Shown: positions 1-64,000, counted from the stretch's first letter. The stretch is DNA of 64,000 nucleotides from an uncultured Actinomycetota bacterium (GCA_963739645.1 CAVUBM010000080.1:16862-80861); one strand, 5' to 3'. The notes: generated from the letters alone by a model not told the origin. A program made the numbers and translations.

Positions 1-248
1 ACGGCGGTGGCCCCGGCGGTCGCGGCATCCTGGGCGGCGGAGGCTGAACGGTGGGCGGCGCGGGCTCCTGCTGGGGCGGACCCGCGTCGGCGCGCGCGCG
101 CGGGGTGTACGCTCCCAGCGCACAGAGTGATGTTAAAGCGACGAGGTGGAAGTTTGTGAGGCGCATCGGCGTATCGCCGAACAAGATGCCGCCGCCGCGG
201 AGGTTGTCAAACCTCGCGCGCATTCTGAAGACGTCTTCATCGTGCTCC

Positions 249-397
249 CAGGGGGGCCTTCCCCCCCGCGGCTCGCTTGCGCGACCGCTCCACCCCTCCA
301 CCCCTCCGGGTGTTCCGCAGCGGCTCGGGTGTTCCGCAGCGGCTCGGGTGTTCCGCAGCGGCTCCCCTGCCGCCTTCGGCGGGCTCGCTCCGCTCGC
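249..397 (+). repeat. REP-like GC-rich intergenic element, copy A (lengthened by an internal 19-bp x3 tandem)
   Basis: CAGGGGGGCCTTCCCCCCCGCGGCTCGCTTGCGCGACCGCTCCACCCCTCC...GGGTGTTCCGCAGCGGCTCCCCTGCCGCCTTCGGCGGGCTCGCTCCGCTCGC. A near-identical reverse-complement copy lies at 3958-4058. Contains a GGGGGG-CCTT-CCCCCC hairpin. Sits just 3' of the minus-strand gene ending at 417. Confidence 0.8.
308..364 (+). repeat. Perfect 19-bp tandem triplication GGGTGTTCCGCAGCGGCTC inside REP-like copy A
   Basis: Three head-to-tail identical units read directly (308-326, 327-345, 346-364). Copy B at 3958-4058 has this unit only once. Confidence 0.9.
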
Positions 398-416
398 GGG
401 CGAGTGGAAGCTCCTT

Positions 417-1592
417 CTAATCTCGCCCGGCGTCGTGGATCGACGGAAGCCCGCCGTCCGCCAGTGGCATCGACTCGATCCACGCGCGAATCAGGCCCAC
501 GCCGTTCTGGTCGACGGTCTCCGTCGCGATGGGCGGCATCTGCGTCACGATGCCGCCGGGGCCGCGCCTCGAGATGCGGAGGAACATCTCGCTCTGGTCG
601 GGCTTACCCGGCTCGATGATGTGGAGGTCGGGGAGCACGCTGTTCGGCTGGAGCACCGCGGAGCGGAACGCCGTCGTGTGTTCCACCGTGTCGAGCGCGA
701 TCGTGCTCTCCCAGAGATCGAGCGACACGCGCACCGACACGCTCGAGTTCGGGTTGTGGCAGTGACCGCAGTTCGCGTGCAGGTAGCCGAGCGCCTTTTC
801 CGCGACCGGCGCGCCCGGGATCTGGAAGTTGCCCGCGGGTGGAAGCGTGAGCCGGTTCTCGCTTATCAGATCCGCGAGCTTCATTCCGGGCAGATCGTGC
901 GAGAGCTGGATCGCCGTCACGCCGAGCAGCTTGTCCGGCATGTTGCCGTGGCAAAAATTGCAGTCGCTCTGCTGCGGAATGTCGTGCGGGGTGCCATTGG
1001 CGTTCTGCACGCCGTCCGGCACGGCCAAAGCTTCGGTCTGCTCGTCGTTCCACTGGTAGGCGACCATCGTCCACTCGTCGTCGGCGACCTTGTGCAGGTA
1101 GCGGGTCTCGATCCGCTTTCCGTTCAGGGCGAAGTCCTTCCAGACCTTCGTGCCCACCGGGTACACCCAGAAATCCATGTCGCTCGTGTCGATGGTCTTG
1201 CCCGGCGGCAAATACACCCAGCGGTTCTTCGTCGCGCCGTCTGCCCAGAGGACGTACTTCGGCTGATAAGCGCGCACCCCCGGCGCCGGCGTTTCGTTCT
1301 TCATGTCCACGAAGAGGCCCGTCTCGGACAGCTTCGACGGAAAGCCGTCTACGGGTCCGCTGGCGTCCGGGACGGCGGCAGCGGCAGCATCCGCGTCCGC
1401 AGGAGGAGCTGAAGCGTCGCGGGGCAACGGAGCGGCGGCTCCATCCGACGCGAGAGCGCGGGCCTCCGCTCCCGCGTCGGTCGGCTTGACGACGGGCCCG
1501 CCCTTCGGCGCCGTTGAATCGGAGGAGCAAGCGGAGAGCCAGAGCACCCCGCTCATCAGGAATCCGTGGAGCGAGTGAGAGCGACCGAGCAC
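417..1592 (-). CDS. Lipoprotein with two heme-c binding motifs (CNFCH, CGHCH); function unknown
   Basis: 391-aa ORF. Signal peptide plus lipobox LWLSAC-SSD, an Ala/Asp-rich linker, and two CxxCH motifs. No internal frame breaks. Confidence 0.75.
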
Positions 1593-1623
1593 CGGTAACC
1601 GTTATCACGAATCGTGCAACCGC

Positions 1624-1647
1624 CGCGTCTTTCATGTATGAAGCGCG
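1624..1647. promoter_or_regulatory. Imperfect inverted repeat in the divergent promoter region of the two cytochrome genes
   Basis: CGCGTCTTTCAT-GT-ATGAAGCGCG (core TTCAT-GT-ATGAA is perfect). A second small hairpin, GCTCGG-ACAA-CCGAGC, lies at ~1657-1674. Confidence 0.35.
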
Positions 1648-1710
1648 TAGCGGGCACGGCTCGGACAACCGAGCTCGCGAGGGGTCTATTAGGTCCCGGG
1701 AACATCACTC

Positions 1711-2943
1711 ATGCGACGAAACTTCACTTGGACATCATTGGTCATTGGCGGCGTTGTCGCCGGCTTGCTTGCCAACGCGTGCAGCAGCGACAAGAAAGCG
1801 CCGGCGCCGAGCGACGGCGGAACGGGCGGCACGGCAGGCACGGGCACGGGCGGCGCCGGCACGGGCGGCGCGGGCACGGGCGGTACCGTGAATAACGGCG
1901 GCTCCGGAGGCGTTGGTGGCGGTGCAGCAGGTGCTGCGGGCGCTCCGACGGACGGCGGTGACGCGGGCGCGGTAGCGCTCTCGGCGTGCACCGGGGTCAC
2001 CGGAGTGACGGACTCGGTGAGCTGCGGTGAGTACATTGTTCAGCACATCGACGCTTGCGCGGACTGTCACTCGCCGCAGGGTGCGCAGGGCATCGATTAC
2101 TCGAAGGCGCTCCAGGGCAATCCGTCGTTCGCCGACCTGGACGGCATCCCCGGCAACGGCACGGGCAACGTTCCGACGCCGAACCTCACGCTGCTCAAGA
2201 CCGAGGGCTGGACCAAGGCGGACATCAAGGACGCCATCCTGAACGGCAAGCGGTCTGCCGCACGCAATGGCGGGATCTTCCCGATCATGCCGTACTTCGT
2301 GTTCCACAACATGTCGGACTCGGACGCGAACGCCGTGGTGGACTACATCTTCCAGCTCACGCCCATCGGGAACGAGATGACGGATCGGGAACCCCTGCCG
2401 ACTCCGATTTCGCTTTTGCCGCTGCCGATCGCGCCCTTCGATCCGAAGACGCTTCCGGACACCTCGTTGCCGAAAACGGACCCGAACTACGAGAAGGCCG
2501 TTCTCGGCAAGTACATGTCGAGCGAAGTCGGCATTTGCGTCGAGTGTCACAGCGAGCGCGTCCCGCAGACCCAAGCGCTGGACGTCACGAAGCTCTTCGC
2601 GGGCGGCGAGAGCTTCTTCATCGGCGGGCCGTTCGGCACCGTCACCTCCCTGAACATCACGCCCGATCAGTCGGGAATCAAAGGTTGGACCGCCGCGAAC
2701 GTCCAGGCGACGATCCTCACGGGTAAAGACAAGGCCGGCATGAGCCTTTGTCCGCCCATGCCGTTCGGTCCATTGGGCGCCTTCGGCGGCATGGATCCCG
2801 CGCAGGCTCTCGCCATCGGGTATTACCTGACGACGATCCCCGGCGTGAAGAACGGGCTCGCCGACGGCGGCACGTTCCCGATGTGCGTTCCGCCGAGCGG
2901 CCCCCCGCCCGGTGGCCCGGACGCCGGCGACGCGGGTCACTGA
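1711..2943 (+). CDS. Diheme c-type cytochrome lipoprotein
   Basis: 410-aa ORF. Lipobox LLANAC-SSD, a long Gly/Thr/Ala linker (GGTGGTAGTGTGGAGTGG...), and two CxxCH motifs (CADCH, CVECH). Confidence 0.8.
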   Translation: MRRNFTWTSLVIGGVVAGLLANACSSDKKAPAPSDGGTGGTAGTGTGGAGTGGAGTGGTVNNGGSGGVGGGAAGAAGAPTDGGDAGAVALSACTGVTGVTDSVSCGEYIVQHIDACADCHSPQGAQGIDYSKALQGNPSFADLDGIPGNGTGNVPTPNLTLLKTEGWTKADIKDAILNGKRSAARNGGIFPIMPYFVFHNMSDSDANAVVDYIFQLTPIGNEMTDREPLPTPISLLPLPIAPFDPKTLPDTSLPKTDPNYEKAVLGKYMSSEVGICVECHSERVPQTQALDVTKLFAGGESFFIGGPFGTVTSLNITPDQSGIKGWTAANVQATILTGKDKAGMSLCPPMPFGPLGAFGGMDPAQALAIGYYLTTIPGVKNGLADGGTFPMCVPPSGPPPGGPDAGDAGH

Positions 2944-2966
2944 GCTCCGGCTCGATCGAGTGTAGA

Positions 2967-3006
2967 GTGGTCTCCCTCGGCAAGGCCGGGGGAGACCACT
3001 TTTTTT
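2967..3006 (+). terminator. Rho-independent terminator
   Basis: GTGGTCTCCC-tcggcaaggccgg-GGGAGACCAC followed by TTTTTTT, 24 nt after the stop at 2943. Confidence 0.85.
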
Positions 3007-3034
3007 CAGGGCATCCGCAAGGAGCTGACGATCC

Positions 3035-3958
3035 ATGCCTGTTCCGATCGCTTCGGCCCTGGAGGCGCTGCTCGCCCGGGGCGCGCGTCAGGAAAATGAT
3101 CGCAGCGTGTTCGAGGGGGAAAGCCTGGTGCGCTCGGGGGAACGCTTGCCGCCGGGGCTCGAGCTCGAGTGGCTCGGGACGTCGGGGTTTCGCCTGTCGT
3201 ACGAGGGCCACGTCCTCCTCATCGATCCGTACGTGACCCGGCATGGCCTGCGAAAGACCCTGAGCCGTGCGCCGCTCCTGCCCGACGAGCACACGATCGC
3301 CGAGCGAGTTCCCGCCGCGGACGCGATCCTCGTCGGTCACACGCACTTCGATCACGCGCTCGACGTGCCGAAGATCGCGGCGATGCGTGGCAGCACCGTT
3401 TACGGTTCTTCCTCGCTGCGGCAGCTCATGCACGTGTATGGGCTTTCGGAGCGAGCGGTGGTCGTCGAGCCGGGGCGCGTCTACGTGATCGGGCCGTTCG
3501 AGGTGACGTTCGTCGAGTCCGTGCATTCCAAGCTCGTGCTGGGGCTCAAGGTGCTCCACGGCGGCGAGCTCTCGTGCGAGCACCTCGACGGCCTTCGCGG
3601 CTCGGCTTACCGCGCGGGACAGGTCTACGGGATCCACATCGCCGTCGCCGGAAAGACCTTCTATCACCAGGGCAGCGCCAACGTGCTCGACGACCGTGTC
3701 CGGCACCGAGGCGTGGACTATTTCCTCGTCGGCATCGCGGGGCGCGGCTTCACGCCGAAGTACGCGGAGCGGGTGCTCCGCCTCCTCGAGCCGCGACTCG
3801 TCATTCCGCATCACTTCGACGACTTCTTCCGTCCCGTCGGCGGGAAGATGGGATTTTCCCTCAACGTGAACCTGGGCGGCTTCTTCGACGAAGTCCGCGC
3901 CGTCTCGAGTGATTTCGCCGTGCGGACCCTCGCGCCGCTCGAGACCTGGGGGTCATAG
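3035..3958 (+). CDS. Metallo-beta-lactamase-fold hydrolase
   Basis: 307-aa ORF with an HxHxDH motif (VGHTHFDHALD). Intact frame. Confidence 0.75.
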   Translation: MPVPIASALEALLARGARQENDRSVFEGESLVRSGERLPPGLELEWLGTSGFRLSYEGHVLLIDPYVTRHGLRKTLSRAPLLPDEHTIAERVPAADAILVGHTHFDHALDVPKIAAMRGSTVYGSSSLRQLMHVYGLSERAVVVEPGRVYVIGPFEVTFVESVHSKLVLGLKVLHGGELSCEHLDGLRGSAYRAGQVYGIHIAVAGKTFYHQGSANVLDDRVRHRGVDYFLVGIAGRGFTPKYAERVLRLLEPRLVIPHHFDDFFRPVGGKMGFSLNVNLGGFFDEVRAVSSDFAVRTLAPLETWGS

Positions 3959-4058
3959 CGAGCGGAGCGAGCCCGCGAAGGCGGCAGGGGAGCCGCTGCG
4001 GAACACCCGGAGGGGTGGAGCGGTCGCGAAGCGAGCCGCGGGGGGCAAGGCCCCCCTG
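3958..4058 (-). repeat. REP-like GC-rich intergenic element, copy B (inverted relative to copy A)
   Basis: GCGAGCGGAGCGAGCCCGCGAAGGCGGCAGGGGAGCCGCTGCGGAACACCCGGAGGGGTGGAGCGGTCGCGAAGCGAGCCGCGGGGGGCAAGGCCCCCCTG is the reverse complement of copy A with a few substitutions. It starts at the stop codon of the MBL gene. Confidence 0.8.
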
Positions 4059-4152
4059 AGACACAATCCCCGCTTTTGTCGCCTTCGCCTCGAATGGCTG
4101 GAAAGGTCGACCGTCGAAGATTACCGTTCCGGTCGCCGAGGGGCGGCGAACC

Positions 4153-4613
4153 ATGTACGAATTGGAATTGATGCAGGGAAATCAACGCGACGCCGGGTCG
4201 TGTCTGGGACGTGCTCACGACTTTTCGCGACTACGACGAGTGGAATCCCGTCATCACGCGCATGCGCGGGACGCTCACGGCGGGTGCGCCCGTGTCGTTC
4301 GTGATCGCGGTCGGTGGGCGCGAGCTGAAGATCGCCGCAGAGATGGTCCGCGTCGAGCCGGGACTCGAATTGCGCTGGCGCGGGCCGACTTCGTGGCTCG
4401 TTCGCGCGGTTCCTTCAGGGTGAGCATTTCCTCCGCGTGGAACCGTCGGGCACCGCGGCGTCGCGCCTCGTCCACGGTGAGCGCTTCACGGGCGTGTCGC
4501 TGCCACTCATCTGGCGAAAGCTCCGAGGCGACCTCGAAGAGGCGTATGGCAAGATGAATCGCGCCGTGAAAAGCCGCGCGGAGTCGCTCTCGCAGGGGCC
4601 GCGCGCGGCATGA
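4153..4613 (+). pseudogene. SRPBCC (polyketide cyclase/START-like) family gene with two frame breaks as sequenced
   Basis: MYELEL (frame a), then EINATPGRVWDVLTTFRDYDEWNPVITRMRG...LRWRGPTSWL (frame b, in-frame TGA at 4421), then HFLRVEPSGTAASRLVHGERFTGVSLPLIWRKLRGDLEEAYGKMNRAVK (frame c). Ends in an ATGA overlap with the next gene. Confidence 0.7.
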
Positions 4614-5240
4614 GCGAGCGCCCCTTTCTCATCTACGGCGCGAGCGGTTTCACCGGAAAGCTCATCGCGACGCGCGCGAAGGAGCGCGGCCTCTCGCCGA
4701 TTCTCGCGGGGCGCAGCGCCTCGGCGATCGAACCGCTCGCCCGAGCGACTGCGATTTGCCAGTATCGCGTGTTCGGACTCGAGATCCGGAGACGATTCGA
4801 GCCGGGATTCGCGGCGCGGGGCTCGTCCTTCACTGTGCCGGGCCCTTCTCCGCGACGAGTCGACCGATGGTCGATGCGTGTCTCGCGGAGGGCGCGCACT
4901 ACCTCGACATCACCGGCGAGTACGGGGTCCTCGAGGCCGTGCTCGCGAGGGACGCGGAGGCACGCGCGGCCAGGGTCGTGCTGCTTCCGCGGTCGGGTTC
5001 GACGTGGTGCCGACGGATTGCATGGCATTGGCGCTCAAGAATGCGTTGCCCGGGGCCGTTACCTCGAACTCGCCTTCAGCGGCGGCACGCAGCCCAGTCC
5101 AGGAACGGCGAAGACGGCCGTGGAAGGGCTCCACCTGGGCGCATGGTTCGAAGGGATGGGAAGATCACGACGTTGAAGGCACCGCTGCACTCGGCGAGAT
5201 CCCGTTTGCGCACCGCGCCCAGTTCGGGATGTCGCAGCCG
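4610..5240 (+). pseudogene. Saccharopine dehydrogenase-like NAD(P)-binding protein; at least 5 frame breaks and 3'-truncated at the junction
   Basis: MSERPFLIYGASGFTGKLIATRAKERGLSPILAGR; then GAGLVLHCAGPFSATSRPMVDACLAEGAHYLDITGEYGVLEAV; then VGFDVVPTDCMALALKNALPGAV; then LELAFSGGTQPSPGTAKTAVEGL; then RDGKITTLKAPLHSA; then IPFAHRAQFGMSQP. These segments are spread over three frames. No stop and no C-terminal domain before homology ends at ~5240. Confidence 0.7.
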
Positions 5241-6640
5241 CGGGCCGTACCCGCACCGGTCCGGTATGCGGCCGGATCGGCGTGGAGGTGCACATCGCCG
5301 CGTCGGTCGTGGGGTCGTTCGAGCCGTTCAGACCCGGCGAGGTGACGTGGTCGTACCAGCCGTCGGAGTCGTCGTAGGCACGACGATGGCGGTGCTGGAC
5401 CAGTACTTCGACTTCTGGAGGGCGTTGATCTCGCTGACCAGGAAGTGCTGCTCGTCGATCGGGTCGGAGTAGGCGGCGTGGCCGTCCTGGTACTCGGCGG
5501 CCTTGAGGAAGCTGACCGCCGGGAGGTTGCCGGCGGCGAGCGCGGCGTTGAAGTCGGTCAGGTCGTACTTGTGGTTGGCCTGGTCGGTGTGCCCGATCGC
5601 GTCGACCGAGGACGGCGCCAGGTGGTGCGGGTTCGACGTCGACGCGTAGTACTCGAACGGGGAGTGGTGCGGGCTGTAGTCGACGACGGAGGCGCCGCCG
5701 ATGTTGGTGTGGGTCGCGCCGCAGACGGCGTACGTCCCGGCGCCGGCGTGCCCGTGGTGGGCTTGAAGCCGCCCTGGAACCAGCCCCAGGTGACGCCCTG
5801 GCGTTGAGCAGGTCACCGATGTTCTGCCCGCTGACGGCGGCGAGGTTGTTCGCGACGTGTGGTTCTTGTCCGAGCAGTCGTCGTAGGCCGGGTCGGGTCG
5901 TTGATGACCGTGCCGACGCCGTTCGCGTCCGGGGAGACGACGGCGTACGTGTCCGGCGTGGCCGCCTGCGCGCCGGTGAACGGGTCGACGGCGCGGACGC
6001 CGTGGGTCTGGCCGGAGACCAGGTTGAGCGCCCCGGGGTCGACGGGCCGAACGTGGATGCGAAGGAGTTGTCGGACATCGCGTACTGCTGCGCGTAGTTC
6101 CACAGCCCGGTGACGGTGTTGCCGTCGTAGTAGTCCATGGTCAGGCCGGGCGCGCCGTACAGGCCGGTGCAGGTGTCGACGCTGACGTTCTGGACGAACA
6201 GGTCGTTGCGCCGTTGTCCGCGGCCTTCTGCTCCGGCCCGTAGTTGTGGTTCTGGTCGCAGGTCAGCGCCTCGGACGGGCTCAGCCGGGTCGGCGGGTAG
6301 AGGTTCGGGTTGTTCGTCAGCAGGTGACCGGTGAGCAGGTTGTTCGCCTTCGGGGTGTTCGTGGCGGCGTGAACTTGGTGCCCGTCGGTGTTGGCCGCCT
6401 TCGGGTAGGTCCCGAAGTAGTGGTCGAAGGAGACGTTCTCGTCGAAGATCACGACGACGTGCTTGATCGGGGTGGTCGTCGGCGCCGGGAGCGGTTTGGA
6501 CAATGCGTTCGCAGTTCCGGCGCGACGGCAGACGCGGTGCCGGCACCCCCGAAGGCGATGATCGCAGGGCGGCTATGGCTGCGACCACCCGGCCCCTCGG
6601 CCCCGCCCGATGTGTCCCACCGCGGTGTCCTTTCGCTTTC
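5235..6640 (-). pseudogene. Phosphoesterase-family protein (phospholipase C / acid phosphatase AcpA-like); at least 6 frame breaks, C-terminus missing
   Basis: PIKHVVVIFDENVSFDHYFGTYP; DQNHNYGPEQKAADNG; NDLFVQNVSVDTCTGLYGAPGLTMDYYDGNTVTGLWNYAQQYAMSDNSFASTFGPSTPG; ALNLVSGQTHGV; VVDYSPHHSPFEYYASTSNPHHL...SFLKAAEYQDGHAAYSDPIDEQHFLVSEINALQKSKYW; YDDSDGWYDHV; CGYGPRL (reverse complement of 5235-5255). The segments lie in alternating frames. The N-terminal boundary is approximate. Confidence 0.7.
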
Positions 6641-6837
6641 GCCGATCCGGGCGGTGCGGCCGCCACCCGCCTCGATGCCTCGGGGCGGGGGACCCATCCC
6701 GGCGGCGTCGGACGTCGGGTGCGCCGTCCAGGTTGGCGCCGGGGTGGACGGGTGACGGCCGGGTGAACAACTCGCGTCGCAAACCAGTGCAGGCGGAGAG
6801 TTTGTCCGCTTCAACCGATTTCGAGGCGAGTGGGGTA

Positions 6838-8150
6838 TCAGGCCAGCAGCGCGCGGCGTACCAGTCGCTGGGCCCGGTGACGCCGGGCAGCGCGAAGAAG
6901 TAGCCGCCGCCGAACGGGCAGATGTAGTCGACGAGCGGTTCGTCGGCGAGCCGCGTCTGCACGGCTACGAACTGCCGGTCCAGGTCCTGCTGGTAGCAGG
7001 TGAAGATCAGCCCCATGTCGAGGTCGCCGACGGCGTCGATGCCGCGGTCGTAGTTGTAGCCGCGGCGCAGGATCCGGCTGGCGGCGGTCTGCGGCGGTCC
7101 GCGGGTTGGCCAGCCGGATGTGCGCAGTCGAGCGGGATGACGCGCGCCGTCCGGGTCGTGCCGCGTAGTCCGGGATGTCGAACTCGCCGTTGCCGTCGAG
7201 CGGAGCGCCGGTGTCCCGGCGCCGGCCGATCATGCGCTCCTGCTCGGTGATCGAGACCCGGTCCCAGAACTCGACGAGCATCCGGATCACCCGGATCACC
7301 TGGTAGCTGCCGCCCGCCGTCCAGGCGGGCTCGCCCGGCCGCCGGCCGTGACCCACACCAGCTGGTCCATCTGCGGCGGCGTCGCCGGCGTCCGGGTTGG
7401 CGATGCCGTCCTTGAACCCGAGCAGGTTGCGCGGCGTCCCGGCGGGCCGCGGCGGGCTGGCGAAGCCGTCGATCCGCCAGCGCACCTGCATGGCCGCCGC
7501 GGGTGTGCCGGGCGATGTCGCGCAGCGCGTGCAGGACGGTGTCGGTGCTGCCCGCGGCGAGCTGCAGGCTCAGGTCGCCGCCGCACTGGGCCGGGATCGA
7601 GGTCGTCGTCGGGGAACGCGTCCATCGTGCTCGAGCCGGGCGGGCTTGCGGCTGGCCAGGCCGTACCGCTCGTCGAACAGCGAGGCGCCCGACGCCCGAC
7701 GGTGACGGTGAGGCCGTCCGGGCACCACGACCGGCCCGAGCACGCCGGAGTCGGACGGCGGTCCGGTGATCCCGACCGGCGGCGGCGTGCCGCCCGCGGT
7801 CAGGAACCGGGCCCGGTCGGTGAGCGCCCGCAGCAGGTCGGTCAGCTCGCCGCGGTCGTGCGGCGGTCACGTCGAACGAGACGACGACGGCCTGCCGCTG
7901 CGGTGTCGGGCAGGATGCCCGCCTGGTGCGGACCGTGGAACGGCACCGCCGGCAGGCGGCCGGCTGCTGCGGCCGCGGCGGCCGTCGCCTCCGCTGGCGG
8001 GCGGGAGGCCCGCGGCGTATCCGGCGGCGCTGCAGCGGCGGCAGCGCCCGCGTACCCACGGTCGCCGCGCAGGAACGCCGGCGACCGGGTGCCAGCGCGC
8101 TGGCGAGCTGCCGCGCATCGGACGACCTGCGGGTGCTCCGGCGTCGTTCA
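6838..8150 (-). pseudogene. efeB: Dyp-type peroxidase / deferrochelatase EfeB, many frame breaks as sequenced
   Basis: VPFHGPHQAGILPDTPQRQAVVVSFDV; [16 protein letters not shown]; [14 protein letters not shown]...[13 protein letters not shown]; [39 protein letters not shown]; [11 protein letters not shown]; [64 protein letters not shown]. The segments alternate between frames. Confidence 0.75.
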
Positions 8151-9386
8151 TCAGAGCTGCTCCTCGGCTCGAAGATGACGGCGATCGGCGCGAGGACCTG
8201 CAGCGCCTGCTCGCGGCCGAGTCGATCTGCTCGCCGCTGAGCGGTGCCGAGCGTCGCTGACGGGCGTCCAGCCGCCGTCGGGCCGTTGCTCGGCGCCTCG
8301 ACCAGCCGCTGCAGCCGGTCCAGCCAGGTGTAGACGGCGGGAGAGCCCGGTGTACGCGGGTCACCAGCAGCGGCTGCAGGATGGTGCAGCAGCTCCCGGG
8401 TGCCGGTGATGTTGGCGAGCGGTGGTCGCGAGCGTCGTGCCGCTGCCGTAGTCGTCGTGCCCGGTGAGCTGGAACTGCAGCGCGTTCTCCAGGATCTCGT
8501 GGGTGCGCAGGCCGAGGTCGCGCAGGTCGACTTCCTGCATGTGCCGGGAACGCGGCCTGCAGGCCGCTTGACGTGGCCGAGCAGCGTGCGCTGGCCTGGT
8601 CGAGCTGGGCGGCGGACTGGCCGTGCCACAGGCCGTACTCGACCCGGTAGAAGCCGGTGAAGCCGGGATCGTTCACGCCGCCGGGCAGCCCGTCGGGGCG
8701 GCCGTCGATCTCGTCGTCGAAGTCGCCGAACGTCCCGTAGGCGGCGCCGAGCCGCTCGTAGGTCAGGTGCGCGGTCAGCCAGTCCGTCTTGGCCTGCGGC
8801 CAGGTCGCCGTGCCGGACGTCCGCGTCCAGCCTGGCGGTCTGGGTCTCGAGTCGCGCGCAGGCCGACGGTGACGTAGGCGTGGTACACCATGGACGGCGC
8901 GAGCATGTCGTTGTTCGTGACCGGCACGATGCCCGGCTCGCCCTTGACGTGCCCGGGAACCTTGACCGCCGGCCCGCTGAACGGGTCGATGTCGTCGATC
9001 ACGCACCGGAAGGCGTAGGTGCCTGAGCCGAGGCTGACAGCCATGGTGCTGGTGGTGCCAGCGCCGATGCCGTCGAGCGCGCCGTAGATCGCGTAGGTCT
9101 TCGGGTTGACCAGGTAGACCTCGGCGGCGGCGCTGGCCTCGTTGTGGATGCGGAACGTCCGCAGCCCTGGTGCCGCCTGCCAGCGGCCGCAGGCCCCGGT
9201 GGAGACCGTGATCACGCTGCCCGCGGCCCCGGCCGGGTGCGCCGAGCAGGCGGCCAGCACACCGGCGGCCACCAGGCCGGCGGTGAGCCGGGACGCGCGG
9301 TGCGTTAAGGCCGGGAACCGGTGATGGGATGCGCAGGCAGCCGGCTCGCGAGCGGCTCCCGACCTAGCAATCACCGGCGTCCTCAT
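8150..9386 (-). pseudogene. efeO: Iron uptake component EfeO (cupredoxin-like N-domain plus imelysin/M75 domain) lipoprotein, several frame breaks
   Basis: N-terminal lipobox LAACS and cupredoxin-like TFRIHNEASAAAEVYLVNP...GTYAFRCVIDD. Imelysin part WPQAKTDWLTAHLTYERLGAAYGTFGDFDDEIDGRPDGLPGGVNDPGFTGFYRVEYGLWHG. The inferred stop overlaps the efeB ATG (CTGATG). Confidence 0.7.
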
Positions 9387-9550
9387 TGATGGAAGGCTGG
9401 CGCAGAACCCACGAGGACAGACTAGGGATCCACTGCCTCGCTGCGGAATATACTCGCGCGATCCTGCCCAACATTCACGTATCGCTCTCCCGGCGTTCGC
9501 CGCCGCGCCACCCGCGGCGGCGCGCGGGAACCCGCGTCTAAGCTCAGCCC

Positions 9551-11295
9551 ATGACGCGGGCCAACGAGGACATCGCGGCGCTGCTCGGGGAGTACTCCGA
9601 CCTGCTGCTGATCACCGGCGGCGACGCGTTCCGGGCGCGCATCTACGAGCGGGCGGCCCGGGCCGTGGCCGGCCATTCCGGAGATGTCGGGCAGCTGGAC
9701 GCCGCCGGGCTGCGGCAGATACCCGGCGTGGGCAAGTCGATCGCCGAGAAGATCACGGAGTACCGGGAGACCGGCACGATCCGGGCCGTCGAGGAGCTGC
9801 GCGCCGACGTGCCCGGCCGGGGTGCGGGAGCTGACCAGGATCCCGGCGCTCGGGCCCGAAGCGGGCCATGCAGCTCTGCCGCGATCTGCAGATCAGCTCG
9901 GTAGACGAGCTCACCGCCGCCATCAAGGACGGCAAGCTGCGCGACCTCAAGGGCTTCGGGCCGAAGAGCGAGGACCGGATCCTGCACGGCATCGAGATCA
10001 TGGAGCAGGCCGGCCAGCGCGTGCCGCTGAACGTGGCGATGGACACGGCCACGGCCATGGTCGCGGCCATCGGCTCGGTGCCGGGCTGCGTGCGCTGCGC
10101 GTACGCGGGCTCGCTGCGCCGGATGCGGGAGACCATCGGCGACGTCGACATCCTCGCCGCGGCTCGGGAGGCCAGCGACGCGCGCCCGCTGATGGCCGCG
10201 TTCACGGCGCTGCCCGACGTGGATCACGTGATCGCGTCGGGTGACACGAAGACGTCCATCCGCACCGGCCGTGGGCTGCAGGTCGACCTGCGGGTGGTAC
10301 CGCTGGACGCGTGGGGCGCCGCGCTGCAGTACTTCACCGGCTCCCAGGCGCACAACGTGCGCACCCGCGAGATCGCGGTCCGGATGAAGCTGAAGCTGTC
10401 CGAGTACGGCCTGTTCGACGTGGCCTCCGGCGAGCTGATCGTGTCCCGGACCGAGGAGGAGGTGTACCGCAGGCTCGGCATGTCCTGGATCCCGCCGGAG
10501 CTGCGGGAGGACACCGGCGAGATCCAGGCCGCGATCCGGGGCGAGCTCCCGGGCCTGGTGACCGGCGATGACATCCGCGGCGACCTGCACACGCATACCG
10601 ATCTCACCGACGGGGTGGCCCCGCTGGAGGACATGGTGGCGACCGCGGCGGCCCGCGGCTACGCCTACTACGCGGTCACCGACCACGCGCCGGACCTCGT
10701 CATGCAGCGGATGACCAGCGAGAAGATGCTCGCGCAGCGGGAGGAGGTCCGCGCGCTCGGCGCCCGGCTCGCGGCCGCGGCCACACCGATGACCCTGCTG
10801 CACGGCACCGAGCTGAACATCGCGCCGGACGGGACCGTGGACTGGCCGGCCGATTTCCTCGACGGCTTCGATCTCTGCGTGGCCTCGGTGCACTCGCACT
10901 TCGGCCAGCCGCGGCCGGAGATGACCCGCAGGTTCATCGCGGCCTGCGAGAACCCGCACGTGAACATCATCGGGCACCCCACGGCCCGCAAGATCGGCAA
11001 GCGCCCGCCGGTCGACGTCGACTTCGCCGAGCTGTTCCGGGCCTGCGCCAGGACCGGGACCGCCCTGGAGGTGAACGCCCACCCCGACCGGCTCGACCTG
11101 CCCGCCGATCACATCCGCGCCGCCAGGGACGCCGGGGTCAGGTTCGCCATCGACAGCGACGCGCACTCCACCGGGCACCTCGGCTACCTGCGCTACGGCG
11201 TCGGCACGGCGCGCCGCGGCTGGCTGAGGCCGGACGACGTCATCAACACCTGGCCGCTGGACCGGCTGCGGGAGTTCCTGCGCAAGCGCCGCTAG
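9551..11295 (+). CDS. polX: DNA polymerase X family protein with C-terminal PHP domain; two frame breaks near 9815-9865 as sequenced
   Basis: MTRANEDIAALLGEYSDLLLITGGDAFRARIYERAARAV...IPGVGKSIAEKI (frame 1); PAGVRELTRIPALGP (frame 2); MQLCRDLQISSVDEL...GSLRRMRETIGDVDIL...HTHTDLTDG...AIDSDAHS (frame 3, 475 aa uninterrupted). Confidence 0.85.
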
Positions 11296-12329
11296 CGAAG
11301 CTGCGCCCGGCCGGGCGGCTCGTCCCAGTCGGCCTGGTAGGGCTCGACCTCGATGCGCCACGGCGCGTCGTTGAAGAAGCTGGGCGACGGCCCGGAGCCG
11401 AACCGGGCGAACGCCGTGAAGTCCGTGGTCTCGCGGAACGCGGGCTGCTGGTAGAGATCACGGGCGTAACCCCAGAGCGCGGGGAAGTCCACCAGCCGCC
11501 GCTCGCTGATCTTCCCGAGCGGGTTGTACCCGAGGTCGAACCGGGCCAGGGTGGGCCACAGCCGCACGTCGGCCTCGGTCACCCCGGCGCCGAACAGGTA
11601 GCGCTGCCCGGCCAGCCGCTCGTCGAGGACGGTCAGGGTGCCGGTCAGCCGGTGCCGCAGCTGGGTGTACTCGGCCTCGGTCGTGGCGCCCGCGACCCGG
11701 TATGTCCCGTTGTTGACGGTCTCGTACACCCGCTCGTTCATGGCGTCGATATCGGCGCGCAGCTCCGGCGGGTACAGGTCGGGCGACGGCGTGGCCCACG
11801 CCCCGAACTGGGTACCCAGGTCGATCGTGATGTCCGGGAAGTTGTTGCTGACCAGCCTGCCGGCCTGACGGTCCCAGAGCGCAGGCACGGAGACATGCCC
11901 GTCGTAGCCGGGCTCGGTGGCCTCGTACGCCTCGGCCAGCAGCGTGAAGCCGTTGACCGGGTCGGCGCCGCGCCGTTCCCGGAACGCCCAGCCGCGCCCG
12001 TCCCGCACGTCGTCGACGTAGGAGAGCGACACCACGTCGTCGAGGCCCTTCAGCTTCCTGACGATCGCGGTCCGCTGCGCCCACGGGCAGCCCCAGGCGA
12101 TGTACAGGTGATAGCGGCCGGGCTCGGCGCGGTAGCCGCTGGAACCGTCAGCCGTGATCCGTCCCTGGAACCGGTAGCGCGGGCGCTCGAATGAGCTGCC
12201 GTGGTTGAAGCCCCGGCCCTCCCCGTACTGCCCGTACCGGTCATAGTCCACCGGGCTGGCGTACCTCGGGGCCTGCCCGCCCGCGGCGGTGTGCCCGTCT
12301 GCCCCTGCCTGTCCTGCCGTCTGGGCCAT
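11292..12329 (-). CDS. Xi-class glutathione transferase / glutathionyl-hydroquinone reductase (YqjG/ECM4-like)
   Basis: RYHLYIAWGCPWAQRTAIVRKLKGL (family Cys-Pro-Trp-Ala motif); VSVPALWDRQ...VSNNFPDI; YRVAGATTEAEY. Start taken at MAQTAG (12329); the ORF stays open up to 12500. Confidence 0.8.
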   Translation of the reverse strand: MAQTAGQAGADGHTAAGGQAPRYASPVDYDRYGQYGEGRGFNHGSSFERPRYRFQGRITADGSSGYRAEPGRYHLYIAWGCPWAQRTAIVRKLKGLDDVVSLSYVDDVRDGRGWAFRERRGADPVNGFTLLAEAYEATEPGYDGHVSVPALWDRQAGRLVSNNFPDITIDLGTQFGAWATPSPDLYPPELRADIDAMNERVYETVNNGTYRVAGATTEAEYTQLRHRLTGTLTVLDERLAGQRYLFGAGVTEADVRLWPTLARFDLGYNPLGKISERRLVDFPALWGYARDLYQQPAFRETTDFTAFARFGSGPSPSFFNDAPWRIEVEPYQADWDEPPGRAQLR

Positions 12330-12438
12330 CGCGCTGCCCTCGCATTCTGCGACGTTGCCGGTTACCGCCATCATCACATTCCGCGCGCGCCGGGCCGGAG
12401 CCGCCCGGAGCCGCGCTGGGGTTACCGCGCCGCGGTTA

Positions 12439-13431
12439 TCACGTCCGGCCGGGCCAGCGGCAGGACCCGGGAGCGTTCGCGGCCCAGTGCGGAGCACCAC
12501 CGTCCGCCCACCGCCGCAGGTTCTCGGCGAATATCTCGCCGGTCCGCCGGAACATCAGGTCGGTCAGCCCGCCGGCGTGCGGGGTGGCGATGACCGCCGG
12601 ATGGTCCAGCAGGGCGGAGTCAGGGTCGGCGGGCTCGCGGGCGAACACGTCGAGCCCGGCCCCGGCCACCTGGCCGGCCTGCAGGGCCGCCAGCAGGGCG
12701 TCTTCGTCCACCAGGCCGCCGCGGGCCACGTTGACGAACAGCGCGCCTGGCTTCATCGCCGCGAACGCCTCCGCGCCGAACATCCCGGCGGTGCCGTCGT
12801 CGAGCATCGCGCAGCAGACCACCGCGTCGGCCTGGGCCAGCAGCCCGGTCAGCTGATCCGGCGCGGCGACCCGCTCCACGCCGGGCGGCCCGCCGCGCTC
12901 GGGATGCGCCCGCACCCCGAGCAGCCGGGTGCCGAACGGCGCCAGCCTGCGGGCCACGGCCGCGCCGATGGAGCCGAGGCCGACGATGAGCACGGTGCTG
13001 CCGACCAGCGACCCGCCGGTCGGCCGCTGTTCCCAGCGCCGGGCCAGGAGCGCGTCCCTGGCCTCATCGAACCGGCGGGCCAGGGCCAGCAGGAACAGCA
13101 CGGCGAGCTCGGCCACGCTGTCGGCGTTGCCCCCGGCGTCGCCCGGGACCCGCGCCACCCAGACGCCCAGCTCGGTCGCGCGGGTGATGTCGACGCTTTC
13201 CAGGCCCACCCCGAACTGCTGCACCAGCCCGAATGTCCCGGCCTCCAGCACGGCCTTGTCGATCCTGGCGCCGAACGGGCACACCGCGGCGACGCCGTCG
13301 AGATGGTCGGCGATGTCCCGCGGCGGGCTGACGAGGATCTCCCACCCGGGCAGCAGCCCGGCCAGATCGGTCCAGCCGAGCTCGGCGGTGTAGCGCTCCC
13401 GGCCGAACAGCACCCGGCGCCGGGCGGTCAC
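12439..13431 (-). CDS. D-isomer-specific 2-hydroxyacid dehydrogenase family protein
   Basis: 330-aa ORF. NAD-binding VLIVGLGSIGAAVARRL; FVNVARGGLVDEDAL; VIATPHAGG. Confidence 0.8.
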   Translation of the reverse strand: MTARRRVLFGRERYTAELGWTDLAGLLPGWEILVSPPRDIADHLDGVAAVCPFGARIDKAVLEAGTFGLVQQFGVGLESVDITRATELGVWVARVPGDAGGNADSVAELAVLFLLALARRFDEARDALLARRWEQRPTGGSLVGSTVLIVGLGSIGAAVARRLAPFGTRLLGVRAHPERGGPPGVERVAAPDQLTGLLAQADAVVCCAMLDDGTAGMFGAEAFAAMKPGALFVNVARGGLVDEDALLAALQAGQVAGAGLDVFAREPADPDSALLDHPAVIATPHAGGLTDLMFRRTGEIFAENLRRWADGGAPHWAANAPGSCRWPGRT

Positions 13432-13438
13432 GGCGCTG

Positions 13439-14263
13439 TCACGGCAGGGACGCGAGCAGTTCTCGCACCGGCTTGCGCCGGCCAGCGTAGAACGGGATCT
13501 CGACGCGGGTGTGCAGCCTGGCCTGCGCGCCGCGCAGATGGCGCATGAGGTCCACGATCCGGTGCAGCTCGTCGGCCTCGAACGCGAGCATCCACTCGTA
13601 GTCGTTCAGCGCGAAGCAGGCGACCGTGTTGGCCCGGACGTCCGGGTACTCCCTGGCCATCATCCCGTGCTCGGCGAGCAGGGCCCGGCGTTCCTCGGGG
13701 TCGAGCAGGTACCACTCATAGGACCGGACGAACGGGTAGACGCTCACATAGGCGCGGGGCTCCTCCTCGGCCAGGAACGCCGGGACATGGCCCTTGTTGA
13801 ACTCCGCGGGCCGGTGCAGCGCCATCGCCGACCAGACGGGCTCGCTGGCCCGGCCGAGCCCGGTCCGCCGGAACCGGGCGTACATCTCCTGCAGGTCATC
13901 GGATGACGGCGCGACCCACCAGAACATGAAGTCGGCGTCGGCCCGCAGACCCTGCAGGTCGTAGCAGCCGCGGGTCACGACGCCCTTGCCCGCGGCCTGC
14001 TGGCACAGCTCGCTGACCTCGGCGGCGAGACCAGGCCGGCCGGACTTCGTCTGCTCCCCGGCGGCCTCGAGCGCGCCCGGGCCGGTGACCCGGAAGACCG
14101 ACCACATCGTGTAGCGGATCAGCTCGTTCAGGTCCCGCGCCTTGGGCCGCTGCCCTTCCGGGTGGCGCTCCTCGGTCTTGCCGGGCCGGTGCCCGGCGTC
14201 GTTCCCAGCCATGTCGTTATTGTCCCATCGGAATCTGGTCCTTCGGTCCCCCGCTCGGCTCAT
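13439..14263 (-). CDS. hemQ: Coproheme decarboxylase (hydrogen peroxide-dependent heme synthase, chlorite-dismutase family)
   Basis: [11 protein letters not shown]; [29 protein letters not shown]; [34 protein letters not shown]. An alternative start MAGNDAG lies at 14212. Confidence 0.85.
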
Positions 14264-14297
14264 CGCCGGGCGGGGCGTCAGGGCGGCTTGAGTCGGT

Positions 14298-15791
14298 TTA
14301 CCAGGCGCCGCGCCGCCGGGCGTCGGCGGGCCCGGCCTGGCGGGTGGCCAGGAAGGCGAGCACCTGGTCCGCGGCCCGCCGGGCCGAGGCGATGCAGGCC
14401 GGGATGCCGATCCCGTCGTAGGCCGCCCCGCAGACCGCGAGGCCGGGCAGGTTCGCGACCCCGGACCGGACCCGCGCGACGCGGTCCAGGTGGCCCACCG
14501 CGTACTGCGGCAGCCCGCCGCCCCACCGGCTGACCCGCACGTCAGCGGGAACGCCGCGCACTCCGGTCGCGTCCGCCAGGTCGGCAGCGGCCAGCCGGGC
14601 CAGCTCGCTGTCGTCCCGCTGCAGCAGGGCCTCCTCGCCCACCCGGCCCACGGAGCACCGCACGATGTCCAGGGCGGCGCCGTCGGCCCGCAGGTGCGGC
14701 CACTTCACCGTGCTGAACGTGACGGCCTTGACTACCCGGCCGTCGACCGCGGGGACCAGGTAGCCGCTGCCCTGCGGCGGATGCGGGAACGCGTCACGCG
14801 GGAAGGCCACCGTGACGATCGCCATACTCGCGTATTCGATCTCGCCGAGCGCAGCCGCGGCCGCCGCGGCCGCCGGCAGGCCGGCCAGCAGCCTGCTGGC
14901 CGGACGGGCGGGCACGGCGAGGATGACCGCGTCGGCGTCCAGCCGTTCCGGGGCCCGGGTCGGGCCGATGGTCAGCCGCCAGCCCGGTCCCCGCCCATCT
15001 CCCCGTCCCCCGGCACCGTCCCCGGTCACCGTGCGGGCGAGCTCCCGGGTCATCGCGTTGGTCCGCACCGTCGCGCCGGACGCGGCGGCGATCGCGGGCG
15101 GCAGCGTGCCCAGGCCGCCCGACAGCGTGGTGAACACGGGCGTGGCCGGGCGCGGCGCATCCGGGGCGGGCAGCAGCGATGCCGCCGCCGCGGTGAGGGA
15201 GCGGTGCTGCCGCGAGGCCTGCGCCAGCCCGGGGAGGGTGGCCTCGGCGGACAGCTCGTCGGACCGGCCCGCGTAGACCCCGCCGAGCAGCGGATCGACC
15301 AGCCGGTCCACGAGCTCCTGGCCGAACCTCGCCCCGACCAGGCTGGCCACCGTCACGTCACCGTCCCGCGGGGTTGGCGGCAGCTGGAGATCTTCGCGGG
15401 CCCTGGCCAGCCCCGCCGGGGACAGGATCCCGGAGGTCTCCAGCTCACCCAGGTCCCCGGGTACGCCCATGAACTGGCGTTTCGGCAGCGGGCGCAGCTG
15501 TCCGCGGGTCCAGATGGCCGCGGCGGTGGTGCCGGCCGGCACCAGCTGGCCGGCCAGTCCGACGGCGTCGATCAAATCGAGCCCCTCGGGGCGGCGGGCG
15601 AGCAGGGCCTCAGCGCCCGCGTCGACGTCGATCCCAGCGATCTCGGAAACCGAGAGCTTGCCGCCGAGCCGTGGCGAGCCCTCGAGCACGGTGACGTCCG
15701 CGCCCTGGTCACGGAGGAAGAATGCCGCGGCGAGCCCGGAGATGCCGCCGCCCACGATCGCGACGGCCGGCCGCTGGGATGGTGCATGCAC
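14298..15791 (-). CDS. hemY: Protoporphyrinogen/coproporphyrinogen III oxidase (FAD)
   Basis: 497-aa [40 protein letters not shown] dinucleotide-binding N-terminus. Adjacent to hemQ, as in the coproporphyrin-dependent pathway. Confidence 0.85.
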
Positions 15792-15900
15792 CTGTCTACT
15801 GTGCCCTACCGGGATGCGTGATCACCGCGGGCCCGTCCGCTATCGGACCCCCACCCGCAGCGATCACACTGATCAGAGTCGGGACACGGCCGGCGAAGAC

Positions 15901-17713
15901 TCAGCCGTGCCTGCTGTTCCCGCCATTCCTGGTGGCGTTGCCGCCGTTGCTGTGACCGAGTTCAGCGAACGGGAACGCGCGGTGGCGGCGGGGCGGGATC
16001 AGGAAGTTCTGCCGCCGCGTCGCGGTGATGAACCGCTCCAGGCCGTTGTCGTCCGGGTCCACGCCGAACTCCTTCTGCAGATCAAGCGAGGCCTGGTTGG
16101 TCCGCATGGTCGCGAAGAAATCGGCCGACGGTACGAACACCGTGAACTGGAGCTTCGCCTGCTCGGTCCCGTCGGGCACATCCATGCCGTCGAAGCCCGG
16201 CCCGTCCATCCGCAGGTGGATCGGCGCTCCGGCGGCGGTGCGGGATGAGCGCTGCAGGCGTGGAAATGTGGCCCATCCGGTGCTCTGGCTTGCCGGTGGC
16301 CGGGTCGGGCAGCGTGCCGATGCCCTCGGCGCTCCGCTGCGCGTCGTCGAAGCCCTTGAACTCGTTCTGCAGGAACGAAGGGCCGCCGCCGTTGACGAAC
16401 TGGTTGGCCACGCCCATGGATGGCGGCGGGTCGGCCCGGAACATGTACTGGACCCGTTCCAGGTACGTCCCGTCGTCGCCCGGGACGTTGGCCACGTCCA
16501 GGTCGAAGAACTGGATCATGTCCAGGATGTCGTGCGACAGGTGCTGCATCGACCCGAGGTCGAAGTAGTCACCTGGCTCGGCGGAGGTGAGGTCGATCCC
16601 GCCGCCGCCCACGAAGGTGACGTTCTGCGCGGGTGCGCTGGCGTTCACCTGCTGGTCGGCGAACCCCATCCACATCGGGGACTGCGGGTTCACGAACGAG
16701 GCGAAGGGCAGGTGGTTGGTGTCCGCCACGTTGCGCGGCAGGCCCTGCTGGACGAACATCACCCGGGCGCTGGTGAACGTCAGCCCCGTGCTCAGGCTGG
16801 GCGACGGGACGTGCTCCCCGCCGAGCCGGTTGCTGCCGCCCAGGAACGCCATCACATCCCACAGGTTGTCCACGTTGTCACTGCGCAGCGTGAACAGCAT
16901 GTCGTTCTGCTCGATCCGGACCGGGACGTTGAACCTCACCTTGGTGATGCCGGGGTTGGCCGGGCTCACATCGGTGGGCGCTGGTACCGCCTCCTCCAGG
17001 ACGAACCGGCTGTTGTCGGAGGCCAGGCGTGGCACAAGCGTGTTGAACATCCAGCTGGGGAACCGGTTGAAGTACGGCAGGCCGTAGGCGACGAACGTGA
17101 ACACACCCTGCGCCGCGAACGGGTAGACCTCCTCGATCCGGTCCAGGGCGTCGGCGAGCTGGCCCTGGTCGTCCTGGGTCGGGGTGGAGCCGAGCCGGGC
17201 CGGCGCGAACAGCGTGTAGACCGGCGGGAACGAGACCACGACGCCGTCGATGGTCACGGCCGGGGACGCGAACGCGGACAGGTCGAACTGGATGTCCGAC
17301 AGGGTCGCGGTCACCGCCTGGGCGCCGTGCCCATGCGCCGGGTCGACTGCGAGCCGCACCGGCACCGAGGCGAGATGCCGCATCCCCTCCAGCCCGGCGA
17401 ACGCGGCGGCGAGACCGCCCCCGGTGAGCAGAAGCTTGCGGCGGGACACGCTGCGCTCTGAGCCAGGATCGGGCTGCGGGTCGGCGTCGGCCTGGTGCCG
17501 GGGTCCGGTCGGCACATGATGCGTCTCGGCCCGGCGCCCGCCGCGGGACTCTGGCTGCTTGCGCGGGGCCGCGTGCTGCGGTTCGAACCAGTCCCGGGCG
17601 GACTCACCGGCGTTCTGCCGGGAGTCGTCCCGGCCGCCTTCACCGTCGGCAGCCCGCTTGGTACCTCGGCGTTTCTTGGTGCTCCGGTGTTCAGAACCCG
17701 TGGAATGGACCAT
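15901..17713 (-). CDS. Tat-signal secreted protein with DyP-like C-terminal features; one frame break near 16258 as sequenced
   Basis: Twin-arginine motif SRRKLLLTGGGLAAAFAG. The long ORF 16082-17713 joins 15901-16209 via ...PEHRMGHIS / LQRSSRTAAGAPIHLRMDGPGFDG..., which resembles the DyP proximal-His block (compare efe[10 protein letters not shown]...ILRRGYNY). The start is uncertain: ~90 charged residues precede the Tat motif. Confidence 0.55.
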
Positions 17714-17824
17714 GACGGCCTCCAGGAGGCGTGAGAAGAGTGAGGCGAGAGTGGCGACCGAGGCGGGGTCACGGTCTCGGGGCCAGCACGGAGGAACGGG
17801 GGACCTCCGCGCCCGCGGATCACA

Positions 17825-18559
17825 CTAGGACCGCCAGTCACTCCTGGACAGGGACGAGTACCCCTCGGGAGACGGACGCCCCTTGGGGGGTCCGGCCGGG
17901 GCCGATCCGGCCCCGGGCAGCAGGCCGAAGGCATCGGCCACGGCCAGCGCGCCTGACCTGTTGCGCACGCCGAGCTTGCGGAACATGCGGGTCTGGACGT
18001 TCTCCACGGTCTTCGGTGCGATCCCCAGCACCCGGGCGGTCTGCCGGATCGAATGGCCGCGGGACAGGGAGCGCAGGATGTCGCTCTCCCGCGCGGTCAG
18101 CTCGGGCAGCTCGAGCCTGCCCGGCGCCCGCTCATCCCAGCGGGCGCGCACCGCACCGATCAGCGGCCGCATCGGGCTCGAGTCCACCACCAGGTACCCC
18201 TGGCCGACCATACGCAGGACGGACAGGAAATGGTCATCGATACGCTCCGCCGACACCAGTGAGGCGGCCCCGCTGGCGAGCGCCTCGGCGAGCTCGGGCG
18301 GATCGAGAGGCTTGCTGTGCACGAGTATGGCCGGGACACCGAGCTCAGCCACCAGGTCCCAGTCCCGTGATTCTGGGTCGACGAGCACAACCATGATCGG
18401 GCCACGGTGCCAGCGGGCCCAGTGCGTATCCGCCACCGGGCCGGGCTCCCGCACCAGGACAAACGGCAGCGAGCTGCGGACCAGGGCCGCCACAATCTGC
18501 TCGAGGGCCGGGTTGGGCTGCCCGGACACCACCGCCAGCGCCACCGAGTCGGCGTCCAT
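17825..18559 (-). CDS. LuxR-family regulator with a degenerate receiver-like N-domain
   Basis: C-terminal HTH LTARESDILRSLSRGHSIRQTARVLGIAPKTVENVQTRMFRKLGV. The N-domain lacks the acidic DD pair (AVVSGQ). Confidence 0.7.
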   Translation of the reverse strand: MDADSVALAVVSGQPNPALEQIVAALVRSSLPFVLVREPGPVADTHWARWHRGPIMVVLVDPESRDWDLVAELGVPAILVHSKPLDPPELAEALASGAASLVSAERIDDHFLSVLRMVGQGYLVVDSSPMRPLIGAVRARWDERAPGRLELPELTARESDILRSLSRGHSIRQTARVLGIAPKTVENVQTRMFRKLGVRNRSGALAVADAFGLLPGAGSAPAGPPKGRPSPEGYSSLSRSDWRS

Positions 18560-19193
18560 GGGCTGCCGCCGTCGCGGCGGCCGGAGCGGCGCTGCGGTCG
18601 AGCATTCCCATCGAGGCCGCCTTGGCGACCGCGTGCACGCTGCTGCTCACGTCCAGCTTCGCGTAGACGCGGCGCTTGAGGTTCTCCACCGTCAACGGGC
18701 TGATCTTCAGCAAGGCCGCGATCTCGGCCACGCCGTGGCCCGACCCGGTGAGCACGACAAGCTCGAGCTCACGGTCGGTCAGGGAGCCGGTGACGTCCTT
18801 GGCGTGCTTGCCCTTCCTGCGGCGCAGCAGGGCCATGACGGCAGCCAGGCCGTGCGACTCGGGAACGAGTGACGCCACGCCCGCGCGGCAGGCCGCGGCC
18901 AGCTCCTGCTCGGACGCATCCCGGTAGGTCACGATCACGTTCACCTCGGGGAAGCGCCGGGTGAGCGCACCGACCCGCGCCGCGATCTCGCCCAGCCGCT
19001 GGCCCGCGTCGAGGATCACGACGTCAGGGCGCCGCAGCTCACACAGATCAAATACAGCTTCCGGCTCGGCGACATTGCCGACCACGGTGACGTCCGGCCG
19101 CACGGCCAGACAGGTGGACAGAGTGTCGCGGAGCAGCCGGCGCGGCGACTGCACGGCTACCCTGACGGTTTCGCGAGCGGGGGACGCGACCAT
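18345..19193 (-). CDS. LuxR-family regulator with an atypical receiver domain; 3' end uncertain
   Basis: MVASPARETVRVAVQSPRRLL...PDVVILDAG...; HTH LTDRELELVVLTGSGHGVAEIAALLKISPLTVENLKRRVYAKLDV. After ...AASMGMLD the frame stays open ~80 codons across the next gene's start, which suggests a lost stop, a frame break or a fusion. Confidence 0.6.
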   Translation of the reverse strand: MVASPARETVRVAVQSPRRLLRDTLSTCLAVRPDVTVVGNVAEPEAVFDLCELRRPDVVILDAGQRLGEIAARVGALTRRFPEVNVIVTYRDASEQELAAACRAGVASLVPESHGLAAVMALLRRRKGKHAKDVTGSLTDRELELVVLTGSGHGVAEIAALLKISPLTVENLKRRVYAKLDVSSSVHAVAKAASMGMLDRSAAPAAATAAAHGRRLGGAGGGVRAAQPGPRADCGGPGPQLAAVCPGAGARPGGGYALGPLAPWPDHGCARRPRITGLGPGG

Positions 19194-19722
19194 CGTTAGC
19201 CTGCGATTCTCGTTTCTCCACACATAGTGGGTAAGTGCGGAATCGCAGTCTACGCCGGAGGAGCCTTTAACCGCCGCTCGGTTGACCTTTATGGAGAAAT
19301 CTGCTCTGGTGTCTGGATTCGCAGAATTACCGGCCCGGTGATCCCTACCAGGACGGTGCTGCCGAGCGAAACTGAGCGGCTACCGGCTGTATCCTCGCTT
19401 TTCCTGGCGGCTGTCTTCGGGTTTCTCCCCGCTGACATCGAGATTTCCCTCAGCGGCCACCTGACCGGCTTTCCGGAGAAGATGATAACTGGCAGAAGCG
19501 CCGGCAATCTAACAAATCCTGAGATCCGAATGTGATTCGGTGTAACACCGGATTCCTCGCCGGGCCGGCCGGTGGCGGCTGACCAGTCGTGCCCTCGCCC
19601 GCCTGCCGCAGCACGGTGCGGACCTGGTCGTCGCACAGCACGCCGTGCCGCCAGGCAATCTGTTACCGGACCGTGCCCGGGCCCGGGGGAACCGCCTGGC
19701 CGACCGGGCGCGTCCCAGCGGC

Positions 19723-20634
19723 ATGAACACCTCCCTCCGGGCCCGCGGGTTCCGCGGGCCGCTGCGCACCACCGCACTCACGTGCGCCGGGCTGATGTCC
19801 GGCGCAGCCTTGCTGCTGTCCGGCTGCTCGCAGGGCTCCGCCGCGGGCTCGGCGGGCCTGGCCGCCTCCGGCAGGGCCGCCGCACCATCGGCCGCATCGT
19901 CGGGGTCGGCCTCGGCCTCCCAGGCGGCCCAGCTCGCCCTGTCCGGCCAGAACATCATTTACACCGCGAACCTCACGGTCCGGGCGAAGAACGTAACATC
20001 CGCCGCGAACCGCGCGGCCAGCATCGTTACGGCCGCCGGCGGCTACGTCTCCGGCGAGCAGTCCTCGGTCGACCCGGCTGACCGGGCCCGGTCCACGGTC
20101 AGCCTGCAGCTGAAGATCCCGGTCGCGGTGTACCCGGCCACCCTGCACACGCTGTCCGCCGCGCTCGGCACCCAGACCTCGCTGGCCCGCCGCGCCCAAG
20201 ACGTCACGGAGCGGGTCGCCGACGTGACCAGCCGGGTCACCTCGGCGCAGGACGCCATCACCCAGCTCCAGGCGCTGCTGAGGCGGGCCGGCTCGGTCAG
20301 CGGCCTGCTCAGCGTGCAGGAGCAGATCAACACCGAGGAGTCAGGGCTCGAGGCGCTGCAGGCCCAGCAGCGGGCGCTGGCCCGGGAGACCAGCTACGCG
20401 ACCGTGTCGGTGACGCTGATGAGCCAGCACCGGACAACCGCTGCGGAACGGAAGTCCCACGGGTTCCTGGCCGGCCTGGGCGCGGGCTGGCGGGGACTGC
20501 GGCTGGCCCTCTCCTGGCTGCTCACGGTGCTGGGCGCGGTGCTGCCGTTCGCCGTGGTCGCGATCGCGGTGGCCGGGGTCGGCTACACGGCGCGGCGCCC
20601 GCTGCGGCGCCTGTTCCGGCGCAGCACGGTCTAG
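19723..20634 (+). CDS. DUF4349-like lipoprotein with C-terminal TM segments
   Basis: Lipobox [17 protein letters not shown]...YVSGEQSS..., a coiled segment [18 protein letters not shown]...[21 protein letters not shown], and hydrophobic C-terminal helices. Start taken at MNTSLRARG (19723). Confidence 0.65.
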
Positions 20635-21721
20635 CCCGGAGGGGACGACCCTCCAGGACCCCCCGGAGAGCCGTTGACGCCCGAGCGGGCCGACACGGTG
20701 TGCACCAGGTCGGTCAGCCGGGCCAGCACGTCGGGATCGGTCTGCGGCAGCACGCCGTGGCCGAGGTTGAACACATGCCCCTCGGCCGTCCGGCCCGCGG
20801 CCAGGACCTGGATGGCCCGCTGCTCGACGACCTCCCACGGCGCCAGCAGGATGGCCGGGTCGAGGTTGCCCTGCAGCGCCTTGCCGGGGTCTACCCGGCG
20901 CACCGCCTCGTCCAGCGGCACCCGCCAGTCCACCCCGACCACGTCCGCCCCTGCCTCGCCCATCATCCCCAGCAGCTCACCCGTGCTCACGCCGAAGTGC
21001 AGCCGCGGTACACCAGACCCGGCCATGGCATCGAAGATCCGCTTGCTGTGCGGCAGCACCGACCGCCGGTAGTCCTCGGGGCTGACCGCGCCCGCCCAGG
21101 AGTCGAACAGCTGCACGGCCGAGGCGCCGGCTCCCACCTGGACCTGCAGGAAGGTGATGGTGATGTCGGTCAGCCTGCGCAGCAGCGCGTTCCACAGCGC
21201 CGGGTTGCCGTACATCAGCGACTTGGTCTTGTCGAAGCTCTTGGACGGCCCCCCGTCGATCAGGTAGGACGCCAGCGTGAACGGGCCGCCGGCGAAGCCG
21301 ATCAGCGGCGTCCCGTTCGAGCTCGCCGACCAGTGTCTTGACCGCGTCCGCCACGTACTGGACGTCCCCCGGCTCGAGGGGCGCGGACCCGCTCCAGGTC
21401 GGCCTCCTCGCGGATCGGCTGCTCCACCACCGGGCCGACGCCGGTGCGGATGTCGATTCCGACGCCCGCCGCGCGCAGCGGCACCACGATGTCGCTGAAC
21501 AGGATCGCCGCGTCCACCGGGTACCGGCGCAGCGGCTGCAGCGTGATCTCGGTGATCAGGTCAGGCTTGGTGCACGCCTCCACCATGGCGTTTCCTGAGC
21601 GAGCCGCGCGGTACTCGGGCAGGGACCGGCCCGCCTGGCGCATGAACCAGACCGGCGTATAGGGCACCGGCAGCCTGCGGCAGGCGTTCAGGAAAACCGA
21701 GTCTTCGAGCTTCGGGCTCAC
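20631..21721 (-). CDS. hemE: Uroporphyrinogen decarboxylase; two frame breaks (~21385 and ~21315) as sequenced
   Basis: (V)[37 protein letters not shown]...[10 protein letters not shown]...[12 protein letters not shown] / [21 protein letters not shown] / [45 protein letters not shown]...[13 protein letters not shown], read in three frames. Confidence 0.85.
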
Positions 21722-21865
21722 AACAGTGATCTTTCCACACGGCCGGCTGCTAACCGGCGGCGGCATTTCCGTGAAAGCACCATCGTGACACGCCGCCTCA
21801 GGTCCACGGCACCGACCCGGTGGCATGCCAGCATCTTGCTGAGCCCAGCGGCGAGGAGGTTGGTG

Positions 21866-22081
21866 ATGATCCAGATAATCCGGCTTTGCCCCGACTGCAG
21901 CTGGGATCGGCGCTTTGAGCGGCATCATAAAGTTGCCGGAAGCTGCCCGGATTCATCCGACGGACTCTGCCCCGAGTGGTGCTGCACCCGATGTGGCGCC
22001 GCCCTGCTGATCGGCACGGGGGTACCTGTGCTTGATGGCGCCGTGCGTGCGGCCCCAGTTCCGAAGGCCCTGGTCGCATGA
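21866..22081 (+). CDS. Small Cys-rich (zinc-ribbon-like) protein, 71 aa
   Basis: [50 protein letters not shown]... has CPDC and CTRC pairs. GAGGAGG lies 7 nt upstream of the ATG. It sits in the hemE/DUF3000 divergent gap. Confidence 0.5.
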
Positions 22082-22148
22082 CATTTCCGGGCCCGTGCCG
22101 CATGCTCGGATCATGAGGCCTGCAGCCGGGCCAGCACAGCGAGCTGAC

Positions 22149-22832
22149 ATGGATGCCACCGCCATCTTCCGCGCGGCGGTGGCCGGTCTTGAGGCCGGGC
22201 TGCAGCAGCAACGCCAGGTGCGGCCCGAGGTTGACTTCGAGAACCAGCCGGCGCCGCGCAAGCTCGCCCCGTTCGCCGCGGCGGTCGGGGCGACCGTGTA
22301 CGCGCCCGAGCCCGGCCGCGCCACCGTGCCGGACATAGACAACGAGATCGGCTGGGGCAGTTTCGTGCTGCTCTACGACCCAGCCGGGCAAACCGGATGG
22401 GATGCGCCGTTCCGGATTATTGTCTACGCCCGGGCCGATCTCGAGCCGGAGATTGCGGCAGATTCCCTGATCGGGCAGGTCGGCTGGAGCTGGCTGACCG
22501 AGGCGCTCGACGCCAGGGCGGCCGGCTACCGGCAGCCCAGCGGGACCGTCACCCGGGTGGTCACCGAGGGGTTCGGCGCCAAGCAGGGCGAGCCCACGGC
22601 CACCGGCTTCGAGCTGCGCGCCTCATGGTCGCCGGCTGACCCGCCCGCGGTGGGTGCCCGGGGCACCCCTGGCGATCCTGTCCCCGGCGCCGCGCCGCGT
22701 GACCTCGCTCCTCCCGATCTTGGCGGGCACGTCGCCGCCTGGTGCGACGCGCTCTGCATGGCGGCGGGCCTGCCGCCGTTGCCCGCCGGAGTGAGCCCGC
22801 TGCGGCCGCCGCGCTCCCGGCGGCGGCCATGA
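22149..22832 (+). CDS. DUF3000-like protein
   Basis: FENQPAPRKLAPFAAAVGATV...GSFVLLYDPAGQTGWDAPFRIIVYARADLEPEIAADSLIGQVGWSWLTEAL...GTVTRVVTEGFG. Start at MDATAIF. Sits between hemE and rnd, as I recall for mycobacteria. Confidence 0.65.
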   Translation: MDATAIFRAAVAGLEAGLQQQRQVRPEVDFENQPAPRKLAPFAAAVGATVYAPEPGRATVPDIDNEIGWGSFVLLYDPAGQTGWDAPFRIIVYARADLEPEIAADSLIGQVGWSWLTEALDARAAGYRQPSGTVTRVVTEGFGAKQGEPTATGFELRASWSPADPPAVGARGTPGDPVPGAAPRDLAPPDLGGHVAAWCDALCMAAGLPPLPAGVSPLRPPRSRRRP

Positions 22833-24115
22833 CAGGGCCCGCGGCCGAGTCAGCGTCGGACGAGGACACCGGCTCCCCGGACGGACCCGAACCTGGCCCG
22901 CAGCCTGCGGAGAGCCAGGCCGTGCCGTTGCTCGAGCCGCGGGACGGCCTTCCGCCGCTGATCGTGACCGGCGAGGCGCTGGCCGAGGCGACCCGCAAGC
23001 TCGCGGACGGCCACGGGCCGGTCGCGGTCGACGCCGAGCGCGCGTCAGGCTTCCGCTACGGGCACCGGGCCTTCCTGGTCCAGCTCCGCCGCTGCGGCGC
23101 GGGAACGGTGCTCATCGACCCGGTGGCCTGCCCCGACCTGTCCGGCGTCGACACTGCCCTGGCCGACGCCGAGGCGGTTATCCACGCCGCGTCCCAGGAT
23201 CTGCCGTGCCTCGCCGATCTCGGCTACCGGCCGCGGCAGCTGTTCGACACCGAGCTGGCCGGGCGGCTGCTCGGCTACCCGCGGGTGGGCCTCGGCACCC
23301 TGGTGGAGACCGTGCTCGGGCTGGCCCTGGAGAAGAGTCACTCCGCGGCCGACTGGTCCACCCGGCCGCTGCCCGCCGACTGGCTGCGTTACGCCGCCCT
23401 GGACGTCGAAGTGCTGGTGGAACTGCGCAATGCCCTGGCGGAGCAGCTGGCCGAGCAGGGCAAGACGGAATGGGCGCGCCAGGAGTTCGACGCCGTGCTG
23501 CACGCCGAGCCGCCCGGGCCGCGCCTGGACCCGTGGCGCCGGACCTCGGGCATCCACCGTGTGCGCAGCCGCCGCGGCCTCGCCGTGGTACGGGAGCTCT
23601 GGCAGGAGCGGGACAAGATCGCACGGCGGCGTGACCTGTCCCCCACCCGGGTGCTGCCCGACGCTGCCATCGTCGAGGCGGCCAGGTCCCTGCCCACCGA
23701 CGCGGCCAGCCTGGCCAGCATCGGGGGCTTCAACACGCGCGGCGGGCGGCGGCACACCCAGGAATGGCTTCGCGCTCTGGCCCGGGCCAGAGCGCAGCCC
23801 GACCGGGCGCTGCCGACCGTATCGGGGGCGCCCGGCGACGGACCTCCGCCCACACACCGCTGGGCGGACCGCGACCCGGACGCCGCCACGCGGCTGACCG
23901 CCGTCCGGACGGTGGTCGCGGCCCTCGCCGATGAGCATCACCTCCCGGCGGAGAACCTGCTGCCCCCGGACGCGGTGCGCAGGCTCGCCTGGCAGCCGCC
24001 GGAACCGGTCAGCGAGCAGACGGTCAGCGGCAGCCTGGCCAGCTACGGCGCCCGCCCCTGGCAGGCCGGCCTCGACTTCGAGGCCGATCGCCGGGGCGCT
24101 GCTGCGGATCAATGA
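22829..24115 (+). CDS. rnd: Ribonuclease D (DEDD 3'-5' exonuclease plus HRDC)
   Basis: PVAVDAERASGFRYGHRAFLVQL...IHAASQDLPCL...FDTELAGRLLGYPRVGLGTLVE...HSAADWSTRPLPADWLRYAALDVEVLVELR. ATGA overlap with the DUF3000 stop. The last ~20 codons may hide a frame break (the alternative frame ends PIAGALLRINEKAEN at 24131). Confidence 0.8.
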   Translation: MTGPAAESASDEDTGSPDGPEPGPQPAESQAVPLLEPRDGLPPLIVTGEALAEATRKLADGHGPVAVDAERASGFRYGHRAFLVQLRRCGAGTVLIDPVACPDLSGVDTALADAEAVIHAASQDLPCLADLGYRPRQLFDTELAGRLLGYPRVGLGTLVETVLGLALEKSHSAADWSTRPLPADWLRYAALDVEVLVELRNALAEQLAEQGKTEWARQEFDAVLHAEPPGPRLDPWRRTSGIHRVRSRRGLAVVRELWQERDKIARRRDLSPTRVLPDAAIVEAARSLPTDAASLASIGGFNTRGGRRHTQEWLRALARARAQPDRALPTVSGAPGDGPPPTHRWADRDPDAATRLTAVRTVVAALADEHHLPAENLLPPDAVRRLAWQPPEPVSEQTVSGSLASYGARPWQAGLDFEADRRGAAADQ

Positions 24116-24169
24116 GAAAGCGGAGAACTGACCCGATCCGGGCTCATCCAGCGCCCGGGCATCCGCTGG

Positions 24170-24523
24170 TCACGCGCTCTTGCGCAACGGCCTCAGGTGG
24201 CAGGGTGCCGCGGATCCGGCCCGTGGCACGCCCGCGCAGGGCAGGACCTGATCGGTCTCGGGATAGTCGGGGAACACGTTGAAGATCACTTCGCAGTCAC
24301 AGCACACGGCGCCGCGCCGCTGCAGGCGCTGCACCAGGCCCAGCGCCCGGGGGGCGCGCAGATCCCGCCAGCGCACCGTCCACCGGTGTGATCCGTCGCA
24401 GCCGAACTCGCTGATCATCCGGACCAGGAAGCAGCGCAGGCACTCGCGCTGGCCCGGCTCTGTTAACCGCCTGGACAGCTCAGCCAGCTCGGTCTCGACG
24501 AGATCAACCACGTTATCGGCCAT
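24170..24523 (-). CDS. Small Cys-rich protein (DUF2695-like by recollection)
   Basis: MADNVVDLVETELAELSRRLTEPGQRECLRCFLVRMISEFGCDGSHRW...AVCCDCEVIFNVFPDY. Family assignment is tentative. Confidence 0.45.
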   Translation of the reverse strand: MADNVVDLVETELAELSRRLTEPGQRECLRCFLVRMISEFGCDGSHRWTVRWRDLRAPRALGLVQRLQRRGAVCCDCEVIFNVFPDYPETDQVLPCAGVPRAGSAAPCHLRPLRKSA

Positions 24524-24592
24524 TTCGCGCTCCTTCCGGCCGGTGTCCGTCGATAGCAGAGTTCTACCGCTGGCATCCGACATTCTTGGACC

Positions 24593-25138
24593 ATGACGGA
24601 ATGCGCATGGGCCACGCTCGCCACCCCGGTCGGGCCGCTGTCGGTCGGCTGCAGCCAGGCGGGCGTCAGCGGTGTCCGCTTCGGGAAACCGCCGGGCTCG
24701 CTGCCGCCCGCGCCGGGAGCGCCCGGCGCCGCTGAGGACCTGCTCAGCGCCGCCGTCGCCCAGCTCACCGGCTACTTCTCCGGACAGCGCCGGGGCTTTG
24801 ACCTGCCCATCGACTGGAGCGTCACGTCGCGCCTGCAGCAGCAGGTGCTCGGGGTTCTCTTCGGCTCGGTTGGCTACGGCGAGACCGTCAGCTACGGGAC
24901 GCTTGCCCGGCGCGCCGGGTCCGGCGGTGACGGCCCGTCACTGCCGGCCCGGGCCATCGGCCAGATCATGGGGTCGAACCCGATCCCGGTGATCGTTCCC
25001 TGCCATCGCGTGGTCGCGGGCGACGGGCTCGGCGGTTACAGCGGCGGCACCGGCCTTGAGGTCAAGCGCTGGCTGCTGGTGTTCGAGGGGGCGCTGCCGC
25101 CCACGCTCGACTGGGAGCCCACCGGGCTGCCGGGGTGA
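24593..25138 (+). CDS. ogt: Methylated-DNA-protein-cysteine methyltransferase
   Basis: Active-site VPCHRVV, preceded by VSYGTLARRAG...ARAIGQIMGSNPIPVI and followed by GGYSGG...KRWLLVFEG. Confidence 0.9.
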   Translation: MTECAWATLATPVGPLSVGCSQAGVSGVRFGKPPGSLPPAPGAPGAAEDLLSAAVAQLTGYFSGQRRGFDLPIDWSVTSRLQQQVLGVLFGSVGYGETVSYGTLARRAGSGGDGPSLPARAIGQIMGSNPIPVIVPCHRVVAGDGLGGYSGGTGLEVKRWLLVFEGALPPTLDWEPTGLPG

Positions 25139-25204
25139 TCAGCGCTCCGCGGCCCGGCCGCCCAGCCGGTCACCGGTCCGCGGGCCACCGGCCGCCAGGC
25201 CGGG

Positions 25205-26143
25205 TCACAGATGCACGGCGGAGTGCTGCTCGGTCGCGACCAGCGTGCCGTCGGCGGAGTGCAGCACCCAGAACCCCGCTTTGTGCAGGGCGGGGCCGTT
25301 GGGCGGCACCGCACCGAGCGCCGCGCACGCGGCGGTCAGCAGGGTCGGCATGTTCTCCCGGTGCGCGCAGATGACAGTGGGCTGGCCGGCGGCGACGGCC
25401 GCCGCGACCCTGGCCTTAGCCGCGTCCGCGTCGCCGTTGGCCTGGCCCACGGCCAGCGCCGGGTCGACCTCCAGCTTCGCGCCGGTCAGCGCCGCGTACG
25501 GCCGGACCGTGGCCACGCAGCGCTCCGCGGCCGAGGTGATAACGCGGCTGGTGCCGTAGCAGGCCAGCAGCCGCGAGAGCAGATCGGCCTCAGCCGCCCC
25601 ATGCGCATCGAGCGGCCGGTCGAGGTCGTCCCCTTTCCAGCTGTCCTTGCCGCCCGCCGAGGCGTGCCGCAGCAGCACGAACGGGACGGTGTCGGCGGGG
25701 CCGACGGCGAACTCTTCGAGCATGAGCGCGTCGTGGGGGTAGGTAAGCCGGCCGCGGGCCGCGTCCGCCGACACCCATTCCATGGTGTCCACCTCGTCGT
25801 TGGCCTGGAACGAGTCCGGGCCGTCGGGCACCGGCCGCGCCACCCAGTACTCGACCCGCTTGGGCCGCCCGCCCCGGTCGTAGCGGGCCTGAGTCAGCGG
25901 CCGGCCGAGTATGACCTGCAGCCCGGTCTCCTCGGCTACCTCGCGGACGGCGGTCTGCAGAATGTGCTCGCCCGGCTCGCGCTTTCCCTTCGGGAAGCTC
26001 CAGTCGTCGTACTTAGGCCGGTGGATCAGCGCCACGTCCCGGCTCCGGCCGCCCGCGGACCGCCACAGCCGACCGGGACTCGACCGGCGCCACAGCAGAG
26101 CGCCGGCCGCGCGGATCTCGTTGCCGGCCGGGGCATCAGGCAT
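25205..26143 (-). CDS. mutT1: NUDIX hydrolase fused to a histidine-phosphatase domain (MutT1-like)
   Basis: Nudix box [28 protein letters not shown]; C-terminal phosphatase VLLRHASAG. Overlaps the ppk stop by 8 nt. I recall the same ppk1-mutT1 adjacency in M. tuberculosis. Confidence 0.8.
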
Positions 26144-28271
26144 CGGCGGCTCGGCCCTGGCGGGTCCGGATCAGGTACTCCTGGATATCGGTGAGTGGGT
26201 TACCGTCGGCGTCCCGGTGATGCCTGGTCCATGAGCCGTCGGAATCCAGCCACCAGGACGACGTCGTGTCCGTCATGGCCAGGTCGATCAGGCCGCGCAA
26301 CTCCGCCTGCTGCGCCGGGTCGGCGACCCGGACCAGCAGCTCGACCCGCCGGTCCAGGTTCCGGTGCATCAGGTCCGCGCTGCCGATCCAGACATCGCCC
26401 TCGTCGTCCGGCTCGCCGGTTCCGAACGCGTAGATACGGGAGTGCTCAAGGAATCTGCCCAGCACGCTGCGCACCCGGATGGTCTCGGACATGCCGCCGA
26501 TCCCGGGCCGGACGCCGCAGATCCCGCGGATCCACAGGTCGACCGGTACCCCCGCCTGGGAAGCGCGGTAGAGCGAGTCGATGATCACTTCGTCGATGAT
26601 GGCGTTGCACTTCATCTGGATCCGCCCGGGCCGGCCGTCGCGGGCCCGCTGCGCCTGCGCGTTGATCCGTTCCACCAGGCCAGACCGGATGCCCTCGGGC
26701 GCGACGAGCAGCCGCCGGTAATCAGAATGCCGGCTGTAACCGGTGAGGTGGTTGAACAGGTCGGTGATGTCCTCGCCCACGGTCTGATTCGCGGTGAGCA
26801 GGCCGAAGTCCTCGTAGAGGCGCGCGGTCTTGGGGTGATAGTTACCGGTGCCGATATGGCAGAAGCGGCGCAGCGACCCGTCGGCCTCTTCCCGCACCAC
26901 CAGGATCATCTTGCAGTGGGTCTTCAGCCCGACGAAGCCGTAGACCACATGACAGCCTGCTTCCTCAAGCTTGTGCGCCCAGGCGATGTTGGCCCGCTCG
27001 TCGAAGCGGGCCTTGATCTCCACCACCACCACGACCTGCTTGCCCGCCTCGGCCGCGTCGATGAGCGCGTCCACAATCTCGGAGTCGCCGCTGGTCCGGT
27101 ACAGGGTGTGCTTGATTGCCAGCACGCGGGGGTCGGCCGCGGCCGAGGTCACCAGGCGCTGGGTGCTCGCCGCGAACGAGTCGTACGGGTGGTGCACGAG
27201 CACGTCATGCTCGGCGATCGTGCTGAAGATGCTCGTGTCGGTCGGCAGCGCCGTGTCCGACGGGACGAACGGGGGGTACTTCAGCTGCGGGCGGTCGAGG
27301 TCGGCAATGGCGCTGAGCCCGGACAGGTCCAGCGGGCCAGGCAGGCTGTACACGGCCCTGGTGTCGATGCCGAGCTCGGTGACCAGCCGGTCCAGCACGT
27401 CGCTGGACATCGACTCCTCGACCTCGAGCCTGACCGCCTGCTCGAAACGCCGCCGCAGCAGTTCCTGCTCCATCGACTTCAGCAGGTCCTCGGTCACGTC
27501 CTCGTCGATCTCGAGGTCACGGGTCCTGGTCACCCGGAACGCGTGATGCTCGATCACGTCCAGGCCGGCGAACAGCTCGGGCAGGTGTGCCGCGATCACG
27601 TCTTCGAGCGGCACGAACCGGTTGGGCGCCACGGTCAGGAACCTGGGCAGCAGCGGGGGCACCTTCACCCGGGCGAACATGATCATGCCGGTCCTCGGAT
27701 CGGCGATCATGACGGCCAGGCTGAGCGAAAGGCCGGAGATGTAAGGGAACGGGTGCGCCGGGTCGACCACGAGCGGGGTGAGCACCGGGTAGATCCGCTC
27801 CCGGAACAGCTTCTGCAGCCCTTCCTGCTCGGCGGCGGCCAGCTCCTTCCACCGCAGGATCTCGATGCCCTCCCGGCTCAGGGCGGGCAGGACCGCGGTG
27901 CTGAAGTACTCGGCGTGGCGGGTCGCCAGCTCGCGGGCCGTCTCCAGGGTGTTCTCCAGGATCTGCGACGGTGGCTTCCCGCTGGCGTTCTCCACCGGGA
28001 GCCCGGCCGACATCCGGCGGATCCGGCCAGCCACCCGCACCATGAAGAACTCATCGAGGTTGCTCGCGAAGATGGACAGGAACCGCACCCGCTCGAGCAG
28101 CGGGATCGTCTCGTCCTCCGCGAGCTCCAGCACCCGCTGGTTGAACCGCAGCCAGCTCTCCTCGCGGTCCAGATACCGGCCGGGCGGCAGCTCGCCGGTC
28201 CCCCTTGCCGGGTGCGTCTTTGTCTTGTGCGTTGCCTCGCTGCGCTCTGATGTGGCCTGACCGGTGCTCAT
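26136..28271 (-). CDS. ppk: Polyphosphate kinase 1
   Basis: [51 protein letters not shown]; HCKMILVVR; [16 protein letters not shown]. 711-722 aa, uninterrupted. Start at ATG 28271 or TTG 28304. Confidence 0.95.
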
Positions 28272-28300
28272 GCCCCTATTGTCCCCGGTGCGGCGGCGTG

Positions 28301-28840
28301 TCAAAGACCCTGGGGCAACTGGCTTGCTAACTCCGGGTTACAGGAGCGCGGGCGGGACCGCACCAGCACGGCGTAGCTGACCTCGTGGCTGTCCTGCACG
28401 CACCGGTGGGTCCCGACCTCGCGGAAGCCCAGCCCCTGCGCCAACCGCAGGCTGCGCTGGTTCCAGCTCTGGATCACCGCCCGCAGCGGGGTCTCGCCAC
28501 GGCAGCGGGCGACGTGGCTCAGCACCGCGGTGCCGAAGGCCCGGCCGAGACCCTGCCCGACCAGGTCGGGGCGCATCCCGACGCCGATGTCGGCGATCCC
28601 GTCCGCCTCCGTCAGGCCAGGCACGCGGGCCTCCTGGCCGAGGCAGACGAACCCCACGAGATCCCCCGCCCCGTCGACCACGGCCAGGTAGCCGGCCTCC
28701 GCGCTGAGCCGGTCACCGGGGCGCGGGTCGTAGACATCCCACGCCCCCTCGTAGCGCCAGGTCGCGATCGCCTCGGCGTCCGCGGGTTCCAGCGGCCGCA
28801 CGGTCAGGCCCGGCAGCGGCTCATCCGGCGCCATGGCCAC
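28301..28840 (-). CDS. GNAT-family N-acetyltransferase
   Basis: 179 aa. [26 protein letters not shown] resembles the acetyl-CoA motif A. Immediately upstream of ppk on the same strand. Confidence 0.7.
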
Positions 28841-29010
28841 CTCCAGAGACGGCTAGCTGGACCTGGCTGCCATCGTAAGGGGGGCTGGCGTGCGGGGGCG
28901 GCGCAGGGCAGGGCGGGACAGCCGACGCCAGCGGGCGCCGCGGCGGCGGCATCTTGCGGCGGCAGGCGGGTGGCGGGAGGATCAGGGGCCTGAGCGAACG
29001 GAGATGAGGC

Positions 29011-29922
29011 ATGCGCATTGGCACGTCCGCGGCCGACCCGGCCGGCCTCGACGCCCTCATCCGGCTCCGCGAGGAGCTGCAGCGCGCGGCCGACGACGGC
29101 TTTTCTTCGGCCTGGATGTCGAACATCTTCGGCCTGGACGCGCTGACCGCGCTGGCGGTCGCCGGCAGCCAGGTGCCCGGGATCGAACTGGGCACGGCGG
29201 TGGTGCCGACCTACCCGCGCCATCCGGTGGTCCTCGCCCAGCAGGCGATGACCGCGGCCACCGCCGTGGGCGGGCGGCTGGCCCTCGGCATCGGCCTGTC
29301 CCACAAGATCGTTATCGAGGACATGTACGGCTTCAGCTTCGACCGGCCCGCCCGCCACATGCGGGAGTACCTCTCTATCCTGCTGCCGCTGCTGGACGGC
29401 CAGCCCGCGGACTTCCGGGGCGAGACCATGCGGGCCGGGGTCGGGCTGACCACACCGCGGCCCGGCCGGGTGCCGGTGCTGCTCGCGGCGCTCGCGCCGC
29501 GGATGCTGCAGCTGGCCGGGCAGCGCACCGACGGGACCGTGCTGTGGATGACCGGCCAGGCCACAGTCAGGGATTACATCGTCCCCGCGATCACCAAGGC
29601 CGCGCAGGAGGCTGGGCGGCCGGGTCCGCGCGTGGTCTGCATCCTGCCGGTCTGTGTCACCGATGATCCGGACGGCGCCCGCGCCCGCGCGGCCCGGGTC
29701 TTCGCGATCTACGGGCAGCTGCCGTCCTATCGCGCGATGCTCGACCGCGAGGGGGCGGAAGGACCTGGCGACGTCGCGATCGTGGGGACGGAGGATGCGG
29801 TCGCCGCGCAGATCAGGGCGCTGGAAGAGGCCGGGGTGACCGACTTCGTGGCCGGAGAGTACTCGCGCGCCGAGGACGAGAAGCGGCGGACCCGCGCGCT
29901 GCTCAAGACCTTCAGCGGCTGA
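29011..29922 (+). CDS. LLM-class F420-dependent oxidoreductase
   Basis: GFSSAWMSNIFGLDALTALAVAG...IELGTAVVPTYPRHPVVLAQQAMT...LGIGLSHKIVIEDMYG...GTVLWMTG. 303 aa. Confidence 0.75.
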   Translation: MRIGTSAADPAGLDALIRLREELQRAADDGFSSAWMSNIFGLDALTALAVAGSQVPGIELGTAVVPTYPRHPVVLAQQAMTAATAVGGRLALGIGLSHKIVIEDMYGFSFDRPARHMREYLSILLPLLDGQPADFRGETMRAGVGLTTPRPGRVPVLLAALAPRMLQLAGQRTDGTVLWMTGQATVRDYIVPAITKAAQEAGRPGPRVVCILPVCVTDDPDGARARAARVFAIYGQLPSYRAMLDREGAEGPGDVAIVGTEDAVAAQIRALEEAGVTDFVAGEYSRAEDEKRRTRALLKTFSG

Positions 29923-31185
29923 CTAGAGCAGGCCCGGCCGGTCGGCGAGGTCGGCGAGCAGCGCCGGCAGCAGCCGGTCCTCGGTGACGGCCTTGCCGCT
30001 CGCCTGCATCCGGCTGGCCAGCCGGGTGTCCCACGGGCTCTCCGCCGATGGGCCCTTGAGCGGCTCGGAGCTGGCGGCCAGCCCGGCCCGGTAGTCGTCC
30101 GCTCCCATCAGCCAGGGAGCCGCGCCCAGCCGCCGGATCGCCGCCGCCGTCGACCGCAGCCCGGGCCAGTCGAAGTCGCTGTGCCAGTGGATCCGGGTTC
30201 CGGTGGCCACCGCGGCCCGCAGCAGGCGGTAGCACGCCACCGACGGCTCGCCCTCGGTGCAGACCAGCGGCGCGCTGTCGGCACCCAGCTGGGCGGCGGC
30301 CGCACGCAGCACCGCCGGGTTCTCGCAGACGCGCAGGTCAATGGCCAGGGGCATGATCGGCATGACGGTCAGCTGGTGCAGGGTGACCCGGAACGGCTCC
30401 CCCGCCTCGGCCGCTTCGGTCAGCCAGCTGCCCAGCGCCGCCCCGGCCGCCCGGACGTTGAGCACGAGCACCTGGCTGGCCAGGTCGTCGCCGACCGCCC
30501 CGGCCGCGGTCCACAGGGCGCGTTCGGCCTCCGGGTCGGCCGGCACCGGCACGTCCTCGCGGAGCGCGAGCGCCCGCAGCACCAGCCCGGCCAGCGGCGT
30601 CGCGGCCAGGGCGCTGGTGTCGCCGGTGACCGCCTCGGCCAGGGCGGGCAGCAGCACCGCGGGCTCGTCAGGCCCGGCCGGAAGCCGTTCCAGCACGGCT
30701 GTGGCCTGGGCCACCAGCTGTCCCTGCCCCTGGCGGACCAGCCGGGTCAGGGTGCCGTCCCGGCTGATCTCGTCCAGCCAGGTCACGTGCCAGGCCCGGG
30801 TGGCGAGCTGGCTGCGCCGGGCCGCATCGAGCACGTCCTGGAACCGCCGGACCTCCGTGGCCCGCTCCGCCGCCCGGTCCCGGACCGGGCCGGACACCGT
30901 CTCGACCGCCGCGCGCAGCCCGGTCTCGATCCCGGCCCGGCGCAACGCGGCGTCCACCTCGGGCAGCGGGATGCTGAGCGAGGTGCCGCGCCCGGCGGCG
31001 CGGCCGAGCAGGCGGGCGGCGGCGCGGCGCTGCTCGGCGGTGGCTCCCACCAGCGTGACGGTGCCGTCGACGGGCTCCCCGCGCTCCAGGCGGATCCGGA
31101 TCCGGTCCACGAGCCAGCCCAGCTCCGGCGCGCCCAGCAGCAGCTGCAGCTGCTCCGGACTGGTGACCCCGGAGTCACTCACCAC
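29923..31185 (-). CDS. TIGR02679-family protein (DUF3323 N-domain plus Toprim-like DUF2399 C-domain; JetD-like), orphan
   Basis: C-terminal block VCENPAVLRAAAAQLG...PLVCTEGEPSVACYRLL...TRIHWHSDFDWPGL (acidic E ... DxD pattern of Toprim-like JetD C-domains). No TIGR02677/02678/02680 partners in the window. GTG start assumed near 31185. Confidence 0.6.
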   Translation of the reverse strand: MVSDSGVTSPEQLQLLLGAPELGWLVDRIRIRLERGEPVDGTVTLVGATAEQRRAAARLLGRAAGRGTSLSIPLPEVDAALRRAGIETGLRAAVETVSGPVRDRAAERATEVRRFQDVLDAARRSQLATRAWHVTWLDEISRDGTLTRLVRQGQGQLVAQATAVLERLPAGPDEPAVLLPALAEAVTGDTSALAATPLAGLVLRALALREDVPVPADPEAERALWTAAGAVGDDLASQVLVLNVRAAGAALGSWLTEAAEAGEPFRVTLHQLTVMPIMPLAIDLRVCENPAVLRAAAAQLGADSAPLVCTEGEPSVACYRLLRAAVATGTRIHWHSDFDWPGLRSTAAAIRRLGAAPWLMGADDYRAGLAASSEPLKGPSAESPWDTRLASRMQASGKAVTEDRLLPALLADLADRPGLL

Positions 31186-31486
31186 GGGCCCACCCCGGCG
31201 GTCTCGGACCCGCTCGCGGCGGTGCGATAACGAAACCGGCCTAACATGGCGATACCGGGCACGGTAAAGCAGAACCCCCATCCTGCTCGCTGGCCATCAC
31301 CACACCCGGGCGGACGCGGTCAGCCGGGCCGAGAAACGTGGCCCTGCCTTCATCATCGACCCCGGCGGACGCCCCTTCAAGCAGCAACTTCCCCCGCTGC
31401 TGGCCCCGGGCCAGAGACATCACGACTCCGGCAGCAGTATGCCGGAGCCAGCGGGCGCCGGGGCCTGGCCACGCCGCGAGTCCCGG

Positions 31487-32365
31487 CTAGGGCACGGGCT
31501 CGGCGGCGTCGTCGCTGTCCAGCGCGCCGACGCCGGGGACCGCCTCCAGGGCGGCCCGCACCACGGCCAGGCGGACCCGCCGGGCCCGCATGATCTGCCA
31601 GGCGTGTGGCACCGCGACCGCGACCAGCGCCGCGATGATGGCGAGCAGCGCGTAATGCGAGACGAGGTTGGCCGCGTGCACCCCGGCCGGGCCCAGCTCG
31701 TACCCCAGCCCGGCGAGCAGGGCGGCCCAGGCGGCGGAGCCGATCAGGTCGAACACCAGGAACGGGACAAGTCCCAGCCCGACCCAGCCCGCTGCCGCGT
31801 AGACCAAGGGCGCGGGGACGCCGGGCAGGATACCGGTCAGCAGCACCGCAAGCCCGGCAAATCGCGACCCGCGCTGCTCGGCCATGCGGGCCAGGGCGGC
31901 CGCGCGGCCGTGGCGGGCGCCGAGCCACTGCACGGCGCCGTGCCCCCATAGTCGTCCGGCCCACCAGAACAGCAGGTCGAACTTCATGAGGCCGACCAGC
32001 GCCGCGGCGACCACCACGGTCATCTGCAGCTTGCTGTCGACATCGGAGAACGCACCCGCGGCCACGATCGACGGGGTCGAGCCGGAGAGCACCTCGAGCA
32101 GCACCGGGTGGGTAGAGATGAGCGACGGCGTCAGCGGGATCATCGCGAGGCCGTAGAGACTGCTCAGCACCAGCCCGGCCAGGCAGGCGATGTCGCGGAC
32201 CCGCGCCCGGCCGGTCCACGGCCGCCACCGCCGCGCGGGAACCGTCGGGGCCGGCGCAGCAGCGGCCGGATCCGGCGGGGCGTCGCCGGGCAGGCCGCGG
32301 CCCGGCCCGGGAAGTCCCGGTGGCTCGCCGGCCAGCGGTTCGCTCATCCAGTCCCCTTTCTGCAC
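31487..32365 (-). CDS. DedA/VTT-domain membrane protein
   Basis: Multiple TM helices. FDLLFWWAGRLWGHGAVQWL...RFAGLAVLLTGILPGVPAPLVYAAAGW. Confidence 0.6.
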   Translation of the reverse strand: MQKGDWMSEPLAGEPPGLPGPGRGLPGDAPPDPAAAAPAPTVPARRWRPWTGRARVRDIACLAGLVLSSLYGLAMIPLTPSLISTHPVLLEVLSGSTPSIVAAGAFSDVDSKLQMTVVVAAALVGLMKFDLLFWWAGRLWGHGAVQWLGARHGRAAALARMAEQRGSRFAGLAVLLTGILPGVPAPLVYAAAGWVGLGLVPFLVFDLIGSAAWAALLAGLGYELGPAGVHAANLVSHYALLAIIAALVAVAVPHAWQIMRARRVRLAVVRAALEAVPGVGALDSDDAAEPVP

Positions 32366-32430
32366 TTCAGTGTGGGTGCTCGGGGCCCTGGCCGCAACGC
32401 GAAGCGCTGGCCTGATGATGCCCGGCCTGC

Positions 32431-32985
32431 TCAGGCCCTATGCCGGTAGAGGTCGCGCAGCACGGCGATCTCCGCGCCGTGGTGGATGGCCTCTCGGTTG
32501 ATGTGCAGCACCAGTTCCGCCATCGGGTGCTCCGCATACGGTCCCTCGGCCGGGCCGCACGGCCGGGCCAGGCCTTCATCACCGAGGCCGCGCGCGCCCT
32601 TGATCCAGCCCGCGTACGCGTCGTCGAGCTGAGCCAGCGCCTGTGCGGCGGAGCCTGCGAACGCGAAGGTCTGGTAGTCCACGGGCGGGCCCCCGAAGTG
32701 CCCGGCGTTGCGCATGCCGAACACGCCCACGATGATGTGCGCGAGCCGCCAGGCGATGGTCGTCACGGGCGGCGGGTCCGGCTCAGGGAACGCGAAGTCG
32801 GCCGTGTAGTCACCCGAACCCGGCGCGGCCGCGTTGCTTTCCCCGCGCGGGCGGATGCTCCAGCAGCCTGCGACCGGCTCCCAGAAGTACTCCTCGTCGG
32901 TCAGCCCGTCCATCCGGGGGCGCAGCTGGGTCCGCCAGTGCAAGTCGAGCTGATCGGTCAGCAGGGTGTTCCAGTCGATGTCCAT
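32431..32985 (-). CDS. DinB-family (DinB_2-like) protein
   Basis: 184 aa. LDLHWRTQLRPRMDGLTDEEYFWEP...TIAWRLAHI...LVLHINREAIHHGAEIAVLRDLY. Confidence 0.65.
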   Translation of the reverse strand: MDIDWNTLLTDQLDLHWRTQLRPRMDGLTDEEYFWEPVAGCWSIRPRGESNAAAPGSGDYTADFAFPEPDPPPVTTIAWRLAHIIVGVFGMRNAGHFGGPPVDYQTFAFAGSAAQALAQLDDAYAGWIKGARGLGDEGLARPCGPAEGPYAEHPMAELVLHINREAIHHGAEIAVLRDLYRHRA

Positions 32986-32997
32986 GAGCCAACGCTA

Positions 32998-33028
32998 GGC
33001 CGTGCCTGCCCGGCGGGCAGACACGGCC
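32998..33028 (-). terminator. Strong hairpin downstream of fprA copy 1
   Basis: GGCCGTG-c-CTGCCCG-g-CGGGCAG-a-CACGGCC, 19 nt past the stop at 33047. No U-tract. Confidence 0.55.
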
Positions 33029-33046
33029 AGGCGCAGCGGACCGCGG

Positions 33047-34555
<1,509 letters not shown>

Positions 34556-34639
34556 AACGTGCGTATCTACCATGCGGTGTGGGGGCCTGCCACCAGATCG
34601 GGCCGAGCGCCAGGCCCGCTCAACCCTTGGGGGGGTAGC

Positions 34640-36112
<1,473 letters not shown>

Positions 36113-36128
36113 AACGTGCGTATCTGTA

Positions 36129-38051
36129 TCACGCAGTGTGATCGTGCGCAAGCTCCGGGGTACGGCGCGCCACGGCCTCGGTGATGGCCCGCGCCAGATG
36201 CTGCGGCGCCAGGCCCAGGTCGTCCAGGATCTGGCCCCGCTCGCCCTGCTCCAGGAACCGCTGCGGCAGGCCGAACGTCCGCGCCGGGGTATCCACCTCG
36301 TGGTCCCGCAGCATCCGGCATAGGGCGTCGCCGAACCCGCCCGCGCGGCCGTTGTCCTCGACCGTCACCACGAGCCGGTGCCCGCGCGCCGCGTCCACCA
36401 GGGCCTCGTCCAGCGGCTTGACCCAGCGCGGGTCGACGACCGTGACGCCGATGCCGTGGTCGGCGAGGCGTTCCGCGGCCTGGACGCAGACCACCGCCAT
36501 GGTCCCGGCCCCGACCAGCAGCACGTCCTGGGCGGCACCCGCGGCCGGCCGGGCCAGCACGTCCGCACCGCCGAGCTTGGCCACCGCCTCGACCTCGGTG
36601 CCGACCGTGGCCCGCGGGTAGCGGAGCACGGTGGGGCCGTCGCTCACCGCCACCGCCTCGCTGAGCAGCTCGGCCAGGCGGGTGGCATCCCGCGGCACCG
36701 CGATCTTCAGACCCGGCACCACCTGCAGGATCGAGCCGTCCCACATGCCATGGTGGCTGGCCCCGTCCGGCCCGGTCACCCCGGCCCGGTCCAGCGCGAC
36801 AGTCACCGGCAGCTTGTGCAGGGCCACGTCCATCAGCAACTGGTCAAAGGCCCGGTTCAGGAACGTCGCGTAGATGGCGACCACCGGGTGCATGCCGCCC
36901 AGGGCCAGGCCCGCGGCGCTGGTCATCGCGTGCTGCTCGGCGATCCCCACGTCGAAGACCCGCTCCGGGTACGCCCGGGCGAACGCGGCCAGGCCGGTCG
37001 GGTGCAGCATCGCCGCGGTGATCGCGACCACGTCCGGGCGGCGGCCGCCGATCGCGACCAGTTCGTCGCCGAACACGCTGGACCAGGTGCGCGGCGCAAT
37101 GGCTGGGGTCGGGTCGGCGGGCGCGATGGCAGCCGGCCTGGCCGGCGGGACTTGGTGCAGGCAGTCCTCGTCGTTCTGCTCGGCCAGCGGGTAGCCGAAC
37201 CCCTTCTTGGTGATCACGTGCACGAGCACCGCGCCGCCGAAGTCGCGGGCCCGGCGCAGGGCGTGCTCCACGGCCTGCTCGTCATGGCCGTCGATGGGTC
37301 CGAGGTACTTCAGGCCGAGGTCCTCGAACAGCACCTGCGGCTGCAGCACATCCTTGATGCCCTTCTTGATCCCGTGCAGCGTGTCGTAGATGGGTGGGCC
37401 GACGACCGGGGTGTGCGACAGCGTGGTCTTGATGTAGTCGAGCACGTTCTCGTACCGCTGCGAGATCCGCACCGAGGCCAGGTGGTCGGCCAGGCCGCCG
37501 ATCGTCGGCTGGTAGGAACGGCCGTTGTCGTTGACCACGATGACCACGCGCCGGTCGGGCGCCCCGGCGATGTTGTTCAGCGCTTCCCAGGCCATGCCGC
37601 CGGTGAGCGCGCCGTCGCCGATCACGGCGACCACGGAGCGGTGGGACTCGTCCCGCAGCTGATAGGCCTTGGCCAGGCCATCGGCGTAGCACAGGCCGGT
37701 GGACGCGTGCGAGTTCTCGATCACGTCATGCTCGGACTCGGCCTGGCTTGGGTAGCCCGAGATGCCGCCGACCTGCCGCAGCGTGCCGAATTCGGCCTGC
37801 CGGCCGGTGAGCAGCTTGTGCACGTACGCCTGGTGGCCGACGTCGAAGAGGATCTTGTCGACCGGCGAGTCGAAGACCCGGTGCAGGGCGATGGTCAGCT
37901 CCACCACGCCCAGGTTCGGCCCGAGGTGCCCGCCGTTCCTGGACACAGTCTGGATCAGCAGGTCGCGGATCTCCCCCGCCAGCCTGGGCAGTTGGTCCGG
38001 CCCGAGCTCCTTGAGGTCCGGTGGGCCTGAGATGGTCTCCAGCAGCGTCAC
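36129..38051 (-). CDS. dxs: 1-deoxy-D-xylulose-5-phosphate synthase
   Basis: 640 aa. [45 protein letters not shown]; [17 protein letters not shown]; [17 protein letters not shown]. Confidence 0.95.
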
Positions 38052-38143
38052 TTGGTCCGCTCCTCCGGGGTCGTCGGCCCACGGTCAGCCGGGCACACCG
38101 TCCTGCAGCGCAGGCAGCGGGTCTGTCCCGCAATCCACCGAGT

Positions 38144-38649
38144 CTAATTCGGGCGTTGCAGCGGGTGAACCGCGCGTCGCCGATGACACGCCGGCGGCCG
38201 GGCAGGCAGGCCGCGGTGCGGCGGGCCGGCCTCGCCGGGCAACAGCCTGGCCACCCCGGCGGCCACCACCGGGGTGAGCTCCCAGAGGCCGGGGTGGCTC
38301 AGGGCGATGACCGGCCACTTCAGCGGCCAGGGGTCCGCCACCCGCCAGTGATACTGGCCCGTGCTGGCCCACTGACCGCAGCGGCACGGCCGGCCCGACG
38401 CGGCCGCCGTGCAGACGCCGACCAGGCTGACCACGGCGACAATGCCGCCGGTCGATGCGGCCGGATCGGCCGAGTTCCAGTCGGCGACCGGGCCCGTGGG
38501 CTCGGATCGCGGGCCCCGGGATCGCCACGGGCCGAGGCGTAGATGGCGACCGCCCCGCGGTAGCCGGTGTTCGCGACGCGGTTCAGGATCCCGGTGTGCC
38601 CGCGCGCGATCGCCCACGCCCAGGGCTGCCGCACGCTGAGGGCCTGCAC
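38144..38649 (-). CDS. ASCH-domain protein; one frame break near 38540 as sequenced
   Basis: (V)QALSVRQPWAWAIARGHTGILNRVANTGYRGAVAIYASA in one frame, then GGIVAVVSLVGV...YHWRVADPWPLKWPVIALSHPGLWEL in another. Confidence 0.55.
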
Positions 38650-38809
38650 CAGTCGCCTCCCACCTGATGACGTAGGGCACGTTTTGGCGCACACGTTGCT
38701 AAAGACGTGATGCTGAACACACGTCAGAAACGCGAGCAGGGTTCACAACGGCTCGGAAAATGTCTCCCGGTGTGACCCGGGCCGCCGGACAAGGTGGCCG
38801 GGCACCGGG

Positions 38810-40211
38810 TCAGGCCGGCCGGGCTAACCCGGGCAGGGTCCGGGCCCGGCCGGCCAGCACACCGGCCGAGAGCTGCACCACGGTCGCGCCCAGCAGTGCC
38901 ATCACCGGGACATCCCAGCCACCGGTCACCCCGTGCAGGACCCCGATCGCGAGCGGGCCGCCCGTGGCGATCAGGTAGCCGACGCTCTGGGCAAACCCCG
39001 ACAGGGAGGCTGACGCGACCGGATCGGGCGCCCGGGCCACGGTGAAGAAGATGGCCAGGCCGAGCGAGGCGCCCTGCCCGAGGCCGAGCAGCAGGGTCCA
39101 GACGAAGGCGGTGCCGACCGGGGCGAGCAGTGCCCCGGTCAGGCCCACGGCGCTGGCCAGCGCCGCCGCGACGACCAGCACGCGCTGGTCGCGGGCGCGA
39201 TGCGCGAGCACGGGCATGAGCATGGCGGTGACCGCGTTGCCGAGGTTCATTAGCGCGAGCAGGTCGCCCGCGTGCTCAGGGCTCACGCCGCGGTCGCGGA
39301 AGAGCGTGGGCAGCCAGGACAGCGCCGCGTAATAGGTAAGGCTCTGTAGCCCCATGAACGCCGCGACCTGCCAGGCCAGCAGGTGCCGGTTCACGGGGGT
39401 CCGGCGGCTGACCCGGTGGCGGCCGGCTGTCGCGTTATCTGGCCCGGCCGGGCCCGGCCCCGCGGTCTGCGGTCCCGTGGTCTCCGGTCCCGTGGTCTCC
39501 GGTCCCGTGGTCTCCGGCCCCGCGGTTTCCAGTCCCTCGGCTTCCAGTCCATCGCTCTCCGGCCCCAGGGGGCCGGGGACCGTCCGGTACCGGACCTGCG
39601 GCAGCCACGCCACCGCGGCCGCCAGCGCCGGCAGCGCCCACAGGCCGAGGGTGAGCTGGACCGGCCAGCCCGCCACCGCCGCCGTCGAGCCGGCCGCGGC
39701 CTGGTACACCGGCACGGCGATCAGCGCCCCCACGACCGCGCCGCTGGACATCGTCAGCAGGTAGGCACCGATCAGCAGGCCCGCGTGGCCCGGGTGGCGC
39801 CGCTTGACCAGGCTGGGCAGCAGGACATTCATCAGCGCGATCGCGGCGCCCGCGAGCACCGTGCCGGGGAACAGCAGCACGCTCGGGCACGGCCCCCCGC
39901 AGCAGCAGCCCGGCGCCCAGCAGCAGCAGCCCGGCCAGCAGGACCCGTTCCTCACCGAACCTGCGGCTCAGCGGGGCGCCCAGCCCGGAGAACAGCCCGA
40001 AGCAGAGGACCGGGGTCGCCGCGAGCAGGGCGATCGTGCCCGAGGACAGGTGCAGTGCCGCAGACAGTTCAGGAAAGACCGGCGGCAGCCCGGTGATCGC
40101 GGCCCGGAGATTGACCGCAAGCGCCAGCATCCCGGCCACCAGGAGCGCCAGACCCGCGGTCCGGTGCGGCCGCCGCCCCGACGCCGCAGCTCCGGGCCGG
40201 GCCTCGGCCAT
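38810..40211 (-). CDS. MFS transporter (CynX/cyanate-permease-like); one frame break near 39885 as sequenced
   Basis: [29 protein letters not shown]...LLLRGAVP / [29 protein letters not shown]...[19 protein letters not shown]. The central loop carries pentapeptide repeats. Confidence 0.7.
39464..39553 (-). repeat. 15-bp tandem repeat (about 6 units, 3 near-perfect) encoding TGPET-type pentapeptides in the MFS central loop
   Basis: GGTCTCCGGTCCCGT repeated head to tail, degenerating toward 39553. Translates on the minus strand to [32 protein letters not shown]. Confidence 0.85.
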
Positions 40212-40257
40212 GCCGGGCAAGTCTGAATGGCGCACCCAAAGACGCTACCGTTGCCAG

Positions 40258-42351
40258 GTGACTGAGCAGCAGCCGGACATCGACAGCCTGCGACAGGGCC
40301 TGGACGAGGTCGACAGCGGGATCGTGCGCCTGATCGCGCAGCGCCGTGACCTGATCGAGGCCATCGCCACAGTAAAAGAGCAATATGACGCCGCCATCCA
40401 GGATTCCGACCGCGAGCGCCGGGTGCTCGACGGGGTCATCGCCGTGGCCACCGAGCTCGGCGTGTCCGCCAGCCTGGTGCGCGCTATCTTCCGCGAGCTG
40501 ATCAGCGATTCCGTGGCCCAGCAGGCCCGGCACCTGAGCGGGGACGAGGGCGGGAAGGTCCGGGTCGCGTTCCAGGGCGCCGCCCACGCCTACAGCGACG
40601 CGGCCGCGCAGAAGTACCTGGCGGGCCGCGGGCTCGACGGCGACCTGACCGGCTACCGCACGTTCCGCGAGGCCGCCGACGCGCTGCTGGCCAGCGACGC
40701 GGACCTCGCGGTGCTGCCGATCGAGAACACCACCGCCGGCAGCATCAACGAGGTCTACGCGCTGCTGCGGTCCCGCGACCTGTTCATCGTGGGCGAGGAG
40801 ACGTGGAAGGTCGACCACTGCCTGGCCGCGGCCCAGGAGGTGCCGCTGTCCGCGCTGAGCCAGATCCTGTCCCATCCGCAGGGGCTCGAGCAGTGTTCCC
40901 AGTTCCTGCAGTCCCTGCCGAACGCCACCCCGACCACGTACTTCGACACCGCGGGTGCGATGCAGGCGGTGGCGGCGGCGGGCGATCCGAGCATCGCCGC
41001 GATCGCGTCCCCGGAGGCCGCCGCCGCCTACGGGCTCGTGGTGCTGCGTCACGACATCTCGGATTCGCCGGACAACTTCACCAGGTTCGTGGTCCTCTCC
41101 CGCACCCCGACCACCGTCGACCTGCGGATTCCCTGCAAGACGAGCCTGATCCTGGTCACCGGGCACGAGGAGGGCGACCTGCTGAGGTGCCTGGAGGTGC
41201 TGTCCGGCAGCGGTCACTCGATGACCAAGCTCGAGTCGCGGCCGCGGCCCGGCCGGCCCTGGGAGTACATGTTCTTCCTCGACTTCGAGGGCAACGCCAC
41301 CGATCCCCGGACCGCGGCGGCGCTGGATGAACTGCGCGCGGCGGCGCTGTTCGTCAAGATCCTCGGCAGCTACCCGGCCAAGGCCCTGCGTGCCCCGGCC
41401 CGGCCCGGCGATGTCCCGGGCCAGGTGCCTGCCGGGCAGCCCGCCCCGCGGCCCGATTCCGCCACGCAGGACCCGGCCGAGATGCTGGAGGCCGTGGCCG
41501 CGGCGCCCCGGCCCACGGTGGGCCGGTCCCGGCACTACAAGCTGGTGGACCGCGCCGCCCGGCAGGACGACACCGTGATCCGGGTCGGCGACGTGCTGGT
41601 GGGCGGGGATGGCTTCGTGGTGATGGCCGGGCCGTGCTCGGTCGAGAGCAGCGAGCAGATCGGCGCGACCGCCCGGTTCGTCCGGGACCACGGCGCGCAC
41701 GTGCTGCGCGGCGGTGTGTTCAAGCCGCGGACGTCGCCGTACGCGTTCCAGGGGCTCGGCTGGGAGGGACTCGACCTGCTGGTCGCCGCGGGGCGCGAAA
41801 CCGGCCTGCCGGTGGTCACCGAGGTGATGGCCGTGGACCAGGTGCGGCGGATGGCGCAGACCGCCGACATCCTCCAGGTCGGCGCGCGCAACATGCAGAA
41901 TTTCGACCTGCTGCGCGAGCTCGGCAAGGTGGACCGCCCGGTGCTGCTCAAGCGCGGGCTGTCCAGCACCATCGAGGAATGGCTGGCGGCCGCTGAATAT
42001 GTGGTCGCCCAGGGCAACCAGCAGGTCATCCTGTGCGAGCGCGGCATCAGGACGTTCGAGAGCGCCACCCGTAACACCCTCGACCTGTCCGCCGTGGTCG
42101 TGATCCGCGAGCGGTCACACCTGCCAGTCATCGTCGACCCCAGCCACGGCACGGGCCTGCGCCGCTATGTCGCGCCGATGGCCTGGGCGGCCCGCGCCGC
42201 AGGCGCCCACGGCCTGCTCATCGAGGTCCACCCCGAGCCGGAGAAGGCGCTGTCCGACGCCGACCAGAGCCTGGCGTTCGACGAGTTCGCCGCGCTGATG
42301 AGCAAGCTCGGGGCGGTCCCGTCCGGCAGCGTGCCCGCCCCGGCTGGCTAG
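40258..42351 (+). CDS. Fusion protein: chorismate mutase (AroQ), prephenate dehydratase, ACT domain, then class I-beta DAHP synthase
   Basis: CM: [33 protein letters not shown]...RERRVLD. PDT: [21 protein letters not shown]...[18 protein letters not shown]...[14 protein letters not shown]: [22 protein letters not shown]...[24 protein letters not shown]. Pro-rich linker. DAHPS: [15 protein letters not shown]...[20 protein letters not shown]...[11 protein letters not shown]...[11 protein letters not shown]...VIVDPSHG. One uninterrupted frame. GTG 40258 assumed as start (ATG 40210 also possible). Confidence 0.8.
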
Positions 42352-42382
42352 CCCGGCGGGTCCTGGGGGTCGGCCCCCGGGC
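42351..42382. terminator. Hairpin between convergent stops (fusion gene / acnA)
   Basis: GGGGG-TCGG-CCCCC at 42365-42378, nested in GCCCGG...CCGGGC. No U-tract. Confidence 0.4.
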
Positions 42383-42386
42383 TAAC

Positions 42387-45180
<2,794 letters not shown>

Positions 45181-45336
45181 CGTCTGGCCTCCTGTCGCCA
45201 TTCCTGCGTCCCGCGCTGTTCGCATCTTCCCGCAGCCGCGTCCGCCCATTCCTGTCGGCCCCGCCGATGCCCGTAGCCACTCGGGCAAACACTTCCGGTA
45301 CGCCAGAGCCGGTCGCCTAGTCCATCTGCGCCAAGG

Positions 45337-45354
45337 TATCTCGACGTCAAGCTA
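45337..45354. promoter_or_regulatory. Candidate operator 1 upstream of acnA
   Basis: TATCTCGACGTCAAGCTA, a near-palindrome around GACGTC. Confidence 0.45.
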
Positions 45355-45378
45355 TCTGTTCCCAACCTAGCCCTGGCT

Positions 45379-45396
45379 TATCTTGACGTCAAGGTA
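45379..45396. promoter_or_regulatory. Candidate operator 2 upstream of acnA
   Basis: TATCTTGACGTCAAGGTA. The core CTTGACGTCAAG is a perfect 12-bp palindrome. Centre-to-centre spacing to site 1 is 42 bp. Confidence 0.45.
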
Positions 45397-45464
45397 CTCA
45401 GGTCCGGGCATAGGCACGGGCCGCCGGGCTGGAATGTCAGCCCGGCGGCCCGCGGCCCGGCTGG

Positions 45465-45602
45465 CTAGCCGGACGTGATCAGCGCCGCCATCTTCGGCGT
45501 GCCGATCCCGGTGGCCTCGTCATAGCCGGGCCTGGTCGGGAACCGGCCGTTGCTGGTCGCGGCCTGCTGCTTCGGGCCGACCCCGGTGATGTCGTGGAAA
45601 TA
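45465..45602 (-). pseudogene. C-terminal remnant (~45 aa) of an S53 (sedolisin-type) peptidase
   Basis: YFHDITGVGPKQQAATSNGRFPTRPGYDEATGIGTPKMAALITSG matches the family C-terminal pattern FhDIT.G.N...a..GyD..TGlGtP. No catalytic domain upstream. Confidence 0.5.
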
Positions 45603-45735
45603 CCGGCGCGCCCGTGCCGGGCGGGCGCGCCCAGCGCAGCCTAACCTGCGAGGAGGACGCCTCCACCAGCTAAAGGCCGCTGTGGCAGGCTCTCTGCTAC
45701 TGAATGTGCAGATGTTCGCCGGAAAGGCGCGTTGC

Positions 45736-47682
45736 ATGAGTGAAGACGCACCGGAGCTAGCCGCGGAGCTGGTGGTGGACGGCGCCGTGCCGTCGCAGCC
45801 GGTGGTCTCGCCAGACGGGTGCTGGGTTGCGTATGTCGTCGCTCCGGTCGGCCGCGGGGGAGAGCGTTGTATGTGCGCGATCTGGCTGGCCGCTGCTGAC
45901 GGCAGCTCACCGCCGTGGAAGCTGACCGCGGGTACGGCGGCAGATTCTGATCCGCGCTGGGCGCCGGATTCGGCGTCGGTGTTTTTCTTGTCAGATCGCA
46001 CCGGCTCCCGTCAGCTGCACCGGGTCCGGGTCGGTGGCGGGGAGGCCGAGGTCCTGACGGACTGGCGCGGCGAGATCTCTGATGCCTGGCCGCTTGCGGA
46101 TGCCCGGCTGGTCGCCGTGGTGGCCACGGACGAGCCGACCGAGGAGGACAAGCGCCGGCGCGCCGAGCGCGACGACGCGTTCGTCTGGGGACAGCAGCTG
46201 CGCTGCGGCAGGCTGCGGGTGCTTGACCTGGCCACAGGCGAGCTGCGTACGGTGGACGGCCTCGGCCACCGTCACGTCGTGGAGCTGGCGGCGCGGCCGG
46301 ACGGGGGTGCGCTGGCGGCGATCAGCTGGGCGGGTCCGGAGAAGGATCGGGGCGTGACCACCAGCGAGTTGCATGTGGTCGATCTGGAGACAGGGACGGC
46401 CCGTGATCTGGGCCGGATCGGGACCGAGGCGCGGTCGCCGGTCTGGTGGCAGGCCGACGGCTGCTGGCACCTGGCCTACCTGGCCATGCCAGAACCGTAC
46501 GGCGGCGACGCCGTCTACGATGTCGCCGTCTCCGCGGCTGCCGCTGTGCATCGTGACCTGACCGCGGGCATGGCTGTCTGCCCGACGGAGCTGGCGCAGG
46601 TCGCGGACGGCCCGCCGCTGGCCTTGTTCGCGGACGGGCTCGACACCGCGATCTACCGGCTCGACCCTGACCTGCTGCGGTTCGGGTGCGTGTCCGCCCG
46701 GGACGGCCTGGCCGACTCGCTCACCGCGTGTCGTTCCGGCGAGGTGATCGCGGCGCTGGCCAGCACCTCCTATGAGCCGGTGAACGTCCATGCCGGACCG
46801 CCCGGAGGCCAGCTCATCCGGCTCAGTGACACCCGGCCTGCCCTGCGCGCGATCAGATGGGGAAGTCAAGAACGCCTGTCCTATCGGGCATCGGACGGCC
46901 TCGGCCTCGACGGCCTGCTCGTATTGCCGCCCGGCCGCAACCGCGCGGACGGCCCGTTCCCGCTCATCACATTGGTGCACGGCGGCCCTGATGCCCGGTA
47001 TGCCGACCAGTTCATGCTCGCCCCGCATCCTACGGGACAGTGGCTCGCGACCGCGGGATACGCCGTGTTCCTGCCTAACCCGCGGGGCGGGGTGGGTCAT
47101 GGCCGTGATTTCGCGTCGACGGTCGCGCGCTCGGTCGGCGGCAGCGAATGGAGCGACATCATCAGCGGGATCGACCTGCTGATCGCCGAGGGGGTCGCGG
47201 ACCCGGACCGGCTTGGAATCGGCGGGGCCAGCCATGGCGGGTTCATGGCCGCCTGGGCGATCGGGCAGACCGACCGGTTCAAGGCCGCCATGATGGCCGC
47301 CGGGATCAGTGACTGGGGGATGCTCGTCGCGACCGGCGAAGGGGGAACCCTAGAAGCTGAGCTCAGCGGCAGTTGCGGCTGGGAGGGCAGCGGCCCGCAC
47401 CCGCACGACCAAGTGAGCCCGATCTCGTTTGCGTCGAAGATCCGCACCCCGGTGCTGATCGTGCACGGCGAGGACGACACCAACGTGCCGGTCAGCCAGG
47501 CGATCTACTTCCACCGTGCGCTCAGCTGGTACGGGGCCGAGCACGAACTCGTCATCTACCCGCGTGAGGGACACGGGTTCGCGGAGCGCAATCACCAGCT
47601 CGACCTGCTCCGGCGCACGCGTGCATGGTTCGACCGGTGGCTTCGCGATGAAGCGTCCGATGGCCGAGGATCACCGGCTTGA
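45736..47682 (+). CDS. S9-family serine peptidase (beta-propeller plus alpha/beta hydrolase)
   Basis: Start at MSEDAPE. SPDGCWVAYVV...DPRWAPDSASVFFLSDR (propeller). Nucleophile elbow GGASHGGFMAAW. PVLIVHGEDDTNVP...YPREGHGF. Confidence 0.85.
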   Translation: MSEDAPELAAELVVDGAVPSQPVVSPDGCWVAYVVAPVGRGGERCMCAIWLAAADGSSPPWKLTAGTAADSDPRWAPDSASVFFLSDRTGSRQLHRVRVGGGEAEVLTDWRGEISDAWPLADARLVAVVATDEPTEEDKRRRAERDDAFVWGQQLRCGRLRVLDLATGELRTVDGLGHRHVVELAARPDGGALAAISWAGPEKDRGVTTSELHVVDLETGTARDLGRIGTEARSPVWWQADGCWHLAYLAMPEPYGGDAVYDVAVSAAAAVHRDLTAGMAVCPTELAQVADGPPLALFADGLDTAIYRLDPDLLRFGCVSARDGLADSLTACRSGEVIAALASTSYEPVNVHAGPPGGQLIRLSDTRPALRAIRWGSQERLSYRASDGLGLDGLLVLPPGRNRADGPFPLITLVHGGPDARYADQFMLAPHPTGQWLATAGYAVFLPNPRGGVGHGRDFASTVARSVGGSEWSDIISGIDLLIAEGVADPDRLGIGGASHGGFMAAWAIGQTDRFKAAMMAAGISDWGMLVATGEGGTLEAELSGSCGWEGSGPHPHDQVSPISFASKIRTPVLIVHGEDDTNVPVSQAIYFHRALSWYGAEHELVIYPREGHGFAERNHQLDLLRRTRAWFDRWLRDEASDGRGSPA

Positions 47683-47984
47683 CCAGCGAGCGCCCCGCCC
47701 TCCTCACCCAGGACTCACGGCCTCGATCCATGGCCGCGGCTGCGAACGGCACACCTGGAAACCACCCGGACTCGAACCGCCGGACAACAGCCAACGCCCG
47801 GCACACGTCACATCACGCCGCTGACGCTTGGTGAATAGCTACCCCGCAGAAACGGAGCGTGACGGGATCCGGGCCCGCGGCCCCAGCCGGATGACGGGCC
47901 GGCGCCGCGGGATCCGCGGCCCGGCGCGCGGCTGCTCCGGCCCGGCGCTAGCCTGGCGGCTGCTGGCCAACCAGAGGAGAACCC

Positions 47985-49226
47985 ATGGCGCTGATCCAGG
48001 CGGCGAGCTGGCTCGGGGTCGAGCCCGGCCATCCGTTCGGGCTGCAGACGCTGCCCTACGGCTCGTTCACCACCCGGGACCGGCCGCACCAGCCCCGGGC
48101 CGGCGTGGCGATCGGCGACCGGGTGCTCGACCTCACTACCGCGATGGACCGGCTGTTCGCCGGGCGGGCCGACCTGTTCGCGGCCGGCCACCTCGACGTC
48201 TTCCTTGACGCCGGCGACCTGGCCTGGGCCCAGGTCCGCGAGGCGGTCACGGCCTGGCTCAGCCAGGACCAGTACCGCGACGCGATCGAGGACCTGCTGG
48301 TGCCGGCCGCGCAGGCCGCGATGCGGCTGCCGTTCTCCGTGGCCGATTACGTCGACTTCTACGCGTCGGAGAATCATGCGAGCAATGTCAGCCAGATATT
48401 CCGGCCCGGATCCGGCCTGAACCCGAACTGGTGGCACCAGCCGGTCGGGTATCACGGCCGGGCCGGGACGGTGATCGTGTCCGGCACCCCGGTGCGCCGC
48501 CCGTACGGGCAGTACCGGCCGGCCGGGGCCGACCAGCCGGTCTTCGGCCCGTCGGCCCGGCTCGACTTCGAGGCCGAGCTCGGCTTCGTGGTCGGCGTCG
48601 AGGCCCTGGTCGGCGAGCCGGTGCGGATCGACAGGTTCGGCGAGCACGTGTTCGGCGTCTGCCTGGTCAACGACTGGTCCGCCCGCGATCTGCAGACCTG
48701 GGAGATGGTGCCGCTCGGCCCGTTCCTCGGCAAGTCGTTCGCCACCACGGTCTCCTCCTGGGTGGTCCCGCTGGCCGCCCTGGAGCACGCCAGGGTGCGC
48801 ACGCCGTCGCGCGATACCGAACTGCTCCCCTACCTCACCGAGACGGCCGACTGGGGCCTGGACATCGACTTCGAGGTCAGCCTCAACGGCCAGGTCATCT
48901 CGCGCCCGCCGTACGCCACCATGCACTGGAGCCCGGCGCAGATGCTGGCTCACATGACCGTGAACGGGGCGTGCCTGCGGACCGGGGATCTGTACGCGTC
49001 CGGTACGGTCAGCGGCCCCGAGCCCGGCCAGCGCGGCTGCCTGCTCGAACTGTCCTGGGGCGGCGCGGAGCCGCTCACGCTGCCCGACGGCGGCACCCGC
49101 GCCTGGCTCGAGGACAGCGACGAGCTGCTCATCACGGCCACGGCCACCGGGCCTGAGGGCACGCGCATCGGCCTCGGCGACGCCCACGGCCAGGTCATGC
49201 CCGCCATTGACCCCACGCTGGACTAA
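47985..49226 (+). CDS. fahA: Fumarylacetoacetase
   Basis: 413 aa. HPFGLQTLPYGSFTT...VADYVDFYASENHASNV...PNWWHQPVGYHGRAGTVIVSGTPVRRP...FEAELGFVVG...LVNDWSARDLQTWE. Confidence 0.85.
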   Translation: MALIQAASWLGVEPGHPFGLQTLPYGSFTTRDRPHQPRAGVAIGDRVLDLTTAMDRLFAGRADLFAAGHLDVFLDAGDLAWAQVREAVTAWLSQDQYRDAIEDLLVPAAQAAMRLPFSVADYVDFYASENHASNVSQIFRPGSGLNPNWWHQPVGYHGRAGTVIVSGTPVRRPYGQYRPAGADQPVFGPSARLDFEAELGFVVGVEALVGEPVRIDRFGEHVFGVCLVNDWSARDLQTWEMVPLGPFLGKSFATTVSSWVVPLAALEHARVRTPSRDTELLPYLTETADWGLDIDFEVSLNGQVISRPPYATMHWSPAQMLAHMTVNGACLRTGDLYASGTVSGPEPGQRGCLLELSWGGAEPLTLPDGGTRAWLEDSDELLITATATGPEGTRIGLGDAHGQVMPAIDPTLD

Positions 49227-49248
49227 GAAACCGCGGGCCGGGCGGCGT

Positions 49249-50898
49249 TCAGGGCCCGGGCGACGTGTAGAGCCGGTGGGCGCCCCTGGTCCTGGCCGCG
49301 TCGGCGGGCTTCGCTGCGAGGTCGACGGTGTAGTGACCGGGCCGGGTCGAGTCGTACCCGTCCGGCAGCTTGACCACCCGGAAGAAGAGGGTGAGTACGA
49401 CCGTGACCGCCAGGTTGAGGACGAGCGCGGAGATCGCGATGTAGGTGACATGCCCGAACACCGGAGCCGTGGAGGCGCCGAAGTGGAGCTGGCCGCCCCC
49501 GGGCGTCCGGTACGCCTCGACCGTGCCGAACGCCATTCCCGCGGCCCAGCCAAAGATCACTGCAAAACGGTGGAACCAGCGCGTGTACAGGCTGATCACG
49601 ATCGCGGGGAAGATCTGCAGGATCCAGACCCCGCCGAGCAGCTGCAGGTTGATCGAGAACGTCTTGTTCAGCTCGAGCGCGAAGCCCAGCGCCCCAACCT
49701 TCATGATGAGCGAGGCCAGCCGCGCCACCCGGGTCTCCTCGGCCGGGCTGGCATTGGGCCTGAAGAACTCCTTGTAGATATTGCGGGTAAACAGGTTCGC
49801 CGCGGCGATCGACATGATGGCCGCGGGCACCAGCGCGCCGATCACGATCGCCGAGTACCCGATCCCCGCGAACCAGCTCGGGAACATGTGCTCGAATAAC
49901 AGCGGCACCGACAGCTGGGCGTTGCCGCCGCCGGCCGCGACGCCGGCGTTCACGGCCGGGGTGGCCAGCGCCATGTAGCCGAACAGCGCGATCAGACCGA
50001 GGACGAGTGTGTAGGCGGGCAGCATGGCCGCGTTGCGCCTGATCACGTCGCGCCGCCTGGTGGCGAGCACGCCGGTGATCGCGTGCGGGTACATGAACAG
50101 CGCCAGCGCGGAGCCGAGCGCGAGCGTGGCGTAGGCCCATTCCCCGGCGGGCGCCACGATCAGGCCGCCTTTGGGCTGGCCCGTAGCCGGGTTGACCGTC
50201 CTCAGGTGCGCATCAGCCGCGCCGAAGATGTGCCCCCAGCCGCCCAGCCTGGCCGGGATGTAAACGATCGCGACGATGACCGTCAGGTAGATAAGGGCGT
50301 CCTTGACGAACGCGATCAGGGCTGGGGCGCGCAGCCCGGCCAGGTAGGTATAAGCGGCGAGGACCAGGAACGCGATGATCAGGGGCAGGTCCCTGACGAC
50401 CTCGTTGCTCGATATGTTGCCGACTCCGAGCACGATCAGCACCGACTCGATGCCGACCAACTGCAGCGCGATGTAGGGCATGGTGGCCAGGATCCCGGTG
50501 GCGGTCACCGCGAGCCCGAGGCCTTGCGAGCCGTACCGGCCCCGGGCGAACTCGGCGACGGTGATGTAGCCACGCGCGCGGGCGACCGACCACAGCCGCG
50601 GGGCGAAGGCAAACACGACCGGGAAGACCAGGACCGTGTACGACAGCGCGTAGAACCCCGCAGCGCCGACCGCGTACACCAGCGCGGGCACGGCGATGAA
50701 CGTGTAGGCCGTGTACAGGTCGCCGCCGAGCAGGAACCAGCTGACGAACGTGCCGAACCCGCGGCCGCCGAGACCCCACTCGTTCAGGTGCATGGGGTTC
50801 TCCGCCGGGCGCCATCTGGCCGCAGCGAAGCCGATCACGGTCACGACCAGGAACGAGACGACGACGATGGCTAACGCGACCGAATTGGCGTGATCCAT
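49249..50898 (-). CDS. Sodium:solute symporter (SSS) family transporter
   Basis: 549 aa, polytopic. EWGLGGRGFGTFVSWFLLGGDLYTAYTFIAVPAL. GGAGGAG lies 8 nt upstream of ATG 50898. Confidence 0.8.
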   Translation of the reverse strand: MDHANSVALAIVVVSFLVVTVIGFAAARWRPAENPMHLNEWGLGGRGFGTFVSWFLLGGDLYTAYTFIAVPALVYAVGAAGFYALSYTVLVFPVVFAFAPRLWSVARARGYITVAEFARGRYGSQGLGLAVTATGILATMPYIALQLVGIESVLIVLGVGNISSNEVVRDLPLIIAFLVLAAYTYLAGLRAPALIAFVKDALIYLTVIVAIVYIPARLGGWGHIFGAADAHLRTVNPATGQPKGGLIVAPAGEWAYATLALGSALALFMYPHAITGVLATRRRDVIRRNAAMLPAYTLVLGLIALFGYMALATPAVNAGVAAGGGNAQLSVPLLFEHMFPSWFAGIGYSAIVIGALVPAAIMSIAAANLFTRNIYKEFFRPNASPAEETRVARLASLIMKVGALGFALELNKTFSINLQLLGGVWILQIFPAIVISLYTRWFHRFAVIFGWAAGMAFGTVEAYRTPGGGQLHFGASTAPVFGHVTYIAISALVLNLAVTVVLTLFFRVVKLPDGYDSTRPGHYTVDLAAKPADAARTRGAHRLYTSPGP

Positions 50899-51060
50899 TT
50901 CCGCACTCCTCCGCCGGCGCCGGGCCTGCCGCGGCACGTCTCCCCGTGCCACAGCGCACGAACGATTGCACTATGAGACGTTACGTCACGATCATGCACC
51001 CTAGCTGCCCATTTAACCGGAGATATCCGCCTCATCTCATCGGCGGGGGCGTGCTCGCCG

Positions 51061-51345
51061 GTGCGCCGCGCGGCCGACCTCGGCGGGTACATCCGGGACC
51101 AGCTCGAGGGCCTGCAGTAGCGGCACCCGATCCTGGGCTGGATCGACGCCCGCGGGCTATTCCTCGGCCTGGAGTTCGTCAGGGACCGCGCCACCAAGGA
51201 GGCGGCCCCGAGGAGTCCGCCTGGATGCTCGACTTCTGCGTCCGTGAGGGCCCGCTGTTCGAGAAGGGCGGCTACTACTACAACCGGTACCTGCGGGTCG
51301 CACCGGATGACCTTCCGCCCGTTCGTAGAGCACCTCAAATGCCAG
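51061..51345 (+). pseudogene. C-terminal remnant of a class-III aminotransferase (in-frame TAG plus frame breaks)
   Basis: VRRAADLGGYIRDQLEGLQ*RHPILGWIDARGLFLGLEFVRDRATKEAAP / EESAWMLDFCVREGPLFEKGGYYYNRYLRVAP / MTFRPFVEHL. The ~330 N-terminal residues are absent. Confidence 0.55.
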
Positions 51346-51453
51346 GTCGGCACGGCGCCTTATCGCTGGCAAAGAGACAGGACCCGCTTGTCGTTGAGGC
51401 GCGATCGTCGCCTGCCGGCGATCGGTGCCTGATCGCAATCGGATCGCCGTAGG

Positions 51454-51966
51454 TCAAGACCGTGCCGTCCGTCGCGCCGGTGCGTAAGCGTCGTCCGGGG
51501 CGAAGCTTCCGACAGCTTGCGCGAAGGCGGGCAGATCGAGGCATGCCAGGTACTTCATGACGTTTCTCCGCACGCTGGCCAGGGCGTGCGGGTAGGCCTG
51601 TTCCAGGCGGCCTAGCCCGACCTCAGTCAGCTGCGCCACCCGGCCGCGCCCGTCGTCGGCGAACGGTTCGCGGCTGACCAGTCCCTGCCGAACCAGCCGT
51701 TCGATCAAGCGCGACAGGCCACTGCGGGACAGGTCCGTCAGCGTCGCCAGCTCGTTCATGCGCATCGCCCGTCCCGGCGCCTGGGATAGCTCCACCAGCG
51801 CGACGTATTCGGCCAGGTTGAGGCCGGCGCCTTCGATCAGGTCCGCGTCGAGCACCCGGGGCACGACGATGACGGCGCGCGCCAGCGCGCGCCACGCCGC
51901 CTCCTCGTCTGGGTCCAGCGGGAGAGTCGGATCGGCCGGATCGTGTCGCCTGGTTCCCTGGGTCAC
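51454..51966 (-). CDS. MarR-family transcriptional regulator
   Basis: AGLNLAEYVALVELSQAPGRAMRMNELATLTDLSRSGLSRLIERLVRQGLVSREPFADDGRGRVAQLTEVG. GTG 51966 or ATG 52008 could be the start. The upstream half of ORF 51454-52599 is antisense to the ester cyclase gene. Confidence 0.8.
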   Translation of the reverse strand: MTQGTRRHDPADPTLPLDPDEEAAWRALARAVIVVPRVLDADLIEGAGLNLAEYVALVELSQAPGRAMRMNELATLTDLSRSGLSRLIERLVRQGLVSREPFADDGRGRVAQLTEVGLGRLEQAYPHALASVRRNVMKYLACLDLPAFAQAVGSFAPDDAYAPARRTARS

Positions 51967-52011
51967 GTTCTCCAAGATAGATGCTTGACGCCGCAACTTC
52001 CAGAACATAAC

Positions 52012-52029
52012 GTTGATTGCGCGATCAAC
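52012..52029. promoter_or_regulatory. Perfect inverted repeat in the MarR/ester-cyclase divergent region (candidate MarR operator)
   Basis: GTTGAT-tgcgcg-ATCAAC. Confidence 0.45.
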
Positions 52030-52095
52030 TAGCTTGCCCGCCCTGACCGGCGAGCGCGAGCGCCGGACCGTTACCCCCAAGTAAGGAGTCCCGTC

Positions 52096-52536
52096 ATGTC
52101 CGATCAGGCCCAGCTCGAGGCGAACAAGAGGGTCGCCCGCGACTACATCCAGCGCGTCTTCAATGAGCACCGCCCCGACCTGTCCACCGAGTACGTCACC
52201 GACGACGTCGTCTGGCACGGCGGCATCCTCGGCGACATCGCCGGAGCCGGGAACGTGGGCGGCCTGCTCAGCGCCTTCATCGGCGCGCTGCCCGACCTGT
52301 ACGCAGCCGAGCAGGACGTCGTCGCCGAGAACGACCTCGTCATGGTCCGTCTCGTCGTCAAGGCCACGCAGAAGGGCGACCTGCTCGGCGTCCCGGCCAG
52401 CGGCACCGCGCTCCAGTGGAACGCCGTCGATATCTACCGCATTCGCGACGGCCGCATCAGCGAAGAGTGGGCCGCGGACGACATCGCCGCGATCATGAGC
52501 CAACTCGGCGTGTTCAGCCCGCCGTGGCTCGGCTGA
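52096..52536 (+). CDS. Ester cyclase (SnoaL-like, NTF2 fold)
   Basis: LEANKRVARDYIQRVFNEHRPDL...VVWHGG...MVRLVVKATQKGDLLGVPASG...VDIYRIRDGRISEEW. Confidence 0.75.
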   Translation: MSDQAQLEANKRVARDYIQRVFNEHRPDLSTEYVTDDVVWHGGILGDIAGAGNVGGLLSAFIGALPDLYAAEQDVVAENDLVMVRLVVKATQKGDLLGVPASGTALQWNAVDIYRIRDGRISEEWAADDIAAIMSQLGVFSPPWLG

Positions 52537-52545
52537 GCTATTACC

Positions 52546-52577
52546 CCGGCGGGCTGATCCGGGGATCAGCCCGCCGG
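52546..52577 (+). terminator. Perfect 15-bp-stem hairpin 10 nt after the ester cyclase stop
   Basis: CCGGCGGGCTGATCC-gg-GGATCAGCCCGCCGG. No U-tract. Confidence 0.6.
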
Positions 52578-52732
52578 CACGAACGGTTCCGGCACGCACG
52601 CCGCGGGATGGCGAACGTCATGGGACGCGACCTCGCATCCATGATCCGCGCAAACTGCCGATCGTCCCCGCGCCGCAGCGAAAGCGCCGTCCGCCCGTAT
52701 GCACATTCCTCCTCGTCACGATCGGAGTCCCG

Positions 52733-53035
52733 ATGTCTTCCGCCTTGCCCGCAGTCGGCCTGCGCCCAGCACCGGATACCGCGAACCCAGCCGACATCGT
52801 GGTGCGCAACGCCAGGATTTACACCGGCGACCGGGCACAGCCGACCGCTTCAGCCGTGGCCATATCCGGCGGCGTGTTCACGGCGGTCGGCGACGATGCG
52901 GCCGTGGCCAGACAGGTCGGCGCGAATACCCGCATCGTCGACTGGCTCGGCCGCCGCGTGACCCCCGGTTTGAACAGCTCGCACATGCGTATCATCCGCG
53001 GAGCGACCGGAAAGGGTGCAGTTGGTGGGGAATGA
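52733..53035 (+). pseudogene. N-terminal fragment (~85 aa) of an amidohydrolase-family protein
   Basis: ADIVVRNARIYTGDRAQPTASAVAISGGVFTAVGDDAAVARQVGANTRIVDWLGRRVTPGLNSSHMRI matches the family N-terminal beta-sandwich up to the first metal-binding His region, then ends. Overlapped by the MFS gene start. Confidence 0.5.
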
Positions 53036-54572
53036 GGGCGGCGGGCCTGGGTCGGTGCGGCTGGCTTCGGCTGCCGGTCGATGGGTACTGGCGGTGGCGG
53101 TGCTGGGTGAGGCGATGGTGCTGCTGGAGGCGACCGTCGTCAACGTGGCGTTGCCGTCGATCGGCCGTGATCTGCGCGCGGGCGTCGCGGGCCTGCAGTG
53201 GACGCTGGACGGTTACGTGCTCACGCTCGCGGCGCTTGTCCTGGCCGCCGGTTCGCTCAGCGACATCTATGGCCGGCGGCGCGTGTTCACCCTGGGGACG
53301 GCGGTCTTCGTGGCCGCCTCCGCGCTGTGCGCGGCGGCCCCGACGATTCAGCTGCTTGTTGCCGCCCGGTTCGTTCAAGGGGTTGGCGGGGCTCTTCTCA
53401 CCCCTGGAAGCCTTGCCATCATCGGCGCGGTCTTTCATCCCGATGACCGCCTCCGGGCGATCGGCACGTGGACGGGCCTGACCGCGGTCGCGGCCGCGAT
53501 CGGTCCTCCCGTCGGCGGCTACCTGACCGACGCGGTGTCGTGGCGTGCGGTTTTCCTGGTCAACCTGCCGCTGGGGGCGTTCGTCATCATCGCCGCGATT
53601 CTCAGGGTGCCAGAAACCCGGGATCCCACGCGTGCGGGTGGCCTCGATCTGCGCGGCGCCGCGCTCGCCATGCTGGCCATCGCCGGCGCGTGCTTCGCGC
53701 TGATCCAGGCCTCCGGGGGCCTGACCCCCGCGGTGATCACCGCCGCCGCGGTCAGCCTGGCCGCCGCCGGCACCTTTGCCGCCGTGGAGCCGCGCAGCGG
53801 CCACCCGATGCTTCCGCTGGAGTTGTTCCGCTCCCGCCAGTTCGCCGCCGCCACCGTGCTCGCGCTGGTGGCCTATGCGGCGCTCGGCGGCGTGATCTTC
53901 CTGTTCGTCGCGTTCCTGCAGATCACACTCGGCTACACGGCACTTCAAGCGGGTGCCGCCACACTGCCAATCACCGCGCTGATGCTGATCCTGTCCGGTC
54001 CATCAGGGGCGATCGCACAGCGCATCGGCCCCCGGATCCCGCTGGCGATCGGGGCCGTCCTGACCGGCGCGGGACTGCTGCTGATGGCACAGATCCACGT
54101 CGGCGACGGGTACCTAACTGGCGTATTGCCCTCGCTGGTGGTGTTCGGGGTCGGTCTCGCCGCGCTGATCACTCCTATCACCGCCACCGTGCTGGCGAGC
54201 GTCGGTTCACGGCATTCTGGGATCGCGTCCGCCGTTAACAACGCTTTTTCGCGCCTCGGCCAGATGATCGCGGTCGCGGCTCTCCCTCTCGCCGCGGGGC
54301 TTTCCGGCGCCGCCTTCGAAAACCCGGCCCGAATGGCAGCCGGCTTCCCGGTCGCGATGACCATCGCCGCCGGAGCGTCTTTCGCGGCCGCGCTGCTCGC
54401 CTGGACCACCATCAGCGATAACGCGCTGAACCGGCCAGCTGCGGACGCTGAGCCAGTAGCGAAGGATCTCCCGCCGTCTCTTCAGCGACACTGCGCGGTA
54501 GCCGGGACCCCGCTCGCCGCGTCTCCTAACCCGCGGTCCAGTTCCCGCCCGCCGCCGGCCAAGGAGTCGTGA
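53016..54572 (+). CDS. MFS transporter, DHA2 (EmrB/QacA-like, 14-TMS) family
   Basis: LEATVVNVALPSIGRDLRAGVAGLQWTLDGYVLTLAALVLAAGSLSDIYGRRRVF...RFVQGVGGALLTPGSLAII. 518 aa. Confidence 0.8.
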   Translation: MQLVGNEGGGPGSVRLASAAGRWVLAVAVLGEAMVLLEATVVNVALPSIGRDLRAGVAGLQWTLDGYVLTLAALVLAAGSLSDIYGRRRVFTLGTAVFVAASALCAAAPTIQLLVAARFVQGVGGALLTPGSLAIIGAVFHPDDRLRAIGTWTGLTAVAAAIGPPVGGYLTDAVSWRAVFLVNLPLGAFVIIAAILRVPETRDPTRAGGLDLRGAALAMLAIAGACFALIQASGGLTPAVITAAAVSLAAAGTFAAVEPRSGHPMLPLELFRSRQFAAATVLALVAYAALGGVIFLFVAFLQITLGYTALQAGAATLPITALMLILSGPSGAIAQRIGPRIPLAIGAVLTGAGLLLMAQIHVGDGYLTGVLPSLVVFGVGLAALITPITATVLASVGSRHSGIASAVNNAFSRLGQMIAVAALPLAAGLSGAAFENPARMAAGFPVAMTIAAGASFAAALLAWTTISDNALNRPAADAEPVAKDLPPSLQRHCAVAGTPLAASPNPRSSSRPPPAKES

Positions 54573-54747
54573 CCTTCTGGCGGCAGAACGCATCTTGCGG
54601 CCGGGTGCGCCGTGCCTGGCCGGGAGGGAGCGCCACCCCGCATCACCGGGCCATCTCCTCACCCCCCACACAGGGTCACCAAGGGATGCCCCCGGGCCCG
54701 TAGGGAGGCCGAAAACCTTACCGGCAGTCGACTCCGACGCCCCGGAG

Positions 54748-54802
54748 GCTGCCAATTGCTGGCATAGCTGCCTATTTTGGCAGGCCAGCAGGCATTCTGC
54801 CT
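54748..54802. promoter_or_regulatory. Cluster of CTGCC/GGCAG inverted repeats in a lower-GC 336-bp gap
   Basis: GCTGCCAATTGCTGGCATAGCTGCCTATTTTGGCAGGCCAGCAGGCATTCTGCC contains TGCCA-attgc-TGGCA, CTGCC-tatttt-GGCAG and GGCAG-n13-CTGCC. Confidence 0.3.
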
Positions 54803-54908
54803 CGCCGAACAGATCCCTGCGGGAAGCCTCTTGCGGACCCAGATAGCCTGCTCTCGGGACGTGTGGGTCAATCGTTCTGTGCTTCTGGCCGGTCTTAGGC
54901 TGGGGGGA

Positions 54909-55337
54909 ATGAGCGTGTTCACGCCGGGCGAGATCGAGTACCTGCGCCATCAGATCCTCGCCCGCATGGCGACCGTCGGGCCGGACGGCCAGCCGCATGT
55001 GATCCCGGTGACCTTCGTGTTCAACCCGGATGAGGACGCCATCGACATCGGCGGCATCGATTTCGCCGCGGGCAAGAAATGGCGGGACGCGCAGCGCAAC
55101 CCGAAGGTCACGATCCTGATCGACGACTCCCCCGGTCCCGGCCGGGCGCGGGCCATCGAGATCCGCGGCACCGTGGAACTGCACACGGCCGGCGGGGAGA
55201 AGATCAACCGCCGGTTCCCCACGTTCGTCCCCGAATTCTTCCGGCTGCGCCCCGCCAAGATCGTGAGCTGGGGCCTGGACACCGAAGGCTCCGAGGTCCG
55301 CCAGGAAGGGTTCCGCCTGAACTCGCGCACGGTCTGA
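54909..55337 (+). CDS. PPOX-class (pyridoxamine 5'-phosphate oxidase-like) F420-dependent protein
   Basis: MSVFTPGEIEYLRHQILARMATVGPDGQPHVIPVTFVFNPDEDAIDIGG...KWRDAQRNPKVTILIDD...AIEIRGTVEL. Confidence 0.75.
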   Translation: MSVFTPGEIEYLRHQILARMATVGPDGQPHVIPVTFVFNPDEDAIDIGGIDFAAGKKWRDAQRNPKVTILIDDSPGPGRARAIEIRGTVELHTAGGEKINRRFPTFVPEFFRLRPAKIVSWGLDTEGSEVRQEGFRLNSRTV

Positions 55338-55428
55338 TCTGGCCACCGCGGCGACCCGCCCGCCGGGCCCGGAGCCGGCCGCGCCCAGCACTGCGTGTCA
55401 CAGTTTCGCGTCCGTCCGCGACATACCA

Positions 55429-55872
55429 GTGAACCGGACCGGACCGAGGCAGGAGACGCCAGTGAGTGAGACCACCGCAGCGCCGCCCGCCTGGTCCCGC
55501 ACGTTCCCGGCTACCCCGGCCCAGGCCCGTGCGGCGCGCGGGTTCCTGGCCGGGGTCCTGCACGGCCATCCGGTCACCGACGACGCCGTGCTCTGCGTGT
55601 CCGAGCTGGTGGCCAACGCCGCGATCCACAGCCATTCACGCAGGTCAGGAGGGCACGTCACGGTCCGCGCCGAGCTGCGCGGCGACCGCCTGAGGGTCGA
55701 GGTCACCAACGAGGGCGGGTCCTGGGAATGGCCGCTGTACCCGGACGAGCGGCACGGGCACGGGCTGTCGATCGTCGGCCAGCTGGCCCGCACCTGGGGC
55801 CGCGCCGGCGACAGCGCAGGCTGGACGGTCTGGTTCGAGCTCGGCTGCGGGCCGCCCGCCGCGGTCAGGTAA
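55429..55872 (+). CDS. HATPase_c-type ATP-binding protein (anti-sigma factor/serine kinase-like)
   Basis: ARAARGFLAGVL...VLCVSELVANAAIHS...VTVRAEL...LRVEVTNEG...HGHGLSIVGQLARTWG. Confidence 0.7.
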   Translation: MNRTGPRQETPVSETTAAPPAWSRTFPATPAQARAARGFLAGVLHGHPVTDDAVLCVSELVANAAIHSHSRRSGGHVTVRAELRGDRLRVEVTNEGGSWEWPLYPDERHGHGLSIVGQLARTWGRAGDSAGWTVWFELGCGPPAAVR

Positions 55873-55890
55873 CCACGGCCCGGTGCCGGT

Positions 55891-56313
55891 CTACGGGGAA
55901 ACCCGGCTCCAGAACTCGTTGAATTCGAGGGTGTCGAAGAAGGCGGTGGCCGCCACGATCACGCCGTCGCGCAGGCGCAGATACCAGGTGTAGGTGTTGC
56001 GGTAAGGCTGGCCGTCCTTGGCGGTGGCCGTGGCGTCGAAGAACGCGATAACGGTGTCGCCGTCGGCGTAGAGCTCCCGCACGGCGGGAACAAGCGGCGT
56101 GGCCAGGCGGGCGTTGAACGGGTCGATGACCACGTCGAGGAATTCCTGACGGCTGCCGAACGTGCGCGAGACCACGCTGTTCCCCACGATCGTCCAGCTC
56201 GCGTCGGAGGCGAGGAGCGTGAACGGGCCGCCGGTGCCGGCCGCCCAGTCGTCGAACGAGGCCCGGATGATGTCCTTGTTGGCTTGCTCGAGGTCGAGGC
56301 TGCGCTCGGTCAT
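55891..56313 (-). CDS. NTF2-like (SnoaL-like) protein
   Basis: 140 aa. NKDIIRASFDDWAAGTG...WTIVGNS...YTWYLRLRDGVIVAATAFFDT. Confidence 0.65.
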   Translation of the reverse strand: MTERSLDLEQANKDIIRASFDDWAAGTGGPFTLLASDASWTIVGNSVVSRTFGSRQEFLDVVIDPFNARLATPLVPAVRELYADGDTVIAFFDATATAKDGQPYRNTYTWYLRLRDGVIVAATAFFDTLEFNEFWSRVSP

Positions 56314-56410
56314 AGGGGCGATCCTTTCTGGTCGCTACCGCTCCGCGACCTAGCTGCGCTAAAAAGCCTAAGCAGGCGGACGCCTGCTGCCGACGCGGCG
56401 GCCGGCCGGG

Positions 56411-56842
56411 ATGGGCAACTCCAGAGGAGAGCGGCACATGACTGCAGACGGGCACAGGACAGAACCGGGTGTTATCACCAAGCTCAGCCCCCGGTCGGTG
56501 GCCGACACCGTCGTGCGCCTGATCGACCTGATCGGCGTGAAAGGGCTGAAACTCTTCGCCGTGATCGACCAGGCCGAGGCGGCGCGCCAGGCCGGGCAGG
56601 AGCTGCGGCAAACCACGCTGGTGCTGTTCGGCAGCCCGGCCGCGGGGACGCCGGTCATGGTGGCCGCGCCGCTGGCCGCGCTAGACCTGCCACTGAAGGT
56701 ACTGATCTGGGCCGACGGGGAGCAGACCGTGGTCAGCTACACCGCGCCGGCCGAACTCGCCGCTCGTCATCACCTCAGCCCCGACCTGGCCCAGAAGCTG
56801 GCCGGCATCGACCCCCTCACCGACGCGCTGGTGACCCCGTAG
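56411..56842 (+). CDS. DUF302-domain protein
   Basis: VADTVVRLIDLIGVKGLKLFAVIDQAEAARQAGQELRQTTLVLFGSPAAGTPVM...LDLPLKVLIWADGEQTVVSY. Confidence 0.7.
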   Translation: MGNSRGERHMTADGHRTEPGVITKLSPRSVADTVVRLIDLIGVKGLKLFAVIDQAEAARQAGQELRQTTLVLFGSPAAGTPVMVAAPLAALDLPLKVLIWADGEQTVVSYTAPAELAARHHLSPDLAQKLAGIDPLTDALVTP

Positions 56843-57802
56843 CTACAACAGCGCCACGGCGTTGGCCGGGGACCCTACTCCCCCGGCTTTCTGGATCGGC
56901 GCGCTCACGAACAGGCCCTCATACACCGCGGTCTGCGCGCAGTGCTCGGCTAGGCCGTCGAGGGCGAACATCTCGCCGACGGCCATGCCCAGCAGCGGGA
57001 TCAGCCGGTAGTGGAGAAACCCGTCCGCCTGGCGCATGTCGAACGGCATCGCCTCCAGGGCCGGGCAGTCGGCCGCGACCGCGGCGACACGGTTGTTCCA
57101 CAGCCAGCGCGCCACCTCCTCGTCGGCGGCCAGGCCCGGGGCCGGGAACTGGCGCCCGTCGCCGAGCCGCTCCCTCGCCTCGGCCCCGAGCGACTCATAC
57201 CAGCTGATCCAGCCGAACCGGAGCAGCAGGATGTCGCCGGCCGCGCTGGCCACCCCCTGCGCCCGCATGACCTCGTCCAGGTCGGCCGTGCCGATGGCCT
57301 CCCGGGTGCCGGGATCAAGCGGCCGGCCCGTGCGCTCCCGGTGGCGCGCGATGTCCAGGAGCACGAACCGGCCGGCGATGCCGCGCCGGGCCCAGGCCTG
57401 GATGTCGAGCCGGTGGCCGGAGAACCCGGAGGTCTGCTCGGCGGGCACCCCGTTGTAGTAGCCGACGTCGGGGTGACAGACGTGCGAGAGCGAGTCCCAC
57501 TGGCTGGACGCCTGCGGATAGAAGGCGTCGTAGTAGTCGTCCTTGCCGCGGGGCGACGTGAGCACGGTGTGAACGGGGCTGCGCGGGCCCAGGACCGCGG
57601 GCGACGGCTTGTCGACGTCCCAGTTCAGCGGGAAGACCCGGCCGTGCCGGACGAGCGTGGCGGCGGCGGCCACCTGGCCAGGGCCGATGAGATTGAGGGT
57701 GCCGACCTCGTCGGCCTCGCCGAACAGGCCCCAGGTCGAGCGATCCGGCCTGCCGTCGCCGCCGGTCAGCTCGTCGTAATCCGGGAGCTGGTCACCGCTC
57801 AT
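56843..57802 (-). CDS. Cyclase-family protein (arylformamidase-like)
   Basis: 319 aa. TWGLFGEADEVGTLNLI...RVFPLNWDV...SSQWDSLSHV...GRFVLLDIARH...GDILLLRFGW. Confidence 0.7.
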   Translation of the reverse strand: MSGDQLPDYDELTGGDGRPDRSTWGLFGEADEVGTLNLIGPGQVAAAATLVRHGRVFPLNWDVDKPSPAVLGPRSPVHTVLTSPRGKDDYYDAFYPQASSQWDSLSHVCHPDVGYYNGVPAEQTSGFSGHRLDIQAWARRGIAGRFVLLDIARHRERTGRPLDPGTREAIGTADLDEVMRAQGVASAAGDILLLRFGWISWYESLGAEARERLGDGRQFPAPGLAADEEVARWLWNNRVAAVAADCPALEAMPFDMRQADGFLHYRLIPLLGMAVGEMFALDGLAEHCAQTAVYEGLFVSAPIQKAGGVGSPANAVALL

Positions 57803-57994
57803 CGGTCAAACCTCCCTGGTATCACCGGGCCGCTCAGCCCGGACAGTAGCGCGGCCAGGTCGCAGTGGTCGACCCGCGGCCTGGCCGACCCGATCTGGCC
57901 CCTGCGGCGGCCGGCCATAAGGTGGCCGTTGTGCCATACCGGGACAGCGCGATGACCAGCCCGGCGCCGGCTGCATCAGGAACCGGGGACGCGG

Positions 57995-58606
57995 GTGACC
58001 ATGCCGCACAAGCAGGCCGTGGTGGCCGTAATGGACCGGCTGGCCGGGCAGGCCCGCTTCATCGGCGCCGTGAACACCGTGCGGCGCGAGGCCGGCGGAG
58101 ACCTGACGGGCACCAATACCGACGGCGAGGGGTTCGTGGCGGGGCTGCGCGGGGCCGGGATTGAGCCCGCAGGCCGCCGGGCGCTGCTCGTCGGCGCGGG
58201 CGGGGCGGGACGGGCCATCGCCTACGCGCTGGCCGCCGCGGGAGCGGCGTCACTGACGCTCGCTGATCGCACCCCGGGACCTGCCGGGCAGCTCGCCGCG
58301 GGGCTAACCGCGAACATCCCGGGGGTGACCGCGGGCACCGGCCCGCCGGACCCCGCCGGTCACGACCTGGTGATCAACGCGACACCGCTGGGCATGAAGC
58401 CCGGCGACCCGCTGCCGGTCCCGGCCGAGCGGCTGGCGCCAGGCACCGTCGTCTGCGACATCGTCACGAGCCTGCCGCGGACCCGGCTGCTGGAGGAGGC
58501 CGGGAACCGCGGCTGCGTGACCGTGCCCGGGATGCCCATGCTGGCCTGCCAGGTGGACCTGATCATCGAGTTCCTCGGCCTGCACCCCGCGGGTTCGCGT
58601 CTCTAG
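57995..58606 (+). pseudogene. aroE: Shikimate dehydrogenase-family gene lacking its N-terminal ~65 residues
   Basis: The ORF opens at (V)TMPHKQAV (family N-V-T-x-P-x-K block), then GAVNTV...GTNTDGEGF, Rossmann LLVGAGGAGRAIAYAL, NATPLGM. An in-frame TGA lies 14 codons upstream, and I found no substrate-domain N-terminus in any frame of 57803-57994. Confidence 0.55.
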
Positions 58607-59014
58607 GGACCGGCGCGGCCCCCGCCCGCTGCGTCCTCGTCATCGGTGAGCATGCTGGCGTAGACGGCGATGAGCGCCGCCTTCTGCGCTTCGGTGAGCC
58701 GCGGGTCGGCCTTGATCACGTCGGCCACCTGCTGAGCGGCCGGGGCCTCGTCGTCCTGGTCTCGGCGGCGGTTCCTCGCCGCTGAACAGGCCCGCCTGCG
58801 CGAGGATGGTCTCCACGGACACGTTGAGCGCCTCGGCGATCGCCTTGATCACCCGCACCGACGGCTGGTGCACGCCGCGCTCGACCTGGCTCAGGTACGG
58901 GTGCGACAGGCGGGTCAGCTCCGCCATCTGGCGCAGCGACAGATGGGCCAGCTCGCGCTGGCTGCGGATGTAGGCGCCGAGCGCCTCCGTCTGGGCCGTC
59001 CACGGATCGGTCAC
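58603..59014 (-). CDS. XRE-family HTH regulator; one frame break near 58760 as sequenced
   Basis: LGAYIRSQRELAHLSLRQMAELTRLSHPYLSQVERGVHQPSVRVIKAIAEALNVSVETILAQAG. After the shift: QDDEAPAAQQVADVIKADPRLTEAQKAALIAVYASMLTDDE... with a stop at 58603. Confidence 0.7.
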
Positions 59015-59060
59015 GGCTCGCCTCGCCGGCTGGTAGGACGTGGTGCCACTGCGCTGACTA

Positions 59061-59477
59061 TCAAGGCTGACATGCGGGCTGACTACGAGGGCTGAGTAGC
59101 AGTGCTCGTGCGCGGCAAACCGGGCTGACCCGGCCTGCCGCGCACGATGAGGTCACTTGGCTGACGAGGCGCCTCTTGGCCGGGCGGGCGTCGCTCTTGG
59201 CGGTGAGCACCGGGGCGGTGGCCTCGACCACGTCCTCGGCGAACTTCCGCTGCTGCGCCAGCAGCTGCTCGGCGAAGTCGTAGGCGCTCGCCACGACATC
59301 GGCCGGCTTGGGCAGCCTGTCGGCGAACGGCGCCGACGGGACGGGCAGCGACGGCGTCATCGACTGGACGGTGCTGGCCCAGGTCCGGATCGCGTCGGTC
59401 ATGGTCTCCTGGCTCTTGCGGATCGTGTCCAGGATCTGGCCCTGCAGTTCCTTGCCGCTGGTGGTGAAGTCGGTCAT
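59061..59477 (-). CDS. Small helical protein, phasin-like by context only
   Basis: MTDFTTSGKELQGQILDTIRKSQETMTDAIRTWASTVQSM...DFAEQLLAQQRKFAEDVVEA. Immediately downstream of phaC on the same strand. The 3' end may hide a frame break. Confidence 0.4.
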   Translation of the reverse strand: MTDFTTSGKELQGQILDTIRKSQETMTDAIRTWASTVQSMTPSLPVPSAPFADRLPKPADVVASAYDFAEQLLAQQRKFAEDVVEATAPVLTAKSDARPAKRRLVSQVTSSCAAGRVSPVCRARALLLSPRSQPACQP

Positions 59478-59590
59478 TGTTCTGTCTCCTCTTCGTCGGG
59501 TACGTGGTAACTATACCATCCACACGGGAGCTTTGCCAAACGAGCCCGCGCCCGGCGGGGCAAGCGGGCGGCCTCAGCCCCGTGACCAGG

Positions 59591-61309
59591 TCAGCCCCGC
59601 ACGTACTCCCCAGGTGCGTCGCCCAGCGCCGGGTAGCGGTCGCTGCCCATCGGCGGCGGCGCGATGAGGCGGCCGGCCCGGGTGTCGGCCCACGTGACCC
59701 AGTCCTCCCACCAGGAGCCGGCGTGCCGCTCGGCCGCGTCCCGCCACTGGGCCGTGCTCGGCGGGTTGTGCTCGCCCGCCTCGTACCAGGCCTTCGGACC
59801 GGGCGGGTTGACGATGCCCGCGATGTGGCCGCCGCTGGACAGCACGTACCTGACCGTGCCGCCCAGCAGCTCGGTGGCCCGGTAGGACGATTCCCAGGGC
59901 ACGATGTGGTCGTTGATCGCGCCCACCACGTAGGTGTCGCTCTTGATGTCGCCGAGGGACAGGATCTGCCCGGCCAGCTCCATGTCGCCCCTGGCCAGCT
60001 GGTTGCGCAGGTACAGCGAGCGCAGGCAGAAGCTGTGCATGGCGGCAGGCAGCCGGGTGCTGTCCGCGTTCCACGCGAGGATGTCGAAGGCGGGCGGGCT
60101 CTGGCCCATGAGCCAGTTCGACGCCACGTAGCTGAAGATCAGGTCGTTGGCCCGGAGCAGGTCGAACGTGCCCGCCATCTGCGAGCCCTCCATGACCCCG
60201 GTGCGCGCCATCTCCTTCTCCAGCCGGGAGACGGTCTTCTCGTCGGTGAACGCACCCAGGACACCAGGCTCGCCGTAGTCGACCAGGGTGTTGAGTAGCG
60301 TAACGGCTCCCAGGCGGGTATCCCCTGTAGCGGCCAGGTAGGCCGCGAGCATCGCGGTCAGGGAGCCGCCCAGGCAGAGCCCGACGATGTCGATCTTGGG
60401 CGAGCCGGTGATGTCGGAGATCACGTCGAGCGCCGTCTTCGGGCCGTTGATGAGGTAGTCGTCCAGGGTGACGTCGCTCATCGAGGCGTCCGGGTTGCGG
60501 TAGGAGATCGCGAACACGGTGCGCCGGTGCTTCACCGCCCACTCCAGGAAGCTCCGGTCCGGGGCGAGGTCCATGACGTAGTACTTGTTGATCCAGGGCG
60601 GGCTGGCCAGCACCGGGACCGAGCGCACCTGCTTGGTCTGGGGCGTGTACTGGATCAGCTCCATCAGCTCGTTGCGGAACACCACCTTCCCCGGGGTGGC
60701 CGCGAGGTTGCGGCCCAGCTCGAAGCCGGTGGTGTCGACCTGGCGGGGCCGCCCGTGGTTGTGCACGACGTCGTCGAGGAAGTTGCCCGCCCCGGCCAGC
60801 ACGCTGTTGCCGCTGGTCTCGAACGCCTTCTTCAGCGCGGCCGGGTTCGTGAGCAGGAAGTTGGTCGGCGCCAGGGCGTCGAACACGAAGCCCATGGCCA
60901 GCTGGGCCTTGCGGTCGGCCATGGCGTCGCCCTCCCCGGCCGCCAGCAGCTCCTCGCCGAGCCGCCGGCCTGGCCAGGTAGGCCTGCCGCAGCGCGAAGA
61001 AGGCCGGGTTGCCGTCCCAGGTCGGGTCGGCGAAGCGCCGGTCCTTCGCGTCGAGGGCACGGGGGGTTCCAGGTCAGACCCGAACCAGCGGGCGGCCGCC
61101 ACCGGCCAGGCCCGGGCCATCGCGTTGCCGAACTGCAGCCAGGCCCCGGCGACCTGGTCGGGGCGGGTGGCGGCGCGGGCCATCACGGACAGCACCGACC
61201 GGCCGAAGTCGGCCGTATCCATCCCGGCGAACAGGCCGGCCTCCGGGGCGAGCACCTCGCTCGCCTCAGTCGCGGCATCCCAGGCCGCTTCCCGCGGGCT
61301 CATTGGCAA
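59591..61309 (-). CDS. phaC: Class I poly(R)-hydroxyalkanoate synthase; two compensating frame breaks (~61061 and ~60970)
   Basis: Lipase box IVGLCLGGS; PVLASPPWINKYYVMDLAPDRSFLEWAV; NPPGPK. The conserved block LDAKDRRFADPTWDGNPAFFALRQAYLA is readable only in a different frame between a G6 run (61061-61066) and ~60970. Confidence 0.85.
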   Translation of the reverse strand: MPMSPREAAWDAATEASEVLAPEAGLFAGMDTADFGRSVLSVMARAATRPDQVAGAWLQFGNAMARAWPVAAARWFGSDLEPPVPSTRRTGASPTRPGTATRPSSRCGRPTWPGRRLGEELLAAGEGDAMADRKAQLAMGFVFDALAPTNFLLTNPAALKKAFETSGNSVLAGAGNFLDDVVHNHGRPRQVDTTGFELGRNLAATPGKVVFRNELMELIQYTPQTKQVRSVPVLASPPWINKYYVMDLAPDRSFLEWAVKHRRTVFAISYRNPDASMSDVTLDDYLINGPKTALDVISDITGSPKIDIVGLCLGGSLTAMLAAYLAATGDTRLGAVTLLNTLVDYGEPGVLGAFTDEKTVSRLEKEMARTGVMEGSQMAGTFDLLRANDLIFSYVASNWLMGQSPPAFDILAWNADSTRLPAAMHSFCLRSLYLRNQLARGDMELAGQILSLGDIKSDTYVVGAINDHIVPWESSYRATELLGGTVRYVLSSGGHIAGIVNPPGPKAWYEAGEHNPPSTAQWRDAAERHAGSWWEDWVTWADTRAGRLIAPPPMGSDRYPALGDAPGEYVRG

Positions 61310-61346
61310 ACCTCCTGTTGTTGACGTGGCCGCCGGTACCAGGCGG

Positions 61347-62173
61347 TCACATGTCCAGGCCGCCGTTGACGGCCCAGACCTGCCCGGTGATGTAGGCGGA
61401 CTGATCAGCGGCCAGGAACCCGACCACCCGGGCGATCTCCTCGGGCACGGCCGAGCCTGCCCACCGGGATCTGCCCGCGCACCCGGTCCAGGGCCTTCTC
61501 GGGCATGCTGGCCAGCATGTCGGTGGCGATGAAGCCGGGCGTGACCGCGTTCACGGTCAGCCCGATCCCGTCGCCGACCGGGCGGTCGGCCCGGCCGAGC
61601 TGGAACAGCACCTCCCGGGCCAGCGACTTGGTCAGGCCGAACAGCCCGGACTTGGAGGCCGCGTAGTTGACCTGGCCGATGTTGCCGGTCTCCCCGATCA
61701 CCGAGGATACGTTGATGATCCGGCCGGTGCCGCGCTCGATCATGTGGTCAGCGGCCGCCTGGGCCATGAAGAACGCGCCGGACAGGTTGACCGAGATGAC
61801 CTTGTGCCAGTCGTCGTCGGTCATCTTGGCCACGGTCCGGTCGATCGAGATCCCGGCGTTGTTGACCAGGATGTCCAGCCGGCCGTGCTGGTCGATGACC
61901 TCGCCGAGCACGCGGCGGCAGTCGTCGGGCGCCCCGATGTTCCCCTCGTGCACGGTGATCCGCTGCTGGGGGTACTCGGCGGCCATGCTCTCGATGAACT
62001 TCTCCGCGCTCTCCCGGCCGTGCCAGTACCCGGCGGCGACGTGGCTGCCCTCGGCGGCGAGCTGGCGGCAGATCGCGGCGCCAATGCCGCGCGTGCCGCC
62101 GGTGACCAGGGCCACCCGGTCGCGGACCGTGGCCAGCCCCAGGCGTCTCGGGCTGCTGTCCCGTTGTGGTCAT
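61347..62173 (-). CDS. phaB: Acetoacetyl-CoA reductase / 3-oxoacyl reductase (SDR); frame breaks near both ends as sequenced
   Basis: MTTTGQQPE... (ATG 62173) shifts into RVALVTGGTRGIGAAI; NNAG; YAASKSG. The C-terminus shifts to EEIARVVGFLAADQSAYITGQVWAVNGGLDM with a stop at 61347. Confidence 0.75.
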
Positions 62174-62538
62174 GACATCATTCCCATCTTGTGTCTCGGC
62201 TCGCTGCGTGCCGTGCCGGGCCGCGCGGCATCACGTGCTGGGTGACCGGCGATCCCGGCGTCGCGCTCCGGGTCATGGTCAAGCACCATGGCGGCGGGGT
62301 GGCCACGCCGGTGAGATACCCGCCGGCGGCGCGCCCGATGCCCGGGACGCCGTAACGCATGGAGTCACTAGACCTGCCTCGGGGCGGCAGGCTGAAACCC
62401 CGGAACTGAAAAACATTGGCCATTACGCCCCCCCCGCGCCCCATGTGCCAGCTCTAGCCCAGTCACCACAGGGGTGCAGCGGTGGGCTGAGGCCGGCCGT
62501 ATCGCCGCGGCGGTCGGCGGGACGGGGGAGCAGACGCG

Positions 62539-63702
62539 CTACCGGACCCCGTAGAGGTACTCGAGTGCGAGCTGGTCCAGCCGCTCGAAGCCCATGCCCC
62601 GCTCCCCCAGGGCCACGGCGTCCGGGCTGAAGCCGCGGATGTCACGCCAGGTCTCGCCGTCGGCGAGCGTCGGCAGCGACAGGTCGGCCACCCGGGCCGC
62701 GCGCAGCGCCTCGGCCACCTCGGGGTCGGCCCGGAACGCGCGGACCTTCTCCCGCAGGATCAGGTAGTTGCGCATGCACGCCGACGCCGAGACCCAGACC
62801 CCGTCGTCGTCCTCGGTGCGCGGCGGCTTGAAGTCGAAGTGCACCGGCCCGGCGTACCCGCCCGCCTCGAGCGCGTCCACCACCCAGAACGCGCCCCGCG
62901 CGTTGCCCGCGCCGAACCGCAGGTCCTGGTCGTAGCGCGGGCCGTGCTGGCCGTTCAGGTCGATGTGGAACAGCTTGCCGTGCCACAGCGCCTGGGTGAT
63001 CGCGTGCGCGTAGTTGAGCCCGGACATCTCCTCGTGCCCGACCTCGGGGTTGAGGCCGACCAGCTCCGGGTGCTCGAGCTCGGTGATGAACGCCAGCGCG
63101 TGCCCGGCGGTGGGCAGCAGGATGTCGCCGCGGGGCTCGTTCGGCTTGGGCTCGAGCGCGAACCGCAGGTCGTAGCCCTGGTCCAGCACGTAGCCGCACA
63201 GGATGTCGTATGCCTCCTTGCACCGGTCCAGCGCGGCCCGCACGTCCTTGGCCGCACCGGACTCGGCGCCGTCCCGGCCGCCCCAGCAGACGTAGACCTT
63301 GGCGCCGAGCTCGGCGGCCAGGTCGAGGTTGCGCATGACCTTGGCCAGCGCGAACCGGCGCACGTCCCGGTCGTTGGCGGTGAACCCGCCGTCCCGGAAC
63401 ATCGGGTGCGAGAACAGGTTCGTGGTCGCGGTGGTCACGGCCAGGCCGGTCTCGTCCAGCGCCTTGCGGAAGGCGGAGATCCGCTCGTCCCGCTCCTGGC
63501 TGGTCGCGTCGAAGTCGAACACGTCGTTGTCGTGGAAGTTCACGCCGTACGCGCCGATCTCGGCCAGCTTGCGCACGGCGCGCTCGGCGGGCATGGGCGG
63601 CCGCACCGCGGTTCCGAAGACGTCCACGCCCTGCCAGCCAACGGTCCAGATCCCGAACGAGAATCGGTCGGCGGGGGTGGGTGCGTAGCGATCGGTGCTC
63701 AC
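62539..63702 (-). CDS. xylA: Xylose isomerase (actinomycete class I)
   Basis: (V)[22 protein letters not shown]...GVNFHDNDV...[18 protein letters not shown]...NPEVGHEEM...[14 protein letters not shown] 63702 is preceded by GGAAGGAAGGGA. Confidence 0.9.
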
Positions 63703-64000
63703 TGGCCGGTCCCTTCCTTCCAGGTAGCGGTGTCGTCGCGGAGCGCCGCGTGGCGCTCCCTGATGTCCGGCTGGGCCGGGCCGGTGTAGTCGGCGGTGGG
63801 CCGGGCCGGCCAGTCCGGCGGCTCCGGCGTCCCGGCCAGCGCCCACGCGGCCTGGCGGGCGGCGCCGAGCGCCACGTACTCCTCGGGCTCGGGCACCACG
63901 ACCGGGGAGAAGAAGATGCCAGGCGCGAGCTCGCGTACCGCGGCCGACCTGGCCCCGCCGCCGATCAGCAGCACCCGCCGCGGGGACTCGCCGCCCGCGC
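63699..64000 (-). CDS. xylB: Xylulokinase (FGGY family), C-terminal part; runs off the window
   Basis: [45 protein letters not shown]. The stop overlaps the xylA GTG (GTGA). Confidence 0.75.

Follow-up and report, generated by a model that had tools for sequence, protein, structure and literature searches.

A probable assembly chimera of Polyangiaceae-like and actinomycete DNA in a public metagenomic contig

We analysed a stretch of 64,000 nucleotides assigned to an uncultured actinomycete (the window) and found that homology and composition both switch at one blunt point, 5234|5235, amid two convergent genes. The sequence to its left, at least 5.2 kb, comes from a Polyangiaceae-like (Myxococcota) genome and is joined end to end to chromosomal DNA of an uncultured actinomycete resembling Streptosporangiales, almost certainly through a misjoin in a metagenome assembly. 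The switch point sits in the only stretch of the window that has the indel density of nearly raw long reads. We infer that the join is very probably an assembly chimera, in which a single read, or very few, linked the two genomes. An earlier note on this DNA had proposed that two unrelated truncated genes abut at ~5235-5241, as the probable chimeric join of a myxobacteria-like and an actinomycete sequence. The abutting genes were confirmed and their contact sharpened to 5234|5235, and the chimeric reading is supported by taxonomy, composition, the stop of DNA homology and a zone of indels around the joint.

Two blocks of different origin

The left block (1-5234) carries five genes, encoding two cytochromes, a metallo-beta-lactamase (MBL)-fold protein, an SRPBCC protein and a Sacchrp_dh protein. 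The first is an intact 391-aa ORF on the minus strand (417-1592), which encodes a lipoprotein with the lipobox LSAC and two CxxCH haem motifs and gave no Pfam match. An identical 379-aa protein was found on one NCBI/ENA contig of 129,912 bp, and the other named matches were Polyangiaceae or Myxococcales MAGs (51-57%). Intact plus-strand genes for a 410-aa lipoprotein cytochrome c (1711-2943; PF00034, PF13442) and a 307-aa MBL-fold protein (3035-3958; PF13483, PF12706) follow, and both proteins are on the same 129,912-bp contig. The left-side lipobox cytochromes described in the earlier note were visible in the translations, and the second protein has cytochrome c domains. The REP-like elements that it had mentioned were also found. 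They are ~130 nt long and are present in two copies on the left side only, one on the plus strand at 246-391, holding a 19-nt unit three times (307-364), and the other inverted relative to it on the minus strand at 3976-4061. No copy was detected in 5235-64000 or in the relatives' loci that were compared.

The last two genes of the left block, both on the plus strand, are an SRPBCC/Polyketide_cyc2 gene (4153-4586, assigned by Pfam) and a Sacchrp_dh_NADP-type gene (4610-5234; PF03435), which is cut at the joint and holds residues 1 to ~208 of ~352. The latter aligned to residues 1-210 only of 352-354-aa homologues, was 72-74% identical to two of them (P0001 and P0002), and could be traced through several frame changes to ...IPFAHRAQFGMS. 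The source names among its best matches were Polyangiaceae MAGs (63-68% identity). The SRPBCC-then-Sacchrp_dh pair recurs in three metagenome contigs (L002, L003 and L084). We found no homologue of any left-side protein in the right 58.8 kb of the window.

The right block (5235 onward) begins with a phospholipase C/phosphoesterase gene on the minus strand (5235-6697), covering positions 1-310 of 356 of the PF04185 profile, with matches in Actinomycetota (70-81%). It is followed by genes for an EfeB-type Dyp peroxidase (6841-8141, minus strand), an EfeO-type protein (Peptidase_M75; 8162-9405, minus strand) and a family X DNA polymerase (polX; 9551-11295, plus strand). With the family X DNA polymerase as query, 80 loci were recovered from actinomycetes, among them Streptosporangiaceae MAGs, Actinomadura and Spirillospora. 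The best relative, L004 (MAG MFD04463.bin.1.235), was 94% identical in this protein. The order efeO, efeB, phosphoesterase is common to L001 and L004, and all three genes are intact in L004, with ORFs of 449 aa for efeB and 417 aa for efeO. None of the 80 loci contained any of the three intact left-side genes or SRPBCC, and a Sacchrp_dh homologue appeared as one distant match (34% over 149 aa, in L080). Several actinomycete genes named in the earlier note were recovered on the right, namely a protoporphyrinogen-oxidase-type Amino_oxidase, rnd, ppk1, mutT, dxs and hemE.

The taxonomic comparison of the two sides that the earlier note had recommended was run. Gene taxonomy differed by phylum, with Polyangiaceae/Myxococcales on the left, where two independent genes had named matches, and Streptosporangiaceae-like Actinomycetota on the right (Streptosporangiaceae/Actinomadura relatives, one MAG at 94%). 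Composition, also recommended for checking, gave the same division. The tetranucleotide correlation with 5301-64000 (58.7 kb) was 0.856 for 1-5000 vs 0.96-0.99 for all 5-kb windows right of the joint. Trinucleotide models trained on 1-4100 and 10000-64000 were applied to the held-out 4100-10000, where the single best change point was 5209, 25 nt from the joint. GC3 was 0.85-0.87 in the intact left genes vs mostly 0.90-0.97 on the right, in line with the greater A/T content at left third codon positions that had been remarked on before.

The joint itself

The two convergent genes cut at 5234|5235 each lack their 3' part. Base-by-base comparison with L004, L084 and L002 placed the joint exactly. 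The window matches L084 and L002, which carry homologues of the left gene, through ...TTCGGGATGTCG, to 5234. Past this point L084 and L002 read ATMCCNTGGGGCGAT (IPWGD) and the window differs; the natural Polyangiaceae-like continuation is ...ATGTCGATCCCCTGGGGCGAT... (in L002). From the other side, L004 agrees with the window base for base from CAGCCGCGGGCCGTACCCGCACCGGTCCGGT / CAGCCGCGGGCC... at 5235 onward, while to the left of 5235 it keeps its own gene, ...CCGCTCCTGGTGATCTCC... on the coding strand, and the natural actinomycete continuation is ...CGGCTGCCGCTCCTGGTGATC... (in L004). In agreement with this, blastn of L004 against the whole window gave an alignment from 15264 down to 5234 and none beyond. 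Synteny on each side is native up to the joint, where collinearity with the relatives of that side ends.

The comparison leaves 0-1 nt shared between the two sides. The earlier note had allowed up to ~6 nt; the apparent six arise by chance, as does the 'QP' after FGMS, which is not part of the left gene. The note had correctly recognised that the phosphoesterase is truncated and ends at CGYGPRL, but its estimate of ~100 missing residues was too high. The gene ends ...DRCGYGPRL, which is residue 490 of the 570-aa L004 orthologue, and it lacks the last 80-86 codons; L004 carries the remainder.

We searched the joint for signs of a mobile element or another natural border. As the earlier note had stated, there is no terminator or meaningful repeat, and there is no tRNA either: a tRNA scan of 1-12000 and an Rfam scan found none of their targets, no terminator or promoter matched at 5234|5235, and only short chance-level direct repeats, none of which marks an element end, occur near 5234. 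No integrase, transposase, recombinase or IS end was found at the joint or among the five left genes. The two homologies directly adjoin, with no adapter remnant between them, and the window contains no N characters. The window shows one border only of the left block. A local inversion or rearrangement was ruled out, as the missing C-terminal parts of both genes, encoded by the 3' halves of the Sacchrp_dh and phosphoesterase genes, are nowhere in the window.

A dense zone of frameshifts around the joint

Frameshifts were located with a purpose-written frameshift-aware protein-to-DNA alignment to homologues, since high-GC DNA has few out-of-frame stops and plain tblastn could not localise them. 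We found ~46 single-base frameshifts (~0.8%) in a 5.7-kb zone, 4177-9852, that brackets the joint and touches six genes. In codon-position GC plots and six-frame segmentation, coding frames switched every 50-400 nt across ~4.2-9.85 kb and nowhere else in the window. The SRPBCC gene has two frameshifts (4177 and 4403), the first of them forming the left edge of the zone, Sacchrp_dh 5-6, phosphoesterase 9-10 (nearly all deletions), efeB ~14, efeO ~13 and polX two (9812 and 9852, in its first 300 nt), the last marking the right edge. The earlier note had not noticed that frameshifts break both cut genes and also the adjoining ones as far as 4177 and 9852.

The nearest relative genome has intact copies of four of these six genes, and intact copies of the remaining two are found in metagenome relatives. 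Although polX and its L004 counterpart are 94% identical along the entire gene, two frameshifts separated by 40 nt interrupt the copy in the window. Alignments of the six genes to their closest homologues (L004, P0122, P0001 and P0002) revealed neither in-frame stops nor larger deletions. Across the other 54 kb of the window, all switches of frame on the same strand were checked, and two frameshifts were found, in aconitase (~43.84-43.99 kb) and hemE (~21.32-21.40 kb), giving a density of ~0.004% vs ~0.8% in the zone, a ~200-fold enrichment. As aconitase and hemE are housekeeping genes, these sporadic frameshifts show that the assembly carries residual indel errors. The zone covers DNA of both origins; its left end lies within foreign DNA that is otherwise intact and its right end within a highly conserved gene. 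This extent is compatible with a technical cause linked to the joint but not with gene decay.

The indels are not uniform along the zone. In the 1.7 kb around the joint (4782-6516) all frameshifts are one-base deletions, and in 4177-4403 and 6856-9852 they are mostly one-base insertions. A simple model of a single bridging read does not predict this pattern, which counts against the explanation we prefer; the sub-zones may reflect different depths or different consensus steps.

Part of the zone also differs from L004 by substitution, with divergence of 15-24% from 5235 to ~9500 vs 3-8% further right. In the phosphoesterase gene the mismatches to L004 are spread evenly over the three codon positions. 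This locus is a mosaic among the relatives: phosphoesterase is nearest to L001, and efeB, efeO and polX are nearest to L004. Against L001 the phosphoesterase has 86.5% DNA identity and, one 3-nt in-frame difference aside, each gap is a single base missing from the window, in several cases within a short homopolymer. As the gene matches L001 at this level with almost only single-base gaps, we regard the divergence of 5235-9500 from L004 as allelic, and the same match rules out raw-read substitution error as its cause. The divergence thus shows that part of the zone is a naturally variable locus, which complicates an argument from coverage. A second structural break at ~9.5-9.85 kb was likewise ruled out, as the alignment to L004 is unbroken from 6834 to 11295.

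Origin of the joint and its consequences

Three left and six right proteins were looked up in a protein collection, and each was found on exactly one contig, of 129,912 bp, in NCBI and ENA. The join therefore lies in the deposited contig and was not made by cutting the window. The closest relatives are Microflora Danica MAGs, which were produced from Nanopore reads alone, with metaFlye assembly and one round of Medaka polishing (PMC12313526). By analogy, the window was presumably sequenced and assembled in the same way (Nanopore only, metaFlye, one Medaka round). Ligation-based Nanopore libraries give chimeric reads, at least 1.7% in one study (PMC5600009), and such reads have also been documented elsewhere (PMC13141652), where false chimeras are described as having an open-pore or smoothed segment in the raw signal.

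These observations are consistent with the following course of events. The well-covered parts of two parent contigs would have ended near 4.2 kb (Polyangiaceae-like) and 9.85 kb (actinomycete), the actinomycete end lying at the edge of the mosaic locus described above. The two ends would then have been linked by a single chimeric long read, or by very few, each of which may have formed by ligation or by the sequencing of two molecules as one read, and a bridge of so few reads would leave almost no polishing depth across 4177-9852. The window resembles inter-genome chimeric contigs of long-read metagenomes in the abrupt one-point switch of homology, taxonomy and composition, in the genes cut mid-way, in the lack of mobile-element signatures, in the locally poor consensus at the breakpoint and in its source, a complex soil-type community with both Polyangiaceae and actinomycetes. 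Where such contigs are seeded by chimeric Nanopore reads the likeness has a limit, as our case is known from sequence alone and has no adapter remnant at the joint. In addition, end-joining repair would likewise produce a blunt joint with 0-1 nt of homology, which counts against a bridging read.

Other explanations were weighed against the same evidence. Two contigs might have been set end to end without a gap marker in a scaffolding, gap-closing or submission step, with low-quality ends and no spanning read. The join is blunt and free of N characters, and error density climbs toward it from both sides as at low-coverage contig ends. Nevertheless, public gene calls put left and right proteins on one 129,912-bp contig and the records of the relatives are plain, unscaffolded metaFlye contigs (PMC12313526), so that we consider this course unlikely; it would be equally artificial and would differ from a read-bridged chimera only in the step that made the join. 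We give even less credence to a real and very recent inter-phylum transfer, in which an actinomycete acquired Polyangiaceae DNA, at least 5.2 kb long and still un-ameliorated, by illegitimate (end-joining) recombination at a hypervariable efeOB-phosphoesterase locus, the phosphoesterase was destroyed and the structure was sequenced at very low depth from a rare carrier strain. The blunt joint with 0-1 nt shared suits end joining, the efeOB-phosphoesterase region is indeed mosaic and variable, and both sides are on one deposited contig. However, the composition of the left block is still wholly that of Polyangiaceae, and the block retains REP-like elements of its own and intact lipoprotein genes of Gram-negative type; the incoming fragment likewise ends mid-gene; and no integrase, tRNA, IS end or direct repeat accompanies it. 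The apparent low depth extends only ~1-4.6 kb either side of the joint, with clean flanks, which would be unexpected if one organism carried the whole structure. The junction was absent from both public collections searched, although this absence is weak evidence: the exact junction 50-mer had 0 matches in one genome per GTDB species and the exact 30-mer had 0 matches in JGI metagenome contigs. Among the relatives, 0 of 80 have any of the three intact left genes or SRPBCC nearby, and the single Sacchrp_dh match (L080) is distant.

Compared with known horizontally acquired islands and illegitimate-recombination insertions, the window is similar in that a block of foreign composition adjoins core genes and the locus differs from relative to relative. 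Unlike them, it has no integrase, tRNA target, flanking repeats or IS ends at the joint, host and incoming genes are both truncated, the foreign DNA is un-ameliorated and the join coincides with a sequencing-error zone. The least probable of the explanations, to our judgement, is that the frameshifted genes form a decaying pseudogene block in a real genome and that the joint is the scar of an old deletion or rearrangement. In its favour, the disruption affects six genes in a row, and the mismatches of the phosphoesterase to L004 are even over the three codon positions. Against this, the even spread is explained by a different allele (86.5% to L001), and the alignments to closest homologues contain frameshifts only, with no in-frame stops or larger deletions. 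The two frameshifts 40 nt apart in a polX gene 94% identical to its relative also speak against decay, which moreover would not end at 4177 in foreign DNA whose other three genes are intact. The switch of phylum would be left unexplained.

If the joint is a read-bridged assembly chimera, as we believe, it is an artefact without biological interest of its own, and the public 129,912-bp contig (NCBI/ENA) appears to fuse DNA of two phyla. Any inference of operon structure, synteny, horizontal transfer or taxonomy across 5234|5235 would be false, as would be a metabolic reconstruction crediting the actinomycete with the lipoprotein cytochromes. This upholds the warning of the earlier note that anything inferred across this point is suspect, and we suggest that nothing should be. 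A pseudogene label would be wrong for the genes in 4177-9852, namely SRPBCC, Sacchrp_dh, phosphoesterase, efeB, efeO and, at its 5' end, polX. The situation is similar to MAG contamination by mis-binned contigs, of the kind addressed by GUNC/CheckM, in that two phyla are found in one genome bin. It differs in that the sources are fused within one contig, and therefore contig-level bin cleaning fails and only splitting the contig at 5234|5235, which we recommend, would work. Here a burst of single-base frameshifts, centred on a break in composition and taxonomy, was detectable without recourse to reads, and bursts at such breaks could serve to flag chimeric joins in Nanopore-only assemblies.

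Inverted elements left of the joint and indel types around it

We found an intergenic REP-like element of about 130 nt in two mutually inverted copies, at 246-391 and 3976-4061 of the window. Within the window, both copies were confined to the Polyangiaceae-like block left of the joint (5234|5235); a search of 5235-64000 returned no copy, and none was present in any of the 84 fetched loci. A 19-nt unit, CGGGTGTTCCGCAGCGGCTC, was repeated three times in tandem in the first copy (307-364) and occurred singly in the second. The joint lies inside an error zone (4177-9852) with about 46 single-base frameshifts. Those closest to it (4782-6516) were without exception 1-nt deletions, and those in the outer parts of the zone (4177-4403 and 6856-9852) were mostly 1-nt insertions.

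The efeO-efeB-phosphoesterase locus in relatives

Comparison of window 5235-9500 with L004, the locus of the nearest actinomycete relative (MAG MFD04463.bin.1.235), and L001, the locus of another relative, showed that efeO (Peptidase_M75), efeB (Dyp peroxidase) and the phosphoesterase gene form a mosaic among these relatives. The window phosphoesterase shared 86.5% DNA identity with L001 versus 76.7% with L004, and L004 was the closest to window efeB, efeO and the family X DNA polymerase gene polX (82%, 78% and 94%, respectively). At about 9.5 kb in the window, divergence from L004 fell from 15-24% to 3-8%. In L001, efeO and efeB were called as one 865-aa product (7365-9962). This product aligned poorly in its middle, which may be a frameshift artefact of long-read assembly.

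L004 also carried two additional segments of approximately 2.4 kb (11413-13836) and 3.7 kb (14917-18613), whose window counterparts were 11295-11306 and 12388-12457. The genes flanking these segments (polX, a GST-like gene and a 2-hydroxyacid dehydrogenase gene) adjoin in the window.

Split genes and a multidomain reading frame

Single frameshifts were found to split two minus-strand genes. That in hemE (URO-D) fell at about 21320-21400: the N-terminus was read in the frame of 21302-21928, and URO-D profile positions 134-345 in that of 20634-21560. The other, at about 43840-43990, interrupted the aconitase gene, with Pfam Aconitase positions 4-316 in the frame of 43195-45288 and positions 323-463 plus Aconitase_C in the frame of 42390-44024; the aconitase frameshift is probably a residual sequencing error. 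On the plus strand, a 771-aa ORF (40036-42351) contained CM_2 (chorismate mutase), PDT (prephenate dehydratase) and DAHP synthase I domains. If this ORF is real, it would fuse three enzyme domains of the aromatic amino-acid pathway in one protein.
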